NCBI GenBank assembly: GCA_002688315.1
Contig: NZCN01000012.1
Span: forward strand, 57,830 to 121,829
Source: Candidatus Woesearchaeota archaeon
GTDB lineage: Archaea; Nanobdellota; Nanobdellia; Woesearchaeales; UBA10216
DNA: 64,000 bases
Reading direction: 5' to 3'
The stretch's first letter is position 1, and every line of letters starts with the position of its first letter. The notes under the pieces are model-generated. The model saw only the letters and a program-made list of their open reading frames with translations, was not told the origin of the DNA and searched no databases. Position numbers and translations under genes: made by a program. Below are positions 1 to 64,000 of the stretch, one piece after another.

Positions 1-45
1 GATACCTTTAAAAAACGTTAACGAACAACGTTTTGTTGAAGAAAA

Positions 46-1257
46 ATGAATTACCTTGCAAAAATTGTCAAGCACCCAGCAGCTAAAGTACTTGTAGCTT
101 TGTCTGCAAGCGCAGCATTGTTCACGCCTTATGTAGGAGCCAATGAACTGTTTGCTGCTATACCTACAGACGAGGGCAATGGCGCATCAATTGACGAGAA
201 AACAGCTTCTGCATTGAACGAAGAAGGGCTTATGGACTTAGTAAATAATCGTAGCGAGTCCACTTTAATTGAAGATGCTTACAGTTACACTGCGGTGTTT
301 GACTGGAACCCGCAAGTTTTAGACTCTAAATGGGGCTCAAACTTACACATGGCACTTATAATACCTCCAATGAACCAAAAAGTACGGGCTTCTGTTGGCA
401 TGAACATAAAGGACAGCGAAGGAAAAACGTGCTTTCCCTACTTTGAATTAAGCGCAAAAGAAATAAATCCAAGCGAGTACGGCACGTTTATGGTTGTTCC
501 TGGTCTAACGCAGATTCCAGGAAGCGAAACAAAGTTAGTAGTTAGTGTTGTTAGCGCGGACAATAAGCCTTTTGACATAAAGTTATACCCCCCAAATCCA
601 ACCATTGCTGATAGGCAAAATTCTGAAGGCATTTCATTTGCTTCAGTAGTTACAAATACGCGTGATGGTATTAAATACACACGTGCAATTCCGGACTCAA
701 CTCTTTACCTTACTAGTTCAGGAGTTTCTGACGTTGACAAAACAGACCTTGAAGGCAGGACAAAAATGCTGGCTTTGAACACTCATCCATGGCAGGCTGA
801 ACTGCACGATAATTTCAGACGAGCCGAAGGACATTTGGTTGTAGATATAGAAAAGCTAGGCTACCCTCAACTTGAAAAAATCATGTTTTCAGGCATTAAC
901 GTAAAGCCAGACACTTCTGCTGTCTTAAATATGGCTGCAGTTACTTATAATAAACATACTCGAAAAATGCGCAGACATACATTTGAGGCTAGAAAACTCC
1001 CGGAAGGGCCGTATCTCGCTTGTTATGATCTAAGTGGTTTGTTTTACTTAGGAGAGACTCTTGCAGGATTCTTCCCTGATATTGCTGTTACGTCAGGCTC
1101 AGTTGAACTAGCAACAAGACCGTTTGACGCCCGTCACAATCCAGGCATTATTTCTGGAGGTATTGCTGTTTGGTCTGGAGAGCCTAATCTTCAAGACGTT
1201 ACATTCAACCAAAAACCGGAACAATTCGAGACTCACCTCACAGTAAGCTATCATTAA
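46..1257 (+). CDS. hypothetical secreted protein (403 aa)
   Basis: Long ORF with N-terminal hydrophobic signal-like segment (KVLVALSASAALFTPYVGA); no catalytic motif recognised. Confidence 0.6.
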   Translation: MNYLAKIVKHPAAKVLVALSASAALFTPYVGANELFAAIPTDEGNGASIDEKTASALNEEGLMDLVNNRSESTLIEDAYSYTAVFDWNPQVLDSKWGSNLHMALIIPPMNQKVRASVGMNIKDSEGKTCFPYFELSAKEINPSEYGTFMVVPGLTQIPGSETKLVVSVVSADNKPFDIKLYPPNPTIADRQNSEGISFASVVTNTRDGIKYTRAIPDSTLYLTSSGVSDVDKTDLEGRTKMLALNTHPWQAELHDNFRRAEGHLVVDIEKLGYPQLEKIMFSGINVKPDTSAVLNMAAVTYNKHTRKMRRHTFEARKLPEGPYLACYDLSGLFYLGETLAGFFPDIAVTSGSVELATRPFDARHNPGIISGGIAVWSGEPNLQDVTFNQKPEQFETHLTVSYH

Positions 1258-1356
1258 ACTCTAAATTTTTCCTTCACAAATCTATTTATTGAGATTTTGT
1301 TTCTTTTTAGCTGTTTTTGGCAAAAGTTTAAAAATCGAGGCTAATACCCATAATCT

Positions 1357-1686
1357 ATGTATGATGTTCTTACGGAAGCAAGAGCGAAAGGTGTAACGCA
1401 GATTGATGTTGTTGTTTGGCAGAATCCTGAACGTGTAGTTCTCTACAGTAGCGAGCAAATGACTAACTTGCCGGGAAGATGCACTGATTTGGAACAAGTT
1501 AGTAAAGATGTTACTGCGTTACGTGAGGAAGGCATTGAAGTAAGGTTGTTGGGAGGTTTAAAAGATGTTAGAGAAAGATATGCTGCAAATCCTGATGCGG
1601 ATGAAGCAGTAATGAACTTTATGGCTTGGCAGCAATCAAATATCGTGTCTTTAACTCCGGATGAAATTGATGAAATAAACAAGTAG
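1357..1686 (+). CDS. hypothetical protein (109 aa)
   Basis: ORF only; no recognisable motif. Confidence 0.4.
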   Translation: MYDVLTEARAKGVTQIDVVVWQNPERVVLYSSEQMTNLPGRCTDLEQVSKDVTALREEGIEVRLLGGLKDVRERYAANPDADEAVMNFMAWQQSNIVSLTPDEIDEINK

Positions 1687-1839
1687 TTCTACTAATCGAA
1701 AAAAACATACAGTTAATACTTCTTATACGCCCTTTTTCGTTGTTTTCCCGTAAAACCTTCAGAAAAGGTGTAAATCCTTCGGTTTGACCAGGTCTTTTAT
1801 TGGAAAGATTTAAAAAGATCATAGTCCATAGCAATACTT

Positions 1840-2444
1840 ATGAATTTGACTTCAAATAAATTTGCTTTATTTGGCATGATTAGCGCTTCAATCTCCATAG
1901 TGCTTTCTTTAATAATGGGTCTATAGGTGTTCTATTTGCGATAATTGCTATTCTTTTTGGACTTAAAGGATTAGTGGACTATTTCAAGAATAGACAACTT
2001 GGTGGATTGTGGGGCTCTGCAAGCGCAATTATCATTGGATTTATCTTCGCAATCCTTTTTGGAGCAGGCTTCGTTGACTTGGCGAGTGATGTGCCCGCAA
2101 AGGTGCTTACCGGTTGTGGACCTGGTGATGAACCTGGTAATGAACTCTGTTATGAGCGACTTGCTGTGGAAAAGAATGACCCGTCTATTTGCGCAAATCT
2201 TCCGGAAACACATGGTTGGAGTTGCGTGTCGAAGTATGCAATCGAGCGTAATGATCTAGAAGTATGTCGTTCGCTTATTGACGCAGATTTTGAATATTAC
2301 GAAGCTCGCTGTCTGCAAGGAATTGCTGCCAAACGCGGAGATATCACTCTGTGCAATGAAATAGAAGAAAGATTTGCTGGTAAAGTATACAATGTTGGTA
2401 TGGGTGATGTAGAAGATTGTATTAGCAGTGTTGAATCAAAGTAG
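1840..2444 (+). pseudogene. membrane protein with Cys-rich ectodomain, split by apparent frameshift at a G3 run (1917-1919)
   Basis: The ATG at 1840 opens a 28-codon TM ORF (MNLTSNKFALFGMISASISIVLSLIMGL*). The frame of the 156-aa ORF (GTG 1974) is open from 1884 and reads ...IGVLFAIIAILFGLKGLVDYFK. One extra G would fuse the two into a continuous two-TM N-terminus. The C-terminal part has regularly spaced Cys residues. Confidence 0.5.
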
Positions 2445-2545
2445 ATTGCTACACATAAAACTCCAGTATACCCAATCTTACTTAAAACTTACCTTAAGAA
2501 ATATAAGGATAAAGCTTAAATATTAGTTATACTTTTTAGTTATAC

Positions 2546-2776
2546 ATGATTGCCTGCAAAACAAAGCAATGGGGGAATTCTATAGGCTTGATAATACCTA
2601 AAGATGTTGCTAAAGAAAAAGGTATCAATGCAGAAGATGAAGTTCTCGTGGATATAAAGAAGAAAAACAAGAAAAAAACAGTGTTGGAAGAGCTGTCTGG
2701 TGCATTGCCATTTAAGAAATCAACTGAACAAATTCTCAGAGAATCCAGAAAAGAAATGGAGAGCAAATACATGTGA
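2546..2776 (+). CDS. vapB: AbrB/SpoVT-fold antitoxin (VapB-like)
   Basis: N-terminal KQWGNSIGLIIPKDVAKEKGI swapped-hairpin motif; sits 10 nt upstream of a PIN gene. Confidence 0.7.
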   Translation: MIACKTKQWGNSIGLIIPKDVAKEKGINAEDEVLVDIKKKNKKKTVLEELSGALPFKKSTEQILRESRKEMESKYM

Positions 2777-2786
2777 GATTCTAACA

Positions 2787-3149
2787 ATGTTATGCTTAGA
2801 TACTTATGCTTTAGTGGAGCTAGCAAAAGATAACCCAAAATTTACCCATTATAACAAACGTGAATTTGTAACTACAGATATAACTCTTGCAGAATTTTAT
2901 AACATTATGATGCGAGACTTTAATGAACAAACCGCAGATTATTGGTTCAAGAAAATAAGTCCTAACTCAAAATTTGTAAACAAAGAAATACTTATAGAAG
3001 CAGTTAAATTTAGACGACAAAACAAGGAAAAAAATCTTTCTTTTTTTGATTGCGTTGGGTATGTTTACACTAAAATTAGTAAACTGAGATTCTTGACTGG
3101 TGATAAAGAGTTTGAAGGAATGTCGAATGTTGAATTTGTGAAGAAGTAA
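2787..3149 (+). CDS. vapC: PIN-domain toxin (VapC-like)
   Basis: LDTYALVE N-terminal Asp, FFDCVGY, and LTGDKEF acidic motifs typical of PIN. ATG at 2787 chosen over the longer ORF start at 2700. Confidence 0.75.
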   Translation: MLCLDTYALVELAKDNPKFTHYNKREFVTTDITLAEFYNIMMRDFNEQTADYWFKKISPNSKFVNKEILIEAVKFRRQNKEKNLSFFDCVGYVYTKISKLRFLTGDKEFEGMSNVEFVKK

Positions 3150-3180
3150 TTCAATTTTATCCCAACTTGCTTACAACTTA

Positions 3181-3864
3181 TCAATCATTGCTGAATGCGT
3201 TTCGTATTCCTCGATATGTTGTCCTCGATAAATCTGTGATTTTACTGGAGATGCTAGTTGCAGTCTCTTTAACGTAATTTACGTAATCGCCTGGAACTTG
3301 TTTTAGTGCGTCAATAATGCTTAAGTGTTTTTTTGTTATGCTGTGGTACATTGAACTTAAATACGGGAGTCCTGCAGCGCCTACCACTGCTCCAATTACC
3401 GGGACTGCTGGTTGTGGCATTTTCTCTCCAAAAGCGTTTACAACCGCTTCTATGCCCAATGTTATTCCGGCAAACAAGCCTATCAATGCAGCATCAGAGA
3501 GTAAAAAAGTTCCAAACACTCTTTTAAATTCGCGTCCGTTCTCTGTCATTGATTTTGCTGTAATTATGCTGCTTTCGATGACAGCTTTTACATTGCTGGC
3601 TATCACAATATCTCTTACTGCTTCATTATTACCGTCGCTAACCCAAATGCCATAAGCTCCTATGGCAATTGCCATGCTTGCTTTTACTGCTGCTGTAGAA
3701 ATTGTTGTACCATACTCTGATTTGATATATCTGGAGTTATGATAACTATTCCAGTAACGTTTAAATCTGCTAGAAGTTTCTACTTTATCTTCAAGAGATT
3801 TAGAACCATTTCGCAGCATAGTGGTACGTAAATCGTGTTTCTTTAAAAAGTTTAATATGAACAA
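3181..3864 (-). CDS. hypothetical multi-pass membrane protein (227 aa)
   Basis: Several Gly/Ala-rich hydrophobic segments. TTG start abuts the stop of the upstream ORF; the alternative ATG is at 3819. Confidence 0.5.
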   Translation of the reverse strand: MFILNFLKKHDLRTTMLRNGSKSLEDKVETSSRFKRYWNSYHNSRYIKSEYGTTISTAAVKASMAIAIGAYGIWVSDGNNEAVRDIVIASNVKAVIESSIITAKSMTENGREFKRVFGTFLLSDAALIGLFAGITLGIEAVVNAFGEKMPQPAVPVIGAVVGAAGLPYLSSMYHSITKKHLSIIDALKQVPGDYVNYVKETATSISSKITDLSRTTYRGIRNAFSND

Positions 3865-4065
3865 CTAAAATCTTAAGCGTTTTTCCATTTCAAGCTCAGA
3901 AATTCGCTTTTGAAGCTCATTTACCGTCGATTTAGCTTCTTTTAGTTCGCTGTTTAGGAATAGAATCCAATCGTTCATACTCTCTGTAAAGCGGTCCATA
4001 TCGTCCCGCATTAAAGTGAACGAGTTCAATGTTTTCTTCTTGAAATTTTCTTCCATTTTAATCAA
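3865..4065 (-). CDS. small coiled-coil protein (66 aa)
   Basis: ORF with heptad-like charged sequence; adjacent to the 227-aa membrane protein. Confidence 0.4.
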   Translation of the reverse strand: MIKMEENFKKKTLNSFTLMRDDMDRFTESMNDWILFLNSELKEAKSTVNELQKRISELEMEKRLRF

Positions 4066-4451
4066 TTACGTTAATTTAATTACTTGTTAGTGGTGTAAGA
4101 GGTTATATAAATACTTATCTGTTTTAGTATATAATAAAACTTTTAATAATTTATTAATTCTTTTATTATTAATCATAACTAATATTTTTAATAATTTCTT
4201 AATATTTATAATACTATTGATATTACAATTTTTTTTGCTATTTTTTCCCAAATTTTTTGATAAAATAAAGCCAAACCCTGAAAATGTTTTTAGGCACCAG
4301 GTTAGAAAGTGAGAGGTGAAAGATGACTTAAGTTTTTTTCAAAAATCTTATAGAAAGATTTTAATATTGCAATGTTAGTTGTAAATAAATAATGGTGAAA
4401 GTAAAGATACATGTGGATGACGAAGCCAAACGCTATAAATCCTTTTACAAA

Positions 4452-5162
4452 TTAGCCAACATAACTCATCTGCTTCTTTGACTGCAAGTCCTTCGCTTTC
4501 TCGCTTTGCACTATTATATCTTTAAATTTCTCCTCGAACTGTGCAGCTACCTTTAGAAGCGGTTTATAATCTATTTTTAAGCCCAGAATACTGTCAAGCA
4601 CTTTAATTATTTCAGCAGCAGCTTTGCTGTCTGGCAAGTTGCTGTGCGTTTCTGCAAAGATGCATGAAACAGGAGTGATGTCTGCCTTAACTAGCAATGC
4701 AGATGTTTGGCCCATGATTATGCCTTCATTTAAAGGCTCGAGCTTTGCTTTTTTCAAGAGCCTTTCCATCGTTTTAGAGCGAGTGAAGTATAACGTTTTA
4801 ATGCTATTGCCTGGAGTTGTAGAGCCAATACCTTCAAGGCTTATGATTTCTTTTGCATTTAAGTCATTTGCAAGTGCAACAACAGCATCTGCCAGCTGCC
4901 ATTCTGCTCCCGGAGTTGCTATGATTGAATGTATTATGATAAGATTGTATTTTTTATTGTAATAGATGCTGAACGGCTCTATTAATTTGCCGTCGTGAAC
5001 TGCAACCAACGGAGGAGTTTTATCCACTAATATTTTTCCAATAAGCTCAGTATCAAGATGCTGTATGAGAAACTCAGCTGCAATAGCCCCGACCATTCCA
5101 ATGCCAGGAAAACCCTGCATTATTGTAGGATTCTTTGGCTTTTTCCTAAGAATTATTTCCAT
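4452..5162 (-). CDS. proteasome assembly chaperone (PAC2) family protein
   Basis: N-terminal GFPGIGMVGAIAAEFLI motif and overall length typical of archaeal PAC2/DUF75. Confidence 0.75.
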   Translation of the reverse strand: MEIILRKKPKNPTIMQGFPGIGMVGAIAAEFLIQHLDTELIGKILVDKTPPLVAVHDGKLIEPFSIYYNKKYNLIIIHSIIATPGAEWQLADAVVALANDLNAKEIISLEGIGSTTPGNSIKTLYFTRSKTMERLLKKAKLEPLNEGIIMGQTSALLVKADITPVSCIFAETHSNLPDSKAAAEIIKVLDSILGLKIDYKPLLKVAAQFEEKFKDIIVQSEKAKDLQSKKQMSYVG

Positions 5163-5235
5163 GGTTGATAATTCAATTAGGATTATAAATAGTTTGCGGT
5201 GAAATTATAAAAAAATAAAGAAAAAAAGAACTGTT

Positions 5236-5907
5236 TTACCAGTTCTTCTTAAGACCTTTTAACACGCTTTTTGCTTCGTCTTTCATTGCAAAGCCAAAGC
5301 CTATGCCGAAGGCAATTGCAATTCCCAAAGCTGCTCCTGCAATCAGCAAGAGTATTGTGTTTGTTGCAAAGCTGACGTCAATCCCTATCTTTTCTATAGC
5401 TATTAAAGCTACGAAAATTATGGAAAACCATCTTACAATGCTGCTAAGGACTCGAACGCCTTTTCTTTTAGCGTGCAGCATCCTGTCAGCCACCATGTCT
5501 GAAAGGACAAGGCCTGCTAACATTATTATTGCAGCTGCAAATAAGTTAGGTAGCCAGTTTGCTAGGTTTGACAGTTGGTCAGAGAGGATTCCTAGTCTTA
5601 AGAATCCTGCTGCTTGCACTAAAAACAATGCAAAGATATACCATTTTAGCAACGCCCCACCGAGATGGGAAAGATTAATAAAACCTATAGAATGAGAGAG
5701 CCCTGCCTTTTTAAGGTGAGCGTCTACCTTTGTAGCTTCCAAAAATCTGTGGAATATCAGTCCAAAAGCTGAAGCAATAACATATCCGACAACTACTACA
5801 ACAGCTGCAGCTAGAAACCCTGGAATAATTTCCACTAGTCTGTTCCACAATTGCGTCAGTGGATCTAATAAAGCTTGTCCTGTACTTTCTAAATAACCTA
5901 TTGGCAT
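5236..5907 (-). CDS. membrane protein with conserved TM-helix repeats (mechanosensitive-channel related)
   Basis: Four to five TM helices with repeated IIxxxxxLxxxxVVVVGYVIA-type pattern. Confidence 0.55.
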   Translation of the reverse strand: MPIGYLESTGQALLDPLTQLWNRLVEIIPGFLAAAVVVVVGYVIASAFGLIFHRFLEATKVDAHLKKAGLSHSIGFINLSHLGGALLKWYIFALFLVQAAGFLRLGILSDQLSNLANWLPNLFAAAIIMLAGLVLSDMVADRMLHAKRKGVRVLSSIVRWFSIIFVALIAIEKIGIDVSFATNTILLLIAGAALGIAIAFGIGFGFAMKDEAKSVLKGLKKNW

Positions 5908-6054
5908 TAAATATCACCCCGTTGTTTAACTGTTTTAAGTCTAAAACCCCTGTTTTAACACCTTATGAAACCTCAACTATTTAAACTTTTATTACCACTT
6001 CGGGATGAAAACGATAAAAACTCTTAAATACCTAATAAAAACTCCTTTTACAAT

Positions 6055-6470
6055 ATGTCACTTAGAGACGATCTAATAGAGCCAGAAATAAGAACTATTG
6101 AAGACTTTCAGAGTGACAGTGCTAGAAGTTTGATGCTGGAAACAGGGATAACTATAGATGATTTGTTTGTGCGTAGGCAACAGTTCCAAAATCTTGCAGG
6201 CATGGAACATATAGAAACCATGGCTGGAAGGGGGTAATACAAAAAACAGAAGCAGTCAGAATACTCGCAGCTGAAGCTGTTTTTTATTTAGAAAAAGGGC
6301 ATAGAATACTTTCAAGATTCGGATATGGAGATTTTAGAATTGTTAGGGGTAATCCTTTAGAAGCAACTTATGGAAGATCTGTTGGTCTAACATTGCCTGA
6401 AGGTGAAGATACTTATTCTGGACATGGTGAAACACTTAGAACACTGGCTTTAGAATTAGCTGCAGTTTAA
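6055..6470 (+). pseudogene. hypothetical protein split by apparent frameshift at a G5 run (6230-6234)
   Basis: The 60-aa ORF ends at TAA 6235-6237. A second frame, open from 6177 with no start codon, continues for 78 codons to TAA 6468-6470 (VIQKTEAVRILAAEAVFYLEKGH...). One extra G joins them. Confidence 0.4.
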
Positions 6471-8350
6471 GCAGCCACTATTTTCTTGAGAATTCTTTCC
6501 TTTCCTGTCCAATCTAGCGCTTCTCTTAGAACGTCTCCGATTTTATCCACTGGAATTATCTGTATTTTTGCTCTTTTGTTTGCGTCAAGTATTATATCTT
6601 TTATGTTAGTCTTTGGAACCAGCACCTTCTTTATGCCAGCTTCCAAAGCAGCTTCTACTTTGCTGGAAACTCCTCCGATAGGCAATACCTCTCCTCTCAC
6701 TGACAAGCTGCCTGTCATAGCATAATCCTGTTTTATTGGAACATTTTTGAGTGCAGAAATTATTGCGGTTGCAACAGCAATGCTTGCTGAATCCCCTTCA
6801 ACACCTTCATAAGTTTGAAGGAACTGGACATATAAGTCATGCTTTTTTCTTATGTCCTCGCCAAAATATTTTTTGATTATGGCAGAAACGTTCTTCACAG
6901 CTTCCTTAGCAATTTCTCCAAGCTTTCCGGTAGCAACAATTTCACGCTGCTCACCGCCAGGAGTAACTTCTGCTTCAATAGGCAATATTATACCAGAATA
7001 AGCTGAACCTGAACCAAGAACAGCCAACCCATTAACCCTGCCAACTTTTTTGCCTTCAGTAATTATAACCTCATACTCTTTGCGATGCTCAATTATCTTA
7101 TCAGCTATTTGCTGTTCCAAAGTGCGAGCTATAGCGCGGGCATTTAAAACATGTTTTTTCTCCACTAACAAAGATTTTTCTTCGATTGCCAAATCACCAG
7201 CAGCTCTTATAAGACCGCCTAAATCCCTGAAAAGCAAGCTCAAATGCCCTTTTCGGTTAGCACGCTTTTTCCCTTCAGTAATGATTGTCTGCACAGCTTC
7301 GTAAGAAAAGTGAGGAATCTTCTTGTCCTTAACAACTTCCTGCGCAACAAACCTAGCAACTTTTTCCCGGTTTTCAGGAATGTCAGGCATGGTGTCTTTC
7401 ATGTACACTTCATAACCATAACCTCTTATTCTGCTTCTAAGCGCAGGGTGCATGTGGCTTACAGTCTCAGCATTGCCAGCAGCGACCAAAACAAAATTGC
7501 ACGGCACAGGCTCTGTGCGAACCATAGCACCAGCACTTCGCTCAGACTGGCCTGTAATAGCGAATTTGCCTTCCTGCAAAGCAGTTAACAACTCCTGTTG
7601 AGTTGCAGGCTCTAAAGTAGCGATTTCATCAATAAACAACACACCCATGTTCGCTTTATGAATCATGCCAGCAACAACACGCTCGTGAGCTGGTGTTCCT
7701 AAGCCTCCGCTTTGGAAGGGATCATGAAGTACATCGCCTAGCAAAGCTCCTGCATGCGCTCCTGTAGCGTCAAAAAACGGAGCCTGGTTTTTATGGAAGT
7801 TATCAACAACAATTTTAGGAACTCTGCCGCGGCCTTCTGCTCTTCTGCTGAAGTTAAGGAACAAAACAAACGAAGCTAAGAACACTATGCCTCCTATGAA
7901 AAAAGCAAGGAACATAAGGCCGCCAAGCAAAGGCCCTCCAATTTTTGAGTAATGATTAAAAGCCCACCATGGAGTAATAAGAGCTAAGATAAGAAGAACA
8001 AACATTAAGATGTTTTGGTGCTTAAAAAAACCTCCTGCTTCCATTTTAGCTTGCGCAACCATGTTTCTTCCATGGCCTGCAGGAATAACTCTCATTAATG
8101 GCTGGTTCTCATCATTTGGATTTGCAAAAGAAGCAATATCAACAAGCTTTTCTTTTGGAAGAAGCTCAGCCAGGCCAAGACCAAGCAAGCTCTTGCCAGT
8201 TCCAGGATCACCAATAAGCAAAACGTGGCGTCGCTGTCTCGCAGCTTTCCTAATGATCTTGACAGCACTTTCCTGGCCAATAACCTGCTCAATAATCTTA
8301 GAAGGCACGTTCAGTTCTTTTGTTGACTTGAATTTGTTTTCCTTAGCCAT
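6467..8350 (-). CDS. lonB: archaeal membrane-bound Lon protease (LonB)
   Basis: Walker A GDPGTGKS, two TM helices inserted in the AAA+ module, and a C-terminal Lon protease domain with the GDSASIA Ser motif. Confidence 0.95.
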
Positions 8351-8385
8351 GGATTATGATATGTTACTGTGATTTAAATAAATAT

Positions 8386-8429
8386 CGGAAAAGTAAAACT
8401 TTTCCGGACCTACAAAAGCAAAGCTTTTG
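8386..8429 (-). terminator. two tandem hairpins between the 300-aa gene and lonB
   Basis: Hairpin 1: CGGAAAAGT-aaa-ACTTTTCCG (8386-8406, 9-bp stem). Hairpin 2: CAAAAGC-aaa-GCTTTTG (8413-8429, 7-bp stem). A T-rich tract follows on the transcribed strand. Confidence 0.3.
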
Positions 8430-8459
8430 ATAGGTATCGTTTAAGAATAGATTTTTAGA

Positions 8460-9362
8460 TTACGCAGCAAGTAAACTCTCTGTGTATTCCAAATTTTGCT
8501 TAAGACATTCAGATACCTTTTCTGGGAGTTTTCTTTTGCCATATGACTGTATTCTTGGTACTGCTTCTGCTGTGTCTAGATCAAATCTAACTCTTCCTCT
8601 TTCATACGTGAAGTATATCCTAATTGGTGTTTGTTCTAATCTATTTAGAACTGAATCTGCATCAGAGCCAATATACGTAAGATATTTAATGACATCTGTA
8701 GTAATTCGTGTTATGTCAGAATCCCCTGTAAATATTGAAGCAGGAACGTCATCATGCATAACCCTTGTTAATGCTAAAGCAATAAGGCCTTCATCTGTAT
8801 GAAGATCTTGTTTCTTTTTTGATTTATTCTGAAAATTTTTCCGACTCATTCTTCTGTACAAGACATTTGTTGGTCCAACAGAATGATTCGGCCTGAAATC
8901 AATTTTTGAATTTGCATCATCTGCTACTGCAAGAACCATGGCTTGAGCAGGAATGTAAAATAAAGAATCTTCTGTTACCTTGGCAGATGAAATACTGCTG
9001 CACAAGTCAGCATAGGATCTATTAATTTCCATTAAAAGGTCACGTTTTTGTATTTGGTCAGAATATTCATTAGTTTGAACGTGTCTTGACCCATTTTTTG
9101 AGAGTATGCTTTTTGCAAGTTTCTTGCGTCCTCTTAAAGTAGGCTTAAAATCTCGAGCCTCCTTAAGAACTTTACCTGATGCGTAAACATTTGGATTAGC
9201 AAACCATTCACTAAATTCATTTGAACCTGCTACTAATTGGCGAAGAATTTCTATGTCAAGATTATCAATGTTAGTTGCTCTCAATAAATGGCTGAAGCTA
9301 TTGCCTCCCATAAACATAGTCTGTGCACTTAAATCTGTAAATATAACTGTTTCTTCTTCCAA
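8460..9362 (-). CDS. hypothetical protein, possible NYN/LabA-like (PIN-related) nuclease fold
   Basis: VIFTD near the N-terminus, TDEGLIALAL, and IFTGDSDI resemble the three acidic motifs of NYN/LabA domains. TTG start. Confidence 0.4.
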   Translation of the reverse strand: MEEETVIFTDLSAQTMFMGGNSFSHLLRATNIDNLDIEILRQLVAGSNEFSEWFANPNVYASGKVLKEARDFKPTLRGRKKLAKSILSKNGSRHVQTNEYSDQIQKRDLLMEINRSYADLCSSISSAKVTEDSLFYIPAQAMVLAVADDANSKIDFRPNHSVGPTNVLYRRMSRKNFQNKSKKKQDLHTDEGLIALALTRVMHDDVPASIFTGDSDITRITTDVIKYLTYIGSDADSVLNRLEQTPIRIYFTYERGRVRFDLDTAEAVPRIQSYGKRKLPEKVSECLKQNLEYTESLLAA

Positions 9363-9439
9363 GATTGCCTGGAGATTTATTGATTTGCTTAAATCAGAGA
9401 TTATGAATCAAAAAGAGATTAAATAACGTATTTAAACCT

Positions 9440-11164
9440 TCACATTTTTTCAGGAGCTTCTATTGCTAGTAAGTTTAGGCCATTCTTAAGAACTTGTTTA
9501 ACTGCTGTAATTAACAGTAATCTTGCTTTCTTTACATCTTCCTCTGCTTTTAAGATAGGGTGCTGGTGGTAGAAGTTATTGAATGCCTGCGACAAATCAA
9601 GAAGATAACGTGCAATAAGAAGAGGCTTGTAATTGCTAGCAGCAGCTTCCACTGTTGCTGGGAATTGAGATAGCAATCTTATTAGAAGTTGCTCTTCTTT
9701 TTCTTTGAGCAGAGAAAAATCAGCAGTAGTAGCTACTTTTTTCCCATACTTTTCAAGTATCGAGCAAATTCTTGCGTGAGCATACTGTATGTAAGGCCCT
9801 GTTTCACCTTCAAAATTCATTGCCTGTTCCCAATCAAAAACAAGTTGCTTTTCATTATCTCTGTAAATCATACCAAGTTTAAGAGCTGCAAAGGCTATTT
9901 TTTTTGCAGTTTCATCCACTTGTTTCTGATTCCAGTCTTTATGACGTTTTTTCACTTCAGCAGTTGCTAATGACAACAATTCATCTTTCAATTCATCATA
10001 AAACACAACACTGCCAGATCTAGAAGACATCTTTCCAGTAGGAAGCATAACTAAACCGTAAATTAAATGATAAGACTTTCCTGCAAACTCTTTTTCCTTA
10101 CCACCCATAATCTCTAACGTTTTAAACAACTGCTTGAAATGCAACTCCTGTTCTTTTCCAACAACGTGAATTGACTTATCAAGACTGTACTTAGACATTT
10201 TCTTTTGCGCCAAAGCAATATCTTTTGAAGAGTAAAGCGCGGTTCCATCCTGCGTAACAAGGACAAAAATTCCTAACTTATGCGACTTTAAATCAATTAT
10301 CACCGCTCCATCACTTTCTTTAGCAATGCCTTTTTTAAGAAGTTGTTTTGAAATATCTCTAGCTGGGAATTCCATCCCGCTTTCAAAATACAACTCTTTA
10401 TACTTCACTCCAAAATCTTTATACATTTCCTCAAATTCATCAAGACACCATTGCCTGGTTTCATTCCATAATTTATTTAATTCTTTATCCTTGTTGTATA
10501 TCTTTAGTAGAAGCTGTTTAACTTCTGCTTCTAACTTTTCGTTTCCTTCAATTGTTTTGTTTGCATTAACGTAAACATCAGCAAGCCATCTCAATCTGTT
10601 AGCTGATGGCGGTTTTCCAAATTTTTTGATGTTAATCATGCCCCACAAACATTTAGCAACGTGCGGCCCAATATCTCCCTGATAATTTACTCTCACTACT
10701 TTGTTCCCTGTAAACTCTAATGTTCGACTGATTGATTCTCCAAGACAAATATTTCTTATGTGGCCAATGTGAACTGCCTTGTGCGTGTTAGCGTGAAAAA
10801 ACTCAACCATTACTGTTTTCTTTCCATTTTTACTGCTTCCATACGCTTCTTTTTTATTCAGAATATCAGCAACTGTTGACTCGGCAACTTCCTCTTTATC
10901 CACAAAAAAGTTAAGGTACGGGCCAGTGGCTTGCACTTTTGTTACTTTTTTACCTGGTTTTATCTTATCTGCCAAATCATTTGCTATCTCTTGCGGTGAC
11001 TTTTTGTATATTCTTGCCAGAACAAAGCACGGAAAAGCATAATCGCCAAATTCCTGCTGAGGCACTTCTATCAGCTCAGAAACTTTGCTTTTATCAAATT
11101 CTTTGTTTGAAATGGATTTTACAAGTATTGCAACAACTTCTTCCTTAAACGAATCTTCTGCCAT
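9440..11164 (-). CDS. argS: arginyl-tRNA synthetase
   Basis: Class I HIGH variant (ANTHKAVHIGH), MSSR (KMSKS-like) motif, and a C-terminal DALR-type anticodon-binding region. Confidence 0.95.
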   Translation of the reverse strand: MAEDSFKEEVVAILVKSISNKEFDKSKVSELIEVPQQEFGDYAFPCFVLARIYKKSPQEIANDLADKIKPGKKVTKVQATGPYLNFFVDKEEVAESTVADILNKKEAYGSSKNGKKTVMVEFFHANTHKAVHIGHIRNICLGESISRTLEFTGNKVVRVNYQGDIGPHVAKCLWGMINIKKFGKPPSANRLRWLADVYVNANKTIEGNEKLEAEVKQLLLKIYNKDKELNKLWNETRQWCLDEFEEMYKDFGVKYKELYFESGMEFPARDISKQLLKKGIAKESDGAVIIDLKSHKLGIFVLVTQDGTALYSSKDIALAQKKMSKYSLDKSIHVVGKEQELHFKQLFKTLEIMGGKEKEFAGKSYHLIYGLVMLPTGKMSSRSGSVVFYDELKDELLSLATAEVKKRHKDWNQKQVDETAKKIAFAALKLGMIYRDNEKQLVFDWEQAMNFEGETGPYIQYAHARICSILEKYGKKVATTADFSLLKEKEEQLLIRLLSQFPATVEAAASNYKPLLIARYLLDLSQAFNNFYHQHPILKAEEDVKKARLLLITAVKQVLKNGLNLLAIEAPEKM

Positions 11165-11210
11165 AACTGTTATTTAACCACGCGGTTCTTAAATTTTGTC
11201 ATAAAAACCC

Positions 11211-11229
11211 GAAAATCTTGCGGATTTTT
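11211..11229 (+). promoter_or_regulatory. palindromic motif GAAAATC-TTGCG-GATTTTT upstream of the Lrp/AsnC-like gene
   Basis: 18-nt identity with 12113-12130; inverted-repeat arms; about 43 nt upstream of ATG 11272. Confidence 0.5.
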
Positions 11230-11271
11230 CAGGCATAGTTTTATTAAGGAGTTTTTTCATTAACTTATTTT

Positions 11272-11715
11272 ATGATTTCAAGCAGAAAAAACAAAAATAA
11301 CCTGGAAATAGCTTTGATAAAAAAAATGCGAAAAAATTCTCATGAACATTTATCAGAAATATCACGCAAATTAAAACGACCACAGACAACTGTTTTTGAA
11401 GCAGAAAAAAAATTAATAAGAAAAGAAATCATTACAAGATATTACACTTCAATTGACTTTGAAACTGCAGGATTTTCGATAAGAACTGGATTCATGATGG
11501 ATTCTGAAGAAAAAAAAATTGATAATTTACTTGAAAAACTAAGCAAAAACATTCATGTTAATAATTTGCAAATTTTAAACGGTTCTGCCAATCTATTTGT
11601 TGAAGCAATATTCAAAAACATTCGACAATTTCTCAAATTTAATGAGCAATTAAAAGGAACGAAAAATGTTTTCTACATAACAGAAGAGCTTAAAACAGAA
11701 GGCGTTCTAAACTGA
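11272..11715 (+). CDS. Lrp/AsnC-family transcriptional regulator
   Basis: N-terminal HTH (LSEISRKLKRPQTTVFEAEKKL) followed by a RAM-like alpha/beta C-terminal domain. Confidence 0.65.
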   Translation: MISSRKNKNNLEIALIKKMRKNSHEHLSEISRKLKRPQTTVFEAEKKLIRKEIITRYYTSIDFETAGFSIRTGFMMDSEEKKIDNLLEKLSKNIHVNNLQILNGSANLFVEAIFKNIRQFLKFNEQLKGTKNVFYITEELKTEGVLN

Positions 11716-11753
11716 ACGAAATCTTTTTAAATAAGTAATGTTCGTTTTATAGC

Positions 11754-12023
11754 ATGTTAATGATTGAATTAATTCTTGGTTTTATGATGGGACTTATTTT
11801 TACCATATTTTATGTCCTTGGCCACGATGTTATTGCTAACAAAACAAAGAAAAAGCCAATAATAAGAGTTAAAAGATTCCATTTTCACCATAGTCTTTAC
11901 GGCATTGCCTTAATCTTCGCATCGTTTTTTATCATAGGCCCTATTCTGTTTGGAACCGGATTAGGCATAATCTTCAAGCACACCCGTGATGAAAAAAAGT
12001 TCACATTTATCGATAAATCCTAA
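11754..12023 (+). CDS. small membrane protein (89 aa)
   Basis: Two hydrophobic helices. Confidence 0.45.
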   Translation: MLMIELILGFMMGLIFTIFYVLGHDVIANKTKKKPIIRVKRFHFHHSLYGIALIFASFFIIGPILFGTGLGIIFKHTRDEKKFTFIDKS

Positions 12024-12135
12024 AGGATTTCCGGTTTCTTTGAAAATCCTTCGAAAAAAGCCTGTTTTTCCGGAAGATTTCCGGATTGTTTGTTAGAATT
12101 TTCAACTTCTCTGAAAATCTTGCGGATTTTCTTGG
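12021..12135 (+). repeat. dispersed intergenic element, copy A
   Basis: Shares a 27-nt identical block (12036-12062) and a roughly 30-nt block (12101-12131) with the inverted copy at 32105-32232. Contains the hairpin AAGGATTT/AAATCCTT (12023-12051) and the palindrome GAAAATC-TTGCG-GATTTTC (12113-12131). Confidence 0.8.
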
Positions 12136-12184
12136 TAAAGATGTATTAAACTGTTTTACCACTAATTCTTTGAGGTGATTGAAA

Positions 12185-12610
12185 ATGAGTTTAGCAACCG
12201 TAATAACAAGAACATTATTTGGCGCAGCTGCCGCAGGCATATTATACGCAACAGTAGGAGGTGCTTTGCCTTTCAATAAATCAGACCTGCAAATTGAATC
12301 AGGCTTTGCAAACCCAAAATACGGGGCATTAGACACTCCAGTAAATGAAAACGGAAATTCAGAGTATTTCTACAACTATGATGACGGGCTAATAAAAGTT
12401 ACTTTGCCGATTGTAGATGGCCCATTTGGACCTTTAGTTGGAGATTCAGATTACCATTGGAGAAGCATGGATGTTGAGACTAAATCAAAATTAGTTGATG
12501 AAAACTGGAACGATTTGCAAATTGAAACAAGAAAATCAATCTTATCCAATGAACTTGAAACAATGATTGAAAATTACAGAGGCGTGTCAAATGGAAGAAC
12601 AGAAAACTAA
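12185..12610 (+). CDS. hypothetical N-terminally anchored protein (141 aa)
   Basis: GAGGTGA Shine-Dalgarno 6 nt before ATG 12185; N-terminal hydrophobic helix. Confidence 0.55.
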   Translation: MSLATVITRTLFGAAAAGILYATVGGALPFNKSDLQIESGFANPKYGALDTPVNENGNSEYFYNYDDGLIKVTLPIVDGPFGPLVGDSDYHWRSMDVETKSKLVDENWNDLQIETRKSILSNELETMIENYRGVSNGRTEN

Positions 12611-13652
12611 AAAGAAAACAGCGTATGAACGATCTATTGAACGTCTCGAAGCAAAATTAGGTGATGTAAATGATACATTACCAGCTGATGTAATTAAAAA
12701 TCCAGAAGAAATCTTAAGACAAGTTGTTGATTTGCAAAAACATCTGGAAGAAAGATTTGCTACAAACCAGAATGAGGTGCAATCTGCTTATTTTACTGCA
12801 AAACGCGCAATATTTTTAGGGGCATCGCGTTATTTCAGCAGTGTAGACGCTACTTTATACCAAAACGACGTCCCGCAGTTAATAGTAAACCAAAGAGCTC
12901 TAACTAATCTTTTAGTCAAAGCTGTCAAAAAAACCAGAAAAGAAATGTGGAACTCATATCAAGTCTTAGAAGGCTACAGACAAGAAACAGGATCTACTTT
13001 AGGGAAAAAACTGGAAAATTATTCTCGTTTAGAACGTAAATTAGAAGGTATTGATGCAGCTGAAGAAGATTTAGAACAAGATGAAGCTACAGTAAATGGC
13101 ACAAATAATACATATGCGCAAAAGGTGTTAAATGAAGGGGATCTATTATTAGCTGGGGCTTCTGTTAGGAGTTCAATTGAGAGTCTAGAAGATGATATAA
13201 GATACAACCATGAGAACGTAGAAAGATTGAAATATGAACAATTGGTAGTTCTCCAATGTGTGCAAAAACATGACCGAGCAACCGCAAGCCTAAAAAAACT
13301 TGGAGAACAGCAAGCAATAGCTTACACAGTGCTTTCTGCATTTGATGAAGGACGAAACAGTATTGAAACAGCAAACCAAGCAATGGGAGTCCTATCGGAG
13401 AGCATATTTACAAGCCAACAATTAGTAACCTCTGCTTTTGAACGCATAAGGATAAGCGGAGATCAAATAGAAGCGAAAAACCAACCAAGAGAAACTGCAA
13501 CGAGGTCTTCAAAAAACATGTCAGAAAATTTAAGAGATTCAATACAGATAACAGACAACCATGAATACGTAGAACGACTTCGCGAAAATTCAATTAAAGA
13601 CTTCAAGAGACTGAGAAAAGAAGAAAGAAAAAGATACAACCAAGAAACTTAG
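12591..13652 (+). CDS. coiled-coil protein (about 353 aa)
   Basis: Long charged heptad-rich ORF. ATG 12591 (alternative TTG 12567) overlaps the upstream gene. Confidence 0.6.
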   Translation: MEEQKTKKKTAYERSIERLEAKLGDVNDTLPADVIKNPEEILRQVVDLQKHLEERFATNQNEVQSAYFTAKRAIFLGASRYFSSVDATLYQNDVPQLIVNQRALTNLLVKAVKKTRKEMWNSYQVLEGYRQETGSTLGKKLENYSRLERKLEGIDAAEEDLEQDEATVNGTNNTYAQKVLNEGDLLLAGASVRSSIESLEDDIRYNHENVERLKYEQLVVLQCVQKHDRATASLKKLGEQQAIAYTVLSAFDEGRNSIETANQAMGVLSESIFTSQQLVTSAFERIRISGDQIEAKNQPRETATRSSKNMSENLRDSIQITDNHEYVERLRENSIKDFKRLRKEERKRYNQET

Positions 13653-13765
13653 CTATTAAAAAACTAAAAGGTTTAAATAGAACAACAACACAATTTGCAC
13701 CATGGTACGTGGAATGATTGTAACAGGATTGGAAAAATGGGTTGGGCTCGGTAAAGTAAAATACA

Positions 13766-14056
13766 GTGGAAAAGACGATATCGAAGACCCTAGCTGGATA
13801 TATAAAGAATTTGGTTGGAAATACGATGACAGAAAACAAAGAAAACGACGCTCCAAAAAACCCTGAAATAATTGGATCATTTTTATTGGCTGTTCAAGGT
13901 GTAAGATTTCCAAATGGCGAAACTTCTATTAATATACGCACAAAAAATAAAAGTTTGCCTTTTGAAGTTGTACTGATGCAAATTAAATCATGGCTTAGAA
14001 ATCGAGAAAATAAATATTACGAAGTTTTTGATAAAAACTTTGACAACTTATTCTGA
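13766..14056 (+). CDS. hypothetical protein
   Basis: ORF only. The real start may be ATG 13826. An overlapping 54-codon ORF (13702-13866) exists in another frame. Confidence 0.3.
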   Translation: MEKTISKTLAGYIKNLVGNTMTENKENDAPKNPEIIGSFLLAVQGVRFPNGETSINIRTKNKSLPFEVVLMQIKSWLRNRENKYYEVFDKNFDNLF

Positions 14057-14611
14057 AAACATCATAGTTGTAAATGTATACACCTTAAGATTAGAGTTTT
14101 TCCATTCTTCAGGCGCAAGGCCTGATTTTTCAATGGTTTTCTCAAGGTAATCCCTTGAAGTGAAACCTCTGCGCATGGCAAATATAGGGAGCTGCATAGC
14201 CTTAAAAGGGCCGTACCGTATCATTAACCCATGCTTTTTAGGATTTATTTTTTTAAAATATTCTTCTGGTTTTTTTACTTTTAATTCTTTAACTTCTTTT
14301 ATCAGAACAACTTCAAATCTTACATTAGTAAATTCTGCTTTTGTTAAATTGCGAAATCTTGGGTCCATAAAAGCAGCACCGCGAGCAGCTCTTTTAATTC
14401 CGTCAGCAAGCTTAAAAGTCCCAGGAGGGTAGCCGAAACTGCCTCTCAACTCTTTTTTCTTGTAAATGTTCACAAACACACCTATTTCCTCAGATAATTT
14501 CTTTCGGACATCTGGTTTTAAGTGTAGATTTCTATTGGAGAAAGCAGCATTCACAGTTTCACGAGCTATATGCAAAAGTTCATTACCCAGCTTTTTTGAA
14601 AATGCAGGCAT
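14048..14611 (-). CDS. AMMECR1-domain protein
   Basis: ELRGSFGYP (LRGCIG-like) and HGLMIRYG...LPIFA motifs typical of AMMECR1. Confidence 0.75.
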   Translation of the reverse strand: MPAFSKKLGNELLHIARETVNAAFSNRNLHLKPDVRKKLSEEIGVFVNIYKKKELRGSFGYPPGTFKLADGIKRAARGAAFMDPRFRNLTKAEFTNVRFEVVLIKEVKELKVKKPEEYFKKINPKKHGLMIRYGPFKAMQLPIFAMRRGFTSRDYLEKTIEKSGLAPEEWKNSNLKVYTFTTMMFSE

Positions 14612-14654
14612 ACACAGAATTATGGAGATAACAGTTTATATGCTTTTTTATTTT

Positions 14655-14927
14655 CTACTTAACTTTCTTAAATTCTTTTCTTAATTTGCTGGCAGAATCA
14701 GCAAGCTTAGAAGCAGCATCTGACAATGCTTTTCTTGGTTTTTCTCCGTCTGTTTCAATTACTATTTTTGGAACTCCGACAAGAGGATGGTCTATTGAAT
14801 AAGTTGCAGTTTTCACATGCTTATTAGTCCACAACTCTGTTTTTAAAGCATTCAAAAGTGTGTGATCTGCTCCTTTAACCTCAGCTATAAGCTGTTTTGG
14901 CGATTCCTCAAGAACGTTTAATTCCAT
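14655..14927 (-). CDS. rpoL: DNA-directed RNA polymerase subunit L (Rpo11)
   Basis: GADHTLLNALKTEL and YSIDHPL motifs; ATG 14927 chosen. Confidence 0.8.
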   Translation of the reverse strand: MELNVLEESPKQLIAEVKGADHTLLNALKTELWTNKHVKTATYSIDHPLVGVPKIVIETDGEKPRKALSDAASKLADSASKLRKEFKKVK

Positions 14928-14979
14928 AAAAAAATAGCAGTAGCAACACATTTATAAACGTTTCTGTAATCTAAACATT

Positions 14980-15102
14980 ATGCCAACATCAACGTATTTC
15001 CTGTACATTATTATTTTTGTAGCAGGAGTAGTGATTGGAAGGCTAACAATGGCAATTCAGTATTCTCTTATGAAAAAACATGCAAAAGACAAAAAGTCAT
15101 GA
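14980..15102 (+). CDS. possible 40-aa single-TM peptide
   Basis: Short ORF below the track threshold: hydrophobic helix followed by a Lys-rich tail; no other support. Confidence 0.2.
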   Translation: MPTSTYFLYIIIFVAGVVIGRLTMAIQYSLMKKHAKDKKS

Positions 15103-15708
15103 CTTTACTATTCTGAAGCACGCAACTTCAATTCTATGAATTTTTCTCTTGTGGAAACTGTGAGTGTGCTTTATTGGCAAATTATAGCGCAATAGATGAG
15201 TTATTTCGAAATTTTTTGACTTGCTGAGCTTATCAATGAAATCTATTGATGTTACTTTATGGATGGAATAAATTATGTTAGCAGTTTCAAACGCTTTCAG
15301 AAGAAACTGCTTATCTGCATGCTTTTGTTTAGTTCCAAAAGGAGGATTTTGAATAACAACATCTGCTTTTAATTTAATTTCATTGACATCATTATTGATT
15401 ATTTCATAACTATCGCTTTTTATGTTTAAATCACCAATGTTAACCGCAGCAGTTGCTAAAGCTTCTTCATCATTATCCACAAAATAAATTTTTTTAGCGT
15501 CGAGAAGCAAACAACCAATGCCTAAAATTCCTGTGCCGCATCCGAGATCTGCTATTTTCTTGTTTTTTATATCTCCATTCATGTAAGCTAGCCATAAAAA
15601 ATCTGCAGCTATTTCAGAATCTGTAGTATACTGTTCTGAATGCAGTTCAGGCTTAGAGAATACTTTCAGTTTAGACAACTGAATCGCCAGTTTAGATTTT
15701 GTTATCAT
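15097..15708 (-). CDS. class I SAM-dependent methyltransferase, METTL5/COG2263-like (NPPF motif)
   Basis: DLGCGTGILG SAM motif and VIQNPPFG N6-amino methyltransferase motif. Confidence 0.8.
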   Translation of the reverse strand: MITKSKLAIQLSKLKVFSKPELHSEQYTTDSEIAADFLWLAYMNGDIKNKKIADLGCGTGILGIGCLLLDAKKIYFVDNDEEALATAAVNIGDLNIKSDSYEIINNDVNEIKLKADVVIQNPPFGTKQKHADKQFLLKAFETANIIYSIHKVTSIDFIDKLSKSKNFEITHLLRYNLPIKHTHSFHKRKIHRIEVACFRIVKS

Positions 15709-15789
15709 AATGCAATTGTGTTTTAATCCAACCTTTTAATTCTTTGTAATTAAGTAAGTATTATATATTCGTACTTCAACAAGCACGAT

Positions 15790-16440
15790 ATGTCAAAGAT
15801 TTACGATTGGATTCAAGAACAAATCGATGATGGAATTAGCAAGAAAGAAATAAAAAGACAGCTTAAAACAGATGGATATTCTAAAGATGTTATAAATTTA
15901 GTGGATGAAATTGAAACACCTTATGAACAAACTCTTGAACAAAAAGACCAAAGAAAAAAAATCATAGAAGTAGCTGCAGTAGTTGTTGTTATACTTTCAT
16001 TAGCAGCAGGAGCTTATTACACCTATGGCCTTTATTACTCAACTACAGAGGAAGGAATACTTCTCAATTTATCGAAAAGCTATGGAGAAGTTACTGCAAT
16101 GCAAGTAATTGGCAGATCAATGGAACCAACATTCAATGAAGGAGATATTGTGTTTATTGCAAAATCTGCTGACATTTTTAAAGAAAGTTTTGTTTTAATT
16201 GAATTTGAAACTGCTAATGAACGTTTTATAAGACGCGTTTACGCAACAGAATCTGAGGAAATAGACCCGAACAACCCGATTTTTGCAGACACTCTTCTGT
16301 TAAAACAACTTGAATTCTATGATTACAAACTACCTGAAAACACAATAATCCTTCTCGGAGACAACCCTGCAAAGAGCATAGACAGCAGACAATACGGCAT
16401 AGTGCCTTCAACTTATGTTGTTGGAAAAGTGGTTAAATAA
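15790..16440 (+). CDS. signal peptidase I (S26 family) with N-terminal extension
   Basis: TM helix, GRSMEPT catalytic Ser box, and GDNPAKSIDSRQYG box. Confidence 0.8.
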   Translation: MSKIYDWIQEQIDDGISKKEIKRQLKTDGYSKDVINLVDEIETPYEQTLEQKDQRKKIIEVAAVVVVILSLAAGAYYTYGLYYSTTEEGILLNLSKSYGEVTAMQVIGRSMEPTFNEGDIVFIAKSADIFKESFVLIEFETANERFIRRVYATESEEIDPNNPIFADTLLLKQLEFYDYKLPENTIILLGDNPAKSIDSRQYGIVPSTYVVGKVVK

Positions 16441-16560
16441 GTGCGTGTAACTGAATTCTAATGACAAATATATAAAATATAAACATTCACTCTTTCTTAG
16501 TAATGAATAGAGAAAGATTTATAAAGCCTTTTTGTCATTCTAGCTCATATAGGAAGAACT

Positions 16561-16868
16561 ATGCAAAGCATATTCGGGGTAGGAGCTGCAAACGCGTCAA
16601 TAATTACGCCCTTGGCAGCTGTTGATTTGTTGGGGGTTGCAATGCGCAAGATTATCTTGAAGGATTAAAATTAGAGCTTGAAACAAATGGCGAATTTAGT
16701 TTAGCCAATTTACAGAAACTAAAAGACTTTTACAAGGCAGTAGACCCTCAATACGTAGGGCCAGAATACACTCAAGCAATAGCAGACTGGTATAAGCCAA
16801 TACTTCAAAGCAGAACTTCAGAGAACGGAACACATCAACGAATTATGAATTCGCATTTTAATCCATAA
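16561..16868 (+). pseudogene. putative lipoprotein split by apparent frameshift at a G5 run (16632-16636)
   Basis: The ATG 16561 ORF stops after 36 codons. A start-less frame, open from 16626, runs 81 codons to TAA 16866-16868. One extra G gives MQSIFGVGAANASIITPLAAVDLLGGC..., a lipobox-like signal. Confidence 0.45.
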
Positions 16869-16914
16869 ATTACAGCAATATTTAAATACGAGAACTTGCA
16901 AAGAGCTTATACAA

Positions 16915-18120
16915 ATGAAAAGAGGTGGGAAATTCATACTTTTTTTAGTTGTAATATCTGTCTTGTTTGCACTTTCTACAATTTTTGTTAATGGAAAATT
17001 AGTTTGTGATATAACTAGTGCAGGATGCGCTGATTTAGAACTTTTCAGGCTTAATTCTGACACTAATGCTCATGGAGAACTTGCAGGCCTTGAAAATTAT
17101 AACTGGGAAATTTGCTGTAGTTTTACTGAAGGAGAAGCTTCTGTTTTAGATAATAGCTGTGCTGCTCCTGATGTTCAAGTAACTGCATTATCCAGTGCAA
17201 CTGACGGGCATGCTGAAGTTCCTGGAGAAACAACTTATGACCAATTTGTATGCTTAAGCGCAGATCCTGGAACAGTTACATGCAGAACAATAGAAGCTGG
17301 AAGTTGTGCAGGAGACGAAGAATGCGTATTCAGCCAAAGCACAAGAACCAACGCGCATGCAGGTGATTGCGGAGAAAGCAGCGGAGTTCAATATGGAAAC
17401 ATAACCTGCTGCCAATATTTTGACGAAGCTTGCGGTGCAGAAGGACAAGCTTGTTGTGGAGGGACTTTTTGTTTTGACCCACTTTCATGCAATGCGGATA
17501 CAGTTCTTTGTGAAGATGTTGGCGGATCACCAAGTTGCCCAGGTCTTCCAGCAGGTTCTGGTAAAATTTCAGGCGTTATCACAAACATCACCGGCGATAA
17601 TGTTGAAAATGCGAGAGTAACTGTTGTTGGGAAAGGTTTTGACTTGACTGATGCTTCTGGATTTTATGAGATTGAATTTGCAGACCCTGATGATGGTTCT
17701 CCTTATGATGTTACTATAACGCATGCAGATTATGAAACTGGATTGGCTTTTGGATTAGTTATCCATAATGATGAGTGCCCTCAGAAGAATTTTATTATAT
17801 ACAAGCCAGCTGAAGGCTGCAATAATGATTGCACCATGTCTGATGGTTTGTGTCATGCAGATTGTAATAATAAAGGTGCTTGCTCTTATATCAGTCCAGC
17901 AACAGCTTCTGCTTGTGATTCTAAAGTTCCTGGAATCATAGATTATGGGGATGAACAAATTCTTTGCTGCACTGGAGCTGCTTTTACACCAGTTCAGGCT
18001 AATGTGGGCATAACTTGCGGTGAGAACGTCATAAGTATTGAGAAACCTGTTTTATTCAAAGGAAAGCTTGTGAACATGGTATTGACTGTTTTCGATGCTG
18101 TTGGGTGTGAGGTTAGTTAA
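16915..18120 (+). CDS. Cys-rich secreted/anchored protein with carboxypeptidase-regulatory-like domain
   Basis: N-terminal signal/anchor, about 40 Cys, and a GKISGVITNITGDNVENARVTVVG beta-sandwich motif. Confidence 0.7.
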   Translation: MKRGGKFILFLVVISVLFALSTIFVNGKLVCDITSAGCADLELFRLNSDTNAHGELAGLENYNWEICCSFTEGEASVLDNSCAAPDVQVTALSSATDGHAEVPGETTYDQFVCLSADPGTVTCRTIEAGSCAGDEECVFSQSTRTNAHAGDCGESSGVQYGNITCCQYFDEACGAEGQACCGGTFCFDPLSCNADTVLCEDVGGSPSCPGLPAGSGKISGVITNITGDNVENARVTVVGKGFDLTDASGFYEIEFADPDDGSPYDVTITHADYETGLAFGLVIHNDECPQKNFIIYKPAEGCNNDCTMSDGLCHADCNNKGACSYISPATASACDSKVPGIIDYGDEQILCCTGAAFTPVQANVGITCGENVISIEKPVLFKGKLVNMVLTVFDAVGCEVS

Positions 18121-18125
18121 TTCTT

Positions 18126-21100
18126 TTATTCAACGATAATGTTCACGTTTTGATGGTCTGATAGTTGTCCATCAAAGACTCTGATGTTTATTGTGTATTC
18201 GCCAGCACGCAATCCTTGTATGCTGAACTTGTTTTCATCCTGAACAAACCAGGAGTTACTGATAGAAAACGTTAACTCATTATCATCACTATTATCTTCG
18301 TTTTCATTATCTGGATCTGTTGCAGCAGCAACAATCGTAACTGGCTCGCCTTCTGTTACAATTATTTCTTCTAAAGGCTCAAGAATAGGCGCTCTATTGG
18401 TGTTTAAGACTTCCACATTAAAGTTGTGTGAAGCGCTTTTACCAAACCTGTCGCTAACATTAATGTAGAATTCATGAGTTCCAGATGAATCATAATCCGG
18501 AGAGTATTCGAAAACATCTTTACTTGATACCCATCCGTCATCCACGTACCAGTTGTAATAAATGGAAGCGTCATCTGGGTGAATGGCATTAATAGTCAAG
18601 TTTCTACTCACGCCTTCTCTGATTGTGAAATTCTGTGGACCGTACAATATTTTGGGCGCTTGGTTAACATTGCCAACTTCTATTTCTACCACCACGTAAT
18701 CTTTCAAACCGTGCTCATCGCTAACGATAAGCTTCATATGGTGTTTACCTCTTGAATTAAAATCAGGAGTGTAAATGTAAGAGCTTTCTAACCCGACAGT
18801 TCGTCCATCCAGCAACCAACGATACCTTGCTTCATCGTCCTCATCAGAATCATTAACTACTGCAGAAAACTCAATGCTTTCACCTTCATCAAGGCTAACT
18901 GGACCTTCAGGAAGTACAGATTCAATTTCCGGAGGTCTGTTAATGTTTCTTATAAGTAAACGACGATTGTAAGTTCGCTCTAATTCTCCATCCGAGACTA
19001 CAACTGTAATGTTATGTTCTCCGTTGGAAAGATAGTCAAAATAATATTCCATTGTTGATTCATCAGAGGTAAGTTCGGTATCAACATACCACTTGTATGT
19101 AATAATATCCTGGTCAAAATCATAAGCATTTACAGAAAAATTTATGGTTTGATCTTCGATTAGAGGCGTTGAGGATGTAGCAAAAATGCCGTTAATTTTT
19201 GGCGCTATGTTCACATTTGAAACAGTAAGTTCCCACTCTTTACTTACAGTATATTCAGAGTCAGAGACTTCAACTTTAATATCATAAGTGCCTGTTGAAC
19301 GGAAATGTGTTTTGTGAAGGTAGGAATCAGAAGATACTCTTCGTTCTCCGTCAACATACCAATTAATTGTTAAGGTTTCATCATCAACGTCAGATGCTGT
19401 TACTGTAAACTGTTGTTTCTGACTTTCTTTGATATTGATATAATCCATATCATTAAGTGACTGAACGCCAAATCCATCTCCGCCTACATCAACTTGTTTT
19501 GGGAAATATTCATCTATGACTGGAGGATCGTTAACTGGTGTAACAGTAACTGAAATTTCATTGTCAGTGCTATCTTCTCCATCATCAGCAGTTAGCGTAA
19601 CTGTTGTTACGCCATTATAATTTTCAGGAGGTATCCAAGAAAGTGTTCCTTCAGAATCTATACTGAAAGATTCGTCGTTTACAGAATAACTTAATGAATC
19701 TCCATCAAGATCGATTGCAATAGTATCATAAACTAATGAAGAGTCTTCTAATATAGATGGGCCTTGAGGCATAACATTCCAGAGAGGAACTCTATTTACA
19801 TTATTAACAACCACTGTAAACTCTTGCGAATCTATGAATTCTCCGTCGCTAACTTCAACCTCAATAAGGTATTCTCCACTATCTTCGTAAGTAGGATTAA
19901 ATTCAAAAGTTGGTCCAATTTCAACTGGTTCATCATTCACACTCCAAGCAACACTAATAGCTTCTCCTTCATCATCACTTACAGATGAGAAGAATGTTTT
20001 GGTTTCTTCTTCATTCATGATTAAACCAGCAGGCTCAACCATAACAGCTGTAATTACAGATGGCCTGTTTACATTAAGTACTAAAACTGTAACTTGTTTT
20101 GAATCTGTTAAATCGCCATCAGATACTTCAATTGAGATTGTATGTTCGCCAGCATCATCAAAACTAGGAGAATATGTAAACGTGCTTGTTGTTGAAGTTT
20201 CAACATCATTAATTTTCCAACTATAACTCAATTCTTCATTATCTAGATCAGAAGCAACAACAGTAAACTCTTGCGAACCGCCTTCATTCATAATCAAACC
20301 AGCAGTATGAGACGTTATAACAGGCGGCCGGTTAACGTTAACTACTGTAATGTTTACTTGCTCATAATCATATACTAAGCCATCAGAAACATTGAATGTA
20401 AAATAGTATGTTCCTGATTGTGCAAATGTAGGAGTCCAGTCAAATGTAGCAGTGCTGTTATCATAGGTTGCTCCTTCTGGCAATCCAGTTGCATTATAAA
20501 ATAGCAAATCTCCTTCGTTATCAGTAGCAGATACTGTGAAACTTAATTGGTTGGTTTCATCAACACTTTTATTTCCAATAAAATCCATGACAGGAGGAGT
20601 GTTGCAAACTCTATTTTCATCAATCAAACCATTACAATTGTCATCTATCTGATTGCAAATTTCAATCACATCTGGATTAATCAAACCATCCTCATCATTG
20701 CAATCTAATCCACCAGTACATCCCAGAGGTAAGTATGTATCTCCGTCAAAATCTGTGCATTGTTCCAACGCAACAGAGTGGCTAAGCCCTGTAATAATGA
20801 ATTGATCATGCTCTTGCAGGTAACAAGACAAAGAATCCTCATCAATTGTTGACAAAAGATTTAACTCACAGTTCAACAAATTTTCATGTTCACCAGTACA
20901 ATCAGAACTAACTTCTGTGATTGAAGAAACTTCAGCGTCTTTTACGCAAACCGCATTTGAACCTGAACTTAATCGGTCAACGTAAACTGATTTTTTACCT
21001 CCTCCTAAATCCAATCCTTTAACTAATGTGAAACCATCTGAATCATCATTTTTTTGTTTGTCTATTGTTAAATTCTTTAAGTAAACTCTTTTTTTGCTGA

Positions 21101-24100
21101 AATTATGACTGAATTCAATAAGGCGTTTATTGCTGTTGTTAATTTTTACTCTTTTCATACCTATTCCATCTAAATCATTTCTAATCTTTATTCTAATATC
21201 CTTATCATCACCTTTAAATTCTATGTCATCATCATTTCCAATAAGATCGTCCTCATCATCATCAACACCATCATTATCCCAATCATCATCTACACAGTCA
21301 GCAACACCATCTCCTTCGTAATCATCAAAGTCTTCGTCAACAGTCCCATCACAGTTATTATCTAAAGCATCACACGTGTTTTCATTGACTTCATATGCAT
21401 TGTTATGGCTAATGTATACTGCTTCTGTGCAACCAAGCCATTCTCCATCTGAAGTGCAAACTTCAACAGAATCAGTACATACACCATCCTGTAATGCACA
21501 TAATTTTGTTTGACCAACTTCACAAGCTAATGTATCAAGAACAATTACAGTAAATTCAAGACTAGTTTCTGCTTCGCCATCACTAACTATTATTGTAAGA
21601 TTGTATGTGCCACTTTCATTGTATTTTGGACTGAAAGCAAATTCTGTTGTTGTTGAAACAATCACGCCATCAAGAAGCCATTTGTATGTCAAAAGATCTC
21701 CATCAGGATCTGAAGCAATAATACTGAAAGTTTTTGTTTCACCTTCGTTCAGTGTTATAGCTATAGCGTCTGTGTCAACTCCTTCTAAACTTACAATTGG
21801 CGGGCTATTTAAAGCTTCATTAACAATAATTTCAACTACTTCAGAGGTGTTTAACCTGCCATCAGATACAGTAGCATTAACAAGATATGTGCCTGCATCT
21901 GTGTTAGTTGTTTGCCATTCAAAGAAGTTAACTATTGAATCGCTGTTAACATTACAAACACCAAAACAATCAATGCAATTTTCAGGAACTACACACATAA
22001 GCCCATCTTCACATTGTTTGCCCATAATTCCTCCACATTCACCCACGCCATCCACTAATCCATCAGAAGTTTTAAATCTAGTATCATTTAAGGTAACAGT
22101 CAAATCATTGTCCCCATCATCAGAAGCTTCAACGCGTATATTGACCATTTCGTTTTCATTAACAACAAAATCGCCTGAAATTTTTAGAATCTCTGGTGCT
22201 TTGTTAAGTATAGTTAGCCATTCAACTGTGTTAAGGATAAGATCTTTGCGAACATCATTATCAGTTACAGCATCAACAGAGAATCCATAATAAACTGTTT
22301 TTTTATCAACAACAGAATTAGTTGTTATTGCAGCAGCTCCGTTTTCCCAATTAGCAACTACATCTCCAGTTACTGCTTCAACTTCATCAGGATAAGGAGA
22401 TTTGTCTTTGTCTATTGTTATTGAAGTTATTCCATCAACAATAAAATGCTCGTTTAAAGTAAGCGTTGTAGTTTCTATAAGCATATCCTGACCAAATACA
22501 CTGCCGCTTAATGTTTCAAGCAGAACATCATCTCCAAGATCCATTGCTAAATCGCTTCCTTCTATAAGCAATCTTTGACTGTAGCCAGAAAGCAATGATT
22601 TATCTTCGTTGCTAAGTACATTATCAAAATAATCGCCAGCGCTCCATATCACTAATGGGAAAGTCTCTAAATGATCCAGAGAAGGCGGGCCTTGTTGTGT
22701 TTCGTCCCACGTATCAACGCAATATCCTTCTGTTTTCAAAACATCGATAAATTCGTTCGCACTGCTAGGATTTTCAGTTGAATAAAATTCCGCATCATTA
22801 TCATTTACCACAAGAATCTTTTCTTTACTGCATAAATAAATCTGCTCTTGCAATTCGTTATTGGATTCATTAAATTCTACTATGGCATTATCTGGATCTG
22901 CAACAATTTTTAAATTGTATGTTCCTTTATCTGAAGGTAATTCGAGATTAATCGTCTTCTCTTTTCCTATGCCAAGATCAAAATTTTTCTGAGATGTTTC
23001 TACATCATCAATGTAAACTTTAAACAAAGATGTTACTGTTGTTCCACCCATATTGGAAACATTAACATCTAAAACAATAGCTGCTAAGTTCTCATCATAT
23101 TTGTAAGACATGCCAGAAATCAAAAGATCTGACTCACTTGGGTAAACTATTAAATCATATTCAGCAAGATTATTAAGATAATTATTTTCACTTATAGAAA
23201 AATCATTATTTGCAATTACTTGAACTGTGTGCAGCCCTTTATTCAAAGTAAGCGTTGACAAGTAAGAGTATTCGTTTTCATTAACAAGGTCTGAAACAGC
23301 AGTTACTTCAATTCCATCTACAAGTATTTCAATAGCAGGAGTTGTTTGCAACTGCTCTGTGCTTTCAATGAAAGTAAACATATTGAAAGGCTGATTTTCA
23401 ATAGGAATAGTTAAAGAGTTTTGTTGAGCTTCTGCTTCGCATTCTTCTTCAGTATCAAAAGCACTAGTGTCGCAAGCACTTCCACATTCGTTAAAACTGC
23501 AAACACCGTCTTCTAGTTGCCATTTAGCAACGCACATCATAATACAAAAACCATCCGTGGACACTGTATCTTCAGCAGAATTTTTATATTCAATTTTTGA
23601 AGGTGTTATGTCAACAGAATTTTCTTCCAGCAACCAATTTAAAGAATTTGAAGCCAAAGTGCTTCTTTCTGTTTCTTCTAAAGCGTTAATGCTAAATGGC
23701 AAGAACAATGATTTCTTCTGCTCATCTTCATAAGCTACGATAGCAGAGCCAGTCGTATCCAAACCAGTCCATTCAGCAAGTTCAACACTTCCATTATAAG
23801 CACGAATTGAATCAGGGAATGGGTTTAAAGTTTCGTTGAATAATAATAGATTTTGCAATCCACTTATTAACGGATGACTTCTTGTTATATTTACCTTTAA
23901 CTGTTCTAATTCAGTGGTTGATGTAACACTAAATCCTAAATCAGTTCCTAGTTCAGAATGAAGTACTGTTTGCATTAATTCATTGTTCTGATGCTTAAAT
24001 GCGACATCACTTCCTTCAACAATCACTTTTCCTTTTTTATCATAATAATCAATTAATGCTGCAGCATCATTTTCGTCAATGTTAGCTAAATCTGTTCCAG

Positions 24101-26567
24101 TTGTCCAAATAACAGCATCGAAATTTTCCAAATAATTGTTTGGAGGAGTTCCACTAACACTTCTGTTAAGTACAGACAAACAAACATTGCTGCTGGTTGC
24201 TTCTTCAAAAACTGATACATCGTCATATGTTTTTGCAACAAGAACATCTTTCCCACTACAGTCAAGTGCATCAAATCGGAAGAAATCACTAGTTACACAA
24301 TTATCGTATTCGTCGCAAGCATTAAACTTCGTTTCAAATTTATCTCCAAACTGGAAAAAATCATCATATATGGTGATTGCAAAGTCTGTTTCAACACCGA
24401 GTTCAGAAAAGGTTTCTACAGTGTAATTAACGTCTATGGTTGTAGGAGATATGGCAATACAAAGATCTGCTCCTGATGCTGGACAAGGAGCAACATATGT
24501 TTGTGTATCCAAACTTATTTTAAGTAATTCTCCAGACTCTTTAAGTTTAACAAAAAAGACTTGTGGATTTTTCTTCATAATTTGCTGAGTGTACTTAACC
24601 TCCACAATCTCAGGAGCCAAATCATCAATAACAGTAATGTTGGTCTCATTAATTAAACTTCCAACACCGTAATCTGTTAAAATCCTAATAGTGTAATTGC
24701 CTGGAAGAACTTCCAGCTCACTATCTACATTTATTGTTGAAGTTGAATCTGCAGCAACATTAACAGAGGGCAGTCTTATTTCTTGGGCAAATTCTTCTGA
24801 GTTGTTTTTAATCAATTGCAAAATTATCGAGATATCAAGGGGAGTGGTTGCTGTGTTTCTGAAATTCAAACTTCCAACAAGGTTATTGCTAAGTGACTGT
24901 TGCTCATTTATATTTATAGCTTCAACGTTTCCAAAATCTCCAGCAGGAAGAACAACTCTAAAATCATTTGAGTAAAATGCAGTCTTTTCTAAAGGAGCAT
25001 CAGAGCCATCAGAACTTTGAAGTGAAGGTTGATAAGTTATATCAATATCAAAAGAATAAGATCCAAGAGCTGATGTATCCGAATAAACATATGAATAATG
25101 ATTCGTATCCACTTTATTTAATGTAAAGCTCACTTGACTATTGTCAGGTTTTGTTATTTTTCCAACAACTTTAACTATTGGGATGTTGTCAAATATTTGA
25201 ACTTCTAAAGTTTGCGTATCATCTTTGTTTATCTGACTTGCCGAGTTCACTGTAAATTCAATGTTTGAATAAAAATTCAAAGCACCACTAAGATCAAGCA
25301 TACCAGCGCCATAACTTGTATCCTTTCCTGAAGAACCCAAATCAACACTTGTGCTTTCAAGAACATGTTTTACATCTGCAGGAGTAAGTTCAGGTTTTCT
25401 TTGAAGAAGCAAAGCAACTGCTCCTGAAACATGCGGAGCTGCCATTGAAGTTCCACTTTTAGATATGTAATTAGAATTTGGAATAGAACTAATTATATCA
25501 ACTCCAGGCGCGGTAATATCTGGCTTGATTCCAACATCATCAATGCTGCCACCGCTTGAAAAACAAGCCACTTGCTTATTTTTGTCAACAGCCCCTACAC
25601 TTATAGCGTCTGGAGAACTTCCAGGGCTGGTAATGCCTCTATAAGAACCGCATTTACCGGAAGGGCAACCGTTACCACAATTACCGCTTGAAACAACCAC
25701 AACAACGCCGTTATCAACTGCACCTTTTATGGCATCGTTCAAAGCTACGTCAATAAGCTTGTTAACGCCTAAGCTCATACTAATGATATCGGCACCATCA
25801 TCTGTTCCAGGATTATTATCAGGATCAATAGCCCAATCAATAGCAGAAATTATCCATGAAGTGCTTCCGAAACCAGTGCTATCTGCTATTACTTTTGCAT
25901 TAAGCAATTTCACTTCTGGAGCAACACCTGAATAAGAACCACCGTTCGCAGTAGTTCCGGCTATTATACCAGCAACATGAGTTCCATGACTGCTTATGTC
26001 ATTAGCACTACCTGAACTTGAGAAATCTCTTTCAGCAACAACTTTTCCAGAAAGCATTGGATGATTTTTATCAATACCAGAATCAATAACAGCAACTTTT
26101 ACTCCATTTCCTTTGTAACCAGCATCCCAAAAAGTGTTTGCATTAATTAACGGAACACTATCAACAAGCAAAGGATAATACTCATAATTAGGATAAATTT
26201 TAACAATTTCTTCTTCATCTGCAAGATTAGATATTTTATCAACAGATATTTCAACTTCAACAAATTTCAGTTCAGCAATTTCAGCAGTGTTTTTTATCTT
26301 TCCTTTTGATTTTTTAATTTCAGACTCAACATCAACAGTAGACCTTACAAGAACAGTAATTTTTTCCTTCTTTTCAACAACACTCTCGATAATTTGCTTC
26401 TTAACTTCAGGAGACACTTTTTCATCATAAGCAACAGCATTATAAGCATCCAAAGAAACGCTAGGTTTATCACTCTCGCCAATTGGAAGGAAAGAAACAG
26501 CTAACAACAGAGACAGAGTTATGAGTAAGGCGATGGATGCACGTTCTGTAATTTTCCATTTATTCAT
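18126..26567 (-). CDS. giant secreted subtilisin-like (S8) protease fused to about 2300 aa of adhesin-type domains (2813 aa)
   Basis: Signal peptide and I9-like propeptide. Catalytic triad motifs VAVIDSGID, HGTHVAGII and GTSMAAPHVSG. CARDB-like segments, Cys-rich and Asp-rich calcium-binding-type motifs (DNNCDGTVDEDFDD...). At least 10 C-terminal Ig/PKD/cadherin-like repeats of about 95 aa. Confidence 0.9.
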   Translation of the reverse strand: MNKWKITERASIALLITLSLLLAVSFLPIGESDKPSVSLDAYNAVAYDEKVSPEVKKQIIESVVEKKEKITVLVRSTVDVESEIKKSKGKIKNTAEIAELKFVEVEISVDKISNLADEEEIVKIYPNYEYYPLLVDSVPLINANTFWDAGYKGNGVKVAVIDSGIDKNHPMLSGKVVAERDFSSSGSANDISSHGTHVAGIIAGTTANGGSYSGVAPEVKLLNAKVIADSTGFGSTSWIISAIDWAIDPDNNPGTDDGADIISMSLGVNKLIDVALNDAIKGAVDNGVVVVVSSGNCGNGCPSGKCGSYRGITSPGSSPDAISVGAVDKNKQVACFSSGGSIDDVGIKPDITAPGVDIISSIPNSNYISKSGTSMAAPHVSGAVALLLQRKPELTPADVKHVLESTSVDLGSSGKDTSYGAGMLDLSGALNFYSNIEFTVNSASQINKDDTQTLEVQIFDNIPIVKVVGKITKPDNSQVSFTLNKVDTNHYSYVYSDTSALGSYSFDIDITYQPSLQSSDGSDAPLEKTAFYSNDFRVVLPAGDFGNVEAININEQQSLSNNLVGSLNFRNTATTPLDISIILQLIKNNSEEFAQEIRLPSVNVAADSTSTINVDSELEVLPGNYTIRILTDYGVGSLINETNITVIDDLAPEIVEVKYTQQIMKKNPQVFFVKLKESGELLKISLDTQTYVAPCPASGADLCIAISPTTIDVNYTVETFSELGVETDFAITIYDDFFQFGDKFETKFNACDEYDNCVTSDFFRFDALDCSGKDVLVAKTYDDVSVFEEATSSNVCLSVLNRSVSGTPPNNYLENFDAVIWTTGTDLANIDENDAAALIDYYDKKGKVIVEGSDVAFKHQNNELMQTVLHSELGTDLGFSVTSTTELEQLKVNITRSHPLISGLQNLLLFNETLNPFPDSIRAYNGSVELAEWTGLDTTGSAIVAYEDEQKKSLFLPFSINALEETERSTLASNSLNWLLEENSVDITPSKIEYKNSAEDTVSTDGFCIMMCVAKWQLEDGVCSFNECGSACDTSAFDTEEECEAEAQQNSLTIPIENQPFNMFTFIESTEQLQTTPAIEILVDGIEVTAVSDLVNENEYSYLSTLTLNKGLHTVQVIANNDFSISENNYLNNLAEYDLIVYPSESDLLISGMSYKYDENLAAIVLDVNVSNMGGTTVTSLFKVYIDDVETSQKNFDLGIGKEKTINLELPSDKGTYNLKIVADPDNAIVEFNESNNELQEQIYLCSKEKILVVNDNDAEFYSTENPSSANEFIDVLKTEGYCVDTWDETQQGPPSLDHLETFPLVIWSAGDYFDNVLSNEDKSLLSGYSQRLLIEGSDLAMDLGDDVLLETLSGSVFGQDMLIETTTLTLNEHFIVDGITSITIDKDKSPYPDEVEAVTGDVVANWENGAAAITTNSVVDKKTVYYGFSVDAVTDNDVRKDLILNTVEWLTILNKAPEILKISGDFVVNENEMVNIRVEASDDGDNDLTVTLNDTRFKTSDGLVDGVGECGGIMGKQCEDGLMCVVPENCIDCFGVCNVNSDSIVNFFEWQTTNTDAGTYLVNATVSDGRLNTSEVVEIIVNEALNSPPIVSLEGVDTDAIAITLNEGETKTFSIIASDPDGDLLTYKWLLDGVIVSTTTEFAFSPKYNESGTYNLTIIVSDGEAETSLEFTVIVLDTLACEVGQTKLCALQDGVCTDSVEVCTSDGEWLGCTEAVYISHNNAYEVNENTCDALDNNCDGTVDEDFDDYEGDGVADCVDDDWDNDGVDDDEDDLIGNDDDIEFKGDDKDIRIKIRNDLDGIGMKRVKINNSNKRLIEFSHNFSKKRVYLKNLTIDKQKNDDSDGFTLVKGLDLGGGKKSVYVDRLSSGSNAVCVKDAEVSSITEVSSDCTGEHENLLNCELNLLSTIDEDSLSCYLQEHDQFIITGLSHSVALEQCTDFDGDTYLPLGCTGGLDCNDEDGLINPDVIEICNQIDDNCNGLIDENRVCNTPPVMDFIGNKSVDETNQLSFTVSATDNEGDLLFYNATGLPEGATYDNSTATFDWTPTFAQSGTYYFTFNVSDGLVYDYEQVNITVVNVNRPPVITSHTAGLIMNEGGSQEFTVVASDLDNEELSYSWKINDVETSTTSTFTYSPSFDDAGEHTISIEVSDGDLTDSKQVTVLVLNVNRPSVITAVMVEPAGLIMNEEETKTFFSSVSDDEGEAISVAWSVNDEPVEIGPTFEFNPTYEDSGEYLIEVEVSDGEFIDSQEFTVVVNNVNRVPLWNVMPQGPSILEDSSLVYDTIAIDLDGDSLSYSVNDESFSIDSEGTLSWIPPENYNGVTTVTLTADDGEDSTDNEISVTVTPVNDPPVIDEYFPKQVDVGGDGFGVQSLNDMDYINIKESQKQQFTVTASDVDDETLTINWYVDGERRVSSDSYLHKTHFRSTGTYDIKVEVSDSEYTVSKEWELTVSNVNIAPKINGIFATSSTPLIEDQTINFSVNAYDFDQDIITYKWYVDTELTSDESTMEYYFDYLSNGEHNITVVVSDGELERTYNRRLLIRNINRPPEIESVLPEGPVSLDEGESIEFSAVVNDSDEDDEARYRWLLDGRTVGLESSYIYTPDFNSRGKHHMKLIVSDEHGLKDYVVVEIEVGNVNQAPKILYGPQNFTIREGVSRNLTINAIHPDDASIYYNWYVDDGWVSSKDVFEYSPDYDSSGTHEFYINVSDRFGKSASHNFNVEVLNTNRAPILEPLEEIIVTEGEPVTIVAAATDPDNENEDNSDDNELTFSISNSWFVQDENKFSIQGLRAGEYTINIRVFDGQLSDHQNVNIIVE

Positions 26568-26586
26568 TTTAATTTATTGATTGTTA

Positions 26587-27336
26587 TCAGTTTACTCCTG
26601 ATTCTTCCGCATATTTTTCTGCCAGTCCTTCTTCAAGTTCCAAACCGCGCTTTCTAATTTCTTTACGAACAAAATAGCGTGGGTAAACTGCTTGCCAACT
26701 CTTTTTAAAAACACCTATACCGCCATCATCGCTTTCAACCATTTGTTCAGAATGTTTCTTTAATATGGCGACTAACTCACTTCTGCTCATCACTTTCTCA
26801 ATTTCAGCTAATTTGGCAACTATGTCGGTTCTATGAAAAAAATCATGTGAGAATTGCGCAGGGTTAAAGTCACCACTACCAAAAAGAGGAGGTTCAATGC
26901 AAAACAGGTAGGGGTTTTTATAATACTCTGCTTGGTCAGTGCACGGTCGTGTATTTTCTCTATCTGTATTTTGTTCTGTTGGTTCAGCAGTGCCAAAAAC
27001 AGGTTTAAGTTCTTTACAAGATGCGAAAAAAATGTCGTAAAACAATTTCTGGTTAGGACTTTCAGGATCATCATCCATTACATCTGTAGAAAATACCAAC
27101 CAAGAAGTTTTTCTTGCCTCATCAGAGCCTACACTTAAAATAAAAGGCATATAGCCATACTCTTTAACTCCATAAAAATATGATTTAATGAATACTTCAG
27201 CACCATATTTTGTAGCTTTTCCTATATCAACTTTATCTCCTAGCATCTTTCTAAGAACATTCAAAAAACCATCTAGTTTTCCCGAATAATCCTCTTCAAA
27301 AAACAACATAAAGTCTGTTTCATAACTCATTTTCAT
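26587..27336 (-). CDS. hypothetical cytoplasmic protein (249 aa), candidate immunity/partner of the upstream C-terminal module
   Basis: No signal peptide or TM. The ATG shares nt 27336 with the stop of the 1333-aa gene (TAATG). Confidence 0.7.
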   Translation of the reverse strand: MKMSYETDFMLFFEEDYSGKLDGFLNVLRKMLGDKVDIGKATKYGAEVFIKSYFYGVKEYGYMPFILSVGSDEARKTSWLVFSTDVMDDDPESPNQKLFYDIFFASCKELKPVFGTAEPTEQNTDRENTRPCTDQAEYYKNPYLFCIEPPLFGSGDFNPAQFSHDFFHRTDIVAKLAEIEKVMSRSELVAILKKHSEQMVESDDGGIGVFKKSWQAVYPRYFVRKEIRKRGLELEEGLAEKYAEESGVN

Positions 27337-30300
27337 TATCCTCCAGTTTCCGCTTCGATTTTTATTCGACGTGCTGCAATATCAAATGCTTCATTAGTAG
27401 CTTTAAGCTCTGCAGTCTCTGCTTTAAAACCTGCATTACGAACTTTTTTCAAAAGATTGGGAAGTTGCTTTGACGCTGCAGCTTCTCCTTTTGGAATCAT
27501 AAGAATAAATTCTGGAGTTTGACCTGTAACCTCTTTAACTGCTTCTAAACGGTTAATTACCTTTTCAGTAACTCCGTTTTTCCAACCTAGAGGCTTCCAG
27601 CTCCATTTTCGTGGAATTTGCATATCCAAATTTCCAGCAGACATAGTTTTTACTTCTGTAACAATCCATTTATCGTTTATCTTATAGAAATCATCGAAAT
27701 CTCCTAGTAATCTGTTGCCTGCTTTTTCCCACACATCTAGGTTTCCTTTATCATTGAAAACCAGTTTATATTTGCTAGTTTCTTTGAAAACTGTTCCTGA
27801 GTTCCCTGCAGGTCTTACAAAAACAGCTCCTTCTTTAACTAATTCTTCTCCAACCATATCTGCTTGTTTCATAGATACTTTTTCTCCAAGCGCTCCTTTT
27901 ACATTGCCAATATGTTTAGTGTTAATGCCTGGCAAATCTGAAGGAGTTGTTGCTCGTAATAAATCATCTACAACTGTAGTTATTTTATTTGAAACACCTG
28001 CATTGTTCATTATTTTAACAATCATTCCAACAACGTTATCGTAAACCTTTAAACTTCCGCTAATTACTTTATATCCAATTGTATTTACACCATCACTAAC
28101 TTTTATGAAAGTATCACTTTCTTTTATTACTTTGATACCATAACCTAAAAATTTTTCAACATAAGGAATTGAATAAACTGTGCCTTTTAATACTACAAAC
28201 ACTTTTCCAAGTGCTTTGGCTATCCATATGGCAGGTATAAATGAAACACCTAAGAATGTAGCATCCAATTTACATTTTTCCCAGGTATTTTTCGCAAGTG
28301 TAGAAGATTTTTTTATGCAATTTCCGATATGGTCTTTATTAATTGCATTTCCAATAGTTAAGCCTGCTGGATTACAGCTAATACCGTACCAAATATTTTT
28401 CCCTACACCAGCCCACCAACTATCCGTCTCTTCAACACATTTAGCATAATCTCCATAAGCCCAACCTACGAAGCCTACCCAAACTATTGCAACAACTACG
28501 AGAGGAATTGCTTCAGGAGCATAAGTTTCGTCATAAGATGTAACTGTTATGGTATTTGAATCAACACCATTAATGTTTTGGCTTAAACTTTGCTGTTGAG
28601 ATTGCAAGTCAACATTTATATAGTGTTCTTCAAATTGTTCATCAACAAAAATATCTACGGAATAACGATGATCGTAAGGTTCTCCCCCATCTTCATCAGC
28701 TATTTTCATACCAATGCCTAATTGGTGAGACCCATAGTTAACATTAGAAATGTAAAAATTACCTGTTGTATCTGTAAGTCCTATCTTTTCTTGGTCAAGA
28801 AAAATATATGCGTTATAAATCGGATATCCTTCATCTGTTGCAGAATGTAGAGCTCTTACTTTTAACTGTAATTCACTTTCCTGAACTGAACAGCTACAAC
28901 CAAAACTAACATATTCTGTTCCATCAACATGCACTGTTCTTTCATTGCAGTAAGTTTTATCAGGGCATTCTACTTTTACGTTTCGACTTCCATAATTTGC
29001 GTCAAAACCTTTTTTACCATTACTGTCAGTTGTACTTTTTGATACGCTATCCAAATAAACATGTGCGCCACTCATTGCATTGTTATTATTGCTGTAGAAA
29101 ACATCAACATTTATCTTGCCTTCTGGAGCGATACAGTCTTGCGAACAACTATTATAATTCTCATTGCTTGAACATATTCCATCGCCACAATGTTCAGGCT
29201 CTGATGAAAGACAACCATCATAACCAGAATCATGCCCAGCATAATTTTGTTCACAATAAGGGTGTGATGAAGGACAGTCTGAATTTGTATCACAATCACA
29301 TTGAGAAGATGAACCGTCAGGAACATCACAATTTACCTGTTGAAAAGGTCCGTCACGACAAGTTTGATCGCTCGCCCAGTAGTAAGGATAGTCAGAAGGG
29401 CAACAGTTAAGAGTGTTTCCAGTGCAAGTTCCTACAGCACTACTATCTATGCAAACCCATTTTTTATCTTGGCAGCTATATATCGGTCTTCCATCACAAT
29501 AGTTTGTATTTTGGAAACAAATGTTTCCAGCTGGACAAGCATAAGGATATTCCGAATTACAACAAAACGCAGAGTTATCAGCACCACAAGAAGGTTCACC
29601 ATAAGTGCAAGATGTTTGTTTATCATAACAGTTATCGCCGCATTCTAAAGAGTCTTGAGGGCATGCATGGCAAGAACCATCGTATTTGTAAGGCTTATCT
29701 GAAGGGCAAGAAGATGATACTGTAAGCGGTTCTTCCTCTATGTTATTATTTTCATTAGTTTCAATAATATCGTCATTTAAATCAACTTCGTTCTTAACAG
29801 TATAAGTGCCTTGATTAAGATTTATGTTGTTTCTTATGCAACTTACAGCCTCTAAGAAGTCAATATCATCGATAGTGCATTCTCCGTAATAGGAGTTATC
29901 AATACGAAGTTCCATTACAAAACTATCAGTAACATCTTCAGGCCCAAGGTTTACAACAGTAAACCAGATTGTTATTGAATCGCTTTCTTTAGGACTGCTT
30001 GGATCAATTACGAAGCTTGAAGGTGCTAAATCAACAGGAGTCTGAGTTACTGAAAGACTTTCAGTATCTTCATTATTGCCTTCATCAGCTTCACCGATTT
30101 GATTGCCAGTATCAACTACAGTCTTAAGAGTATATGTGCCTGGAGCAAGTGTTACACCAGAACGTTCACAAAAAGTTGCTTCCAGAAAATCCAATCCGTT
30201 AGGATAATTACAATCTCCATATTGAACATCATCAATGTAAAATTTAATACGAAACTGGTCATTTATATCATCAGGGCCTGTATTAATAGCTTTATACCAA

Positions 30301-31337
30301 AAAGTAATAGAATCTTTATCAGAAGGGCTACTAGGACTAACATCTATATTGCCAGGAACAAGATCATAACTTGCTACATGAGATACAGTCAAACTTTGAG
30401 TTTTAATATTATTGTTCTCATTTGTTTCACCAACATTGTTTGATGGATCAACAATTATTTTGAGCGTATGCATACCTTCGCTCAAAGTTATACCTGTTCT
30501 AGTGCAACTACTGTACCATCCTGCAGTTAACCCATTATTTGCATTACATGTTTGATAGTGCACGTCATCAATGTAAAGCTTATAATTAAAGTAACCTGTT
30601 ATGTCGCTTGATCCATCGTTCTTAATCTCATACAAAATAGAGATAGAATCTTGGTCATTAGGACTGCTAGGCGTTACAATAAAACCCCAAGGAATAAGAT
30701 CATATTGATTGCTTGCAGCAAATGAACCTTTGATATAATAAGCTGAACTTGCACTGTAAGCACCTGAATAACCATAAACTCTTGCATAAACCCACCCTGA
30801 ATTCACGCTAACAACGCATTGCTCATCAGTTCCAGTTCCATCGTACGGCGAACAAATTTTATTACCGCAACTACTGTAAACCTCAAGCTCATAGTCTTTA
30901 TTTGAAGGAACATCTAAATCAACAGTAAAAGTTCCAGAAGAAGGCAAATCCCATTTGCGCCAGTCATCATCTCCATTATAATCAACATACCCAAGATACC
31001 ATGTGTTTAGATTCTTGACATACGCTTCTGGACACGTATTATCATAAGCTTGCGGAATTACGTCTTCTACGTTTTCAACTTCTACGTCTTCAGTATCTAC
31101 ATTGTCAACGTTAACAGACTTAGTGGAGACATCAGAATCCAATATAGTGACTTTTCCGTCTTCAGAAACCTGAATCTGGACTTCATTAACAACATCTGAT
31201 TTTTTTATTTCTTCTCCATACTTTTCAGTTGATGGAGAAAAAACATCAGAAAGCTGTTGTGCATAGCTCAATGGAGTCAACAGCAGAATGAGGCTTACAA
31301 ATATGACGTAACTTTTGTTAAACCAGTGAGCTATCAT
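27336..31337 (-). CDS. large surface protein (1333 aa) ending in a non-repetitive C-terminal module
   Basis: Domain order read by eye: signal peptide; PPC-like domain; four roughly 115-aa CARDB-like repeats; Cys-rich region; two CarboxypepD_reg-like domains. These are followed by hydrophobic segments at nt 28455-28515 and 28190-28262. The C-terminal module contains GDFDD...VTEVK. ATGA overlap with the upstream gene. Confidence 0.85.
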   Translation of the reverse strand: MIAHWFNKSYVIFVSLILLLTPLSYAQQLSDVFSPSTEKYGEEIKKSDVVNEVQIQVSEDGKVTILDSDVSTKSVNVDNVDTEDVEVENVEDVIPQAYDNTCPEAYVKNLNTWYLGYVDYNGDDDWRKWDLPSSGTFTVDLDVPSNKDYELEVYSSCGNKICSPYDGTGTDEQCVVSVNSGWVYARVYGYSGAYSASSAYYIKGSFAASNQYDLIPWGFIVTPSSPNDQDSISILYEIKNDGSSDITGYFNYKLYIDDVHYQTCNANNGLTAGWYSSCTRTGITLSEGMHTLKIIVDPSNNVGETNENNNIKTQSLTVSHVASYDLVPGNIDVSPSSPSDKDSITFWYKAINTGPDDINDQFRIKFYIDDVQYGDCNYPNGLDFLEATFCERSGVTLAPGTYTLKTVVDTGNQIGEADEGNNEDTESLSVTQTPVDLAPSSFVIDPSSPKESDSITIWFTVVNLGPEDVTDSFVMELRIDNSYYGECTIDDIDFLEAVSCIRNNINLNQGTYTVKNEVDLNDDIIETNENNNIEEEPLTVSSSCPSDKPYKYDGSCHACPQDSLECGDNCYDKQTSCTYGEPSCGADNSAFCCNSEYPYACPAGNICFQNTNYCDGRPIYSCQDKKWVCIDSSAVGTCTGNTLNCCPSDYPYYWASDQTCRDGPFQQVNCDVPDGSSSQCDCDTNSDCPSSHPYCEQNYAGHDSGYDGCLSSEPEHCGDGICSSNENYNSCSQDCIAPEGKINVDVFYSNNNNAMSGAHVYLDSVSKSTTDSNGKKGFDANYGSRNVKVECPDKTYCNERTVHVDGTEYVSFGCSCSVQESELQLKVRALHSATDEGYPIYNAYIFLDQEKIGLTDTTGNFYISNVNYGSHQLGIGMKIADEDGGEPYDHRYSVDIFVDEQFEEHYINVDLQSQQQSLSQNINGVDSNTITVTSYDETYAPEAIPLVVVAIVWVGFVGWAYGDYAKCVEETDSWWAGVGKNIWYGISCNPAGLTIGNAINKDHIGNCIKKSSTLAKNTWEKCKLDATFLGVSFIPAIWIAKALGKVFVVLKGTVYSIPYVEKFLGYGIKVIKESDTFIKVSDGVNTIGYKVISGSLKVYDNVVGMIVKIMNNAGVSNKITTVVDDLLRATTPSDLPGINTKHIGNVKGALGEKVSMKQADMVGEELVKEGAVFVRPAGNSGTVFKETSKYKLVFNDKGNLDVWEKAGNRLLGDFDDFYKINDKWIVTEVKTMSAGNLDMQIPRKWSWKPLGWKNGVTEKVINRLEAVKEVTGQTPEFILMIPKGEAAASKQLPNLLKKVRNAGFKAETAELKATNEAFDIAARRIKIEAETGG

Positions 31338-32050
31338 CGGAATAAATTGAAAAACTTAGTTATGAATGATTCATCACTTTCTTTTTCTTCCGGTTTTTCT
31401 GAACTGATTTTTTCAATAACTTGAACTTCCTCCTCAACTGCCTCTTTTTTATCTCCTGAAAATAATCCAGCTATTTTTTTAAAAAAGCCGTTTTCGGGTT
31501 GAACTTCTTTTTCTTCTTCTAAAGGCGCTTCAATAATAACTTCAACAGAATCATCATTCTCTTCAGTTTCCTCTATCAATTCACTGTTTGGTCCAGAACT
31601 ACTTACTCCTGTTGCCTCTTCTGATGCTTCCTGCGTATCTGAAGCTACAGAATCTGATGAAGGTACATGTACATCATAGCCAGCATCCAACGCTTCCTGC
31701 ACAGTCATTTTTCCAGTTGATTTAGCAGTTGTTTCTTGAACAACTACGTCATTACCGCCAGAAGTAACAATAGAAGTTTGAGTGCTTCTTTTATCAAGCA
31801 AATCAGTAACATTAATATCAAAACCTAATTCTTTTAATTCCTCTTCAGTAAGAGTTCTTCTTTTTTGAATTAAATCATCATTAGATGCTGCTTCATTCGA
31901 CTCTATTTCTATTGGAACCTGTGTTACTGATTCTTTTTCAATAGGTTTGGCAGGAATACTAACCGCTAACCCGTCAGCATAAGCTGAAAAAGACATTGAT
32001 AAAACCAATATCATTAATAACGAAAACAAAATGCTAAATTTTTTACACAT
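31334..32050 (-). CDS. acidic secreted protein (238 aa), first gene of the surface-protein operon
   Basis: GGAGG 6 nt upstream of ATG 32050; signal peptide MCKKFSILFSLLMILVLSMSFSAYA; Glu/Asp/Ser-rich. Confidence 0.7.
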   Translation of the reverse strand: MCKKFSILFSLLMILVLSMSFSAYADGLAVSIPAKPIEKESVTQVPIEIESNEAASNDDLIQKRRTLTEEELKELGFDINVTDLLDKRSTQTSIVTSGGNDVVVQETTAKSTGKMTVQEALDAGYDVHVPSSDSVASDTQEASEEATGVSSSGPNSELIEETEENDDSVEVIIEAPLEEEKEVQPENGFFKKIAGLFSGDKKEAVEEEVQVIEKISSEKPEEKESDESFITKFFNLFR

Positions 32051-32104
32051 TTTTATGCCTCCAAACATTTAAGCTACCAGAAACAACTGTTAATTTAAGA
32101 ATAT

Positions 32105-32232
32105 TTCTATATAAAACCGCAAGATTTTTAGAGAAGTTGAAAGATTTGCGATATTTTTGAAGGATTTTCGAATAAATTGGCTTTTTTCGAAGGATTTTCA
32201 AAGAAGTTGAAAATTTTCCGGAAAATTCAGGG
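32105..32232 (-). repeat. dispersed intergenic element, copy B (inverted relative to copy A)
   Basis: The reverse complement matches copy A blocks (32179-32205 identical 27-mer; 32113-32142). Internal duplication of TCAACTTCTnTnAAAATC. 16-nt perfect palindrome AATTTTCCGGAAAATT at 32212-32227. Confidence 0.8.
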
Positions 32233-32527
32233 GGCATATTAAATACTAAAAATACGCGGGATATATTTTCAAATACATTGTTGTAAGTAATTAACCCCAT
32301 GATTGTGAACTATTTTAGCTGAACTAACTTCCAATCACCTTTTTAATTATGATGTGAATGTGTGTAACGTCCTTATAATATGTGAGTATATACATTTCTG
32401 TCAAGTATATACATTTTAGGATTAGGGAGAGGAGTGTTACTATAAATACCTTTTCCTAAAAATATGAGAAATAATACAAAAAGTTCTCGACTATACGAAA
32501 CTTGGAAAACCTATTAACGCTTATATT

Positions 32528-32749
32528 TTGGTAGATGTTGACTACAACCTTCATTATGAAGCTCTTAAAAAAATATCTGCAATGCGTTTTGTTCAGGATG
32601 CTGTTGCAGTTACAGGCCCTAACGACATGTTAATAAAAGCAATAGTAAATGATGCAGAAGAACTTGGAGATTTTGTTTTGAAAAAACTAAAAAGCATACC
32701 TGGTGTTAGAAAAACAGAAACATTACTTGTTCTTGAAACTGCGAAATGA
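32528..32749 (+). CDS. stand-alone RAM (Lrp/AsnC ligand-binding) domain protein
   Basis: AYILV-type first strand and VTGPNDMLIKA...IPGVRKTETLLVL. TTG start. The frame is open 60 nt further upstream (from 32468) but has no ATG. Confidence 0.55.
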   Translation: MVDVDYNLHYEALKKISAMRFVQDAVAVTGPNDMLIKAIVNDAEELGDFVLKKLKSIPGVRKTETLLVLETAK

Positions 32750-32799
32750 TTTATAGCACTGCACAACAGAAAACTATATAAACAACTTCTACAAATTAA

Positions 32800-33354
32800 G
32801 TGTTGGGTGGTAATGTGAGTAAAAGTTTCTTCCAGACAGATCTATCTGAAATAGAAAAGATAAAACAAGAATTTGAGGCTGCTCTCAAAGGCATAAAAGA
32901 AGAGTTCGATGAGCATCGTGAAAGCATAAATGACAATACTAATGAAACACAGGCAAATTACGAATATCTTTCTAAGATTGATGAAAAACTTAACAAGCTA
33001 ACAGAACGTCTTGACCAGGTAGAATCATGGGTTTCAAGGCTTACTGGCGTTTCGATAAAAGAAGAAGAGGAAGAAATAAAAATAACACTTAGCGATAAGG
33101 AAAAAAGAGTTTTCCTTATACTTTACACTTCTTCACAGCCTGTAACTTATGAGCAAATAGGGCGAAGTATTAATGAAAACGATTTTTTAGTAAGAGGCTA
33201 CTTAACAAACATGCTGGAAAAAGGCATTCCTATACATAAGCGCTACATTGACAGGCAAGTATACTTATCATTAGACAAAGGATTTAAAGAAAAGCAGGCA
33301 AAACAAAATATTCTCGGAATAAATCAAACAACAGTAAAAGAATTCTTAAGTTAA
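32800..33354 (+). CDS. coiled-coil plus C-terminal winged-helix protein (putative regulator)
   Basis: N-terminal heptad region, then a LSDKEKRVFLILYTSSQPVTYEQIG HTH-like segment. Confidence 0.45.
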   Translation: MLGGNVSKSFFQTDLSEIEKIKQEFEAALKGIKEEFDEHRESINDNTNETQANYEYLSKIDEKLNKLTERLDQVESWVSRLTGVSIKEEEEEIKITLSDKEKRVFLILYTSSQPVTYEQIGRSINENDFLVRGYLTNMLEKGIPIHKRYIDRQVYLSLDKGFKEKQAKQNILGINQTTVKEFLS

Positions 33355-34607
33355 CTTCTTAGCTCAACAGCTTTCGCAACCCTGTCTACTGCCAAAAGGT
33401 ATGCAGATTCTCTCATGCTTAGCTTGTTTTTATTAGAATTTTTAAAAGTGGTTTCAAAAACATTACTCAACATTTGCTTCAGTTTTTCATACGTTTCTGT
33501 ATAACTCCAGTAATAGCCGTAATTGTTTTGAACCCATTCAAAATAGCTTGCAGTGACACCGCCAGAATTTGCAAGAATATCAGGAATTACCATGGCCTTT
33601 TTTTCATTCAAAATACGGTCAGCACCTGCGCTTACAGGCCCATTTGCCATTTCAACAACAAGTTTTGCTTTTACGTTATCAGCGTTTTTCAAAGTAATTT
33701 GATTGCCTAAAGCAGCTGGAATTAAAATATCAACATCAAGCTCTAAAAGTTCCTCATTAGTTATTAGCTTGCCTTTATCACTAACAACAGAACCAACTGA
33801 ATAACAATCAGCTATTGTTCCTTTTTCCAATTTACAAGTCATAGTTTTTTCAGGAGAAAAGCCTGACTTATTGTAAATAGCACCCCTAGAGTCAGACAGC
33901 GCAACAACCTTATAACCTGCATCATGCAAAAGCCTTGCAATATTAAAACCAACATTTCCAAAACCCTGAATTGCTACTGTTGTTGATTTTGGCTTTAATT
34001 TAAGGCGTGAGGTAGCATCATTGCAAACAAAAAAACCTCCTAAGCCTGTTGCTTCTTCACGTATTTGAATACCTCCAAGCTCTACAGGCTTTCCTGTAAA
34101 AGCGCTTGGCGCGTGATGCTTAACTAATAATTCGTACTGGTCAAGCATCCAACTCATTATTTTTGGAGTAGTATACACATCTGGAGCAGGAATATCCTTA
34201 TCAGGACCAATAAATTCGCTAAACGAGTCTACATAGCCTTTGCTCATATCTCTTAACTCATGCAAAGAAGATTTTTTTGGATCTACTATTATCCCTCCTT
34301 TAGCTCCTCCAAAAGGCAAACCAAGCAAAGAGCATTTCCATGTCATCCACATAGCTAAAGCTTTTACCTCTTCAATACTCACTTCAGGATGAAATCTTAT
34401 CCCTCCTTTAAATGGGCCTAGAGCGTCATTGTGCTGAATTCTGTAAGCATTAAAGTATTTTTTATCACCAGCACCCATTCTAACAGGAATATCATCTTTT
34501 AGAACATTTTTCGGCTCAGAAAGAGTCTTAAGCACCTTTCCATCCATATCTAACACTTTTGCAGCAGATGCCAACTGCTTTTTAGCACTGGTTAATTCAC
34601 TCTCCAT
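33351..34607 (-). CDS. gdhA: glutamate dehydrogenase
   Basis: GGAKGG catalytic Lys motif and the GFGNVG Rossmann dinucleotide motif. Confidence 0.95.
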   Translation of the reverse strand: MESELTSAKKQLASAAKVLDMDGKVLKTLSEPKNVLKDDIPVRMGAGDKKYFNAYRIQHNDALGPFKGGIRFHPEVSIEEVKALAMWMTWKCSLLGLPFGGAKGGIIVDPKKSSLHELRDMSKGYVDSFSEFIGPDKDIPAPDVYTTPKIMSWMLDQYELLVKHHAPSAFTGKPVELGGIQIREEATGLGGFFVCNDATSRLKLKPKSTTVAIQGFGNVGFNIARLLHDAGYKVVALSDSRGAIYNKSGFSPEKTMTCKLEKGTIADCYSVGSVVSDKGKLITNEELLELDVDILIPAALGNQITLKNADNVKAKLVVEMANGPVSAGADRILNEKKAMVIPDILANSGGVTASYFEWVQNNYGYYWSYTETYEKLKQMLSNVFETTFKNSNKNKLSMRESAYLLAVDRVAKAVELRS

Positions 34608-34670
34608 GAATACTTATTCCAAAGAGATATTTAAAAAATTTTGTTTTTTTTATTAAAACCTAGAACAAAA

Positions 34671-34850
34671 TTATTCAAATCTTCCTTTTACTTTATGTTC
34701 GTCAGAATTCAGTATTTTGTCTATGCTTTCTCTATAAGATTTTTCAGTTTTAGAAGTTCTAGAGAGCATTTTATAAGCTAAATAAAAGATTGCCAGCCCG
34801 AAAAGTACAAGAAACATCTTATTTTCAGCAAATAAGTTGAAGAATGGCAT
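34671..34850 (-). CDS. small membrane protein (59 aa)
   Basis: ATG 34850. The N-terminal 74 codons of the 133-aa track ORF are antisense to a Lys-rich plus-strand ORF and look spurious. Confidence 0.35.
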   Translation of the reverse strand: MPFFNLFAENKMFLVLFGLAIFYLAYKMLSRTSKTEKSYRESIDKILNSDEHKVKGRFE

Positions 34851-34932
34851 TTTTATTTTAAGTGCAAGCTTGTTTAAATACTTTTTGCTTAAAAGATAAA
34901 AATTTATAAACAATTGATTGCAAATAAAGATT

Positions 34933-35121
34933 ATGGCCAGAAGAAAAAAAGTAAAGTTTGACCCAACAAAAAACAGGAAACTGAATGAATTTCTTACAAA
35001 AATAAAAGTAGACGACAAGAAAAAAGACAAAATACTGGAATTTGTGGAAAAACTTACATTTGAAAAAGTCAAAGAAGCAAGCGTAAAAAAGAAAAAACCA
35101 GTTTTAAGGCTTAAATCTTAG
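34933..35121 (+). CDS. small Lys-rich basic protein (62 aa)
   Basis: ATG 34933 (MARRKKVKFDP...); divergent from the 59-aa ORF. Confidence 0.4.
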   Translation: MARRKKVKFDPTKNRKLNEFLTKIKVDDKKKDKILEFVEKLTFEKVKEASVKKKKPVLRLKS

Positions 35122-35122
35122 T

Positions 35123-36427
35123 TTATTCTTTTATAATCCCATAACCAATCAATCGCCATCTTGAGCCAAGAAGTCTTGAGATAGTAACTCTGGATTCTGT
35201 TTCTGCGCAGACAGGAATACGTAAGCTGCATTTAAGCGAATTCTTTTTTAGTTCGTTAACAATGCCAACAGTAGCTGCTGAGTTCACATTAAGCATGAGA
35301 TTTTCATTCATCTTTATAGGCTCAACCACAAGGTCATCTTTAGCTCCAACAACTCGCTCAAGCAAATTAACTTCAAGATTAAGATCATACCAAACAGTTG
35401 GAAGCTTTCCAGGAATTCCTGCAACATTTCCAACAAAAGCATCAGACTTTACAATTCCAGGGTCAAGCATTGTTAAAACACCCACAGAACCGCCAGGGTG
35501 AACTTGAGAAACATCATCATTACCTGCTTTCAAAGCTTTTATCTTAGTCAATAAAGGCTTCCAAACAGTTTTCCCGCGCTTTTGAGAATTATATCCTGGC
35601 TTCAACTCTAATTCATCTCCAACTTTCAAAGTACCTTGTTTTAAAGTTCCGCCTAAAACTCCTCCAACAAGTTTTTGATAATCAATTCCTGGCTTGTTTA
35701 TATCAAAAGATCTTGCTACAAACAGCAAAGGACTAAGTTCTTTATCTCTCTTAGGAGAAGGTATTTTTTCCTGTATTGCCTGAAGCAATGCATCAATGTT
35801 AACTTTATGCTGCGCAGAAATAGGAATTATCGGAGCCGCTGCGTAAGGTGTTCCTTTCAAAAACGCTTTTATTTGCTGATAATTTTTCTTTGCAACAGCA
35901 TTACTAACAAGGTCTATTTTGTTTTGAACAACAACAACATTCTTAATGCCTATGATTTGAAGCGCAACAAGATGCTCTCTTGTTTGCGGTTGAGGACAGT
36001 TTTCATTAGCAGCAATCAACAATAAAGCACCATCAATAATTGCAGTCCCAGACAGCATAGTAGCCATTAAGCTTTCATGCCCTGGAGCGTCAACAATACT
36101 AATCGTTCTTAACAACTCGCCTTTCTTTTTACAACTGCTGCTTTCATTAACTGAATAACACTGAGGAGATTCACAATCAGAACACTTATAGACACTAAAA
36201 TCCGCATAACCAAGCCTTATTGTAATTCCTTTTTTAATCTCTTCAGAATGCGTATCAGTCCATTTTTCAGACAAAGCCTGCACTAAAGTTGTTTTCCCAT
36301 GGTCAACATGGCCTACAATGCCAAGATTAAGCTCTGGCTGAAGAATCTTTTTAGCCTTACCACTGCTTTTATTTTCTTTCTCAACTTTTTTAGCTGCAGC
36401 AGTAGTTTTTTTAGCTATGGCAATCAC
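35123..36427 (-). CDS. eif2g: translation initiation factor aIF2 gamma subunit
   Basis: GHVDHGKTT G1 motif, zinc-ribbon Cys cluster (CSDCESPQC), VQNKID G4 motif; Lys-rich N-terminal extension. Confidence 0.95.
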   Translation of the reverse strand: MIAIAKKTTAAAKKVEKENKSSGKAKKILQPELNLGIVGHVDHGKTTLVQALSEKWTDTHSEEIKKGITIRLGYADFSVYKCSDCESPQCYSVNESSSCKKKGELLRTISIVDAPGHESLMATMLSGTAIIDGALLLIAANENCPQPQTREHLVALQIIGIKNVVVVQNKIDLVSNAVAKKNYQQIKAFLKGTPYAAAPIIPISAQHKVNIDALLQAIQEKIPSPKRDKELSPLLFVARSFDINKPGIDYQKLVGGVLGGTLKQGTLKVGDELELKPGYNSQKRGKTVWKPLLTKIKALKAGNDDVSQVHPGGSVGVLTMLDPGIVKSDAFVGNVAGIPGKLPTVWYDLNLEVNLLERVVGAKDDLVVEPIKMNENLMLNVNSAATVGIVNELKKNSLKCSLRIPVCAETESRVTISRLLGSRWRLIGYGIIKE

Positions 36428-36490
36428 CTAATGATGTTAGAATAAAGCAAAAAAGAGTTGTTTATAAAGTTAATTGGTTAATATTACTAT

Positions 36491-37084
36491 TTACTTAGAT
36501 TCAGGTTTTTCTTCGTTAACTTCAGGCTTTTTCTGCGCTTTATCAGGAATAGCATCAGCTTTTTTTTCTTGCTTTTGAGGTTCTTTTGCAGGCGGGGCAG
36601 GAGTTTCTTTCTTAACTTCTGGCTTTTCTTCTTTAACTTCTGCATCTTTCTTAACGTCTTTTGCTTCCTCTTTACCTTTTTCTTCCTTCTTTTCTTCTTT
36701 ACCTTCTTTCTTACCAGCTCCTGAGAAAATATTTTCAGCACCTAACTTTACAACTTTAAGATTTATTTGAGATGTCTTTGGATGAACTGTATTGCCGCAC
36801 ACTGTTTTTCTCTGCAAAATACCTTTTTTAAGCTTTTTAACACCAACACCCTGAAAAGCGAGAATTTTCTTTCTTCCAACACCAGGAACATCTTTTCTCA
36901 TAGGAAAACCACAATAGTCAGAACCGCCTGTAAGCGTAAATTCGTATCCAGTAAGGTCGATAAGCTCGCCCTTGACACTATCGCCTATTTTAAGCCCTAA
37001 AAAGTTTTTTGAAGCTTCTTCTGCAGCTTCTTTCTGAATACTTATCCCTGACTTTGGGTCAGATATAACAAGTTTAAATGCCAT
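36491..37084 (-). CDS. rps6e: 30S ribosomal protein S6e with K/E/P-rich C-terminal tail
   Basis: MAFKLVISDPKSG...GGSDYCGFPMR S6e core, plus a tail of about 70 aa. Confidence 0.9.
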   Translation of the reverse strand: MAFKLVISDPKSGISIQKEAAEEASKNFLGLKIGDSVKGELIDLTGYEFTLTGGSDYCGFPMRKDVPGVGRKKILAFQGVGVKKLKKGILQRKTVCGNTVHPKTSQINLKVVKLGAENIFSGAGKKEGKEEKKEEKGKEEAKDVKKDAEVKEEKPEVKKETPAPPAKEPQKQEKKADAIPDKAQKKPEVNEEKPESK

Positions 37085-37201
37085 GAAACTAGAAAGTAAG
37101 AGGTTGTTTAAAAAGCTTATTATTTAACTCAAAAAGTTAGATAACATCAAAGCAATACTAAGATTAAGGAAAGTTTTAAGTATCTTCGATACACTGCTGT
37201 T

Positions 37202-37528
37202 ATGTACGAGGTCAAAATGAATGAAGAATATGACGTAATGTACAGGACTAAAGATAAAGCAAGAAAATATGAAATACCATACGAACCCAATTATGCTGAA
37301 AACGAAAGTTTAAAACAAATAAAACAATTACTAACTAAGGGATCTTACACAAATAAAACTAAAATTCATGAACACATCCATTACCTAATAGGACTAGAAA
37401 ACAAATTTACTAAAATTCTTACAGCAGAACAACGTGAAGAAATAATTAATGACTTGCTCCCAGATGTGCTTAAAAATGTCAAGACTATGCTTAACAAACT
37501 GAAGCATCTAATGAGAACCTTTGAATAG
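37202..37528 (+). CDS. hypothetical protein (108 aa)
   Basis: ORF only. Confidence 0.4.
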   Translation: MYEVKMNEEYDVMYRTKDKARKYEIPYEPNYAENESLKQIKQLLTKGSYTNKTKIHEHIHYLIGLENKFTKILTAEQREEIINDLLPDVLKNVKTMLNKLKHLMRTFE

Positions 37529-37546
37529 CATCTACCACTTTTTATA

Positions 37547-38152
37547 TCAACCTCCTATAGCAAATCCAGGCAGCATCATAGCAAATATTGCAGCTGCAAT
37601 CATTAACCCGTATATTTTCTTATTCCACTTTAGAACTTTAGCGCCGTCCAGCTGCCAGAAAGGAAGCATATTAAACAAAGCAAGCCAGCCGTTAATCATC
37701 AGTCCATATCTAGCAAGAACTGTCAATATTGATTCGGGATAAACCATGTTGAAAAACAAAAGAAGTATGAAAAAAACAACAGCCAAAGCGATATTAACTA
37801 AAGGACCTACTGCTGAAATACGGCCGTTTCTTGCAGTGTTAACATTGCCATGTATGAAAACAGCACCAGGAGCAGCCAAAATAAAACCAAAGAAAGACAT
37901 AACTAAAGCAAACACCAGCATAGTGTCAAAAGCCCTGAACTCAGCAATGCAGCCATAACGCTGTGCTAGAAATTTGTGAGCTAACTCGTGCAATAAAAAA
38001 CCCAAGCCAACAGTTATTGCAGCCATAACAACTGCTACCAAAAATTGCTCAGTAAAAGAAAAACCACCGCTAAGCAAAATTGCGAACGCTACAGAAATAA
38101 TCAGCCAAGCTCTAAACAAATGCTGCAGCTCTACTGTTGAAAATCGCATCAC
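37547..38152 (-). CDS. M50-family (site-2 protease-like) membrane metalloprotease
   Basis: HELAHKF HExxH motif inside a TM helix; multi-pass. The start (GTG 38152 or ATG 38149) overlaps the stop of the upstream gene. Confidence 0.8.
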   Translation of the reverse strand: MMRFSTVELQHLFRAWLIISVAFAILLSGGFSFTEQFLVAVVMAAITVGLGFLLHELAHKFLAQRYGCIAEFRAFDTMLVFALVMSFFGFILAAPGAVFIHGNVNTARNGRISAVGPLVNIALAVVFFILLLFFNMVYPESILTVLARYGLMINGWLALFNMLPFWQLDGAKVLKWNKKIYGLMIAAAIFAMMLPGFAIGG

Positions 38153-38667
38153 TCACCACCTAATGAACACCCTGACTTTGAACTTAACGTCTCCAGCGAC
38201 CTAAAACCAGTAAGCCTTGAGCCATCTGAAAACTCCCAGGTAGGGTATGATTCGATTTCAGCGTCTCTGCATACTTCAAGCTGTCCTCTCTGGTCTGGCG
38301 GAGAACATTCAATGTAAGGAACAAACTTAACTGATTTTCCAAATACTGCTTTTTGCTGCTCACAATTAGGACACCAAAAAGCACCATAAAACTTAGTATC
38401 TTTTTCAGTCAAACATTTAGCAAAATCATCATACTTTCCAGGACCAGTAGAAAAAGAATAAACCCAAAAACTAAACGCCAGCACCGTAACCAAAGTAATT
38501 GTCAAAACAACATGCTTCTTTTTTATGCCTAAACCTTTCTTAGAAGTTTCAGCAACATCTTTATTTTTCTGATGCTTTGCCTGGTTATGCTGTTCAAAGC
38601 TTTCTTTTGAATCAAAGCTTTTGTCACATTGCTCGCATTTAAGTGCCATTACAATTTCGGTTAACAC
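38149..38667 (-). CDS. C2H2 zinc finger - TM - extracytoplasmic thioredoxin-like (CPNC) protein
   Basis: CEQC-x12-H-x4-H finger; one TM helix; FYGAFWCPNCEQQKAVFG resembles the Trx-like domains fused to VKOR. ATG 38649 is the alternative start. Confidence 0.7.
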   Translation of the reverse strand: MLTEIVMALKCEQCDKSFDSKESFEQHNQAKHQKNKDVAETSKKGLGIKKKHVVLTITLVTVLAFSFWVYSFSTGPGKYDDFAKCLTEKDTKFYGAFWCPNCEQQKAVFGKSVKFVPYIECSPPDQRGQLEVCRDAEIESYPTWEFSDGSRLTGFRSLETLSSKSGCSLGGE

Positions 38668-38758
38668 TCTTATTTAAATATTTGACGCTTATAACTTCCG
38701 AAAAGTATTTAAAGGGCAATATACAAAAACGTATACTGACTATAATGAGGTGATGCTG

Positions 38759-38830
38759 ATGGCTAAAGCAAAAAAAGGAGCTACTAAAAAAGACAATAAA
38801 AAGAAAAAGAATGTGTGCGAGTTCTGCTAA
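38759..38830 (+). CDS. possible 23-aa Lys-rich peptide (MAKAKKGATKKDNKKKKNVCEFC)
   Basis: GAGGTGAT Shine-Dalgarno immediately upstream; below the ORF-track threshold; no homology recognised. Confidence 0.25.
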   Translation: MAKAKKGATKKDNKKKKNVCEFC

Positions 38831-38896
38831 AATCTTATGAGTTAAATCGTTGGTTAGTATAACCTTTAAATAGCAGTAGTAACCATCTATTTCTAT

Positions 38897-38999
38897 GGCT
38901 GCTGTGGTGTACTGGCTAGCATGTGAGCCTGTGGCGCTTTAGGACCGGGTTCGATACAATCCTTAAAAAAAAAGAATTGCGAATTTCCCGGCAGCGGCC
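38897..38999 (+). tRNA. tRNA-His(GUG) with a 30-nt intron (38956-38985) at position 59/60
   Basis: Cloverleaf with encoded G-1:C73 and anticodon GTG at 38931-38933. Canonical hBHBh' motif. Splicing restores the T-loop TTCGATT. Confidence 0.85.
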
Positions 39000-39028
39000 T
39001 GTTTTATAACTGTTAGACGTGATAATAT

Positions 39029-40198
39029 ATGATTAAAGAAAAAGGCATAGTGAGAAATCCAATTCTTTATTTTGGCTGGGCAATACTTGTAATTATGTTT
39101 TTAGGCAAAGGTTTGTATATCCTTGCTGTAGGAACTGCTACAGACGATATTATTACTAGCGCTGGAGGCTTTGCCCCTTTTGTTTTAGGAATAGTGGTTT
39201 TACTTATTGGTTATCGTTATTTTTATGGTAAAAGAGAAAAAAAAGCACGTGAAAAGACTGTTAACAAACTGTTATTACCAAAGAAGATTTTGCTTGTTAT
39301 TGTGATAGTTTTAATCATAATATTTTTTGTTGGTATTTATAATCAAGGCAGTATCCAAGAACTAACTTGCATATATCCAAAAGAAATCGTTGGTTTGCGG
39401 TGTTGTATTTCTTCGCAAGATTTTGAAGGTTACTGTCAAGATGAAATTGATAACAACCTGTTAGCGTTAGATGAAGCTTTAGAACAAAATCTAACAACTA
39501 ATAAGAGAATTTACTCCCAAGAATTTCTCTACTCGTTTATTGAACCACCTGATTATGTTCTTGTGAGAAATTTACAAATTGGAGGATTTAATATAGATTA
39601 TAATTATGAAGCTTATGGTCCAAATTCTGAAAAAGACATCATAAATATAAAAGTATTTGCTGAAGAAGCTCGCATTTCTAATGAATATGATATTCAAAAT
39701 AGATTTTTAGACGGCATAAGCAAAACGGCTTTAAGCCATTCTAACGGTTCGGTTTCGGAAAGAACAGTTTTTGTTAACAACGAGGGTAATCTGGGAACTA
39801 TAATGAATTCGACCATTGAAATAAACAAAATTTTTTTACTCCAAAAAACGATTGTATTCGCAAATACAGAAGATGATTTTTATGTGGCTATGATTTTCAT
39901 GGCCACGGAAAGCATGTTTGATTATGTTGAAGAATTTGATGCACTGATAGACTCTTTTAGATTTGAGTCATTAAGTAAATCTGTGTCAACAATTGAAAAA
40001 ATTGAACTGCTTGAACCTTTGAGTTTTATGAACAGAGATGACCAATGCTCAAATGTTTGCTCTGATGTAAAAGATGCTGCAAGTTTTGATGTTGACCTTA
40101 GTAGAGGTAATGAGCAGTTATACTCTTTTGTGTGTTCATGTTTTGATAATTCTGACAAGTTAATTTCAGAACAAGTTCTTGTATTAAAAAGCATATGA
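39029..40198 (+). CDS. hypothetical membrane-anchored protein (389 aa)
   Basis: Three N-terminal TM helices, then a soluble domain with several Cys. Confidence 0.6.
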   Translation: MIKEKGIVRNPILYFGWAILVIMFLGKGLYILAVGTATDDIITSAGGFAPFVLGIVVLLIGYRYFYGKREKKAREKTVNKLLLPKKILLVIVIVLIIIFFVGIYNQGSIQELTCIYPKEIVGLRCCISSQDFEGYCQDEIDNNLLALDEALEQNLTTNKRIYSQEFLYSFIEPPDYVLVRNLQIGGFNIDYNYEAYGPNSEKDIINIKVFAEEARISNEYDIQNRFLDGISKTALSHSNGSVSERTVFVNNEGNLGTIMNSTIEINKIFLLQKTIVFANTEDDFYVAMIFMATESMFDYVEEFDALIDSFRFESLSKSVSTIEKIELLEPLSFMNRDDQCSNVCSDVKDAASFDVDLSRGNEQLYSFVCSCFDNSDKLISEQVLVLKSI

Positions 40199-40275
40199 TT
40201 ATTTGTATAAGAGCTTTAAAATAAACTTTTCGAACAACTTTGACTTATCGGACAAAACCGATATGAACAAGAAAA

Positions 40276-40575
40276 TTACCCAAGCTGGTTTTCTAGCTTA
40301 TCAGCTTCTGCTTGTCTTCGCATTATTTCGTACATTCCAGTCATAAATCCAACAACTTGCCAAGTTATTTCTTTTGGGACACCACTATTTTGTAAAAGCT
40401 CATCTACAGTTTCCGTGTATTTCACAAGTTCTTCATTATCTCGTTCAAAGGTCTCACGCATACCATTCATTAAAGGCTTGTTTCCTTCAAGACCGTCCCG
40501 GGTCAAGTCTCTAATATAGGAACGCATAGTAGCCTCGGTTACAACTGGAAGTCCTTCTGGTGTGTATTCTGCCAT
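40276..40575 (-). CDS. hypothetical protein (99 aa)
   Basis: ORF only. Confidence 0.45.
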   Translation of the reverse strand: MAEYTPEGLPVVTEATMRSYIRDLTRDGLEGNKPLMNGMRETFERDNEELVKYTETVDELLQNSGVPKEITWQVVGFMTGMYEIMRRQAEADKLENQLG

Positions 40576-40767
40576 TTTAATCGTAATTGTAAAAAATCTC
40601 TATCTTTATAAATCTTTCCATTTTGTTACTACTGACAAGTTATTATTGGTTGAAAGAGTTGTTTATAAACCAACTAGCCACCAACTACTTCTTAACAGTT
40701 ATTTTTCAATAACGGTATCCTTTAAGTGAATATTGACTTAGCAGTCCCAAAAGTATAGTATTGGGCG

Positions 40768-40920
40768 TTAAGGTAACTTTTGTTTGTCCATTACAATCTT
40801 CCCTGTCCGCTCATCAATGCTAAGGTAAAGCTCTGTGCCTTTGCTCCAGCCTTTAATGCGAGCTATTTGAGCAGGTATTACAATCGCTAAGCTATTTTTC
40901 ATCTGTTGAACCTTAGGCAT
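40768..40920 (-). CDS. orphan AbrB/SpoVT-like small protein (50 aa)
   Basis: Below the track threshold. MPKVQQMKNSLAIVIPAQIARIKGWSKGTELYLSIDERTGKIVMDKQKLP has the SLAIxIPxxIAxxxGW swapped-hairpin motif. Confidence 0.55.
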   Translation of the reverse strand: MPKVQQMKNSLAIVIPAQIARIKGWSKGTELYLSIDERTGKIVMDKQKLP

Positions 40921-40992
40921 ACCATACGGTTAGAAAAGGCAATATTTATATATTAGCCACGCCAGTAAAGACAATATTAAACGATATTCTTA

Positions 40993-41009
40993 GGGTTCGG
41001 CAGCGGCCC
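40993..41009 (+). other. remnant of a tRNA-His 3' end (GGGTTCG-GCAGCGGCCC)
   Basis: Matches the T-arm 5' part and the 3' acceptor strand of the tRNA at 38897-38999, in the same orientation, 2 kb downstream. Confidence 0.4.
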
Positions 41010-41051
41010 TCTTAGACAACTTTTTTATATCCCTTTCAGGTTGCTTGGGGA

Positions 41052-42494
41052 ATGTCGTTTGTCAAGAACTCTGCGTATTTAACAATTGCTAACTTGTTCT
41101 TATTGGTTGCAGCGTACTTTCTTAATGTTTGGGTTGGCCGCTTTTTAGGACCTGCAGATTTTGGAAGATACCTTGCAATCATTGGTGTTTTTGCAATAAT
41201 GAACGTTGTTCTTACAAGCGGAACTTCCAAAGCTATTGCAAAAGTAATTGCAGAAGACAAAAAGTTTGCAAGTCCAATAACTGCAGGATTGTTAAGATGG
41301 GGATTGCCATTGCTTTTGCTTGTTTCAGCAATCTTTTATTTTTTCATTGCAGAACTAATTGCAAACTTGCTAAACGACCCAAGTCTTTTGTTTAATATCA
41401 GATTGCTAACTCCAATCATTCCTATTTTTGGGATTGGCTCAATGTATGCAGGTTATTTTATTGGAAGAGAACAGTTTGGCTTGCAAACAATCAAGCTTAT
41501 TGTTATTGCTATTTCAAAAATAGTGCTTGTAGTAATACTAACCTCTTACTTTTTTGTTGCAGGAGCACTAGCTTCTATTCCTCTTTTTGGATTGGCAGGA
41601 ATACTTTTCTCGCTAATTTTTATCAGAGCAAACCCATTGAATAAAGTTGCTAAAGAAACTAAAGAAAAAATAGGCAGAATTATGGGTTTTCTTATTCCTA
41701 TGACTGGCTTCGCGTTTTTAATGATGTTTTTCACTCAATTGGGAGTGTTTATCATTAAAGCAGGCCTTGGTGATGACGCGCTAACAGGTTATTTTGGAGC
41801 TGCCAAAAGCACAATGCAAATTCCAATAAGCATATTTTCTGCTGTTAGCGTTGTCTTGCTCACCACAGTCTCAAAATCTTACGCAAACAAGCCAATTAAA
41901 GAAACAAGAACCAATATCAAAGAAATACTAAGATACATTTTAATCATGTTAACTCCTTCTATTTTGTTTATAACAGCAACTTCTGTGCCTGCAATCAGAC
42001 TTATCTATGGTTCTGATTATGTAGGAGCAGGAACAGCGCTTGCTATCTTAAGTTTAGGAATAGGATTGCTTATCTTCATAAATTTGCTTGTGATGATACT
42101 AAATGCAATAGGAAAGCCTTCATTTACTTTAATAATAGCATCTCTTATGATGGCAATCCATTTTGTTCTTGGAAACTTACTGCTCTCAAGAGGCATTGAA
42201 GGAGTTGCTATCTCTCTTGTTGTTGCTAATGTAGTTGGCTTATTGTTGGGATTGATTTACATTTACAAAAAACTTGGGAATGTTGTTGATATAAAGTCGT
42301 TTGCTAAAGTTTTAATTCTTACAGCTTTGTTGTCTTTTGCGCTCAGCAAAGTCAACATTCCTAATTCTGTTATTCTCCTTATTGCATGGTTCTTTGCAGG
42401 AATCATATACCTTGCTGCATTATTTGTTTTGAAAGAATTAACAATGAAAGACATCAATTACATAAAAGCAATTGTCAAATCAAAGCAGAAGTAA
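41052..42494 (+). CDS. MOP/Wzx-family polysaccharide (lipid-linked oligosaccharide) flippase
   Basis: 480 aa, about 12-14 TM helices; N-terminal NSAYLTIANLF...G.FLG..DFG pattern typical of the polysaccharide biosynthesis protein family. Confidence 0.75.
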   Translation: MSFVKNSAYLTIANLFLLVAAYFLNVWVGRFLGPADFGRYLAIIGVFAIMNVVLTSGTSKAIAKVIAEDKKFASPITAGLLRWGLPLLLLVSAIFYFFIAELIANLLNDPSLLFNIRLLTPIIPIFGIGSMYAGYFIGREQFGLQTIKLIVIAISKIVLVVILTSYFFVAGALASIPLFGLAGILFSLIFIRANPLNKVAKETKEKIGRIMGFLIPMTGFAFLMMFFTQLGVFIIKAGLGDDALTGYFGAAKSTMQIPISIFSAVSVVLLTTVSKSYANKPIKETRTNIKEILRYILIMLTPSILFITATSVPAIRLIYGSDYVGAGTALAILSLGIGLLIFINLLVMILNAIGKPSFTLIIASLMMAIHFVLGNLLLSRGIEGVAISLVVANVVGLLLGLIYIYKKLGNVVDIKSFAKVLILTALLSFALSKVNIPNSVILLIAWFFAGIIYLAALFVLKELTMKDINYIKAIVKSKQK

Positions 42495-42527
42495 AATTTA
42501 TAAACACCCAATTATTTCCAAATTTTA

Positions 42528-43238
42528 ATGGCTACTGTTCTTAAAGCAATCTATAAACAGATAATGCTCCTCAGAGATTTTATCAACACAAAATTTTTCT
42601 TTAATGCACGCAATTACCAAAATGTCATCAGAACATTCCATTTGATTTTTTTCAATACAAAAGTTGTTGAGAAAAACACTTTCTGGATGGGAAGACAAAC
42701 ATTACAAACACCTTTTGATGCATGGATATTCCAGGAATTAATCCATGAAGTAAAGCCTGATGTAATCGTAGAAACAGGAACTCACAAAGGCGGATGCTCG
42801 CTCTTTTTTGCTTCAATGTGTGATTTGATTGGCAAAGGCAAAATAATCTCAATTGACTGGAAAAGATATGGAGAGCTTCCAAAACACAAACGCATAACTT
42901 ACTTAACCGGCTCAGCAATTTCTCCTGAAATAATGAAAAAAGTCGAAAGCATGATAAAGCCAGGACAAACAGTAATGGTTTTTCTGGATGACGACCACAC
43001 TACTAAACATGTAATGCAAGAACTCCGAACATACGGAAAATTTGTTACTAAAGGCAGCTACATGGTATGTGAAGACACTAATCTTCGCCATCCTATAAGG
43101 CCTGAATTTCCAGACCCAGGCCCAATGGACGCTGTATTGAAGTTTGCAAATGAAACAAAGGATTTCAAAATCGACAAAAGCAGAGAAAAATTCCTTCTCA
43201 CATCAAACAAAAACGGGTTTCTTAAAAAGGTTAGGTAA
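42528..43238 (+). CDS. CmcI/cephalosporin-hydroxylase-family SAM-dependent methyltransferase
   Basis: WMGRQTLQTPFDAWIFQELI and VIVETGTHKGGCSLFFA motifs. Confidence 0.7.
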   Translation: MATVLKAIYKQIMLLRDFINTKFFFNARNYQNVIRTFHLIFFNTKVVEKNTFWMGRQTLQTPFDAWIFQELIHEVKPDVIVETGTHKGGCSLFFASMCDLIGKGKIISIDWKRYGELPKHKRITYLTGSAISPEIMKKVESMIKPGQTVMVFLDDDHTTKHVMQELRTYGKFVTKGSYMVCEDTNLRHPIRPEFPDPGPMDAVLKFANETKDFKIDKSREKFLLTSNKNGFLKKVR

Positions 43239-43730
43239 TTAAATAAGGCGTTCTAAAGTAGCTGTTGCTGCAGGTCTTTCTTGAAGCTGAAGTTGAGGTT
43301 CTTCCTGAATTGGTTGTGAATGAGACAAACCACGTTCAGCATAAACACTTGCTGGAAAACCAGGAAAAATTATTTTTGACCACGTATCATTACAAACAAA
43401 TTGTCCATCATATTTACTAACAGCTTCAAGATCAACAATAAACGCTCCATTTTCTCTGCCAATAGGATGCGAACCCCAAAATTTTACAGAAACAACACCA
43501 GGTCGAGGATCAAGATTGCTTACAGTCATTGTATATACTCCATCAGATTCAACACCATCTATTAAAAGAGGCTGGTTAACTAAAAGAAGACCTCCAGAAA
43601 GTTCTTTAGTCGAAGACTCTCCTAATTCAACCGAAAGTTTTTCTAATTGAGCGTATTGTTCAAGAAATCCTTGAGGTATGTAAAGTCTCTGTAGTTCTAT
43701 TATGCTAGCTTCTAATTTTTGTCCAATCAT
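43239..43730 (-). CDS. hypothetical protein (163 aa)
   Basis: ORF only. Confidence 0.5.
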   Translation of the reverse strand: MIGQKLEASIIELQRLYIPQGFLEQYAQLEKLSVELGESSTKELSGGLLLVNQPLLIDGVESDGVYTMTVSNLDPRPGVVSVKFWGSHPIGRENGAFIVDLEAVSKYDGQFVCNDTWSKIIFPGFPASVYAERGLSHSQPIQEEPQLQLQERPAATATLERLI

Positions 43731-44054
43731 CTTAGCTTTTGATTATGGGGATGTCTTTTTAAAGTAGTACTATATACTACATATACAGCTATTCATAGAA
43801 AGAAGTTGTCGAGAGAAAGATTTATATAATCTATTTACAGAGGTATTCCACAAGGGGTGGTTTGTATGTTTGGGTTTCTTAAGAGGAAAAATATGTTTGA
43901 TAAGCTAGACATATCTGTATTGGAAGAAAATAACCTGGAAAAAGAATTCAAAAAGCTAAGGAAATAACAGTTAGAAATATGATTAACTTAGTGCTACTTA
44001 TTCTTTAAAATACCACAAAGTTTAAATAGTTAAACTTGTTTAATAAGTTAAACT

Positions 44055-44315
44055 ATGGGTGATTTTATGGTTACAAAAGCAATCAAAGGCGTAGATGAGG
44101 AAACATGGAACAGATTCAAAGCACAGGCAGCTAGAAAAGGGATGGAAATGTCAGAATATTTAGGATTTATTGTTGAAGATTCAGATAGATATGATTCTCG
44201 GGAATGGTTGGAGGATTTGTTGGAGTTTGTGAGAAAGAATCCTAGTCCTTTAACAGACAAAGATGTAGCGCGTATGAACAGGTTTAGAAAAGGATTTAAA
44301 ATGAGGAAATTTTAA
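44055..44315 (+). CDS. vapB: ribbon-helix-helix-type antitoxin (VapB-like)
   Basis: VDEETWNRFKAQAARKGMEMSEYLGFIV RHH pattern. Its stop codon shares nt 44315 with the start of the PIN gene (TAATG). Confidence 0.65.
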   Translation: MGDFMVTKAIKGVDEETWNRFKAQAARKGMEMSEYLGFIVEDSDRYDSREWLEDLLEFVRKNPSPLTDKDVARMNRFRKGFKMRKF

Positions 44316-44710
44316 TGAAACTTGTTTTTGATACCAGCATACTGGTTGGTATTGACAGAAATAACGCCTCAGTGATAGAAGCTTTAAAGGAATTAGTAGT
44401 TGGGAACAATGTTATTTATACAACAACTTTAAATTTTTCAGAGTTTTACTATGGATACCTAAACAAACCAGCCAATTTTAAAGAACGAGCCTTAAAATTT
44501 CTAAACAAGTATAAGTTACTTACATTCACTAAAGAAAGTGCAAAAATACATGCAGAATTAAGTTACAAACAAGACAAGCAAGGAAACAAAGTCGGAGAGT
44601 TTGACCTATTAACAGCAGCAATAGCCATTGAAAAGAACGCTGTTTTGGTAACCACTGATAAAGATTTTGAAAAAATAACTGAGTTAAAAAAGAAAGTTAT
44701 TACTGTTTAA
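44315..44710 (+). CDS. vapC: PIN-domain toxin (VapC)
   Basis: LVFDTSILV, EFDLLTAAIA and LVTTDKDF acidic motifs. Confidence 0.8.
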   Translation: MKLVFDTSILVGIDRNNASVIEALKELVVGNNVIYTTTLNFSEFYYGYLNKPANFKERALKFLNKYKLLTFTKESAKIHAELSYKQDKQGNKVGEFDLLTAAIAIEKNAVLVTTDKDFEKITELKKKVITV

Positions 44711-44869
44711 TATATCGAGTATATAGCAAAGCATATAAAGGAGTGCGAATTAGCCAGTATTGATTAAAATGACACTAAGTGATTGTCTTCATAGCGAGTA
44801 CTAGTTCTGAGATAGTTAGCAGTATATTGAGTGATTGTCTTCATTGTAAGAAATAACACTTTCTTTAAT

Positions 44870-44941
44870 GGCTGTAGTGGTGCAATGGTAGCACGTAAGC
44901 CTGTGGCGCTTATAGACCGGGTTCGATTCCCGGCTACGGCC
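44870..44941 (+). tRNA. tRNA-His(GUG), intron-less
   Basis: Clean cloverleaf: 8-bp acceptor including G-1:C73, D arm GTGC/GCAC, anticodon loop CTGTGGC, T arm CCGGG-TTCGATT-CCCGG. Confidence 0.9.
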
Positions 44942-44978
44942 CTATTAACAAATGCAGCTAAGGCTGCGGAGGAACAAA

Positions 44979-45296
44979 ATGTCAAGAGATGCAGAATCTG
45001 ATGGATGGGTAATAAGAGGTGCTGATAGATACGACGATTTAGTTGCTAGAGTGAATGTAGCATTAGGACGAGGAGAAGAGGTAAAAGCTCAAATACCGAG
45101 AGGGTTATTAGATTCGCTAAGAAGGTATCAGATAAACATTAGACAATTATCCAGAGAAGCAGAAAGAAAATCTGGCTTAAATGCAGCACTTGATGCTAAT
45201 GATAAAGTGCTGGCTTCTAAAGCGAATGCGTATACATCACTTAGAGCATCTTATGGTAGCAGATTAAACTTCAGAGTTGAAGGTGACTTTATATGA
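44979..45296 (+). CDS. hypothetical protein (105 aa)
   Basis: GGAGG 6 nt upstream of ATG 44979. Confidence 0.5.
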   Translation: MSRDAESDGWVIRGADRYDDLVARVNVALGRGEEVKAQIPRGLLDSLRRYQINIRQLSREAERKSGLNAALDANDKVLASKANAYTSLRASYGSRLNFRVEGDFI

Positions 45297-45332
45297 AAAC
45301 AAAACTTGACGAAATAATACTAGAAAACCTGC

Positions 45333-45959
45333 GTGGTTATCGGCATTGATAGTCTTCCTAAAACGCAAGGGTTATTGGTAGCTAAGAATGGACGTGCAAA
45401 AAAGCAGATAGATTCTGTTCTCTCTTTGAAAGGATTTGATATTCAAGAGATGAGAGCAGAGGACATACCAAGTCTTGTTGATCAGGAAATGTGGACATAT
45501 TTTGGCTTAACCACAACAGAGTACTTAGCAGAATATCAGTTGGCAAACCCTCAAACCGAGTTATCTTATTGGGAAATACCTTGGAGAGACGGTCAATGCC
45601 TTTATAATCAGCCAATGATATGTGTTATAGGAAAAAGAAATTTAATTAAAAAAGAAATAAGTGCATTGGATTCAATAAAGGTTGCAATAGAAAGAAATAC
45701 CAGAAATTTAAGCACAGCTGTTGTATCAGAGTATTTGAAACAAGAAAGTATAACTACTGAAAACATAACAATAAGACAACTTAGCGGCGAAGTAGAAGCA
45801 TTAGTGATGAAAGGAGATGCAGATATGTGTGTGGAAATAGTAAGTAGTGGCACAACCGTGGATAACTATGGCCTTGAAATTTATAGAGATGTATTTCCCA
45901 TAGATTTGGTAGTGGTTGCCAACACAAACTATATAAAACAATTAAGGGAAAGAGAGTAA
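45333..45959 (+). CDS. ATP phosphoribosyltransferase (HisG)-like protein, short form
   Basis: GEVEALVMKGDADMCVEIVSSGTTV closely follows the HisG signature (E-x5-G-x-A-x2-[IV]-x-D-[LIV]-x2-S-G-x-T) with two deviations (C for I/V, E for D). N-terminal LLVAKNGRAKKQ...LKGFDI resembles the HisG N-terminus. GTG start. Confidence 0.55.
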   Translation: MVIGIDSLPKTQGLLVAKNGRAKKQIDSVLSLKGFDIQEMRAEDIPSLVDQEMWTYFGLTTTEYLAEYQLANPQTELSYWEIPWRDGQCLYNQPMICVIGKRNLIKKEISALDSIKVAIERNTRNLSTAVVSEYLKQESITTENITIRQLSGEVEALVMKGDADMCVEIVSSGTTVDNYGLEIYRDVFPIDLVVVANTNYIKQLRERE

Positions 45960-45961
45960 TC

Positions 45962-47233
45962 ATGGAAATGAAAAACGCCAGAGGAACAAGAGATATTTCA
46001 GGAGAGGATGCAATCCTGAGGAAACAGATAGTTGGAACTCTGAAGAGCGTTTTTGAGCTTTACGGGTATAATCCTTTGGAAACACCTTCGCTTGAACAGT
46101 ATGAAACACTTGTTTCTAAATATGCAGGCGGCGAGGAAATACTGAAAGAAGTTTTTAAATTAAGTGACCAGGGAAAACGCGATTTGGCTTTAAGATATGA
46201 CTTAACAGTTCCGCTCGCAAGGTTTGTAGCAACTAATCCTACTTTGAAAATGCCTTACAAAAGATATGCGGTGGGAAATGTTTACAGAGACGGACCATTG
46301 AAAATGGGAAGATATCGCGAATTTACTCAATGCGATGTTGATGTTGTTGGAAACAGCAATATGACAGCAGATGCTGAAATGGTAAAGATAGCTTTAACTG
46401 CATTTGAAAAACTTGAACTGAATGTTATTACAAAAGTAAACAACAGAAAAATCCTTGATGCTGTTTTGGAAAAAGCAGGTATTAAAGATGAATCGTTTGA
46501 AACAGTTATTCTTAGCATTGATAAGCTGGAAAAATTTGGAAAAGAAGCAGTTGAAAAAGAGTTAGCAAGAAAAGGAATATCTGATGCTGTTACTTCAAAG
46601 CTAATGGAATATATTTCAATACAAGGAACTAATAAAGAGAAAATAGAACAATTGAAAAAAATAATTAATGAAGAATGCATTGGCTTGGACGAAATTGAAG
46701 AAGTTCTTAAGTTTTCAGGCAATAAAAACGTTGAGTTCGAAGTTTCTCTGGCTCGCGGCCTCACTTACTATACTGGAACTGTGTTTGAAGTTTTTCTTAA
46801 AAATTCAGAAATAAAGTCTTCGCTTGCTGCAGGGGGAAGGTATGACAGAATGATTGGACAATTTGCCCAAAATAGAGAATATCCTGCTGTAGGCATATCT
46901 TTTGGATTGGATGTAATTGGTGATTCGATTAAGCTTGAAGGCGAGGAAAGGGGTGCGAAAACAGTTGTAAAAGCACTTGTCATATCAATAAAAGAAGACA
47001 AGAACGCTTTGGAAATTGTTGAAAAGCTGAGAAATGAAAATATAAATTGCGATGCAGATTACACCGGAAAAGTCGGAAAAGCAATTGAATACGCAGACAC
47101 TTATGGAATATCATACGTTATTTTTGTAGGCAAAAAAGAAGCAAAAGCTGGCAAAGTTAAACTAAGAGACATGGACAGCGGGAAAGAACAATTGTTGACT
47201 ATTGAACAGGCAATAAGACGAATTCTTAAGTAA
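45962..47233 (+). CDS. hisS: histidyl-tRNA synthetase
   Basis: Class II motifs (GRYREFTQCD motif 2, GGRYD motif 3) and a C-terminal anticodon-binding domain. Confidence 0.9.
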   Translation: MEMKNARGTRDISGEDAILRKQIVGTLKSVFELYGYNPLETPSLEQYETLVSKYAGGEEILKEVFKLSDQGKRDLALRYDLTVPLARFVATNPTLKMPYKRYAVGNVYRDGPLKMGRYREFTQCDVDVVGNSNMTADAEMVKIALTAFEKLELNVITKVNNRKILDAVLEKAGIKDESFETVILSIDKLEKFGKEAVEKELARKGISDAVTSKLMEYISIQGTNKEKIEQLKKIINEECIGLDEIEEVLKFSGNKNVEFEVSLARGLTYYTGTVFEVFLKNSEIKSSLAAGGRYDRMIGQFAQNREYPAVGISFGLDVIGDSIKLEGEERGAKTVVKALVISIKEDKNALEIVEKLRNENINCDADYTGKVGKAIEYADTYGISYVIFVGKKEAKAGKVKLRDMDSGKEQLLTIEQAIRRILK

Positions 47234-47262
47234 AGGTTTTTAAACGCATTTTAAGTCTCTTT

Positions 47263-47676
47263 TTGTTTATGAATGCACTAACTATTGACAAAATTGCAAG
47301 TGCCATTATGGTAACGCAAGACGCTTCAGAAGATTGTCCTGCTGAATTAGCGAGGGTTGCGAGCAACTATCTCTCGAAAAAAGAAAATTTGAGATATGAG
47401 AAAGAAGGATTGAAAATAAAACGTGAAAGGAACGCGTTGCACGAGTCAAACAATTGGGCAAAAAATGGAAATCGTGCAAGGCAATTATTACAGTTGGCAG
47501 AATCTGAACAACAAAATGAGACGCTTAACACTGCGATAAATAGATGGATAAAAAGCGATTATGGAGAAATTTACAAGTTAGCATGCCTTTTTTTAGAAGA
47601 TGAAACAAAATTTTATGGTGAGTTAATAAGAAAGAAAGCTGACTACTTGAGGAATTTCAGTTTAGCAAACTCTTAG
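47263..47676 (+). CDS. hypothetical protein (137 aa)
   Basis: ORF only. Confidence 0.4.
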   Translation: MFMNALTIDKIASAIMVTQDASEDCPAELARVASNYLSKKENLRYEKEGLKIKRERNALHESNNWAKNGNRARQLLQLAESEQQNETLNTAINRWIKSDYGEIYKLACLFLEDETKFYGELIRKKADYLRNFSLANS

Positions 47677-48074
47677 GAAGATACTGCCTTGAGGAATTCC
47701 TTTACATCCTTCTCTAGCTCTTCTTCAATGGACTCAAAAACAATCTCGTCATCAATTTTTCCGTATTGATGCGAGATTATGTTTTTCATACCTTTCGCGT
47801 CTTTTAGTTTAGCTGCCAAACTGCTGCTAATAATTTTATTTTCCAAGAGGATATTAAAAGCATCAACGTCATCTTCAGGTATTCTCAATTTTTTGCTCTT
47901 TATCACCAAAAAAGCCAAATCAGTTGCTGCCTCAACTATTTTTTCAACATACCTCTCACAAGCAGCCTTTTTTTCAATACTGGATTTATATTCATCTAAA
48001 TCAGAAGGAACAATTTCCTTAAGCTGCTCTAAAAACTCGTTAATTTCAGATGTCTTATCAGCTATCCTTGTCAT
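47673..48074 (-). CDS. hepT: HEPN/DUF86 (HepT-like) toxin
   Basis: KNIISHQYG matches the R/K-x4-H HEPN motif context (RNxxxHxY); 4-nt overlap with the MNT gene. Confidence 0.65.
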   Translation of the reverse strand: MTRIADKTSEINEFLEQLKEIVPSDLDEYKSSIEKKAACERYVEKIVEAATDLAFLVIKSKKLRIPEDDVDAFNILLENKIISSSLAAKLKDAKGMKNIISHQYGKIDDEIVFESIEEELEKDVKEFLKAVSS

Positions 48075-48676
48075 GCTGCTGCTCCAAAAATTTTCTCCAT
48101 CCTAATAAAATAGTCTTCATCCTTCAAATAATTTATTGAAAAACTTATGTTATCATAATCACTAGTTTGATAGAGAACTTTATGATTTCTTGCAACATCT
48201 CTTTTTACCTTTTGCGGCAAAACACTGAAAACCTGAACATCAACTTTTTCCGGAAGCTGTCCTGACACCCTAATTCTGAATTTTGTGGCTTCCTTTAAAG
48301 AAAGTTCACTCCTAAAAACAACGCAAACATCAATATCAGAACGTTTAGTAAAAGTATTGTCTGCAAAAGAACCAAAAAGAAGCACTGCCTTAACGTTATT
48401 GCTGAGTTCATCATTAAGAATTTCGCCAACAGCTTTTTCAATTATCTTTTTATTATCCTGATTTCGTACTAACTTAAACTCATTCTCAAATTTAGCAAGT
48501 TCTCTGATAAACTCTAGCTTTGGCTTAATATCCCTACTTATTCTGTTTCTCTCAGACTGTGTTAAAGGAATTCCTTCTAACTGTTTCACTATTAATTCAA
48601 TTTCTCTTCTACCAAACACTTTCCTGGCGTTTTTATTGGTTTTTAAGCATTGTTTAAGGGCCATAATAATCATCAT
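48071..48676 (-). CDS. mntA: minimal nucleotidyltransferase (MntA-like antitoxin) with N-terminal extension
   Basis: LFGSFADNTFTKRSDIDVCVV (GS-x9-13-DxD) motif. Confidence 0.7.
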   Translation of the reverse strand: MMIIMALKQCLKTNKNARKVFGRREIELIVKQLEGIPLTQSERNRISRDIKPKLEFIRELAKFENEFKLVRNQDNKKIIEKAVGEILNDELSNNVKAVLLFGSFADNTFTKRSDIDVCVVFRSELSLKEATKFRIRVSGQLPEKVDVQVFSVLPQKVKRDVARNHKVLYQTSDYDNISFSINYLKDEDYFIRMEKIFGAAA

Positions 48677-48708
48677 TTAGATTATTATAATAAGAATCAA
48701 GGTTATAT

Positions 48709-49605
48709 TTAAATGTTTTGATTTTGTGTCAATACCTCGTATCCAGAGTCAGTAACCAAAATTGTGTGCTCTGCCTGGCTTACTAAGCCTCTAGCTTGCT
48801 CTACTAATGGAGGGTAGCCTTTTACTGCGTTGAGCTGCTGCAGTTGCTTTAAGGCAAGTTCAACTTTAACAGGAGAAAACTTTTTTATCAGCCAGCGCTT
48901 TGCAAAAGGCAAGCTTTCATAAGTCTCAATTTCTGCAAGAATTTGCCGAGCAGTCATGTCCCTCACTGGCTTGTGGGAAAGCTGCATAAAAACTTCTGAA
49001 TTAGTTGCTTCTTTAATTATGCCTTCTCCTGTAGTTGCGAAAGGCTCGATAGCAATTACCTGCCCAGATGTTAGTTCGTTTGGGTCGTTGTTGTTAAAGT
49101 TAGGAACAGTTGGCTTTGTATGCAATTCAAATTTTGCAATTCCATGGCCTGAAAGATTTCTAACAGGAGAAAAACCTAATTCAGTAATTTCTGACTGAAT
49201 TGTTTCACCGATTTCTGACAGCTTAATACCAGGCTTTACTATCTTAATAGCTGCGTTCAAAGCATTTCTGGAAGCTTTTACCAATTCAGAATTATTTCCG
49301 CTTAAGTCAACAGTAGCAGCATTATCACCAGGAATACCGTCTATATGAGCGCCACAATCAAGCTTAGCAACTTGCGCTTCAAAAACTGTTTTGTCGTCAT
49401 AAGGGCAACAGTAATGGGCTGCAGTGTGGTCAAGTGATATCTGAGCAGGAAATGCTGGCTTAGCACCCAATTCAATTATCTTTTGATCAACAGCATCGCA
49501 AACTTCAATAACTTTTGCGCCTTTTTTTATCAAATTAATTCCGTGATTTAACGCAACTGCAGATATGCTGCATGCTTTTCTCCACTTTTCAATGTCTTCA
49601 ACCAT
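48709..49605 (-). CDS. map: methionine aminopeptidase, type 2 (archaeal)
   Basis: Pita-bread fold metal ligands (D..D, H, E, E contexts: KLDCGAHIDG, SGHGI, IAIEPF, EHTILV). Confidence 0.9.
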   Translation of the reverse strand: MVEDIEKWRKACSISAVALNHGINLIKKGAKVIEVCDAVDQKIIELGAKPAFPAQISLDHTAAHYCCPYDDKTVFEAQVAKLDCGAHIDGIPGDNAATVDLSGNNSELVKASRNALNAAIKIVKPGIKLSEIGETIQSEITELGFSPVRNLSGHGIAKFELHTKPTVPNFNNNDPNELTSGQVIAIEPFATTGEGIIKEATNSEVFMQLSHKPVRDMTARQILAEIETYESLPFAKRWLIKKFSPVKVELALKQLQQLNAVKGYPPLVEQARGLVSQAEHTILVTDSGYEVLTQNQNI

Positions 49606-49638
49606 AATTAAAAAGAATTCAGAGGTGTTTATAAAAAT

Positions 49639-49824
49639 TTACTGTTTCTTTGACATTTCAGTATAGCCGCATTTTCCGCAGCTTGTTCTTTCTTTATGTT
49701 TTGCCATGAAATATCCAGCACCGCACTTAGGACAAAAAACATTTTTCCTTGTTAGCTTATCTTTTGCTTCGTAAAGCTTCCAAACTTGATTAGGCTTCTT
49801 AGGTTTCTTTGGTTGTTTTGCCAT
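49639..49824 (-). CDS. rps27ae: 30S ribosomal protein S27ae (eS31)
   Basis: CPKCG...CGKCGYT zinc ribbon; conserved position after S24e. Confidence 0.85.
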
Positions 49825-50279
49825 TATTTAGCGCCTTTATCTTCTTTTTTCTCTTCTGGCTTTTTATCGTCAGCTTTAGCTTCAGCTTTTTTTTCTTCTG
49901 GCTTTTCTTCAGCTTTCTTTTCAGGAGCTGCAGGAGTTTCAGGAACTGGAGCAGCGGATTCTTCTTTTTTCGCTTCTGCTTTGTCTTTCTCTTCCTTTGT
50001 AAGATGCCTGCTTAGAACCGTTTTTGATTCAAACTTGTTCATATCTTCTTTTGACTTGTAAACATTAGCTTTCACTTTTGCAGATTTGCTGCCAAAAGAA
50101 GTATTTATTTCAGTAACTGTTATCAAAGACTCTTCGCTCTTTAAAGCCTCTGCAATTTTTTTTCTAACATCAAACCTGCTTGGAGTTGCAGAGCCAAAAC
50201 TTATTAAACCGTGAAGTTCTGTTCTTGCAAGCAAAGGCTGTTCTATTTTGTCAGAAAGTTTCATTTCCAAGAGAATCAC
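49824..50279 (-). CDS. rps24e: 30S ribosomal protein S24e with K/E/A/P-rich tail
   Basis: NPLLARTEL-type N-terminus and a conserved operon position. Confidence 0.85.
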
Positions 50280-50458
50280 CTTACCTTTATTGCAAAATCG
50301 CCATTCTTTGATATTGTTAGCTTTTTTGCAATTGCGGATTTTTCTGCGTTAATAACTGTGATACGTCCATTCCAGTTGGTTCCAAAATTGCTGTTTTTGC
50401 AAAGAGGGCAAGCTCCGGCATCAACAAGAATTTTGCAATCTTTACAAGCTCGTTTCAT
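50276..50458 (-). CDS. spt4: transcription elongation factor Spt4 (RpoE'')
   Basis: CKDC...CPLC zinc ribbon, 60 aa, downstream of Rpo7. Confidence 0.8.
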   Translation of the reverse strand: MKRACKDCKILVDAGACPLCKNSNFGTNWNGRITVINAEKSAIAKKLTISKNGDFAIKVR

Positions 50459-50467
50459 TTTTAAACA

Positions 50468-51064
50468 CTATTTTTTTGCTTTTTTTATTTTTTTAGTTTC
50501 TTTTTTCTTTGGTTCTTCTTTAGGCTTTTCATCTTCAGTAAGCCATTCAAGCTTTCCAAGTCCTGGCTGGCGCATTGTAAGCCCTAATTTTGGATTTGCA
50601 ACGTCTTTGTAGCTTATTGCAATAATTCTTGCTCTGCACAAATCACCAACTTTAAGAGAGCGTGTTGATGCTTTTCCAACAAGAACTTTTTCTTTGCTGA
50701 AACTTACAAAATCATCCATTGTCTGGGAGATATGAATCATGCCATCAATAGCTCCAATATTAAGGAATGCTCCGAAATCTGCTATGTCGCGAACTTTTCC
50801 GCTGACAATTTCCTGAAGCTCTGGTTTTAAAGTAAGCAATTCGAACGTGCATTTGTAAAAAGCAGCGCCATCATCAGGTATAATGACCCCTTCATGAACA
50901 TTCAAAAGCTGCGAAACACTTATAACAATCCCTAAATCCTTTGAAATAAAGCCTTCGAACTGCTTCTCAAGCATACTTATAATAGCTTCCTCTTTAGGAA
51001 GATTAAATGAAGTAGGCGGAACTCTTACATGGTCTTCAACCTGAACACGGTAAAACATTTTCAC
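50468..51064 (-). CDS. rpoE: RNA polymerase subunit E' (Rpo7) with S1 domain and Lys-rich tail
   Basis: N-terminal Rpb7-like fold and an S1 motif (GKVRDIADFGAFLNIG). Confidence 0.85.
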   Translation of the reverse strand: MKMFYRVQVEDHVRVPPTSFNLPKEEAIISMLEKQFEGFISKDLGIVISVSQLLNVHEGVIIPDDGAAFYKCTFELLTLKPELQEIVSGKVRDIADFGAFLNIGAIDGMIHISQTMDDFVSFSKEKVLVGKASTRSLKVGDLCRARIIAISYKDVANPKLGLTMRQPGLGKLEWLTEDEKPKEEPKKKETKKIKKAKK

Positions 51065-51459
51065 TCACAAATATGCAGATACTGTTTTTGCCTCAAAATG
51101 ATAAGGCCGCACCTTCCTTTTAACATTTTTCTTAAAGCTTTATCTTGAGTTGCTACAAAACTTTTATTATCAGCAATATCCATTATGGCTTCATCAGCTC
51201 TTTTAAATACTTTTCCATAATTGCCTGTAATTCTTACTTTAAACTTTTTTATGAATTGAATTGCCATTTTAGCTGCTTTTTTTTCCTTACCGCTTCTTCT
51301 TCTGCTATTGATAATCTTTTTTAACTCGCTAATTGTTTCAGGAACCACAACCAACTGGTAGTTAAAATTGCAAATTCTGTCTATTTCTGAAAAAATATCC
51401 ACATTAAACTGCACAGGTATAAGTAAAAAATTAGTGTCCAGTATTATTTTTGTTTTCAT
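51061..51459 (-). CDS. PIN-domain protein (Fcf1/Utp24-like) of the conserved Rpo7 operon
   Basis: IILDTNFLL N-terminal Asp motif and VATQDKALR. The gene order PIN-Rpo7-Spt4-S24e-S27ae is widely conserved in archaea. Confidence 0.7.
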   Translation of the reverse strand: MKTKIILDTNFLLIPVQFNVDIFSEIDRICNFNYQLVVVPETISELKKIINSRRRSGKEKKAAKMAIQFIKKFKVRITGNYGKVFKRADEAIMDIADNKSFVATQDKALRKMLKGRCGLIILRQKQYLHICE

Positions 51460-51549
51460 GCAATAAGGATGTTAAAGTGAGTTTAATAGGTTTTTGGTAT
51501 ATACTGATATAGACAAAACAATATAAATCACAGCTTAACGCTAAAATTC

Positions 51550-52002
51550 ATGGATGAATTTCTGGAAAAATTACTTGGAGGCTCATGGAGAAAATATGAT
51601 TTAGGACAAGACGCAGAACTCATGTATCAGGATTCACCATATCCATCAGAACCTTTAGATGTCCTTTCTTTAATGTTTGACAAATTCGAGCTTGACAAGC
51701 CATATTTGAGTGCAAGAGTACAATGCCTTGAGCATTCAGATTCTGAACGTGGAGAATGTTTAGACTCTATCTTGATACGTGTTTATGCAAAATCGTTTCA
51801 TAAAACATCGAATGTAACTAAAATAGTCACTGTTTTTTTAGACGGTGTATATGACCCATTTGAATCAGATCCTAGTATCGAAGATATTGCAAATCAAATG
51901 AAAGATGTTTATTTTAAAAAAACAGGAATGAAATTTGACGAAGAGTATCTCGTTGAACTTATATATAAGGCGTTGGACCTTGCTTTTGAAAATTATCGCT
52001 AA
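51550..52002 (+). CDS. hypothetical protein (150 aa)
   Basis: ORF only. Confidence 0.4.
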   Translation: MDEFLEKLLGGSWRKYDLGQDAELMYQDSPYPSEPLDVLSLMFDKFELDKPYLSARVQCLEHSDSERGECLDSILIRVYAKSFHKTSNVTKIVTVFLDGVYDPFESDPSIEDIANQMKDVYFKKTGMKFDEEYLVELIYKALDLAFENYR

Positions 52003-52769
52003 ACCTCAACAAACTGCTGTAGTGTTTTGTTTTTTATCTTTGGCTTTATTGATGTTTTGATGCCTTTTTGTTTCAGAAGCGTATTGAGAAATTTGGTCGC
52101 AGTTCTTTTTGTGAGGATTTTGTCAAGAGCAGAAGCAAGGCTTTCAGGATTCTTTAAAGTCGAGTTTTTAAGAAGCTCTATCATTAATTCCTCATTGCTT
52201 TTCTTACTGAAAATTTTCTTAGCAACATCCTGCTCAAACAAATCTCTTATAAATTGTTCGCGGGCAGAAGAAGTGAAAGCTTTGTAGTCATGCTCTTTAC
52301 CTATCAGCTTGGCAATGTAAGAAGGGTTTGACATCAAAATAAATTTAACAAGCTGCAAGGTTCTGGTTACATTATTGCTGTAATACTGCTTGTCAAGATT
52401 ATTAACAAATTCAAAAAGAACTTTATCAAAACCTATAACATTAACACCATCCAAATTAATATTAGGAACAGTAGTTATCAAAAATTTTTCATATTCTGTC
52501 TCTGCGCCTATGTGCTCTTTAATAGTTTGCCTTATTTTCTTAACAACAGCAGCGCTGTTAAACTTTCTCATCAAATCAGAAGCTTTAGTTGCAATTGAAC
52601 CAGAAACATAGCAGGCAACTTCAACGTGAGCGATCTTTGAAGTTTTATCTTGCTTTATTGCAACCATGTCGATAACACGGCTTCCAGCATTAATGTCTTT
52701 AATAGTGAAGAAACCTTTTCTGTTCAACCACAACTCAACAATTTCCTTTTCAGGACCCATAAAACTCAC
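51999..52769 (-). CDS. hypothetical protein (256 aa), possible nuclease-like N-terminal fold
   Basis: E9...IDMVAI...HVEVA loosely resembles a PD-(D/E)xK core, but the Lys is not evident. Confidence 0.4.
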   Translation of the reverse strand: MSFMGPEKEIVELWLNRKGFFTIKDINAGSRVIDMVAIKQDKTSKIAHVEVACYVSGSIATKASDLMRKFNSAAVVKKIRQTIKEHIGAETEYEKFLITTVPNINLDGVNVIGFDKVLFEFVNNLDKQYYSNNVTRTLQLVKFILMSNPSYIAKLIGKEHDYKAFTSSAREQFIRDLFEQDVAKKIFSKKSNEELMIELLKNSTLKNPESLASALDKILTKRTATKFLNTLLKQKGIKTSIKPKIKNKTLQQFVEV

Positions 52770-52876
52770 TAGTAATTAGGAGAATAAACGAATTTATAAT
52801 TGTTGTTGTAATTTCAAAAATAGAAAGTTATAAATAGTCGTAATACCAAAAGAAATTTAGCAAAAAGGGTTATTTT

Positions 52877-54278
52877 TTGAAGTTGCATAAGCTAGCGTTG
52901 GTTTCTGCACTGTTTTTCTTGATATCTTTGGCTTCTGCTTCTGCATTATACGAGCAAACACAGTCTGGGAATATCACTGTTTTTGGCCAGCAATACATTA
53001 ATTTCACAAACGGAATAGCTAACAGCGATTCCGGACACCTTTTTTTTTGACAACCAAACAGGAATTGCAATAAGCGGCATGACATCAAATGCAAATGGCC
53101 TTTTCAACATCACTGCTGTTTCAGCTGTTGTTACAGCAGGAATTGAACCGATAGGCCCGAACATGGACATCAATAAGACCCGCAAAGCACCACAAAATGG
53201 AAGCCTTACAACTTTTAGCGAGACTTTCTACACAGGATTTACAGCATTCCCATTATTCATGGTGAAAGACGGAATTGCAGTATTGTTAATTAACTCAACA
53301 TATGCAGCATTTGTTGTTGACGGAATCAGACTTGACTCGACAACAGGCATTGCCCAAGAAATAAACATCAGCTATAGATACAATGCAAACGGCTCAAATT
53401 TCTTTGCAAACCCTCCGACCAGTGGTTGCGGTGTGCACACAACTGAAACAACCTGTTACGCTGCAGCAACCACAGGTGCTGGCTGCTACTGGGACTTCTG
53501 GCTTGAAATATGCAACGAAGCAACAGGAGGAGCTGGCGGTGCAGCAGTAGGAGGAGGAAGCGGTGTTGGCGGAGGCGGCGGAGGAGGAGGAAATGCAACA
53601 AGCAAATTTGCAAGCAAAGCCACAAGATTCTGGGATTTAATAGCTGCCGACGATCAAAAACTGTTCAGTGTAAAGAGTGAAAAAATCAGCGTATCGCTTT
53701 TAACATTCACGCTTTCAAAAGAAGCTGAAAATGTAGAGGTTACTGTAGGAACTCTAAAAACTCTACCATCCACAGTAACAGAACCAGAAATAACAGGTTA
53801 CCAAAACCTTCAAGTAACCCACAAAAACATTGAAAACGCTGACGTAAGCTCTGTTACAATTGAATTTGATGTTACCCTTGACTGGCTAACAACCAACAGC
53901 TTGTCAACACAAAACGTTGCCTTGTACAGATACGATGAAACTGCAAAGTCATGGAACGGACTAGCAACAACACACCTAAGAAGTGATTCTGAAAAAGCAT
54001 ATTATTCATCAACATCTTCTGGACTAAGCTACTTTGTAGTAGGAGTCAAACAAAAAGCAGCTGTTGTAGAAGAAGAAGCAGAAAAAGCAGAAACATTTGA
54101 AGAAATAACTGGCGCTACAGTGCAAGACACAGGAATCGAAGAAGCTACTGAACCAGAACCAAGTAAAGGAGGGCTGCCTGCATGGTGGATGTACGCTGCA
54201 TTAACAGGAGCAGTTATTGGAATTGCTATTGTTCTGGGCGGCTGGAAGTTCACTCACCAGCCAAAAACAAAAGTTTAA
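52877..54278 (+). pseudogene. surface protein with PGF-pre-PGF-like domain and C-terminal TM anchor, N-terminus detached by a frameshift in a T9 run (53040-53048)
   Basis: The TTG 52877 ORF encodes a signal peptide (KLHKLALVSALFFLISLASASA) and stops at TGA 53048-53050, right after T9. Removing one T reads straight into the 399-aa ORF frame (open from 53019). The C-terminus has a Gly-rich linker, VALYRYDETAKSWNGL...YYSSTSSGLSYFVVG and a TM helix. Confidence 0.6.
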
Positions 54279-54326
54279 ACAATTCTACCCTAAAACTTTT
54301 TATATAATCCAGATAGCCTGTAAAAT

Positions 54327-54824
54327 ATGGATGTAATAGAGACAATAAGAAGCATAGAAATCAGTGATGATTTTAGTCGATGGAAAAACGTTAATGAAGA
54401 TGCTTACTTAACCAGCGCGTTTTCAATGTATTCTGAAGGGCAAAAAAGAGAATGGCTGGTGAGCTATTATAACAGCAAAACAGGAAAAATGACTTCATTC
54501 TCTGCTGATAATAAACAAGCACAGGAAGAAGCATTCAAAAAAGAAGAAACAATACCAAAACTTAAAACATTTGAAATTCAAATAAAAGATGACAAAGCCA
54601 TAGAACTTGCGAATAAAATATTACAAGACGACTACAATGGAGAAACACTGCAGCGAACTGTGTTAGTGCTGCAAAAAATAAACACAGAACCTATTTGGAA
54701 CATAACCATGATAACAATAATGTTAAAAGTAATAAATCTAAAACTGTCTGCAATAACAGGAAAAGAAATATCCCGCAAAGCATCAAACATTAATGACTTT
54801 GTAAAACATCGTTTAGATTCTTAA
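54327..54824 (+). CDS. hypothetical protein (165 aa)
   Basis: ORF only. Confidence 0.4.
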   Translation: MDVIETIRSIEISDDFSRWKNVNEDAYLTSAFSMYSEGQKREWLVSYYNSKTGKMTSFSADNKQAQEEAFKKEETIPKLKTFEIQIKDDKAIELANKILQDDYNGETLQRTVLVLQKINTEPIWNITMITIMLKVINLKLSAITGKEISRKASNINDFVKHRLDS

Positions 54825-55546
54825 GAAGTATCTTCAAAAAACTTTTCCACGATTTCAACTGATTCCTGCTTTGTTTCTTCAGGAGTTTTTGGCTCATCAG
54901 TGTCAATGTACTGGACTGTTGAGCCGTGCTGCTCGAACAATCTGCGAAGCCACTCTGAAGAATAGCGCTCCTCAAGCTTACGCTGGAAAGCAACATTATC
55001 AAAAATAGAGTTATCTTTTTTTGTTCTTAAACCCAAGCGCTTAACAACTGTTTCAGGGCTGACTTTAGCAATTAACAGCAACGAAGGAGCATTGTTAATC
55101 GCAAGCCTGTTTCCAGGAAGCTTAAGCAACTCACTAAGTTGAATACGCTCCTGAACCGGCTGATAAACTAAAGAACTTGTTAATCCCCGCTCCTGAAAAA
55201 TTAGTTTGCCGGCTTTAACTGCCGGAATTATAACACGCTGGTACAAAATTTCGCGGTCCAAAGAAAATGCCTGGGCTAAAGACCACGCTGAATATCGCCT
55301 CTCGCTTGTTCTTACAAGCTCTTCTCTAATTGCTTTTCCAACATAGCAAAACGTGGGTTCACAGGAAACTATTACACTTGCAGCGTTAATTTCATCAGCT
55401 GACGGGAAATTATTTTTATCACGGCAGTACTTTCTTAAATCCAAAGTATTCATTGCTTTGAGTTCAGCCCATTCTGACAAGCCATCCACTATTGTTCCTT
55501 TGCCAGAGCCATCCAGGCCATCAACCATTACAAATTTGCCTTTCAT
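54821..55546 (-). CDS. tmk: thymidylate kinase-like P-loop kinase
   Basis: FVMVDGLDGSGKGT P-loop and a DR motif (SLDRE); 4-nt overlaps with both neighbouring genes. Confidence 0.75.
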   Translation of the reverse strand: MKGKFVMVDGLDGSGKGTIVDGLSEWAELKAMNTLDLRKYCRDKNNFPSADEINAASVIVSCEPTFCYVGKAIREELVRTSERRYSAWSLAQAFSLDREILYQRVIIPAVKAGKLIFQERGLTSSLVYQPVQERIQLSELLKLPGNRLAINNAPSLLLIAKVSPETVVKRLGLRTKKDNSIFDNVAFQRKLEERYSSEWLRRLFEQHGSTVQYIDTDEPKTPEETKQESVEIVEKFFEDTS

Positions 55547-57195
55547 AAATCAATCTCCTTCCCGCCAAGCTTGGCAAGTTTTTCCTGAGTTTTAAGCTCT
55601 CCTTTAAGCCTGCCTAAAGAATCTCTCTCATCAAGGTAAACATAACGCATGTATTGCGCGAAAACAGGATGCACATTCTTAATCTGCCTGAACATTTCCT
55701 GCGCAACATACCTGTAAGAAGGGTGGCCTTGAGGAACACTTCTTAACTCTATTAGATGGAAAGCTTCACGCAAATTAAAAACAAAAAGATAACGAATTTT
55801 GTAAGCGAAAGGAACAACATACTGCGCTTCATGCGGATATTTAGCATGCAATTTATGATATAATTCTTCTGCTGCTTTCATGCATTCATGAAACTTATCC
55901 TCAAAACCGACTTCAGCCAGCTCAGGCGGAATATCATAGCCATGCGCTACTGTCAAAGCCTGTGGTATTTGAGTAAGCATACGATGACGCTGCAAATCAC
56001 GGTATGCTCCATAATCTGATAACATATCAAAAGTATAGTAAGCTGCTTCTGCTGCCCTCATAGGTTTTTCGCGACGATTTGTTCTTTTTCCAATGTACTC
56101 TTCAAGAACTTTAAGACGCTCTTCTGTTGCCATTGCATTTACTTTTTCTCTTATTTGAGCCATTGGAAGATTTGAAAACTCGTATAAGGCAGAACTAACT
56201 ATCTTAACTTCTGCATCTTTATCATAATCAATCAAAGCTACTGTTTCACCAGTTTCTGAAGTTTCATTTTCAAACATTTTGTTTGTTAGCTGCTGCATTC
56301 CTTTTCTGGTTTCAATAACAAAATCAGAAGGTTTTGCCCGCTTAACAAGAGAAGGAATGACCTTAGAGAGTTCTTCTTTCATCATTCTTCCAATTGAACG
56401 AACTTCTTCCAATTCATCTGACATTAACTTACTAATAAGATATTCAAAAGCCCGTCCATTAGCAGTTATGCCCATGTTAGTTAAGGTAGAAGCAGGCATG
56501 TAATAACGAAGAATATCCAATGCCTTGGCTTTAACAGAAGACTCGTAAGCTTTTTCAGCACGCTTAAGCTCAGCCTCATCGCTTATTTCAGAATATTTCT
56601 TTCCCTGGAATAAGTCAGCGTCTTCAATAGGCCATTGTTTTTTTACATAAGCTATCATTGGCTCAATTTGTTCAGCATAAGTATTAAGAAGCAATTCATT
56701 CACTCTTACGTATTCATCAGCAAATTCTGACCGCATAATCTTTGGTTCGCGAAGAAATTTTGTCTTGTCATAAATAACATACCTTGTTGATTTTTCCAAC
56801 GGAGAGGTTAAACGAGCGCTTTCAAGGCGCTTCGTGGCTATATTAGAAATGTCTTCGCAGGCAATGTGCGCCATTCCAAGCTCACCAATAGAATCATCGC
56901 CGTACCCAACAAGAATTCTCTGAAAAAAATTTCGAGCTTTTTCCAAAGCAGCTGTAAATCCTTTTCCTTCGCCGCTTCCAACAGTATCTAATATTTCCTG
57001 GAATCCTGCATTAGGGTCTTTAACAAGCCTTAGAAAATTTTTACGCACACTGCTAATTGAACGGCTGTATTTGGAAAACAAAACAGCAACAACTTCTTCA
57101 GGAACCCTGTTAGTAAATGCATAAACAGGCTTGTCAAGATTAGTAAAATAAGGCGCAAGAATTTTTTTCTCTTCTTCTGTGAATGAATCAGTCAT
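55543..57195 (-). CDS. thyX: FAD-dependent thymidylate synthase ThyX, long form (550 aa)
   Basis: QRHRMLTQ ThyX signature (RHRxxS/T-like) in the C-terminal half; N-terminal half is ThyX-like (LFSKYSRS). Confidence 0.75.
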   Translation of the reverse strand: MTDSFTEEEKKILAPYFTNLDKPVYAFTNRVPEEVVAVLFSKYSRSISSVRKNFLRLVKDPNAGFQEILDTVGSGEGKGFTAALEKARNFFQRILVGYGDDSIGELGMAHIACEDISNIATKRLESARLTSPLEKSTRYVIYDKTKFLREPKIMRSEFADEYVRVNELLLNTYAEQIEPMIAYVKKQWPIEDADLFQGKKYSEISDEAELKRAEKAYESSVKAKALDILRYYMPASTLTNMGITANGRAFEYLISKLMSDELEEVRSIGRMMKEELSKVIPSLVKRAKPSDFVIETRKGMQQLTNKMFENETSETGETVALIDYDKDAEVKIVSSALYEFSNLPMAQIREKVNAMATEERLKVLEEYIGKRTNRREKPMRAAEAAYYTFDMLSDYGAYRDLQRHRMLTQIPQALTVAHGYDIPPELAEVGFEDKFHECMKAAEELYHKLHAKYPHEAQYVVPFAYKIRYLFVFNLREAFHLIELRSVPQGHPSYRYVAQEMFRQIKNVHPVFAQYMRYVYLDERDSLGRLKGELKTQEKLAKLGGKEIDL

Positions 57196-57234
57196 ACTAT
57201 CAACATGGATGAATGGAGTTATTATATATTTTTC

Positions 57235-57984
57235 TTATTCAAGTAACAACAAAGTCATCATCAGTAAAATTCCTAGAATGAATGCAGCAAGCTGCAATAC
57301 AGATTTTTTAACTGCAACTTCTTTATGCAGCTCAGGAATAAGGTCAGAGCCTGCAACATAAATAAAGCCGCCAGCAGCAAAAGGTATCAAAACAGTAGTT
57401 ATATTGGCAGTATATGAGCTGATTACTAAAGCAATTATCGCACCAACAATAGCCATTAAAGCAGTTATAAAATTGAAAAACAATGCCCTGGCTTTTGTAA
57501 AGCCTCCATGCAATAAAACGCCAAAATCGCCTATTTCCTGCGGGATTTCGTGCAAAACAACTGCAAGAGTAGTTGCTATCCCAACAGGAATACTCACAAG
57601 ATAGCTAACAGCTATAATCAAGCCGTCTATAAAATTGTGAAATGCGTCTCCAAAAAGATTTGTGATTGCAAAAGGGTGCAAATGCGTTTTCGAATTAAGA
57701 TCGTGATGGTGATGCCAGTCAATTATTTTCTCAAGTATGAAAAACACGATTATTCCCAATAAAACATATAAAGATATGTTTATCCCAAACCCTTTGTCTT
57801 CAACAATTTCAGGAAGCAAATGAATGAACACGTCTCCTAACAGCGCACCTGCAGAAAAGCTGACTAAGTAAAGCAGGATTTTCTTCATATTCTCTGTTTT
57901 TATTGAGATAGCTAATATGCCTACAAAAGAAATCAAACTAACCAAGACTACACTAGACAACGTATAAATCCAAACATTTGGCAT
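57235..57984 (-). CDS. ZIP-family divalent metal transporter
   Basis: Eight TM helices; HEIPQEIGDF and His-rich loop (WHHHHD) motifs. Confidence 0.85.
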   Translation of the reverse strand: MPNVWIYTLSSVVLVSLISFVGILAISIKTENMKKILLYLVSFSAGALLGDVFIHLLPEIVEDKGFGINISLYVLLGIIVFFILEKIIDWHHHHDLNSKTHLHPFAITNLFGDAFHNFIDGLIIAVSYLVSIPVGIATTLAVVLHEIPQEIGDFGVLLHGGFTKARALFFNFITALMAIVGAIIALVISSYTANITTVLIPFAAGGFIYVAGSDLIPELHKEVAVKKSVLQLAAFILGILLMMTLLLLE

Positions 57985-58077
57985 ATGAAGGATATAAAAG
58001 AACTTATATTAATATTTATCTAAAAAATTAATAATTTTTATGGTAACATTTATAAGTAAGTTAATAATAATGTTTGT

Positions 58078-58461
58078 ATGGCGATAATAAGCATATCTTT
58101 AAACGACAAGATTTTGAAGGATATTGACGCTCTAAAAAGTGAGCAGGGTTTTGCAGGAAGAAGCGAGGTTATACGCGCAGCTGTCCGCTCCCTTATCTCC
58201 CAAATCAGAGATAAATCAAAACTTGTAGGCAAAATTGATGGGGTGTTGCTTGTGATGCATGATGACATTCACAGCGAAGAAGCTACCAAAATAAGACACA
58301 AATACGAGAGAATAATTAAAACACACATACACAACCAATTGGAAAATCACAAATGTCTTGAGATTTTTGTTGTAAGCGGAGATGCAGAGAAAGTAAGAGC
58401 GTTAGCAGACACCTTTGAGACCAGCAAGAAGATTGGATTTACAAAGCTTATAGTTTCATGA
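58078..58461 (+). CDS. nikR: NikR-family (RHH plus ACT-like) metal-responsive regulator
   Basis: ISISLNDKILKDID...RSEVIRAAVRSL RHH; C-terminal His/Cys ligand region; divergent from the ZIP transporter. Confidence 0.7.
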   Translation: MAIISISLNDKILKDIDALKSEQGFAGRSEVIRAAVRSLISQIRDKSKLVGKIDGVLLVMHDDIHSEEATKIRHKYERIIKTHIHNQLENHKCLEIFVVSGDAEKVRALADTFETSKKIGFTKLIVS

Positions 58462-58506
58462 TTAGCCAAACGTAAAGTATATAAAATAGTCTGAAGCAGC
58501 AACTTT

Positions 58507-59058
58507 ATGATAATTGGCCTTACAGGAACAAATGCTTCAGGCAAAGGAACAGTAGCAAAATATTTAGTGGAAAAAGGGTATGAATACCATTCTCTGTCTG
58601 ATGAGTTAAGACTTCTTCTGGAAAAAAGAAAAATTCCTGCTACAAGAGAGAATTTGATTAAAGAAGGAAAATATTATCGCGATGAACATGGAAGAGGGTA
58701 TTTAGCATCTATTGTTGTTAAAAAAATCAAAGGGAAAAACGTGGTGATTGACAGCATTCGAAATTTAGGCGAAGTAAATGAATTAAGAAAGCTTGAAAAT
58801 TTCCATTTGTTAGCAATAGATGCTCCTGTTGAAACCAGATTTGAAAGAGCAAAAAAAAGAATGAGCAGCAGAGACCAAAAAACATTTGAAGAATTTGTTG
58901 CAAAACAGAAAGAAGAGTTAAGAGGAAAAGGAAGCGAGCAGCAACTTATTGCATGCATGGAAAAAGCAGACTTTAAGATAGAGAATGATTCTGATTTGAA
59001 AAACCTTTATAAAAAAATCGAATCTACTCTTGAAAAGATAGAGAATGATTCTGAGTGA
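58507..59058 (+). CDS. P-loop nucleotide/nucleoside kinase (dephospho-CoA-kinase-like fold)
   Basis: IIGLTGTNASGKGT P-loop; 14-nt overlap with dcd. Confidence 0.55.
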   Translation: MIIGLTGTNASGKGTVAKYLVEKGYEYHSLSDELRLLLEKRKIPATRENLIKEGKYYRDEHGRGYLASIVVKKIKGKNVVIDSIRNLGEVNELRKLENFHLLAIDAPVETRFERAKKRMSSRDQKTFEEFVAKQKEELRGKGSEQQLIACMEKADFKIENDSDLKNLYKKIESTLEKIENDSE

Positions 59059-59608
59059 TAAAAGCATAAAAGAAGAAATAGAGAAAGGCAACATAGTTAT
59101 TGAGCCTTACAATGTTGAATGCGTTCAGCCTTCCAGCATTGACGTGCATCTAAGCGGCAAGTTTCTTGTATTCAACAAAGCGCAGCATGCTGTTATTGAT
59201 GTTAAAGAACAGCAAGATAACTTAATGCAAAGCGTTGAGGTAAAAGATGACTCTTTCATATTGCACCCTGGAGAGTTTGTTCTGGGAAGCACAATGGAAA
59301 ATGTAAAAATGCCAAATCACATTGCAGGACGAATTGAAGGAAAAAGCTCACTTGGAAGGCTTGGCTTGCTAATCCACAGCACTGCTGGGTATATAGACCC
59401 AGGATTTAAGGGAAATCTTACATTGGAGTTAAGCAATGTTTCTCCATTACCGATAAAACTATTTCCAAACATGAAAATAGGACAGATATCATTTATGCAC
59501 ATGAGTTCTGAAGTTGAAAACCCATACGGAAGCGAAAAGCTAAAAAGCAAATACCAAGGAAACGAAGGCCCAAAGCAAAGCAAATTCTACGAAAATTTTG
59601 AGAAGTAA
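59045..59608 (+). CDS. dcd: dCTP deaminase
   Basis: IQPSSIDVHL, GRIEGKSSLGRLGL and HSTAGYIDPGF motifs. Confidence 0.9.
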   Translation: MILSDKSIKEEIEKGNIVIEPYNVECVQPSSIDVHLSGKFLVFNKAQHAVIDVKEQQDNLMQSVEVKDDSFILHPGEFVLGSTMENVKMPNHIAGRIEGKSSLGRLGLLIHSTAGYIDPGFKGNLTLELSNVSPLPIKLFPNMKIGQISFMHMSSEVENPYGSEKLKSKYQGNEGPKQSKFYENFEK

Positions 59609-59779
59609 TTACTTCCCAGATTTTTTCCAGTTGTAAGAACGGAGTTTCTTTGATTTGCCGTAGCCGCAGCTACTGCAGGTTTTATGAGAGAAATGATAAG
59701 AACGCTTACCGCAGCGTCTGCAATATATCATATTCTTCTTTCCAGACTTCTTTCCCATTGAAGGGGTTCCTTTTGTCAT
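59609..59779 (-). CDS. rpl37e: 50S ribosomal protein L37e (56 aa)
   Basis: Below the ORF-track threshold. Translation is [56 protein letters not shown], with the C4 zinc motif; sits upstream of LSm as in most archaea. Confidence 0.85.
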
Positions 59780-59837
59780 TTTAAATCAAGTTTCCAATAT
59801 AATAGCAGTTATAGCGGTAATAGGTTATTTAAAAATT

Positions 59838-60062
59838 TTACTCAGGGCTTATGAGAATTATTGCGTCTCCTCTTAGGAAAACAGTTCCCAGCTTCCTCGC
59901 AACCTCTCCATCATTGCGCTCTTCAGCATTCTCCAGAACAACGTTTACGTGAATATCAAACGCTTTTAGAACTCCAACATACTGCTTGCCGTTCTTAAGC
60001 TCGACAATAACGCGCTTATTCCTAGCTGCGTTCAATGCATCCAATGGACGTGCTGCTTCCAA
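59838..60062 (-). CDS. Sm-like archaeal protein (LSm/SmAP)
   Basis: Sm1/Sm2 motifs (VIVELKNGKQYVGVLKAFDIHVNVVL; VFLRGDAIILI); AGGTGAT Shine-Dalgarno 6 nt before the TTG start. Confidence 0.85.
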   Translation of the reverse strand: MEAARPLDALNAARNKRVIVELKNGKQYVGVLKAFDIHVNVVLENAEERNDGEVARKLGTVFLRGDAIILISPE

Positions 60063-60163
60063 AATAAATCACCTAAACGCATTTAAGGACGAAAACCCCA
60101 TATATAAAGTTATTGTAATCCCATTCCAAAACACTTATAAATAAGCCTTTTCCTCTCAACAGC

Positions 60164-60538
60164 ATGATAGTACAATCAAAAGGCAGAAAAAAAGTTTCTG
60201 CAGGAATGAAACAGTTTCACAGGAAAAAAAAACTGTATGATAAAGGCAGCAGGCCGACTCTTACAAAAACAGGAGAGAAGAAAACAAGGGTTGACAGAAT
60301 AAGAAGCGGCGAGAGAAAGTCCAGAATACTAACAACAAACACTGTAAACGTATACATTCCTAATGAGAAAAAATTCAAGAAAGCTGCAATAAAAAACGTT
60401 GCTGAAAACCAATCTAACAGGCATTATGCACGCGCAAACATTATGACAAAAGGAGCTATAATAGAAACCGAGCTTGGAAAAGCAAAAATCACTTCCAGAC
60501 CAGGCCAGGAAAACACCATAAACGCAACACTAATTTAA
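60164..60538 (+). CDS. rps8e: 30S ribosomal protein S8e
   Basis: Basic N-terminus and C-terminal GKAKITSRPGQ...INA motif. Confidence 0.9.
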   Translation: MIVQSKGRKKVSAGMKQFHRKKKLYDKGSRPTLTKTGEKKTRVDRIRSGERKSRILTTNTVNVYIPNEKKFKKAAIKNVAENQSNRHYARANIMTKGAIIETELGKAKITSRPGQENTINATLI

Positions 60539-61645
60539 TTTAATTAATTGTTTCTTCATTGATTCTGCTGCAAGTTCTTGCCCTTTACTGTTCCAATGCC
60601 CATCTCTAACAAAATAAAAAGAAGTGTCAAATTCTTGGCTTAAATCTAAATAAGAAATATTATTTTTTTCGCTGATTTCGACCAAAACATCAGTTAGCAA
60701 AGTTGATGATTTATTCAGATCTTCTTTCGAAGGCATAATCATCAAAACAAAAACCACGTTTTTTGAATCCGCAAGGCTTTTCATGCGTTTTATTATTTCC
60801 TCCATCAACTTTATTTTGTAAAGAGCACAATAACCATCTGGATTTACAAGCATGTCAATTTCTGGTCTGTCGTTAAAAAGATTATTTACTTGGTTATTCT
60901 TCTTTACAATAAAGTCTTCGCAGTCATTTATCTGAGACAAAAGTGTTGAGTTGCCAGAGTCGACTTTGCTTGGGCCAATAAACTGACGGAAATTATTAAA
61001 AGCGCGAAAATACAATCTCAATGATGGGAAAAAAGAAGCAAGCTTTTTTTTCTTTTTTAATTCAGGATTTAAGAAATAATCGTTTTCAATAAGCTGGTTT
61101 TCTGAGTCCAAACGAAATATTTTATTTCTGATGTTATCACCAAAATCATTGGCAGGAAATACAGACACAATAACCAGATCAGGATTAAAAATATCCAGCT
61201 CGTCTTCTAATTTTAAGCTTATTTGGTCTATACCATAAGCAATAACACCTCCGTTAATAACTTCAACAGGTTCTTCTGATTCAAGATTAAGCTTTTTTTC
61301 CAACTGTTTAGAGAAAGTATTTTCGAGCTGAGAAAATTCTGCCTCTATAAACGAGTCGCCATAAACAATAATTCTTTTTTGTTCTTTTAGCTGTTTAAAT
61401 TCCTCGTTTCTAAAGCCAAAACTGTTTATTTTAACAAGATTTCTTCCACTGCCGTCTTCTTCTGCCATAACATGAATTTTCTCAGAATTAGGCATTAACT
61501 TATGTAAATAACGGTCGTCATATTCTATTATTTCATTATATTGAGGAAGAAAAAATCTTGCGCTAACGTCAATCATCAAAAGGAAGAACAAAATAACGAA
61601 AAAAGTCAGCGCTAAACTTTTAATAAGGTTTTTGGAAACTAACAT
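60530..61645 (-). CDS. membrane-anchored SGNH/GDSL-type hydrolase (AlgX/AlgJ-like)
   Basis: N-terminal TM; IIVYGDSFIE (GDS block I); DGHWNSKG (DxxH block V). Confidence 0.65.
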   Translation of the reverse strand: MLVSKNLIKSLALTFFVILFFLLMIDVSARFFLPQYNEIIEYDDRYLHKLMPNSEKIHVMAEEDGSGRNLVKINSFGFRNEEFKQLKEQKRIIVYGDSFIEAEFSQLENTFSKQLEKKLNLESEEPVEVINGGVIAYGIDQISLKLEDELDIFNPDLVIVSVFPANDFGDNIRNKIFRLDSENQLIENDYFLNPELKKKKKLASFFPSLRLYFRAFNNFRQFIGPSKVDSGNSTLLSQINDCEDFIVKKNNQVNNLFNDRPEIDMLVNPDGYCALYKIKLMEEIIKRMKSLADSKNVVFVLMIMPSKEDLNKSSTLLTDVLVEISEKNNISYLDLSQEFDTSFYFVRDGHWNSKGQELAAESMKKQLIKLN

Positions 61646-61697
61646 AAGTTTATTGCCGTATAAGACATTTATAAATTTTGTTTTCTTTAACTCAAAA

Positions 61698-63421
61698 CTA
61701 TTTGCCAGTAAGCCAGTCAGAAAATGCGATTATGTTTCCAGTAACATCTTCAACTGTTTGTACAGCATCAAAACCTCCAGAATTATCATGCGTTGGTTCT
61801 GATTCAAAACCGCTATTGTCAAAGTTGTCTTCTTCTTTAACAAAGTTAGAGTCATCTTTTTGCTCTAAATCGCCAAAATCTCCTGGTGTTGTTGTACTTG
61901 GAAAGTCTTGTGGAGGAAAATCATTTAAATCGCTAGGGCCAGTTGGAAAGTCTTGTCTTATGCTTTCGTCTTGGAAATTGTCTCTATCAGGGAACTCCTC
62001 TCTGTTAAAATCCCCATCATCAAAGCTGCGGTCAAATTCCCTGTCAAAACCGCCATCATCCTCAAAGCCGCGGTCAAAGTCTTTGTTGAAATCTTTGTCA
62101 ACACCTCTATCAGTAATATCACTATAATCATAGCCACTAAAGTCACGGTCAAACTCTTCAGAACCATCAAAGCCAGGATTATAATTATCAAAATCATCAG
62201 GGCCTAAACCATAATTAGGGTCTTCTTCACATTGTTCTGGAGGTATGCCTTGATCTTTACATTTTTGTAAAGGATCTCTAAAATCCGGACCAGGGAAATC
62301 AGGACCAGCACCACCGCCGCCATGTCCTGAATCATCAAAACATTCTTCGCGAGGAACACCTTTGCAGTGCTCTGGAGCATATCTCTCCCACATTAATTCA
62401 TCACATTCATCTCTTGAAAGCCCCTCACACTCATTTGAACCAAAATCAGGTCCGCCAGGGCCAGGACCGCCTGGACCAGGACCACCGCGGTCCATCATCA
62501 AAGTTTCACATTCTTCTCTGCTCAAATCTTTGCATTCTGGAGGTGCAAACTTTTCAAACATAACCTGTTCACATTCTTCATTGCTTAAACCAGCACATTC
62601 AAGAGGCATGCCGCCAGGAACACCTCCATGCTCATGCATGAATTCAATACATTCTTCATCACTTAAGCCTTCACATTCAGGAGGAAAGCCGTATCTGTCC
62701 ATCATATGCCGAGCGCACTCTCTCGGACTGGTAACGCCTGCATCTATGCATTCAGGAGGCATATCATCTTCAACCAATTCAGGAGCTTTTTCTATATTGC
62801 ATTTTGGATCAGATTCAAGAAAAGCAAAATCTTGTTGTGCAAGCGCATTGCAATAGCTTAATCTGGATTTAGAAACTATCAACGCAATTCTTGTTTTTTC
62901 TTCCTCATCCAACTGAGTTTCTAAAGCAGCTTCAATATCTTCCCATCCTTCGCCCAGCAATAGTGCTGCTCTTCTTACTTTTTCATTTGTCTCTGTTTCC
63001 AAATCAGGCGCTATCTCTGCCTGAGCAGCTTTAGCTGCTGCTGTTGCCAATGACAGTGCTTCTTGAGCGCTACTTGACTTATTTTCGTCAACCATAACAG
63101 AAGCTTCTGCCAAGCGCTCTTCCTTAATCTCTAATGCTTTTTTGTCTTTTCCTCTCCTTGAGAAGTGCGAAGTTGAATGTTATCAACTATCTTATCAAAA
63201 ACATACAAAGGGCTATCAGGAGTAATGCCTGCCCTGTCTTCAACCAAGAATTCTTCCTCTCCTTCTATTATTTCCTTTTCAAAATCATCGAAGTCTTCAA
63301 AATCCTCCTGAGCAGAAGTAAGTATTGAATGAACAGCAAAGAAAGTAATTGCAATCGCTATCAAAGAAGCAGCCACCATTCCATAATTCTTAATCGACTC
63401 CGAGCTAGCGCTGTTTTCCAT
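61698..63421 (-). pseudogene. TM-anchored acidic protein with repeated Cys-pair motif, split by a frameshift at an A6 run (T6 on the plus strand, 63138-63143)
   Basis: The 96-aa ORF (TM helix; DSPLYVFDKIVDNIQL) stops at 63131-63133. The 471-aa ORF frame is open upstream of its TTG. One extra A reads ...GEEKTKKALEIKEERLAEASVMV... continuously. Confidence 0.6.
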
Positions 63422-63517
63422 ACTAGTATAGTATTTTGGTACTTCTAGTATTTAAACCTTCCGGTAGTTATAGTATGCAAAACTATTTAAAATTCCTTCA
63501 CAAATAGGCAACATAGG

Positions 63518-64000
63518 ATGGAAAAAGAGGTTGCTGCAGTACTAGTAGTTTTCCTGACTTTGATACTTGTTTTTGTTCCTGATGCTTCCTCTCAATACGC
63601 AACTAAAGCGCAAGTTGAAGTAAACTGTTATGATACCGGAGAATTTCATATAAGAAACCTTGAGAGAAAAGGAGCTGTTTTTGCAATGGTTGGAAGATCA
63701 TGGAAGCCAATCTCAGGAGAGTGGAAAAAAACAAAAGAACTGAGAGAGTTTCACTCTGAAGAAGCTGTTTTTCTTAATCCAGGAGCTTCAAGGCAGCGAA
63801 TAATGGTTGGAAAAAGCAGGTATTCTGTTAACTGCCCTGGCTTTAAGTTCAGCTGCAAACTAATAAATGCAACAATAAATGCATGCTATAAGCGCGATGA
63901 CACATTTTATGGGAGATTTACTGCATATAGCCTGAGATATGATAGAAAGAATGAGTTCAGGTTTGAACAGCCTTTCTTATTAACATATAAAGTAAAAACT
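63518..64000 (+). CDS. secreted Cys-containing protein, 3'-truncated by the window end
   Basis: ATG 63518; signal/anchor VAAVLVVFLTLILVFVPDASS; the frame stays open for 161 codons to the window edge. Confidence 0.5.
   Translation, partial: MEKEVAAVLVVFLTLILVFVPDASSQYATKAQVEVNCYDTGEFHIRNLERKGAVFAMVGRSWKPISGEWKKTKELREFHSEEAVFLNPGASRQRIMVGKSRYSVNCPGFKFSCKLINATINACYKRDDTFYGRFTAYSLRYDRKNEFRFEQPFLLTYKVKT

Follow-up and report, generated by a model that had tools for sequence, protein, structure and literature searches.

The window, a stretch of 64,000 nucleotides from a Candidatus Woesearchaeota archaeon contig, encodes an operon that includes a 1333-aa surface protein (its window copy is termed WIN) and a 249-aa cytoplasmic partner (Table 1). 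The source cell is a tiny groundwater archaeon. The operon is conserved, flanked by housekeeping genes and not located on a mobile island. The stop codon of the upstream 244-aa gene and the start codon of the 1333-aa gene share nucleotides (ATGA), and counterparts of the 244-aa protein with the FFxxLFR tail precede the big gene in loci L002, L008, L013 and L014. The stop of the big gene in turn overlaps the start of the small one (GGAGGATAATGAAAATG), with nt 27336 common to TAA and ATG in a TAATG and a GGAGG just 5' of the overlap. A sequence-only reading of this DNA had reported both reading frames and their TAATG coupling, and we find them exactly there. Public gene callers place the start of the small ORF at Met3, giving a 247-aa protein (P0003). 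The S8 subtilase gene starts 19 nt downstream of the 249-aa gene and is kept in the operon. The window and six related loci have an S8 protease downstream, recognized by Pfam in L002, L007, L008, L009 and L011 and by 47% identity to the window protease in L014. This enzyme is a candidate processing or releasing protease. S8-like fragments were seen in L016, by eye only. All comparisons are based on MAG and metagenome sequence.

Table 1. Features of the surface protein, its partner gene and the adjoining genes (positions are those of the window)
Feature	Position (nt)	Strand	Description or evidence
244-aa upstream gene	31334..32068	-	signal peptide or anchor, acidic low-complexity middle, conserved C-terminal FFxxLFR tail
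1333-aa surface protein	27336..31337	-	signal peptide, variable ectodomain, conserved stalk, hydrophobic anchor, C-terminal nuclease-like module
Ectodomain outside cassette, aa 28-830	28848..31256	-	PPC-like region, three CARDB, Cys-rich region (27 Cys), first CarboxypepD_reg-like stalk domain
Conserved motif VDGTEYVSFGCSC, aa 804-816	28890..28928	-	candidate recombination junction; seen in all large homologues
C-terminal exchangeable module, aa ~831-1333	27339..28847	-	last stalk domain, TM1, 4-Cys segment, Lys-rich amphipathic segment, tip
TM1, aa 943-962	28452..28511	-	strongly hydrophobic; in all members except the TM-less subfamily
Juxtamembrane segment, aa 963-1025	28263..28451	-	four invariant Cys, kept throughout the TM-bearing homologues
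Second hydrophobic segment, aa 1026-1050	28188..28262	-	marginal here; followed by Lys-rich stretch
Tip N-terminal part, aa 1051-1140	27918..28187	-	four-strand beta mini-domain and two helices (AF2)
PD-(D/E)xK-like core, aa 1141-1333	27339..27917	-	AF2, Foldseek, profiles, conservation
E1152	27882-27884	-	key residue, 17/19
D1215	27693-27695	-	key residue, 21/23
E1228	27654-27656	-	key residue, 21/23
K1230	27648-27650	-	key residue, 22/23
Invariant PE...PKGE motif	27483-27515	-	nuclease-like core
249-aa cytoplasmic partner, candidate immunity protein	26587..27336	-	acidic, pI 4.9; start overlaps stop of 1333-aa gene
2813-aa secreted S8 subtilase	18126..26567	-	PKD, Big_9, He_PIG, CARDB, cadherin-like repeats (Pfam)

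The body of WIN is modular. An N-terminal hydrophobic leader (aa 1-27, KD hydrophobicity 1.7) is a putative export signal, and Pfam identifies three CARDB and CarboxypepD_reg-like domains but no RHS, filamentous haemagglutinin or known pre-toxin domain. The 27 cysteines fall within aa 546-735; the tip has none. The distal ectodomain (~aa 28-545) is missing or unrelated in relatives that share the tip. In a segment comparison, aa 1-545 have no match in P0012, with which aa 553-830 share 36-61% identity (36% in the Cys-rich region and 61% in the stalk), and the ectodomain is 46-61% identical to that of P0030. The C-terminal module is found in all large family members, and proteins with 50-65% identity in the ectodomain share only 20-35% in this module.

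Two hydrophobic segments had been proposed to precede the tip. Both were located, but the second is only marginal. TM1 has a KD19 of 1.8-2.6 in 12 homologues and a favorable approximate insertion energy, whereas the values of the second segment are 1.55-1.77 within the window clade and 0.8-1.4, too low to count as hydrophobic, among distant relatives, with an approximate insertion energy of +2.7 to +8.1. Of the two, TM1 is the sole conserved predicted membrane helix. Hydrophobicity and the Lys-rich segment favor a single-pass N-out/C-in topology for the membrane-anchored members, in line with the alternative that the sequence-only reading had offered, a cytoplasmic nuclease-like domain. With this topology the tip would stay in the cytoplasm of the producer, without a known export route. 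Some relatives combine a signal peptide with the absence of a TM helix (P0038 and a second, 1481-aa protein in L011), and these would export their tips.

The tip is a 283-aa module at the C-terminus (aa 1051-1333) that AF2 models as an alpha/beta domain (pLDDT 91.9, pTM 0.88). In the model, a long helix (residues 93-118) leads into a beta meander, two strands (159-170 and 173-179), a second helix (206-221) and a last strand (226-233), which agrees in the order of elements with the alpha-beta-beta-beta-alpha-beta core of PD-(D/E)xK nucleases. The motifs KGALGEKVSMKQADMVGEELV (aa 1147-1167), LLGDFDD (aa 1210-1216) and WIVTEVK (aa 1224-1230) contain E1152, D1215, E1228 and K1230, which are kept in 89-96% of 19-23 relatives that are overall only 25-35% identical. 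The family consensus reads GEIDGL...(V/I)E(A/V)K, and distant relatives read G-E-I-D-G-L...E-A-K. A nuclease core with D1213 (nt 27699-27701), E1228 and K1230 had been proposed. The three residues lie where they were said to lie and the last two are conserved, but D1213 varies across the family (D in 8, E in 10, Q in 4 and R in 1). The putative catalytic Asp is its neighbor D1215, which fits a G-x-x-D consensus.

The best Foldseek match of the tip in the PDB is Can2 (E 7e-3, probability 0.98, TMq 0.25), and further matches are Shedu SduA, EcoT38I, BstEII, MUS81, PspGI and Avs4, with TM-scores of ~0.25. Structure matches in BFVD are weak. So are the Pfam matches to HSDR_N (2 of 22 members, E 2.4e-3) and NERD (1 of 22), and the PADLOC model CARF_PDDEXK finds two relatives below its threshold (E 0.012 and 0.034). 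WIN itself has no Pfam, NCBIfam or PDB sequence match to a nuclease, no PADLOC defence-system model matches the tip or partner of the window, and none of the nuclease matches obtained with Foldseek, Pfam, PADLOC or sequence searches reaches conventional significance. The weak matches (Can2, Shedu, restriction enzymes, HSDR_N, NERD and CARF_PDDEXK) all agree in direction. The proposed similarity to the PD-(D/E)xK fold is upheld by the AF2 topology and by the existence of Foldseek and profile matches, although these are weak. Catalytic residues are lost in P0015 (K to S), P0016 (D to A, E to S) and P0035 (D to S, E to N); the degenerate copies are stand-alone or orphan ones.

Hydrophobic segments are absent from the 249-aa partner (its highest Kyte-Doolittle mean over 19 residues is 0.64), in agreement with the claim that it lacks a TM helix. 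Its structure model (pLDDT 83.4) has a single whole-length match in the PDB, 7DRG PA0821 (probability 0.99). Chain B of this entry heads the list (E 7.7e-4, TMq 0.40) and chain A comes fifth (E 2.2e-3, TMq 0.39), with alignments of 307-317 columns and TM <0.5. The generic alpha+beta folds ACT, BamC-N and KA1 give similar E-values, on one sub-domain of the partner. Pfam finds no match to DUF3396 for the window partner or 10 family members at E-values up to 10. A DUF3396 protein, PA0821 confers immunity to the PD-(D/E)xK effector TseV (PMC9635880, PMC10281587). This match of the modeled partner, a likeness in structure only, is a separate point in favor of the toxin/immunity reading. The tip and partner of the window have opposite pI values (9.3 and 4.9); this charge complementarity is not conserved across the family.

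A gene of the 249-aa family follows the tip in 11 of 11 loci (the window, L001, L002 and L007-L014); no such gene follows the second tip protein of L011. Start/stop overlaps recur, as TAATG, as an ATGA read in L001 and as a 4-nt coordinate overlap in L012. We conclude that these features are not due to chance because both genes belong to conserved families and stand together at each of the loci examined. In pairwise comparisons, the identity of the tips varies with that of the partners (r = 0.78). The L14_228 partner is not closest to the partners of its own tip's clade.

Tip and partner are exchanged as one cassette. Identity between WIN and P0030 is 48-65% across most of aa 118-832 and only 20-35% from there to the end; the exceptions are two 60-aa stretches within aa 475-593 that drop to 31% and 10%, the latter nearly all gaps. 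P0012 and P0020 have the same breakpoint, with similar ectodomains and divergent C-terminal modules. In the sliding identities of both pairs, the motif VDGTEYVSFGCSC lies just upstream of the point where similarity collapses. Both body types occur with both tip clades. In L014, P0030 is followed by a divergent partner, a 78-aa remnant, an intact partner of the window type and the protease. With the tail of WIN the remnant shares 62% identity, with P0030's own tip 26%, and the intact partner is 49% identical to that of the window. We read the remnant and the kept partner as traces of a displaced window-type cassette. L013 carries two tandem partners and, after the partner genes, a stand-alone tip copy with K replaced by S, and L006 carries a solitary, orphan partner gene; the window itself has no orphan tip fragments or extra partner genes. 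The expectation that tip and downstream ORF are swapped jointly is thus borne out by the linkage in all 11 loci, the two mosaic pairs and the L014 remnant with its cognate-type partner. The tips all belong to one family with deeply divergent clades; one fold diversifies and no panel of unrelated toxins is seen.

Two relatives carry a further domain after the tip, added to it and not replacing it. This is a Scabin-like ART domain in P0026 (R-S-ExE motifs by eye; Pfam E 3e-4) and an HExxH domain in P0020. Both loci also have one additional ORF, inserted immediately behind the big gene. The neighborhood of L008 also contains an RHS/YD-shell gene.

We consider it probable, with considerable room for doubt, that the locus is a polymorphic-toxin-like nuclease/immunity cassette within a conserved Woesearchaeota surface operon. 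The toxin/immunity grammar recognized in the sequence-only reading is supported by the conserved nuclease-like motifs, the linkage of tip and partner in every locus, the mosaicism of the cassette with its common breakpoint, the L014 remnant beside a kept partner, the add-on toxin-like domains with their extra ORFs and the PA0821-like model of the partner. Points against it are the sub-threshold nuclease matches, the purely structural link to DUF3396, a topology that favors a cytoplasmic tip, the single diversifying fold of the tips, the location outside a mobile island, the L011 tip protein that no 249-family gene follows and the placement of L14_228. The cassette would comprise the last ~500 residues of the 1333-aa protein and the overlapping 249-aa gene. 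Its tip would be a divergent PD-(D/E)xK nuclease with a proposed active site of E1152 (helix 1), D1215 (strand 2) and E1228-x-K1230 (strand 3), and we infer that this nuclease is active and toxic. The 249-aa protein would be the cognate inhibitor that neutralizes it in producer and kin cells, probably at the DNA-binding face of the nuclease, as TsiV does with TseV. As for delivery, the large, fast-changing ectodomain could contact the target cell. The hydrophobic Gly-rich and Lys-rich amphipathic segments, which accompany the tip, would hold it in the membrane of the producer and might aid its passage through that of the target, and the giant S8 protease of the same operon may process or release it.

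The membrane topology would also suit a sensor, in which the ectodomain detects a virus, partner cell or ligand and the tethered cytoplasmic nuclease is the output, for abortive defence or self-limitation. The 249-aa protein would then be a cytoplasmic inhibitor or regulator, freed by signaling or by S8 cleavage of the ectodomain. The strong and conserved TM1, a second segment that is non-TM in most relatives, with a Lys-rich stretch behind it in keeping with the positive-inside rule, a cytoplasmic partner and a Cys-free tip opposite a Cys-rich ectodomain are all consistent with it. Defence nucleases are among the Foldseek matches (Can2, Shedu SduA and Avs4), and swapping of effectors (nuclease, ART, protease) is typical of defence systems as well. 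We nonetheless regard a sensor as unlikely. No PADLOC model matches the window proteins, and the TM-less relatives with signal peptides, P0038 and the 1481-aa protein of L011, cannot signal across a membrane. The intact partner beside a tip remnant in L014 and the solitary partner in L006 behave like immunity genes, which is unexpected for a dedicated regulator, and an extra ORF for each add-on toxin domain fits toxin and immunity better.

It is improbable that the nuclease serves scavenging, whereby a nucleotide-auxotrophic DPANN cell degrades host or environmental DNA with a nuclease that it displays or releases and the 249-aa protein serves just to shield the producer until export, with no antagonism involved. 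Barnase/barstar and NucA/NuiA are models for such a producer-protecting inhibitor. A nuclease fold tightly coupled to an acidic cytoplasmic partner, a conserved operon flanked by housekeeping genes, an adjoining giant secreted protease that could serve the same lifestyle, and the confinement of the tip/partner family to small-genome Woesearchaeota would all suit it. Cassette displacement, remnants, tandem paralogues and orphan partners are unexpected for a metabolic enzyme, however, the Scabin-like ART add-on is of a toxin type and not digestive, and the charge complementarity of the window pair is not general. Less probable still is that the tip is no enzyme at all, but an inactive PD-(D/E)xK-like structural or DNA-binding domain with the 249-aa protein as its structural partner in a surface complex. 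In its favor, every match to known nucleases is below threshold and P0015, P0016 and P0035 have lost catalytic residues. Against it, the four putative catalytic residues persist in a family of such low overall identity, and the degenerate copies stand alone or are orphaned, as expected of decaying toxin modules.

Returning to the nuclease/immunity cassette, we speculate that it could be an archaeal version, in Woesearchaeota (DPANN), of contact-dependent inhibition, operating with no dedicated secretion machinery. This extension is possible but rather doubtful. A giant adhesin with a rapidly changing ectodomain would hold the toxin behind its hydrophobic, Gly-rich and amphipathic segment. This segment would at first fix the toxin in the producer membrane and, once the giant subtilase has cut or by way of the membrane contact or fusion of DPANN cells with partners, take the nuclease into the neighboring cell, and the 249-aa protein would represent a new TsiV-shaped class of immunity fold. 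If so, the locus would be a kin- or host-discrimination weapon of episymbiotic archaea and the first polymorphic toxin with a translocation device inside the swapped cassette, in a single-membrane organism. Joint exchange of tip and antidote is how bacterial contact-dependent weapons behave; to our knowledge, such weapons have hardly been studied in archaea.

Among known systems, TseV/TsiV of the T6SS (VRR-Nuc and DUF3396; PA0822/PA0821 and TseV3/TsiV3 of S. bongori) likewise consists of a PD-(D/E)xK-type nuclease followed by a cytoplasmic alpha+beta protein. Its immunity genes can be duplicated in tandem (PMC9635880), as are the partners in L013. The window pair has no sequence relation to VRR-Nuc or DUF3396 and no PAAR, VgrG or T6SS context, and its carrier is a Sec-type giant archaeal surface protein in which a hydrophobic anchor precedes the toxin. 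Sec-dependent polymorphic toxins with a restriction-endonuclease fold (Tox-REase; WapA/Rhs-type) share several features: a signal peptide, a long modular stalk, a C-terminal nuclease with adjoining immunity gene, orphan remnants left behind when cassettes are replaced, additional toxin domains that come with additional immunity-like ORFs, a processing protease of the subtilisin type and, near L008, an RHS gene. Subtilisins are listed as their processing proteases, and toxins combining TM domains and REase are known (PMC3482391). Unlike them, the window tip and partner fall into no Tox or Imm family of Pfam, the tips so far are of one fold, and a strongly hydrophobic segment precedes the toxin, which leaves export of the tip unexplained.

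CdiA-CT/CdiI offers an analogy only. There, too, a C-terminal unit with an N-terminal 'entry' part and a nuclease is swapped after a conserved junction motif (VENN in CdiA, VDGTEYVxFxCxC here), and orphan modules lie downstream in both systems. The orders here are main pair, remnant and old immunity gene in L014, and a stand-alone tip copy after the partner genes in L013. The CDI hallmarks (TpsA domain, FHA repeats, VENN and CdiB) were not found: there is no two-partner secretion or outer membrane, Pfam shows only CARDB and CarboxypepD_reg-like domains, and the operon has no transporter gene. In PrsW-fused anchored REase toxins, a membrane region also precedes a restriction-endonuclease-fold toxin, for which release by proteolysis has been proposed (Zhang et al. 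2012). PrsW is an eight-helix N-terminal intramembrane protease, in contrast to the single helix after a huge ectodomain and the separate secreted S8 protease described here. Shedu (SduA) and Can2/Card1, the best Foldseek/PADLOC neighbors of the core, join a PD-(D/E)xK effector to a variable sensing region; they have no dedicated immunity gene or orphan cassettes, and the window protein has no DUF4263 or CARF domain and no significant profile match. Finally, VARTIG of Thermococcales, a recombining large surface protein followed by variable small genes, has been likened to polymorphic toxins (Makarova et al. 2021, PMC8416519). In VARTIG a C-terminal Ig domain is what varies and no toxin/immunity pair was identified, whereas the unit exchanged in the Woesearchaeota operon combines an enzyme-like domain with a dedicated partner.

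The window encodes a compact surface operon of four closely packed minus-strand genes, with products of 244, 1333, 249 and 2813 aa. The body of the 1333-aa protein carries three CARDB and CarboxypepD_reg-like domains (Pfam); neither its last 319 residues nor the 249-aa protein (the partner, a candidate immunity protein) has a Pfam match. The TAATG stop/start overlap at nt 27336 noticed in the sequence-only reading is borne out, with a GGAGG just 5' of it, and the partner, said there to have no TM helix, indeed lacks any hydrophobic segment. The 2813-aa protein is a secreted S8 subtilase with PKD, Big_9, He_PIG, CARDB, cadherin-like and MopE-like repeats, and its sole hydrophobic stretch is the N-terminal leader. 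The order small secreted protein, big protein, 249-family gene, giant S8 subtilase is syntenic elsewhere. Among related loci with an identifiable downstream gene, the giant protease lies 3' of the toxin/partner genes in six (L002, L007, L008, L009, L011, L014) as well as in the window. The small upstream gene is a fourth conserved operon member. Its product always starts with a leader peptide and runs through a low-complexity region, either acidic or rich in Pro/Ser, to an amphipathic C-terminal tail that is conserved (FFxxLFR or a similar sequence). Two genes just past the protease gene encode a type I signal peptidase (S26/S24) and a protein of 401 aa that contains a CarboxypepD_reg-like domain. 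The remaining neighborhood consists of housekeeping genes, including glutamate dehydrogenase, ribosomal protein S6e and a GTPase that by eye resembles translation factor aIF2-gamma. Scans for sigma-70 promoters and terminators gave counts equal to those of shuffles, the model being sigma-70 and the host archaeal.

Features of the window, tip residues and related loci (L, related contigs; P, database homologues)
Feature	Location	Strand	Remark
Small upstream gene (244 aa)	window 31334-32068	-	overlaps 1333-aa gene via ATGA
1333-aa gene	window 27336-31337	-	big surface protein carrying the tip
4-Cys segment	window 28263-28451	-	aa 963-1025
Predicted exchangeable unit	window 27339-28847		plus partner gene
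Gly tail of tip	window 27339-27344	-
249-aa gene	window 26587-27336	-	partner
2813-aa S8 subtilase gene	window 18126-26567	-	19-nt gap after 249-aa gene
401-aa protein	window 16915-18120	+
Type I signal peptidase	window 15790-16440	+
Glutamate dehydrogenase	window 33351-34607
GTPase ORF	window 35123-36427
Ribosomal protein S6e	window 36491-37084
E1152	long helix (G-x-L-G-E-K)		conserved 17/19, family alignment
D1215	first of two strands		conserved 21/23, family alignment
E1228	second strand		conserved 21/23, family alignment
K1230	second strand		conserved 22/23, family alignment
E1276, K1283	PE...PKGE motif		near-invariant, family alignment
Small upstream gene	L002:716-1465
Small upstream gene	L008:9232-9891
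Small upstream gene	L013:2857-3582
Small upstream gene	L014:884-1843
78-codon remnant of window-type tip	L014:6401-6637		62% identical to last 76 residues of window tip
Intact 241-aa partner	L014:6642-7367		49% identical to window partner
249-family paralogues, 363-aa ORF and P0015	L013:6861-10140
Solitary 249-family gene	L006:2453-3217		51% identical
P0026	L007:3627-5852
258-aa ORF	L007:5855-6631
P0020	L008:10001-13903
220-aa ORF	L008:13961-14623
TEN_YD-shell (RHS-type) gene	L008:21578-23903		directly 3' of S8 protease
P0038	L009:86-3673
Second L011 tip protein	L011:14217-18662
249-family gene	L016:2-1144		contig begins inside gene

The C-terminal module of the 1333-aa protein (the tip, aa 1051-1333) was modeled with AlphaFold2 from an alignment of 22 sequences, and the model is confident (pLDDT 91.9, pTM 0.88). 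It has an N-terminal part with a four-strand mini-domain and two helices, and a core of a long helix, a beta meander, two consecutive strands, helix, strand, helix and strand. As modeled, this element order is that of PD-(D/E)xK nucleases. The motif and residue coordinates read from the sequence are all correct. The PD-(D/E)xK core proposed there holds for E1228 and K1230, but not for D1213 as the catalytic Asp: this position varies (D/E/Q), and it was dropped for the conserved D1215. Distant relatives carry GEIDGL-x-F-(V/I)-N-G-K-P-(V/I)-(V/I)-(I/F)-E-(A/V)-K, which reads as the textbook form of the motif.

Neither the tip nor the partner gave an above-threshold match in sequence searches of Pfam, NCBIfam, PDB, PHROGs and PADLOC. 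The best Foldseek match of the tip in the PDB is Can2 (E 7e-3, probability 0.98, sub-threshold), and others include SduA/Shedu, EcoT38I, BstEII, MUS81, PspGI and Avs4. Weak BFVD matches include PD-(D/E)xK nucleases and exonucleases. Below threshold, HSDR_N (Pfam) matches two tip-family members and NERD one, and CARF_PDDEXK of PADLOC matches two across the D...ExK region. The matches to known proteins are thus all sub-threshold and weak at the fold level, yet consistent. We regard the PD-(D/E)xK fold as well supported and infer that the tip is enzymatically active. PDB matches to chitin deacetylase, VraR and ubiquitin were set aside as chance-level. Roughly half of the tips carry a C-terminal run of two to four Gly (ETGG, KGGG, LRGG, PGGGG, ISGGG, QSGGG); for these tails, the ubiquitin matches in one PDB search are only chance-level.

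Both families are small. A word-indexed protein search found one tip relative (P0002, 55% identical), followed on its contig by a 249-family homologue. Exhaustive HMMER searching across 1.84 billion cluster representatives recovered 28 proteins with a tip match. One of them, P0027, was discarded as a false hit: it is a repeat protein of 1597 aa with 14 repeated stretches. Twelve of the matches are large surface proteins (700-1429 aa) with the module, which forms the C-terminus in 10 and is followed by further domains in P0020 and P0026. The 249-family is as small as the tip family: a profile search with the extended partner alignment yielded 13 proteins only, none of them a distant or bacterial relative. 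JGI metagenome contigs and IMG/VR, scanned with patterns from both alignments, gave no relatives. All relatives stem from MAGs or metagenome contigs, and their genome records are Candidatus Woesearchaeota MAGs from groundwater. A 249-family gene also occurs in a MAG labeled 'uncultured Desulfurococcales archaeon' (L016), followed by small secreted proteins and ORFs that by eye resemble S8-protease fragments; the label reflects either a wider distribution or a binning error.

Tip and partner are tightly linked. A 249-family gene follows the tip gene in 11 of 11 loci, start/stop overlaps between the two recur, and their pairwise identities co-vary (r = 0.78, 45 pairs). There are exceptions: the second tip protein of L011 is followed by a 55-aa ORF and not by a 249-family gene, and the 228-aa partner in L014 is not nearest to the partners of its tip's clade. 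Charge complementarity was rejected as a general property of the pair, as it is not conserved across the family.

The big proteins are mosaics. Over most of aa 118-832 the window protein shares 48-65% identity with P0030 (L014), apart from two stretches within aa 475-593 (31% and 10%, the latter almost all gaps); beyond aa 832 identity is 20-35% up to the C-terminus. Compared with the window protein, P0012 has an unrelated distal body but reaches 61-69% identity in the stalk, the TM region and the tip. P0012 and P0020 break at the same point as the window protein and P0030. In each case the break falls directly after a conserved VDGTEYVxFxCxC (window aa 804-816), from which the exchangeable unit would comprise the last stalk domain, the TM1 helix, the 4-Cys and amphipathic segments, the tip and the partner gene.

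L014 preserves a further trace. There, P0030 with its distant-clade tip is followed by the divergent 228-aa 249-family gene, a tip remnant, an intact partner and an S8 protease 47% identical to that of the window. The remnant is only 26% identical to P0030's own tip. Remnant and window-type partner are both preceded by a tip/partner pair of another kind. A displaced tip end beside an intact cognate-type partner is the classic polymorphic-toxin footprint. Together with the one-break mosaics, it upholds the earlier suggestion that tip and downstream ORF are swapped as a cassette. L013 encodes two 249-family paralogues in tandem (267 and 254 aa) and then a 363-aa ORF without known family, to which P0015, a free-standing 205-aa copy of the nuclease core with Ser in place of the catalytic Lys (K1230), is translationally coupled. 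The solitary 249-family gene of L006 sits amid small unrelated genes near Rpb4 and L21e, and this 5.7-kb contig has no tip gene.

Two relatives extend beyond the tip. P0026 has an extra C-terminal domain whose FRGR, ISTS and ESE motifs read as R/STS/ExE and which matches the DNA ADP-ribosyltransferase Scabin-like (Pfam, E 3e-4, failing the cut-off). A frameshift appears to divide the big gene of L007 into parts of 691 aa and 741 aa. Directly after P0026 is a 258-aa ORF without homologues in the other loci, and the two form a candidate second toxin/immunity pair. P0020 ends in an extra domain of ~265 aa with a HELAH (HExxH) motif and weak DUF6782/SprT-like matches, and a 220-aa ORF is inserted after it. 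In L007 and L008 alike, exactly one unrelated extra ORF separates the big gene from the 249-family gene. L008 also encodes a TEN_YD-shell protein.

The AlphaFold2 model of the partner (pLDDT 83.4, pTM 0.85) has two alpha+beta parts. Its top PDB match, and the only whole-length one, is 7DRG (E 7.7e-4, probability 0.99, TMq 0.40, 307 columns), which is P. aeruginosa PA0821, or TsiV, the DUF3396 immunity protein of TseV (PA0822), a T6SS nuclease effector of the PD-(D/E)xK/VRR-Nuc type (PMC9635880, PMC10281587). The exposed beta-sheet of TsiV3 covers the DNA-binding face of TseV3 and blocks it (PMC9635880, PMC10281587). Because there is no link to DUF3396 at the sequence level and the single-domain folds ACT, BamC-N and KA1 score similar E-values, this modeled likeness is a lead and not membership.

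TM1 (aa 943-962) is strongly hydrophobic in all TM-bearing members (KD19 1.8-2.6). The second segment (aa 1026-1050) reaches 1.55-1.77 in the window's clade only and 0.8-1.4 elsewhere, and is directly followed by a Lys-rich stretch. Of the two hydrophobic segments described earlier, the first therefore stands for the TM-bearing members and the second is weak outside this clade, and a conserved two-helix hairpin anchor was discarded as a trait of the family. An insertion-energy calculation with approximate Hessa-type parameters agrees on both segments; Kyte-Doolittle is the firmer basis. Given a hydrophobic TM1 and a weak, Lys-flanked second segment, the segments alone predict N-out/C-in, with the tip in the producer's cytoplasm. 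Four cysteines between the segments are invariant in TM-bearing homologues, widely spaced (non-CxxC) and accompanied by W-W and NQN motifs; they could form disulfides or coordinate a metal. Cysteines, dozens of which occur in the ectodomain, are absent from the tip, and this fits a domain working in a cytoplasm, its own or a target's.

This predicted topology favors the alternative raised earlier, a single-pass protein with a cytoplasmic tip, read here as a transmembrane sensor with a nuclease effector and a regulator. However, P0038 and the second L011 protein (1481 aa) keep the tip with a signal peptide and no TM helix, so there the tip must, by prediction, be exported. This sub-family has a Gly-rich, weakly hydrophobic counterpart of TM1, no 4-Cys segment and TSP3/dockerin-like Asp-rich motifs, and the P0038 locus retains partner and protease. 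(The L009 protease has a dockerin domain.) Since TM-less relatives and the retention of orphan partner genes both speak against a sensor, we consider it unlikely; if true, the locus would reveal a kind of archaeal transmembrane protein, for defense or signaling, that has not been described.

We conclude that the locus probably encodes a polymorphic-toxin-like nuclease/immunity cassette on a giant adhesin-like protein. The hydrophobic and amphipathic segment that moves with the toxin would serve as an anchor and possibly as a translocation device, and the co-encoded S8 subtilase is a candidate processing enzyme. Polymorphic toxin systems offer precedents for subtilisins and for membrane-embedded REase toxins (PMC3482391). 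A scavenging nuclease with a safety inhibitor appears improbable, and we give still less credence to a non-enzymatic pair.

Polymorphic toxin/immunity systems are a major means by which bacteria compete and recognize kin. To our knowledge, archaeal systems are known mainly as predictions from few lineages. Polymorphic toxins were regarded as rare in archaea (PMC3482391), and we found nothing on them in Woesearchaeota in the searched literature. The locus provides a new, Pfam-less family of putative nuclease-like toxins, a new candidate immunity family and direct genomic traces of cassette replacement in DPANN. With the putative toxin behind a membrane helix, in a conserved surface operon whose four genes include that of the 2813-aa subtilase, the unusual architecture poses a delivery question: how a one-membrane cell with no known injection apparatus would deliver a toxin that acts in the cytoplasm. 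It offers a handle on the interactions of ultra-small episymbiotic archaea with their hosts and each other. In mode of action, the system would resemble Sec-dependent polymorphic toxins and TseV/TsiV, and by sequence it is a member of none of the Tox, Imm, DUF3396, CDI or PADLOC families. Compared with these, we rate as new the toxin and immunity families, the membrane-anchored architecture and the DPANN host.
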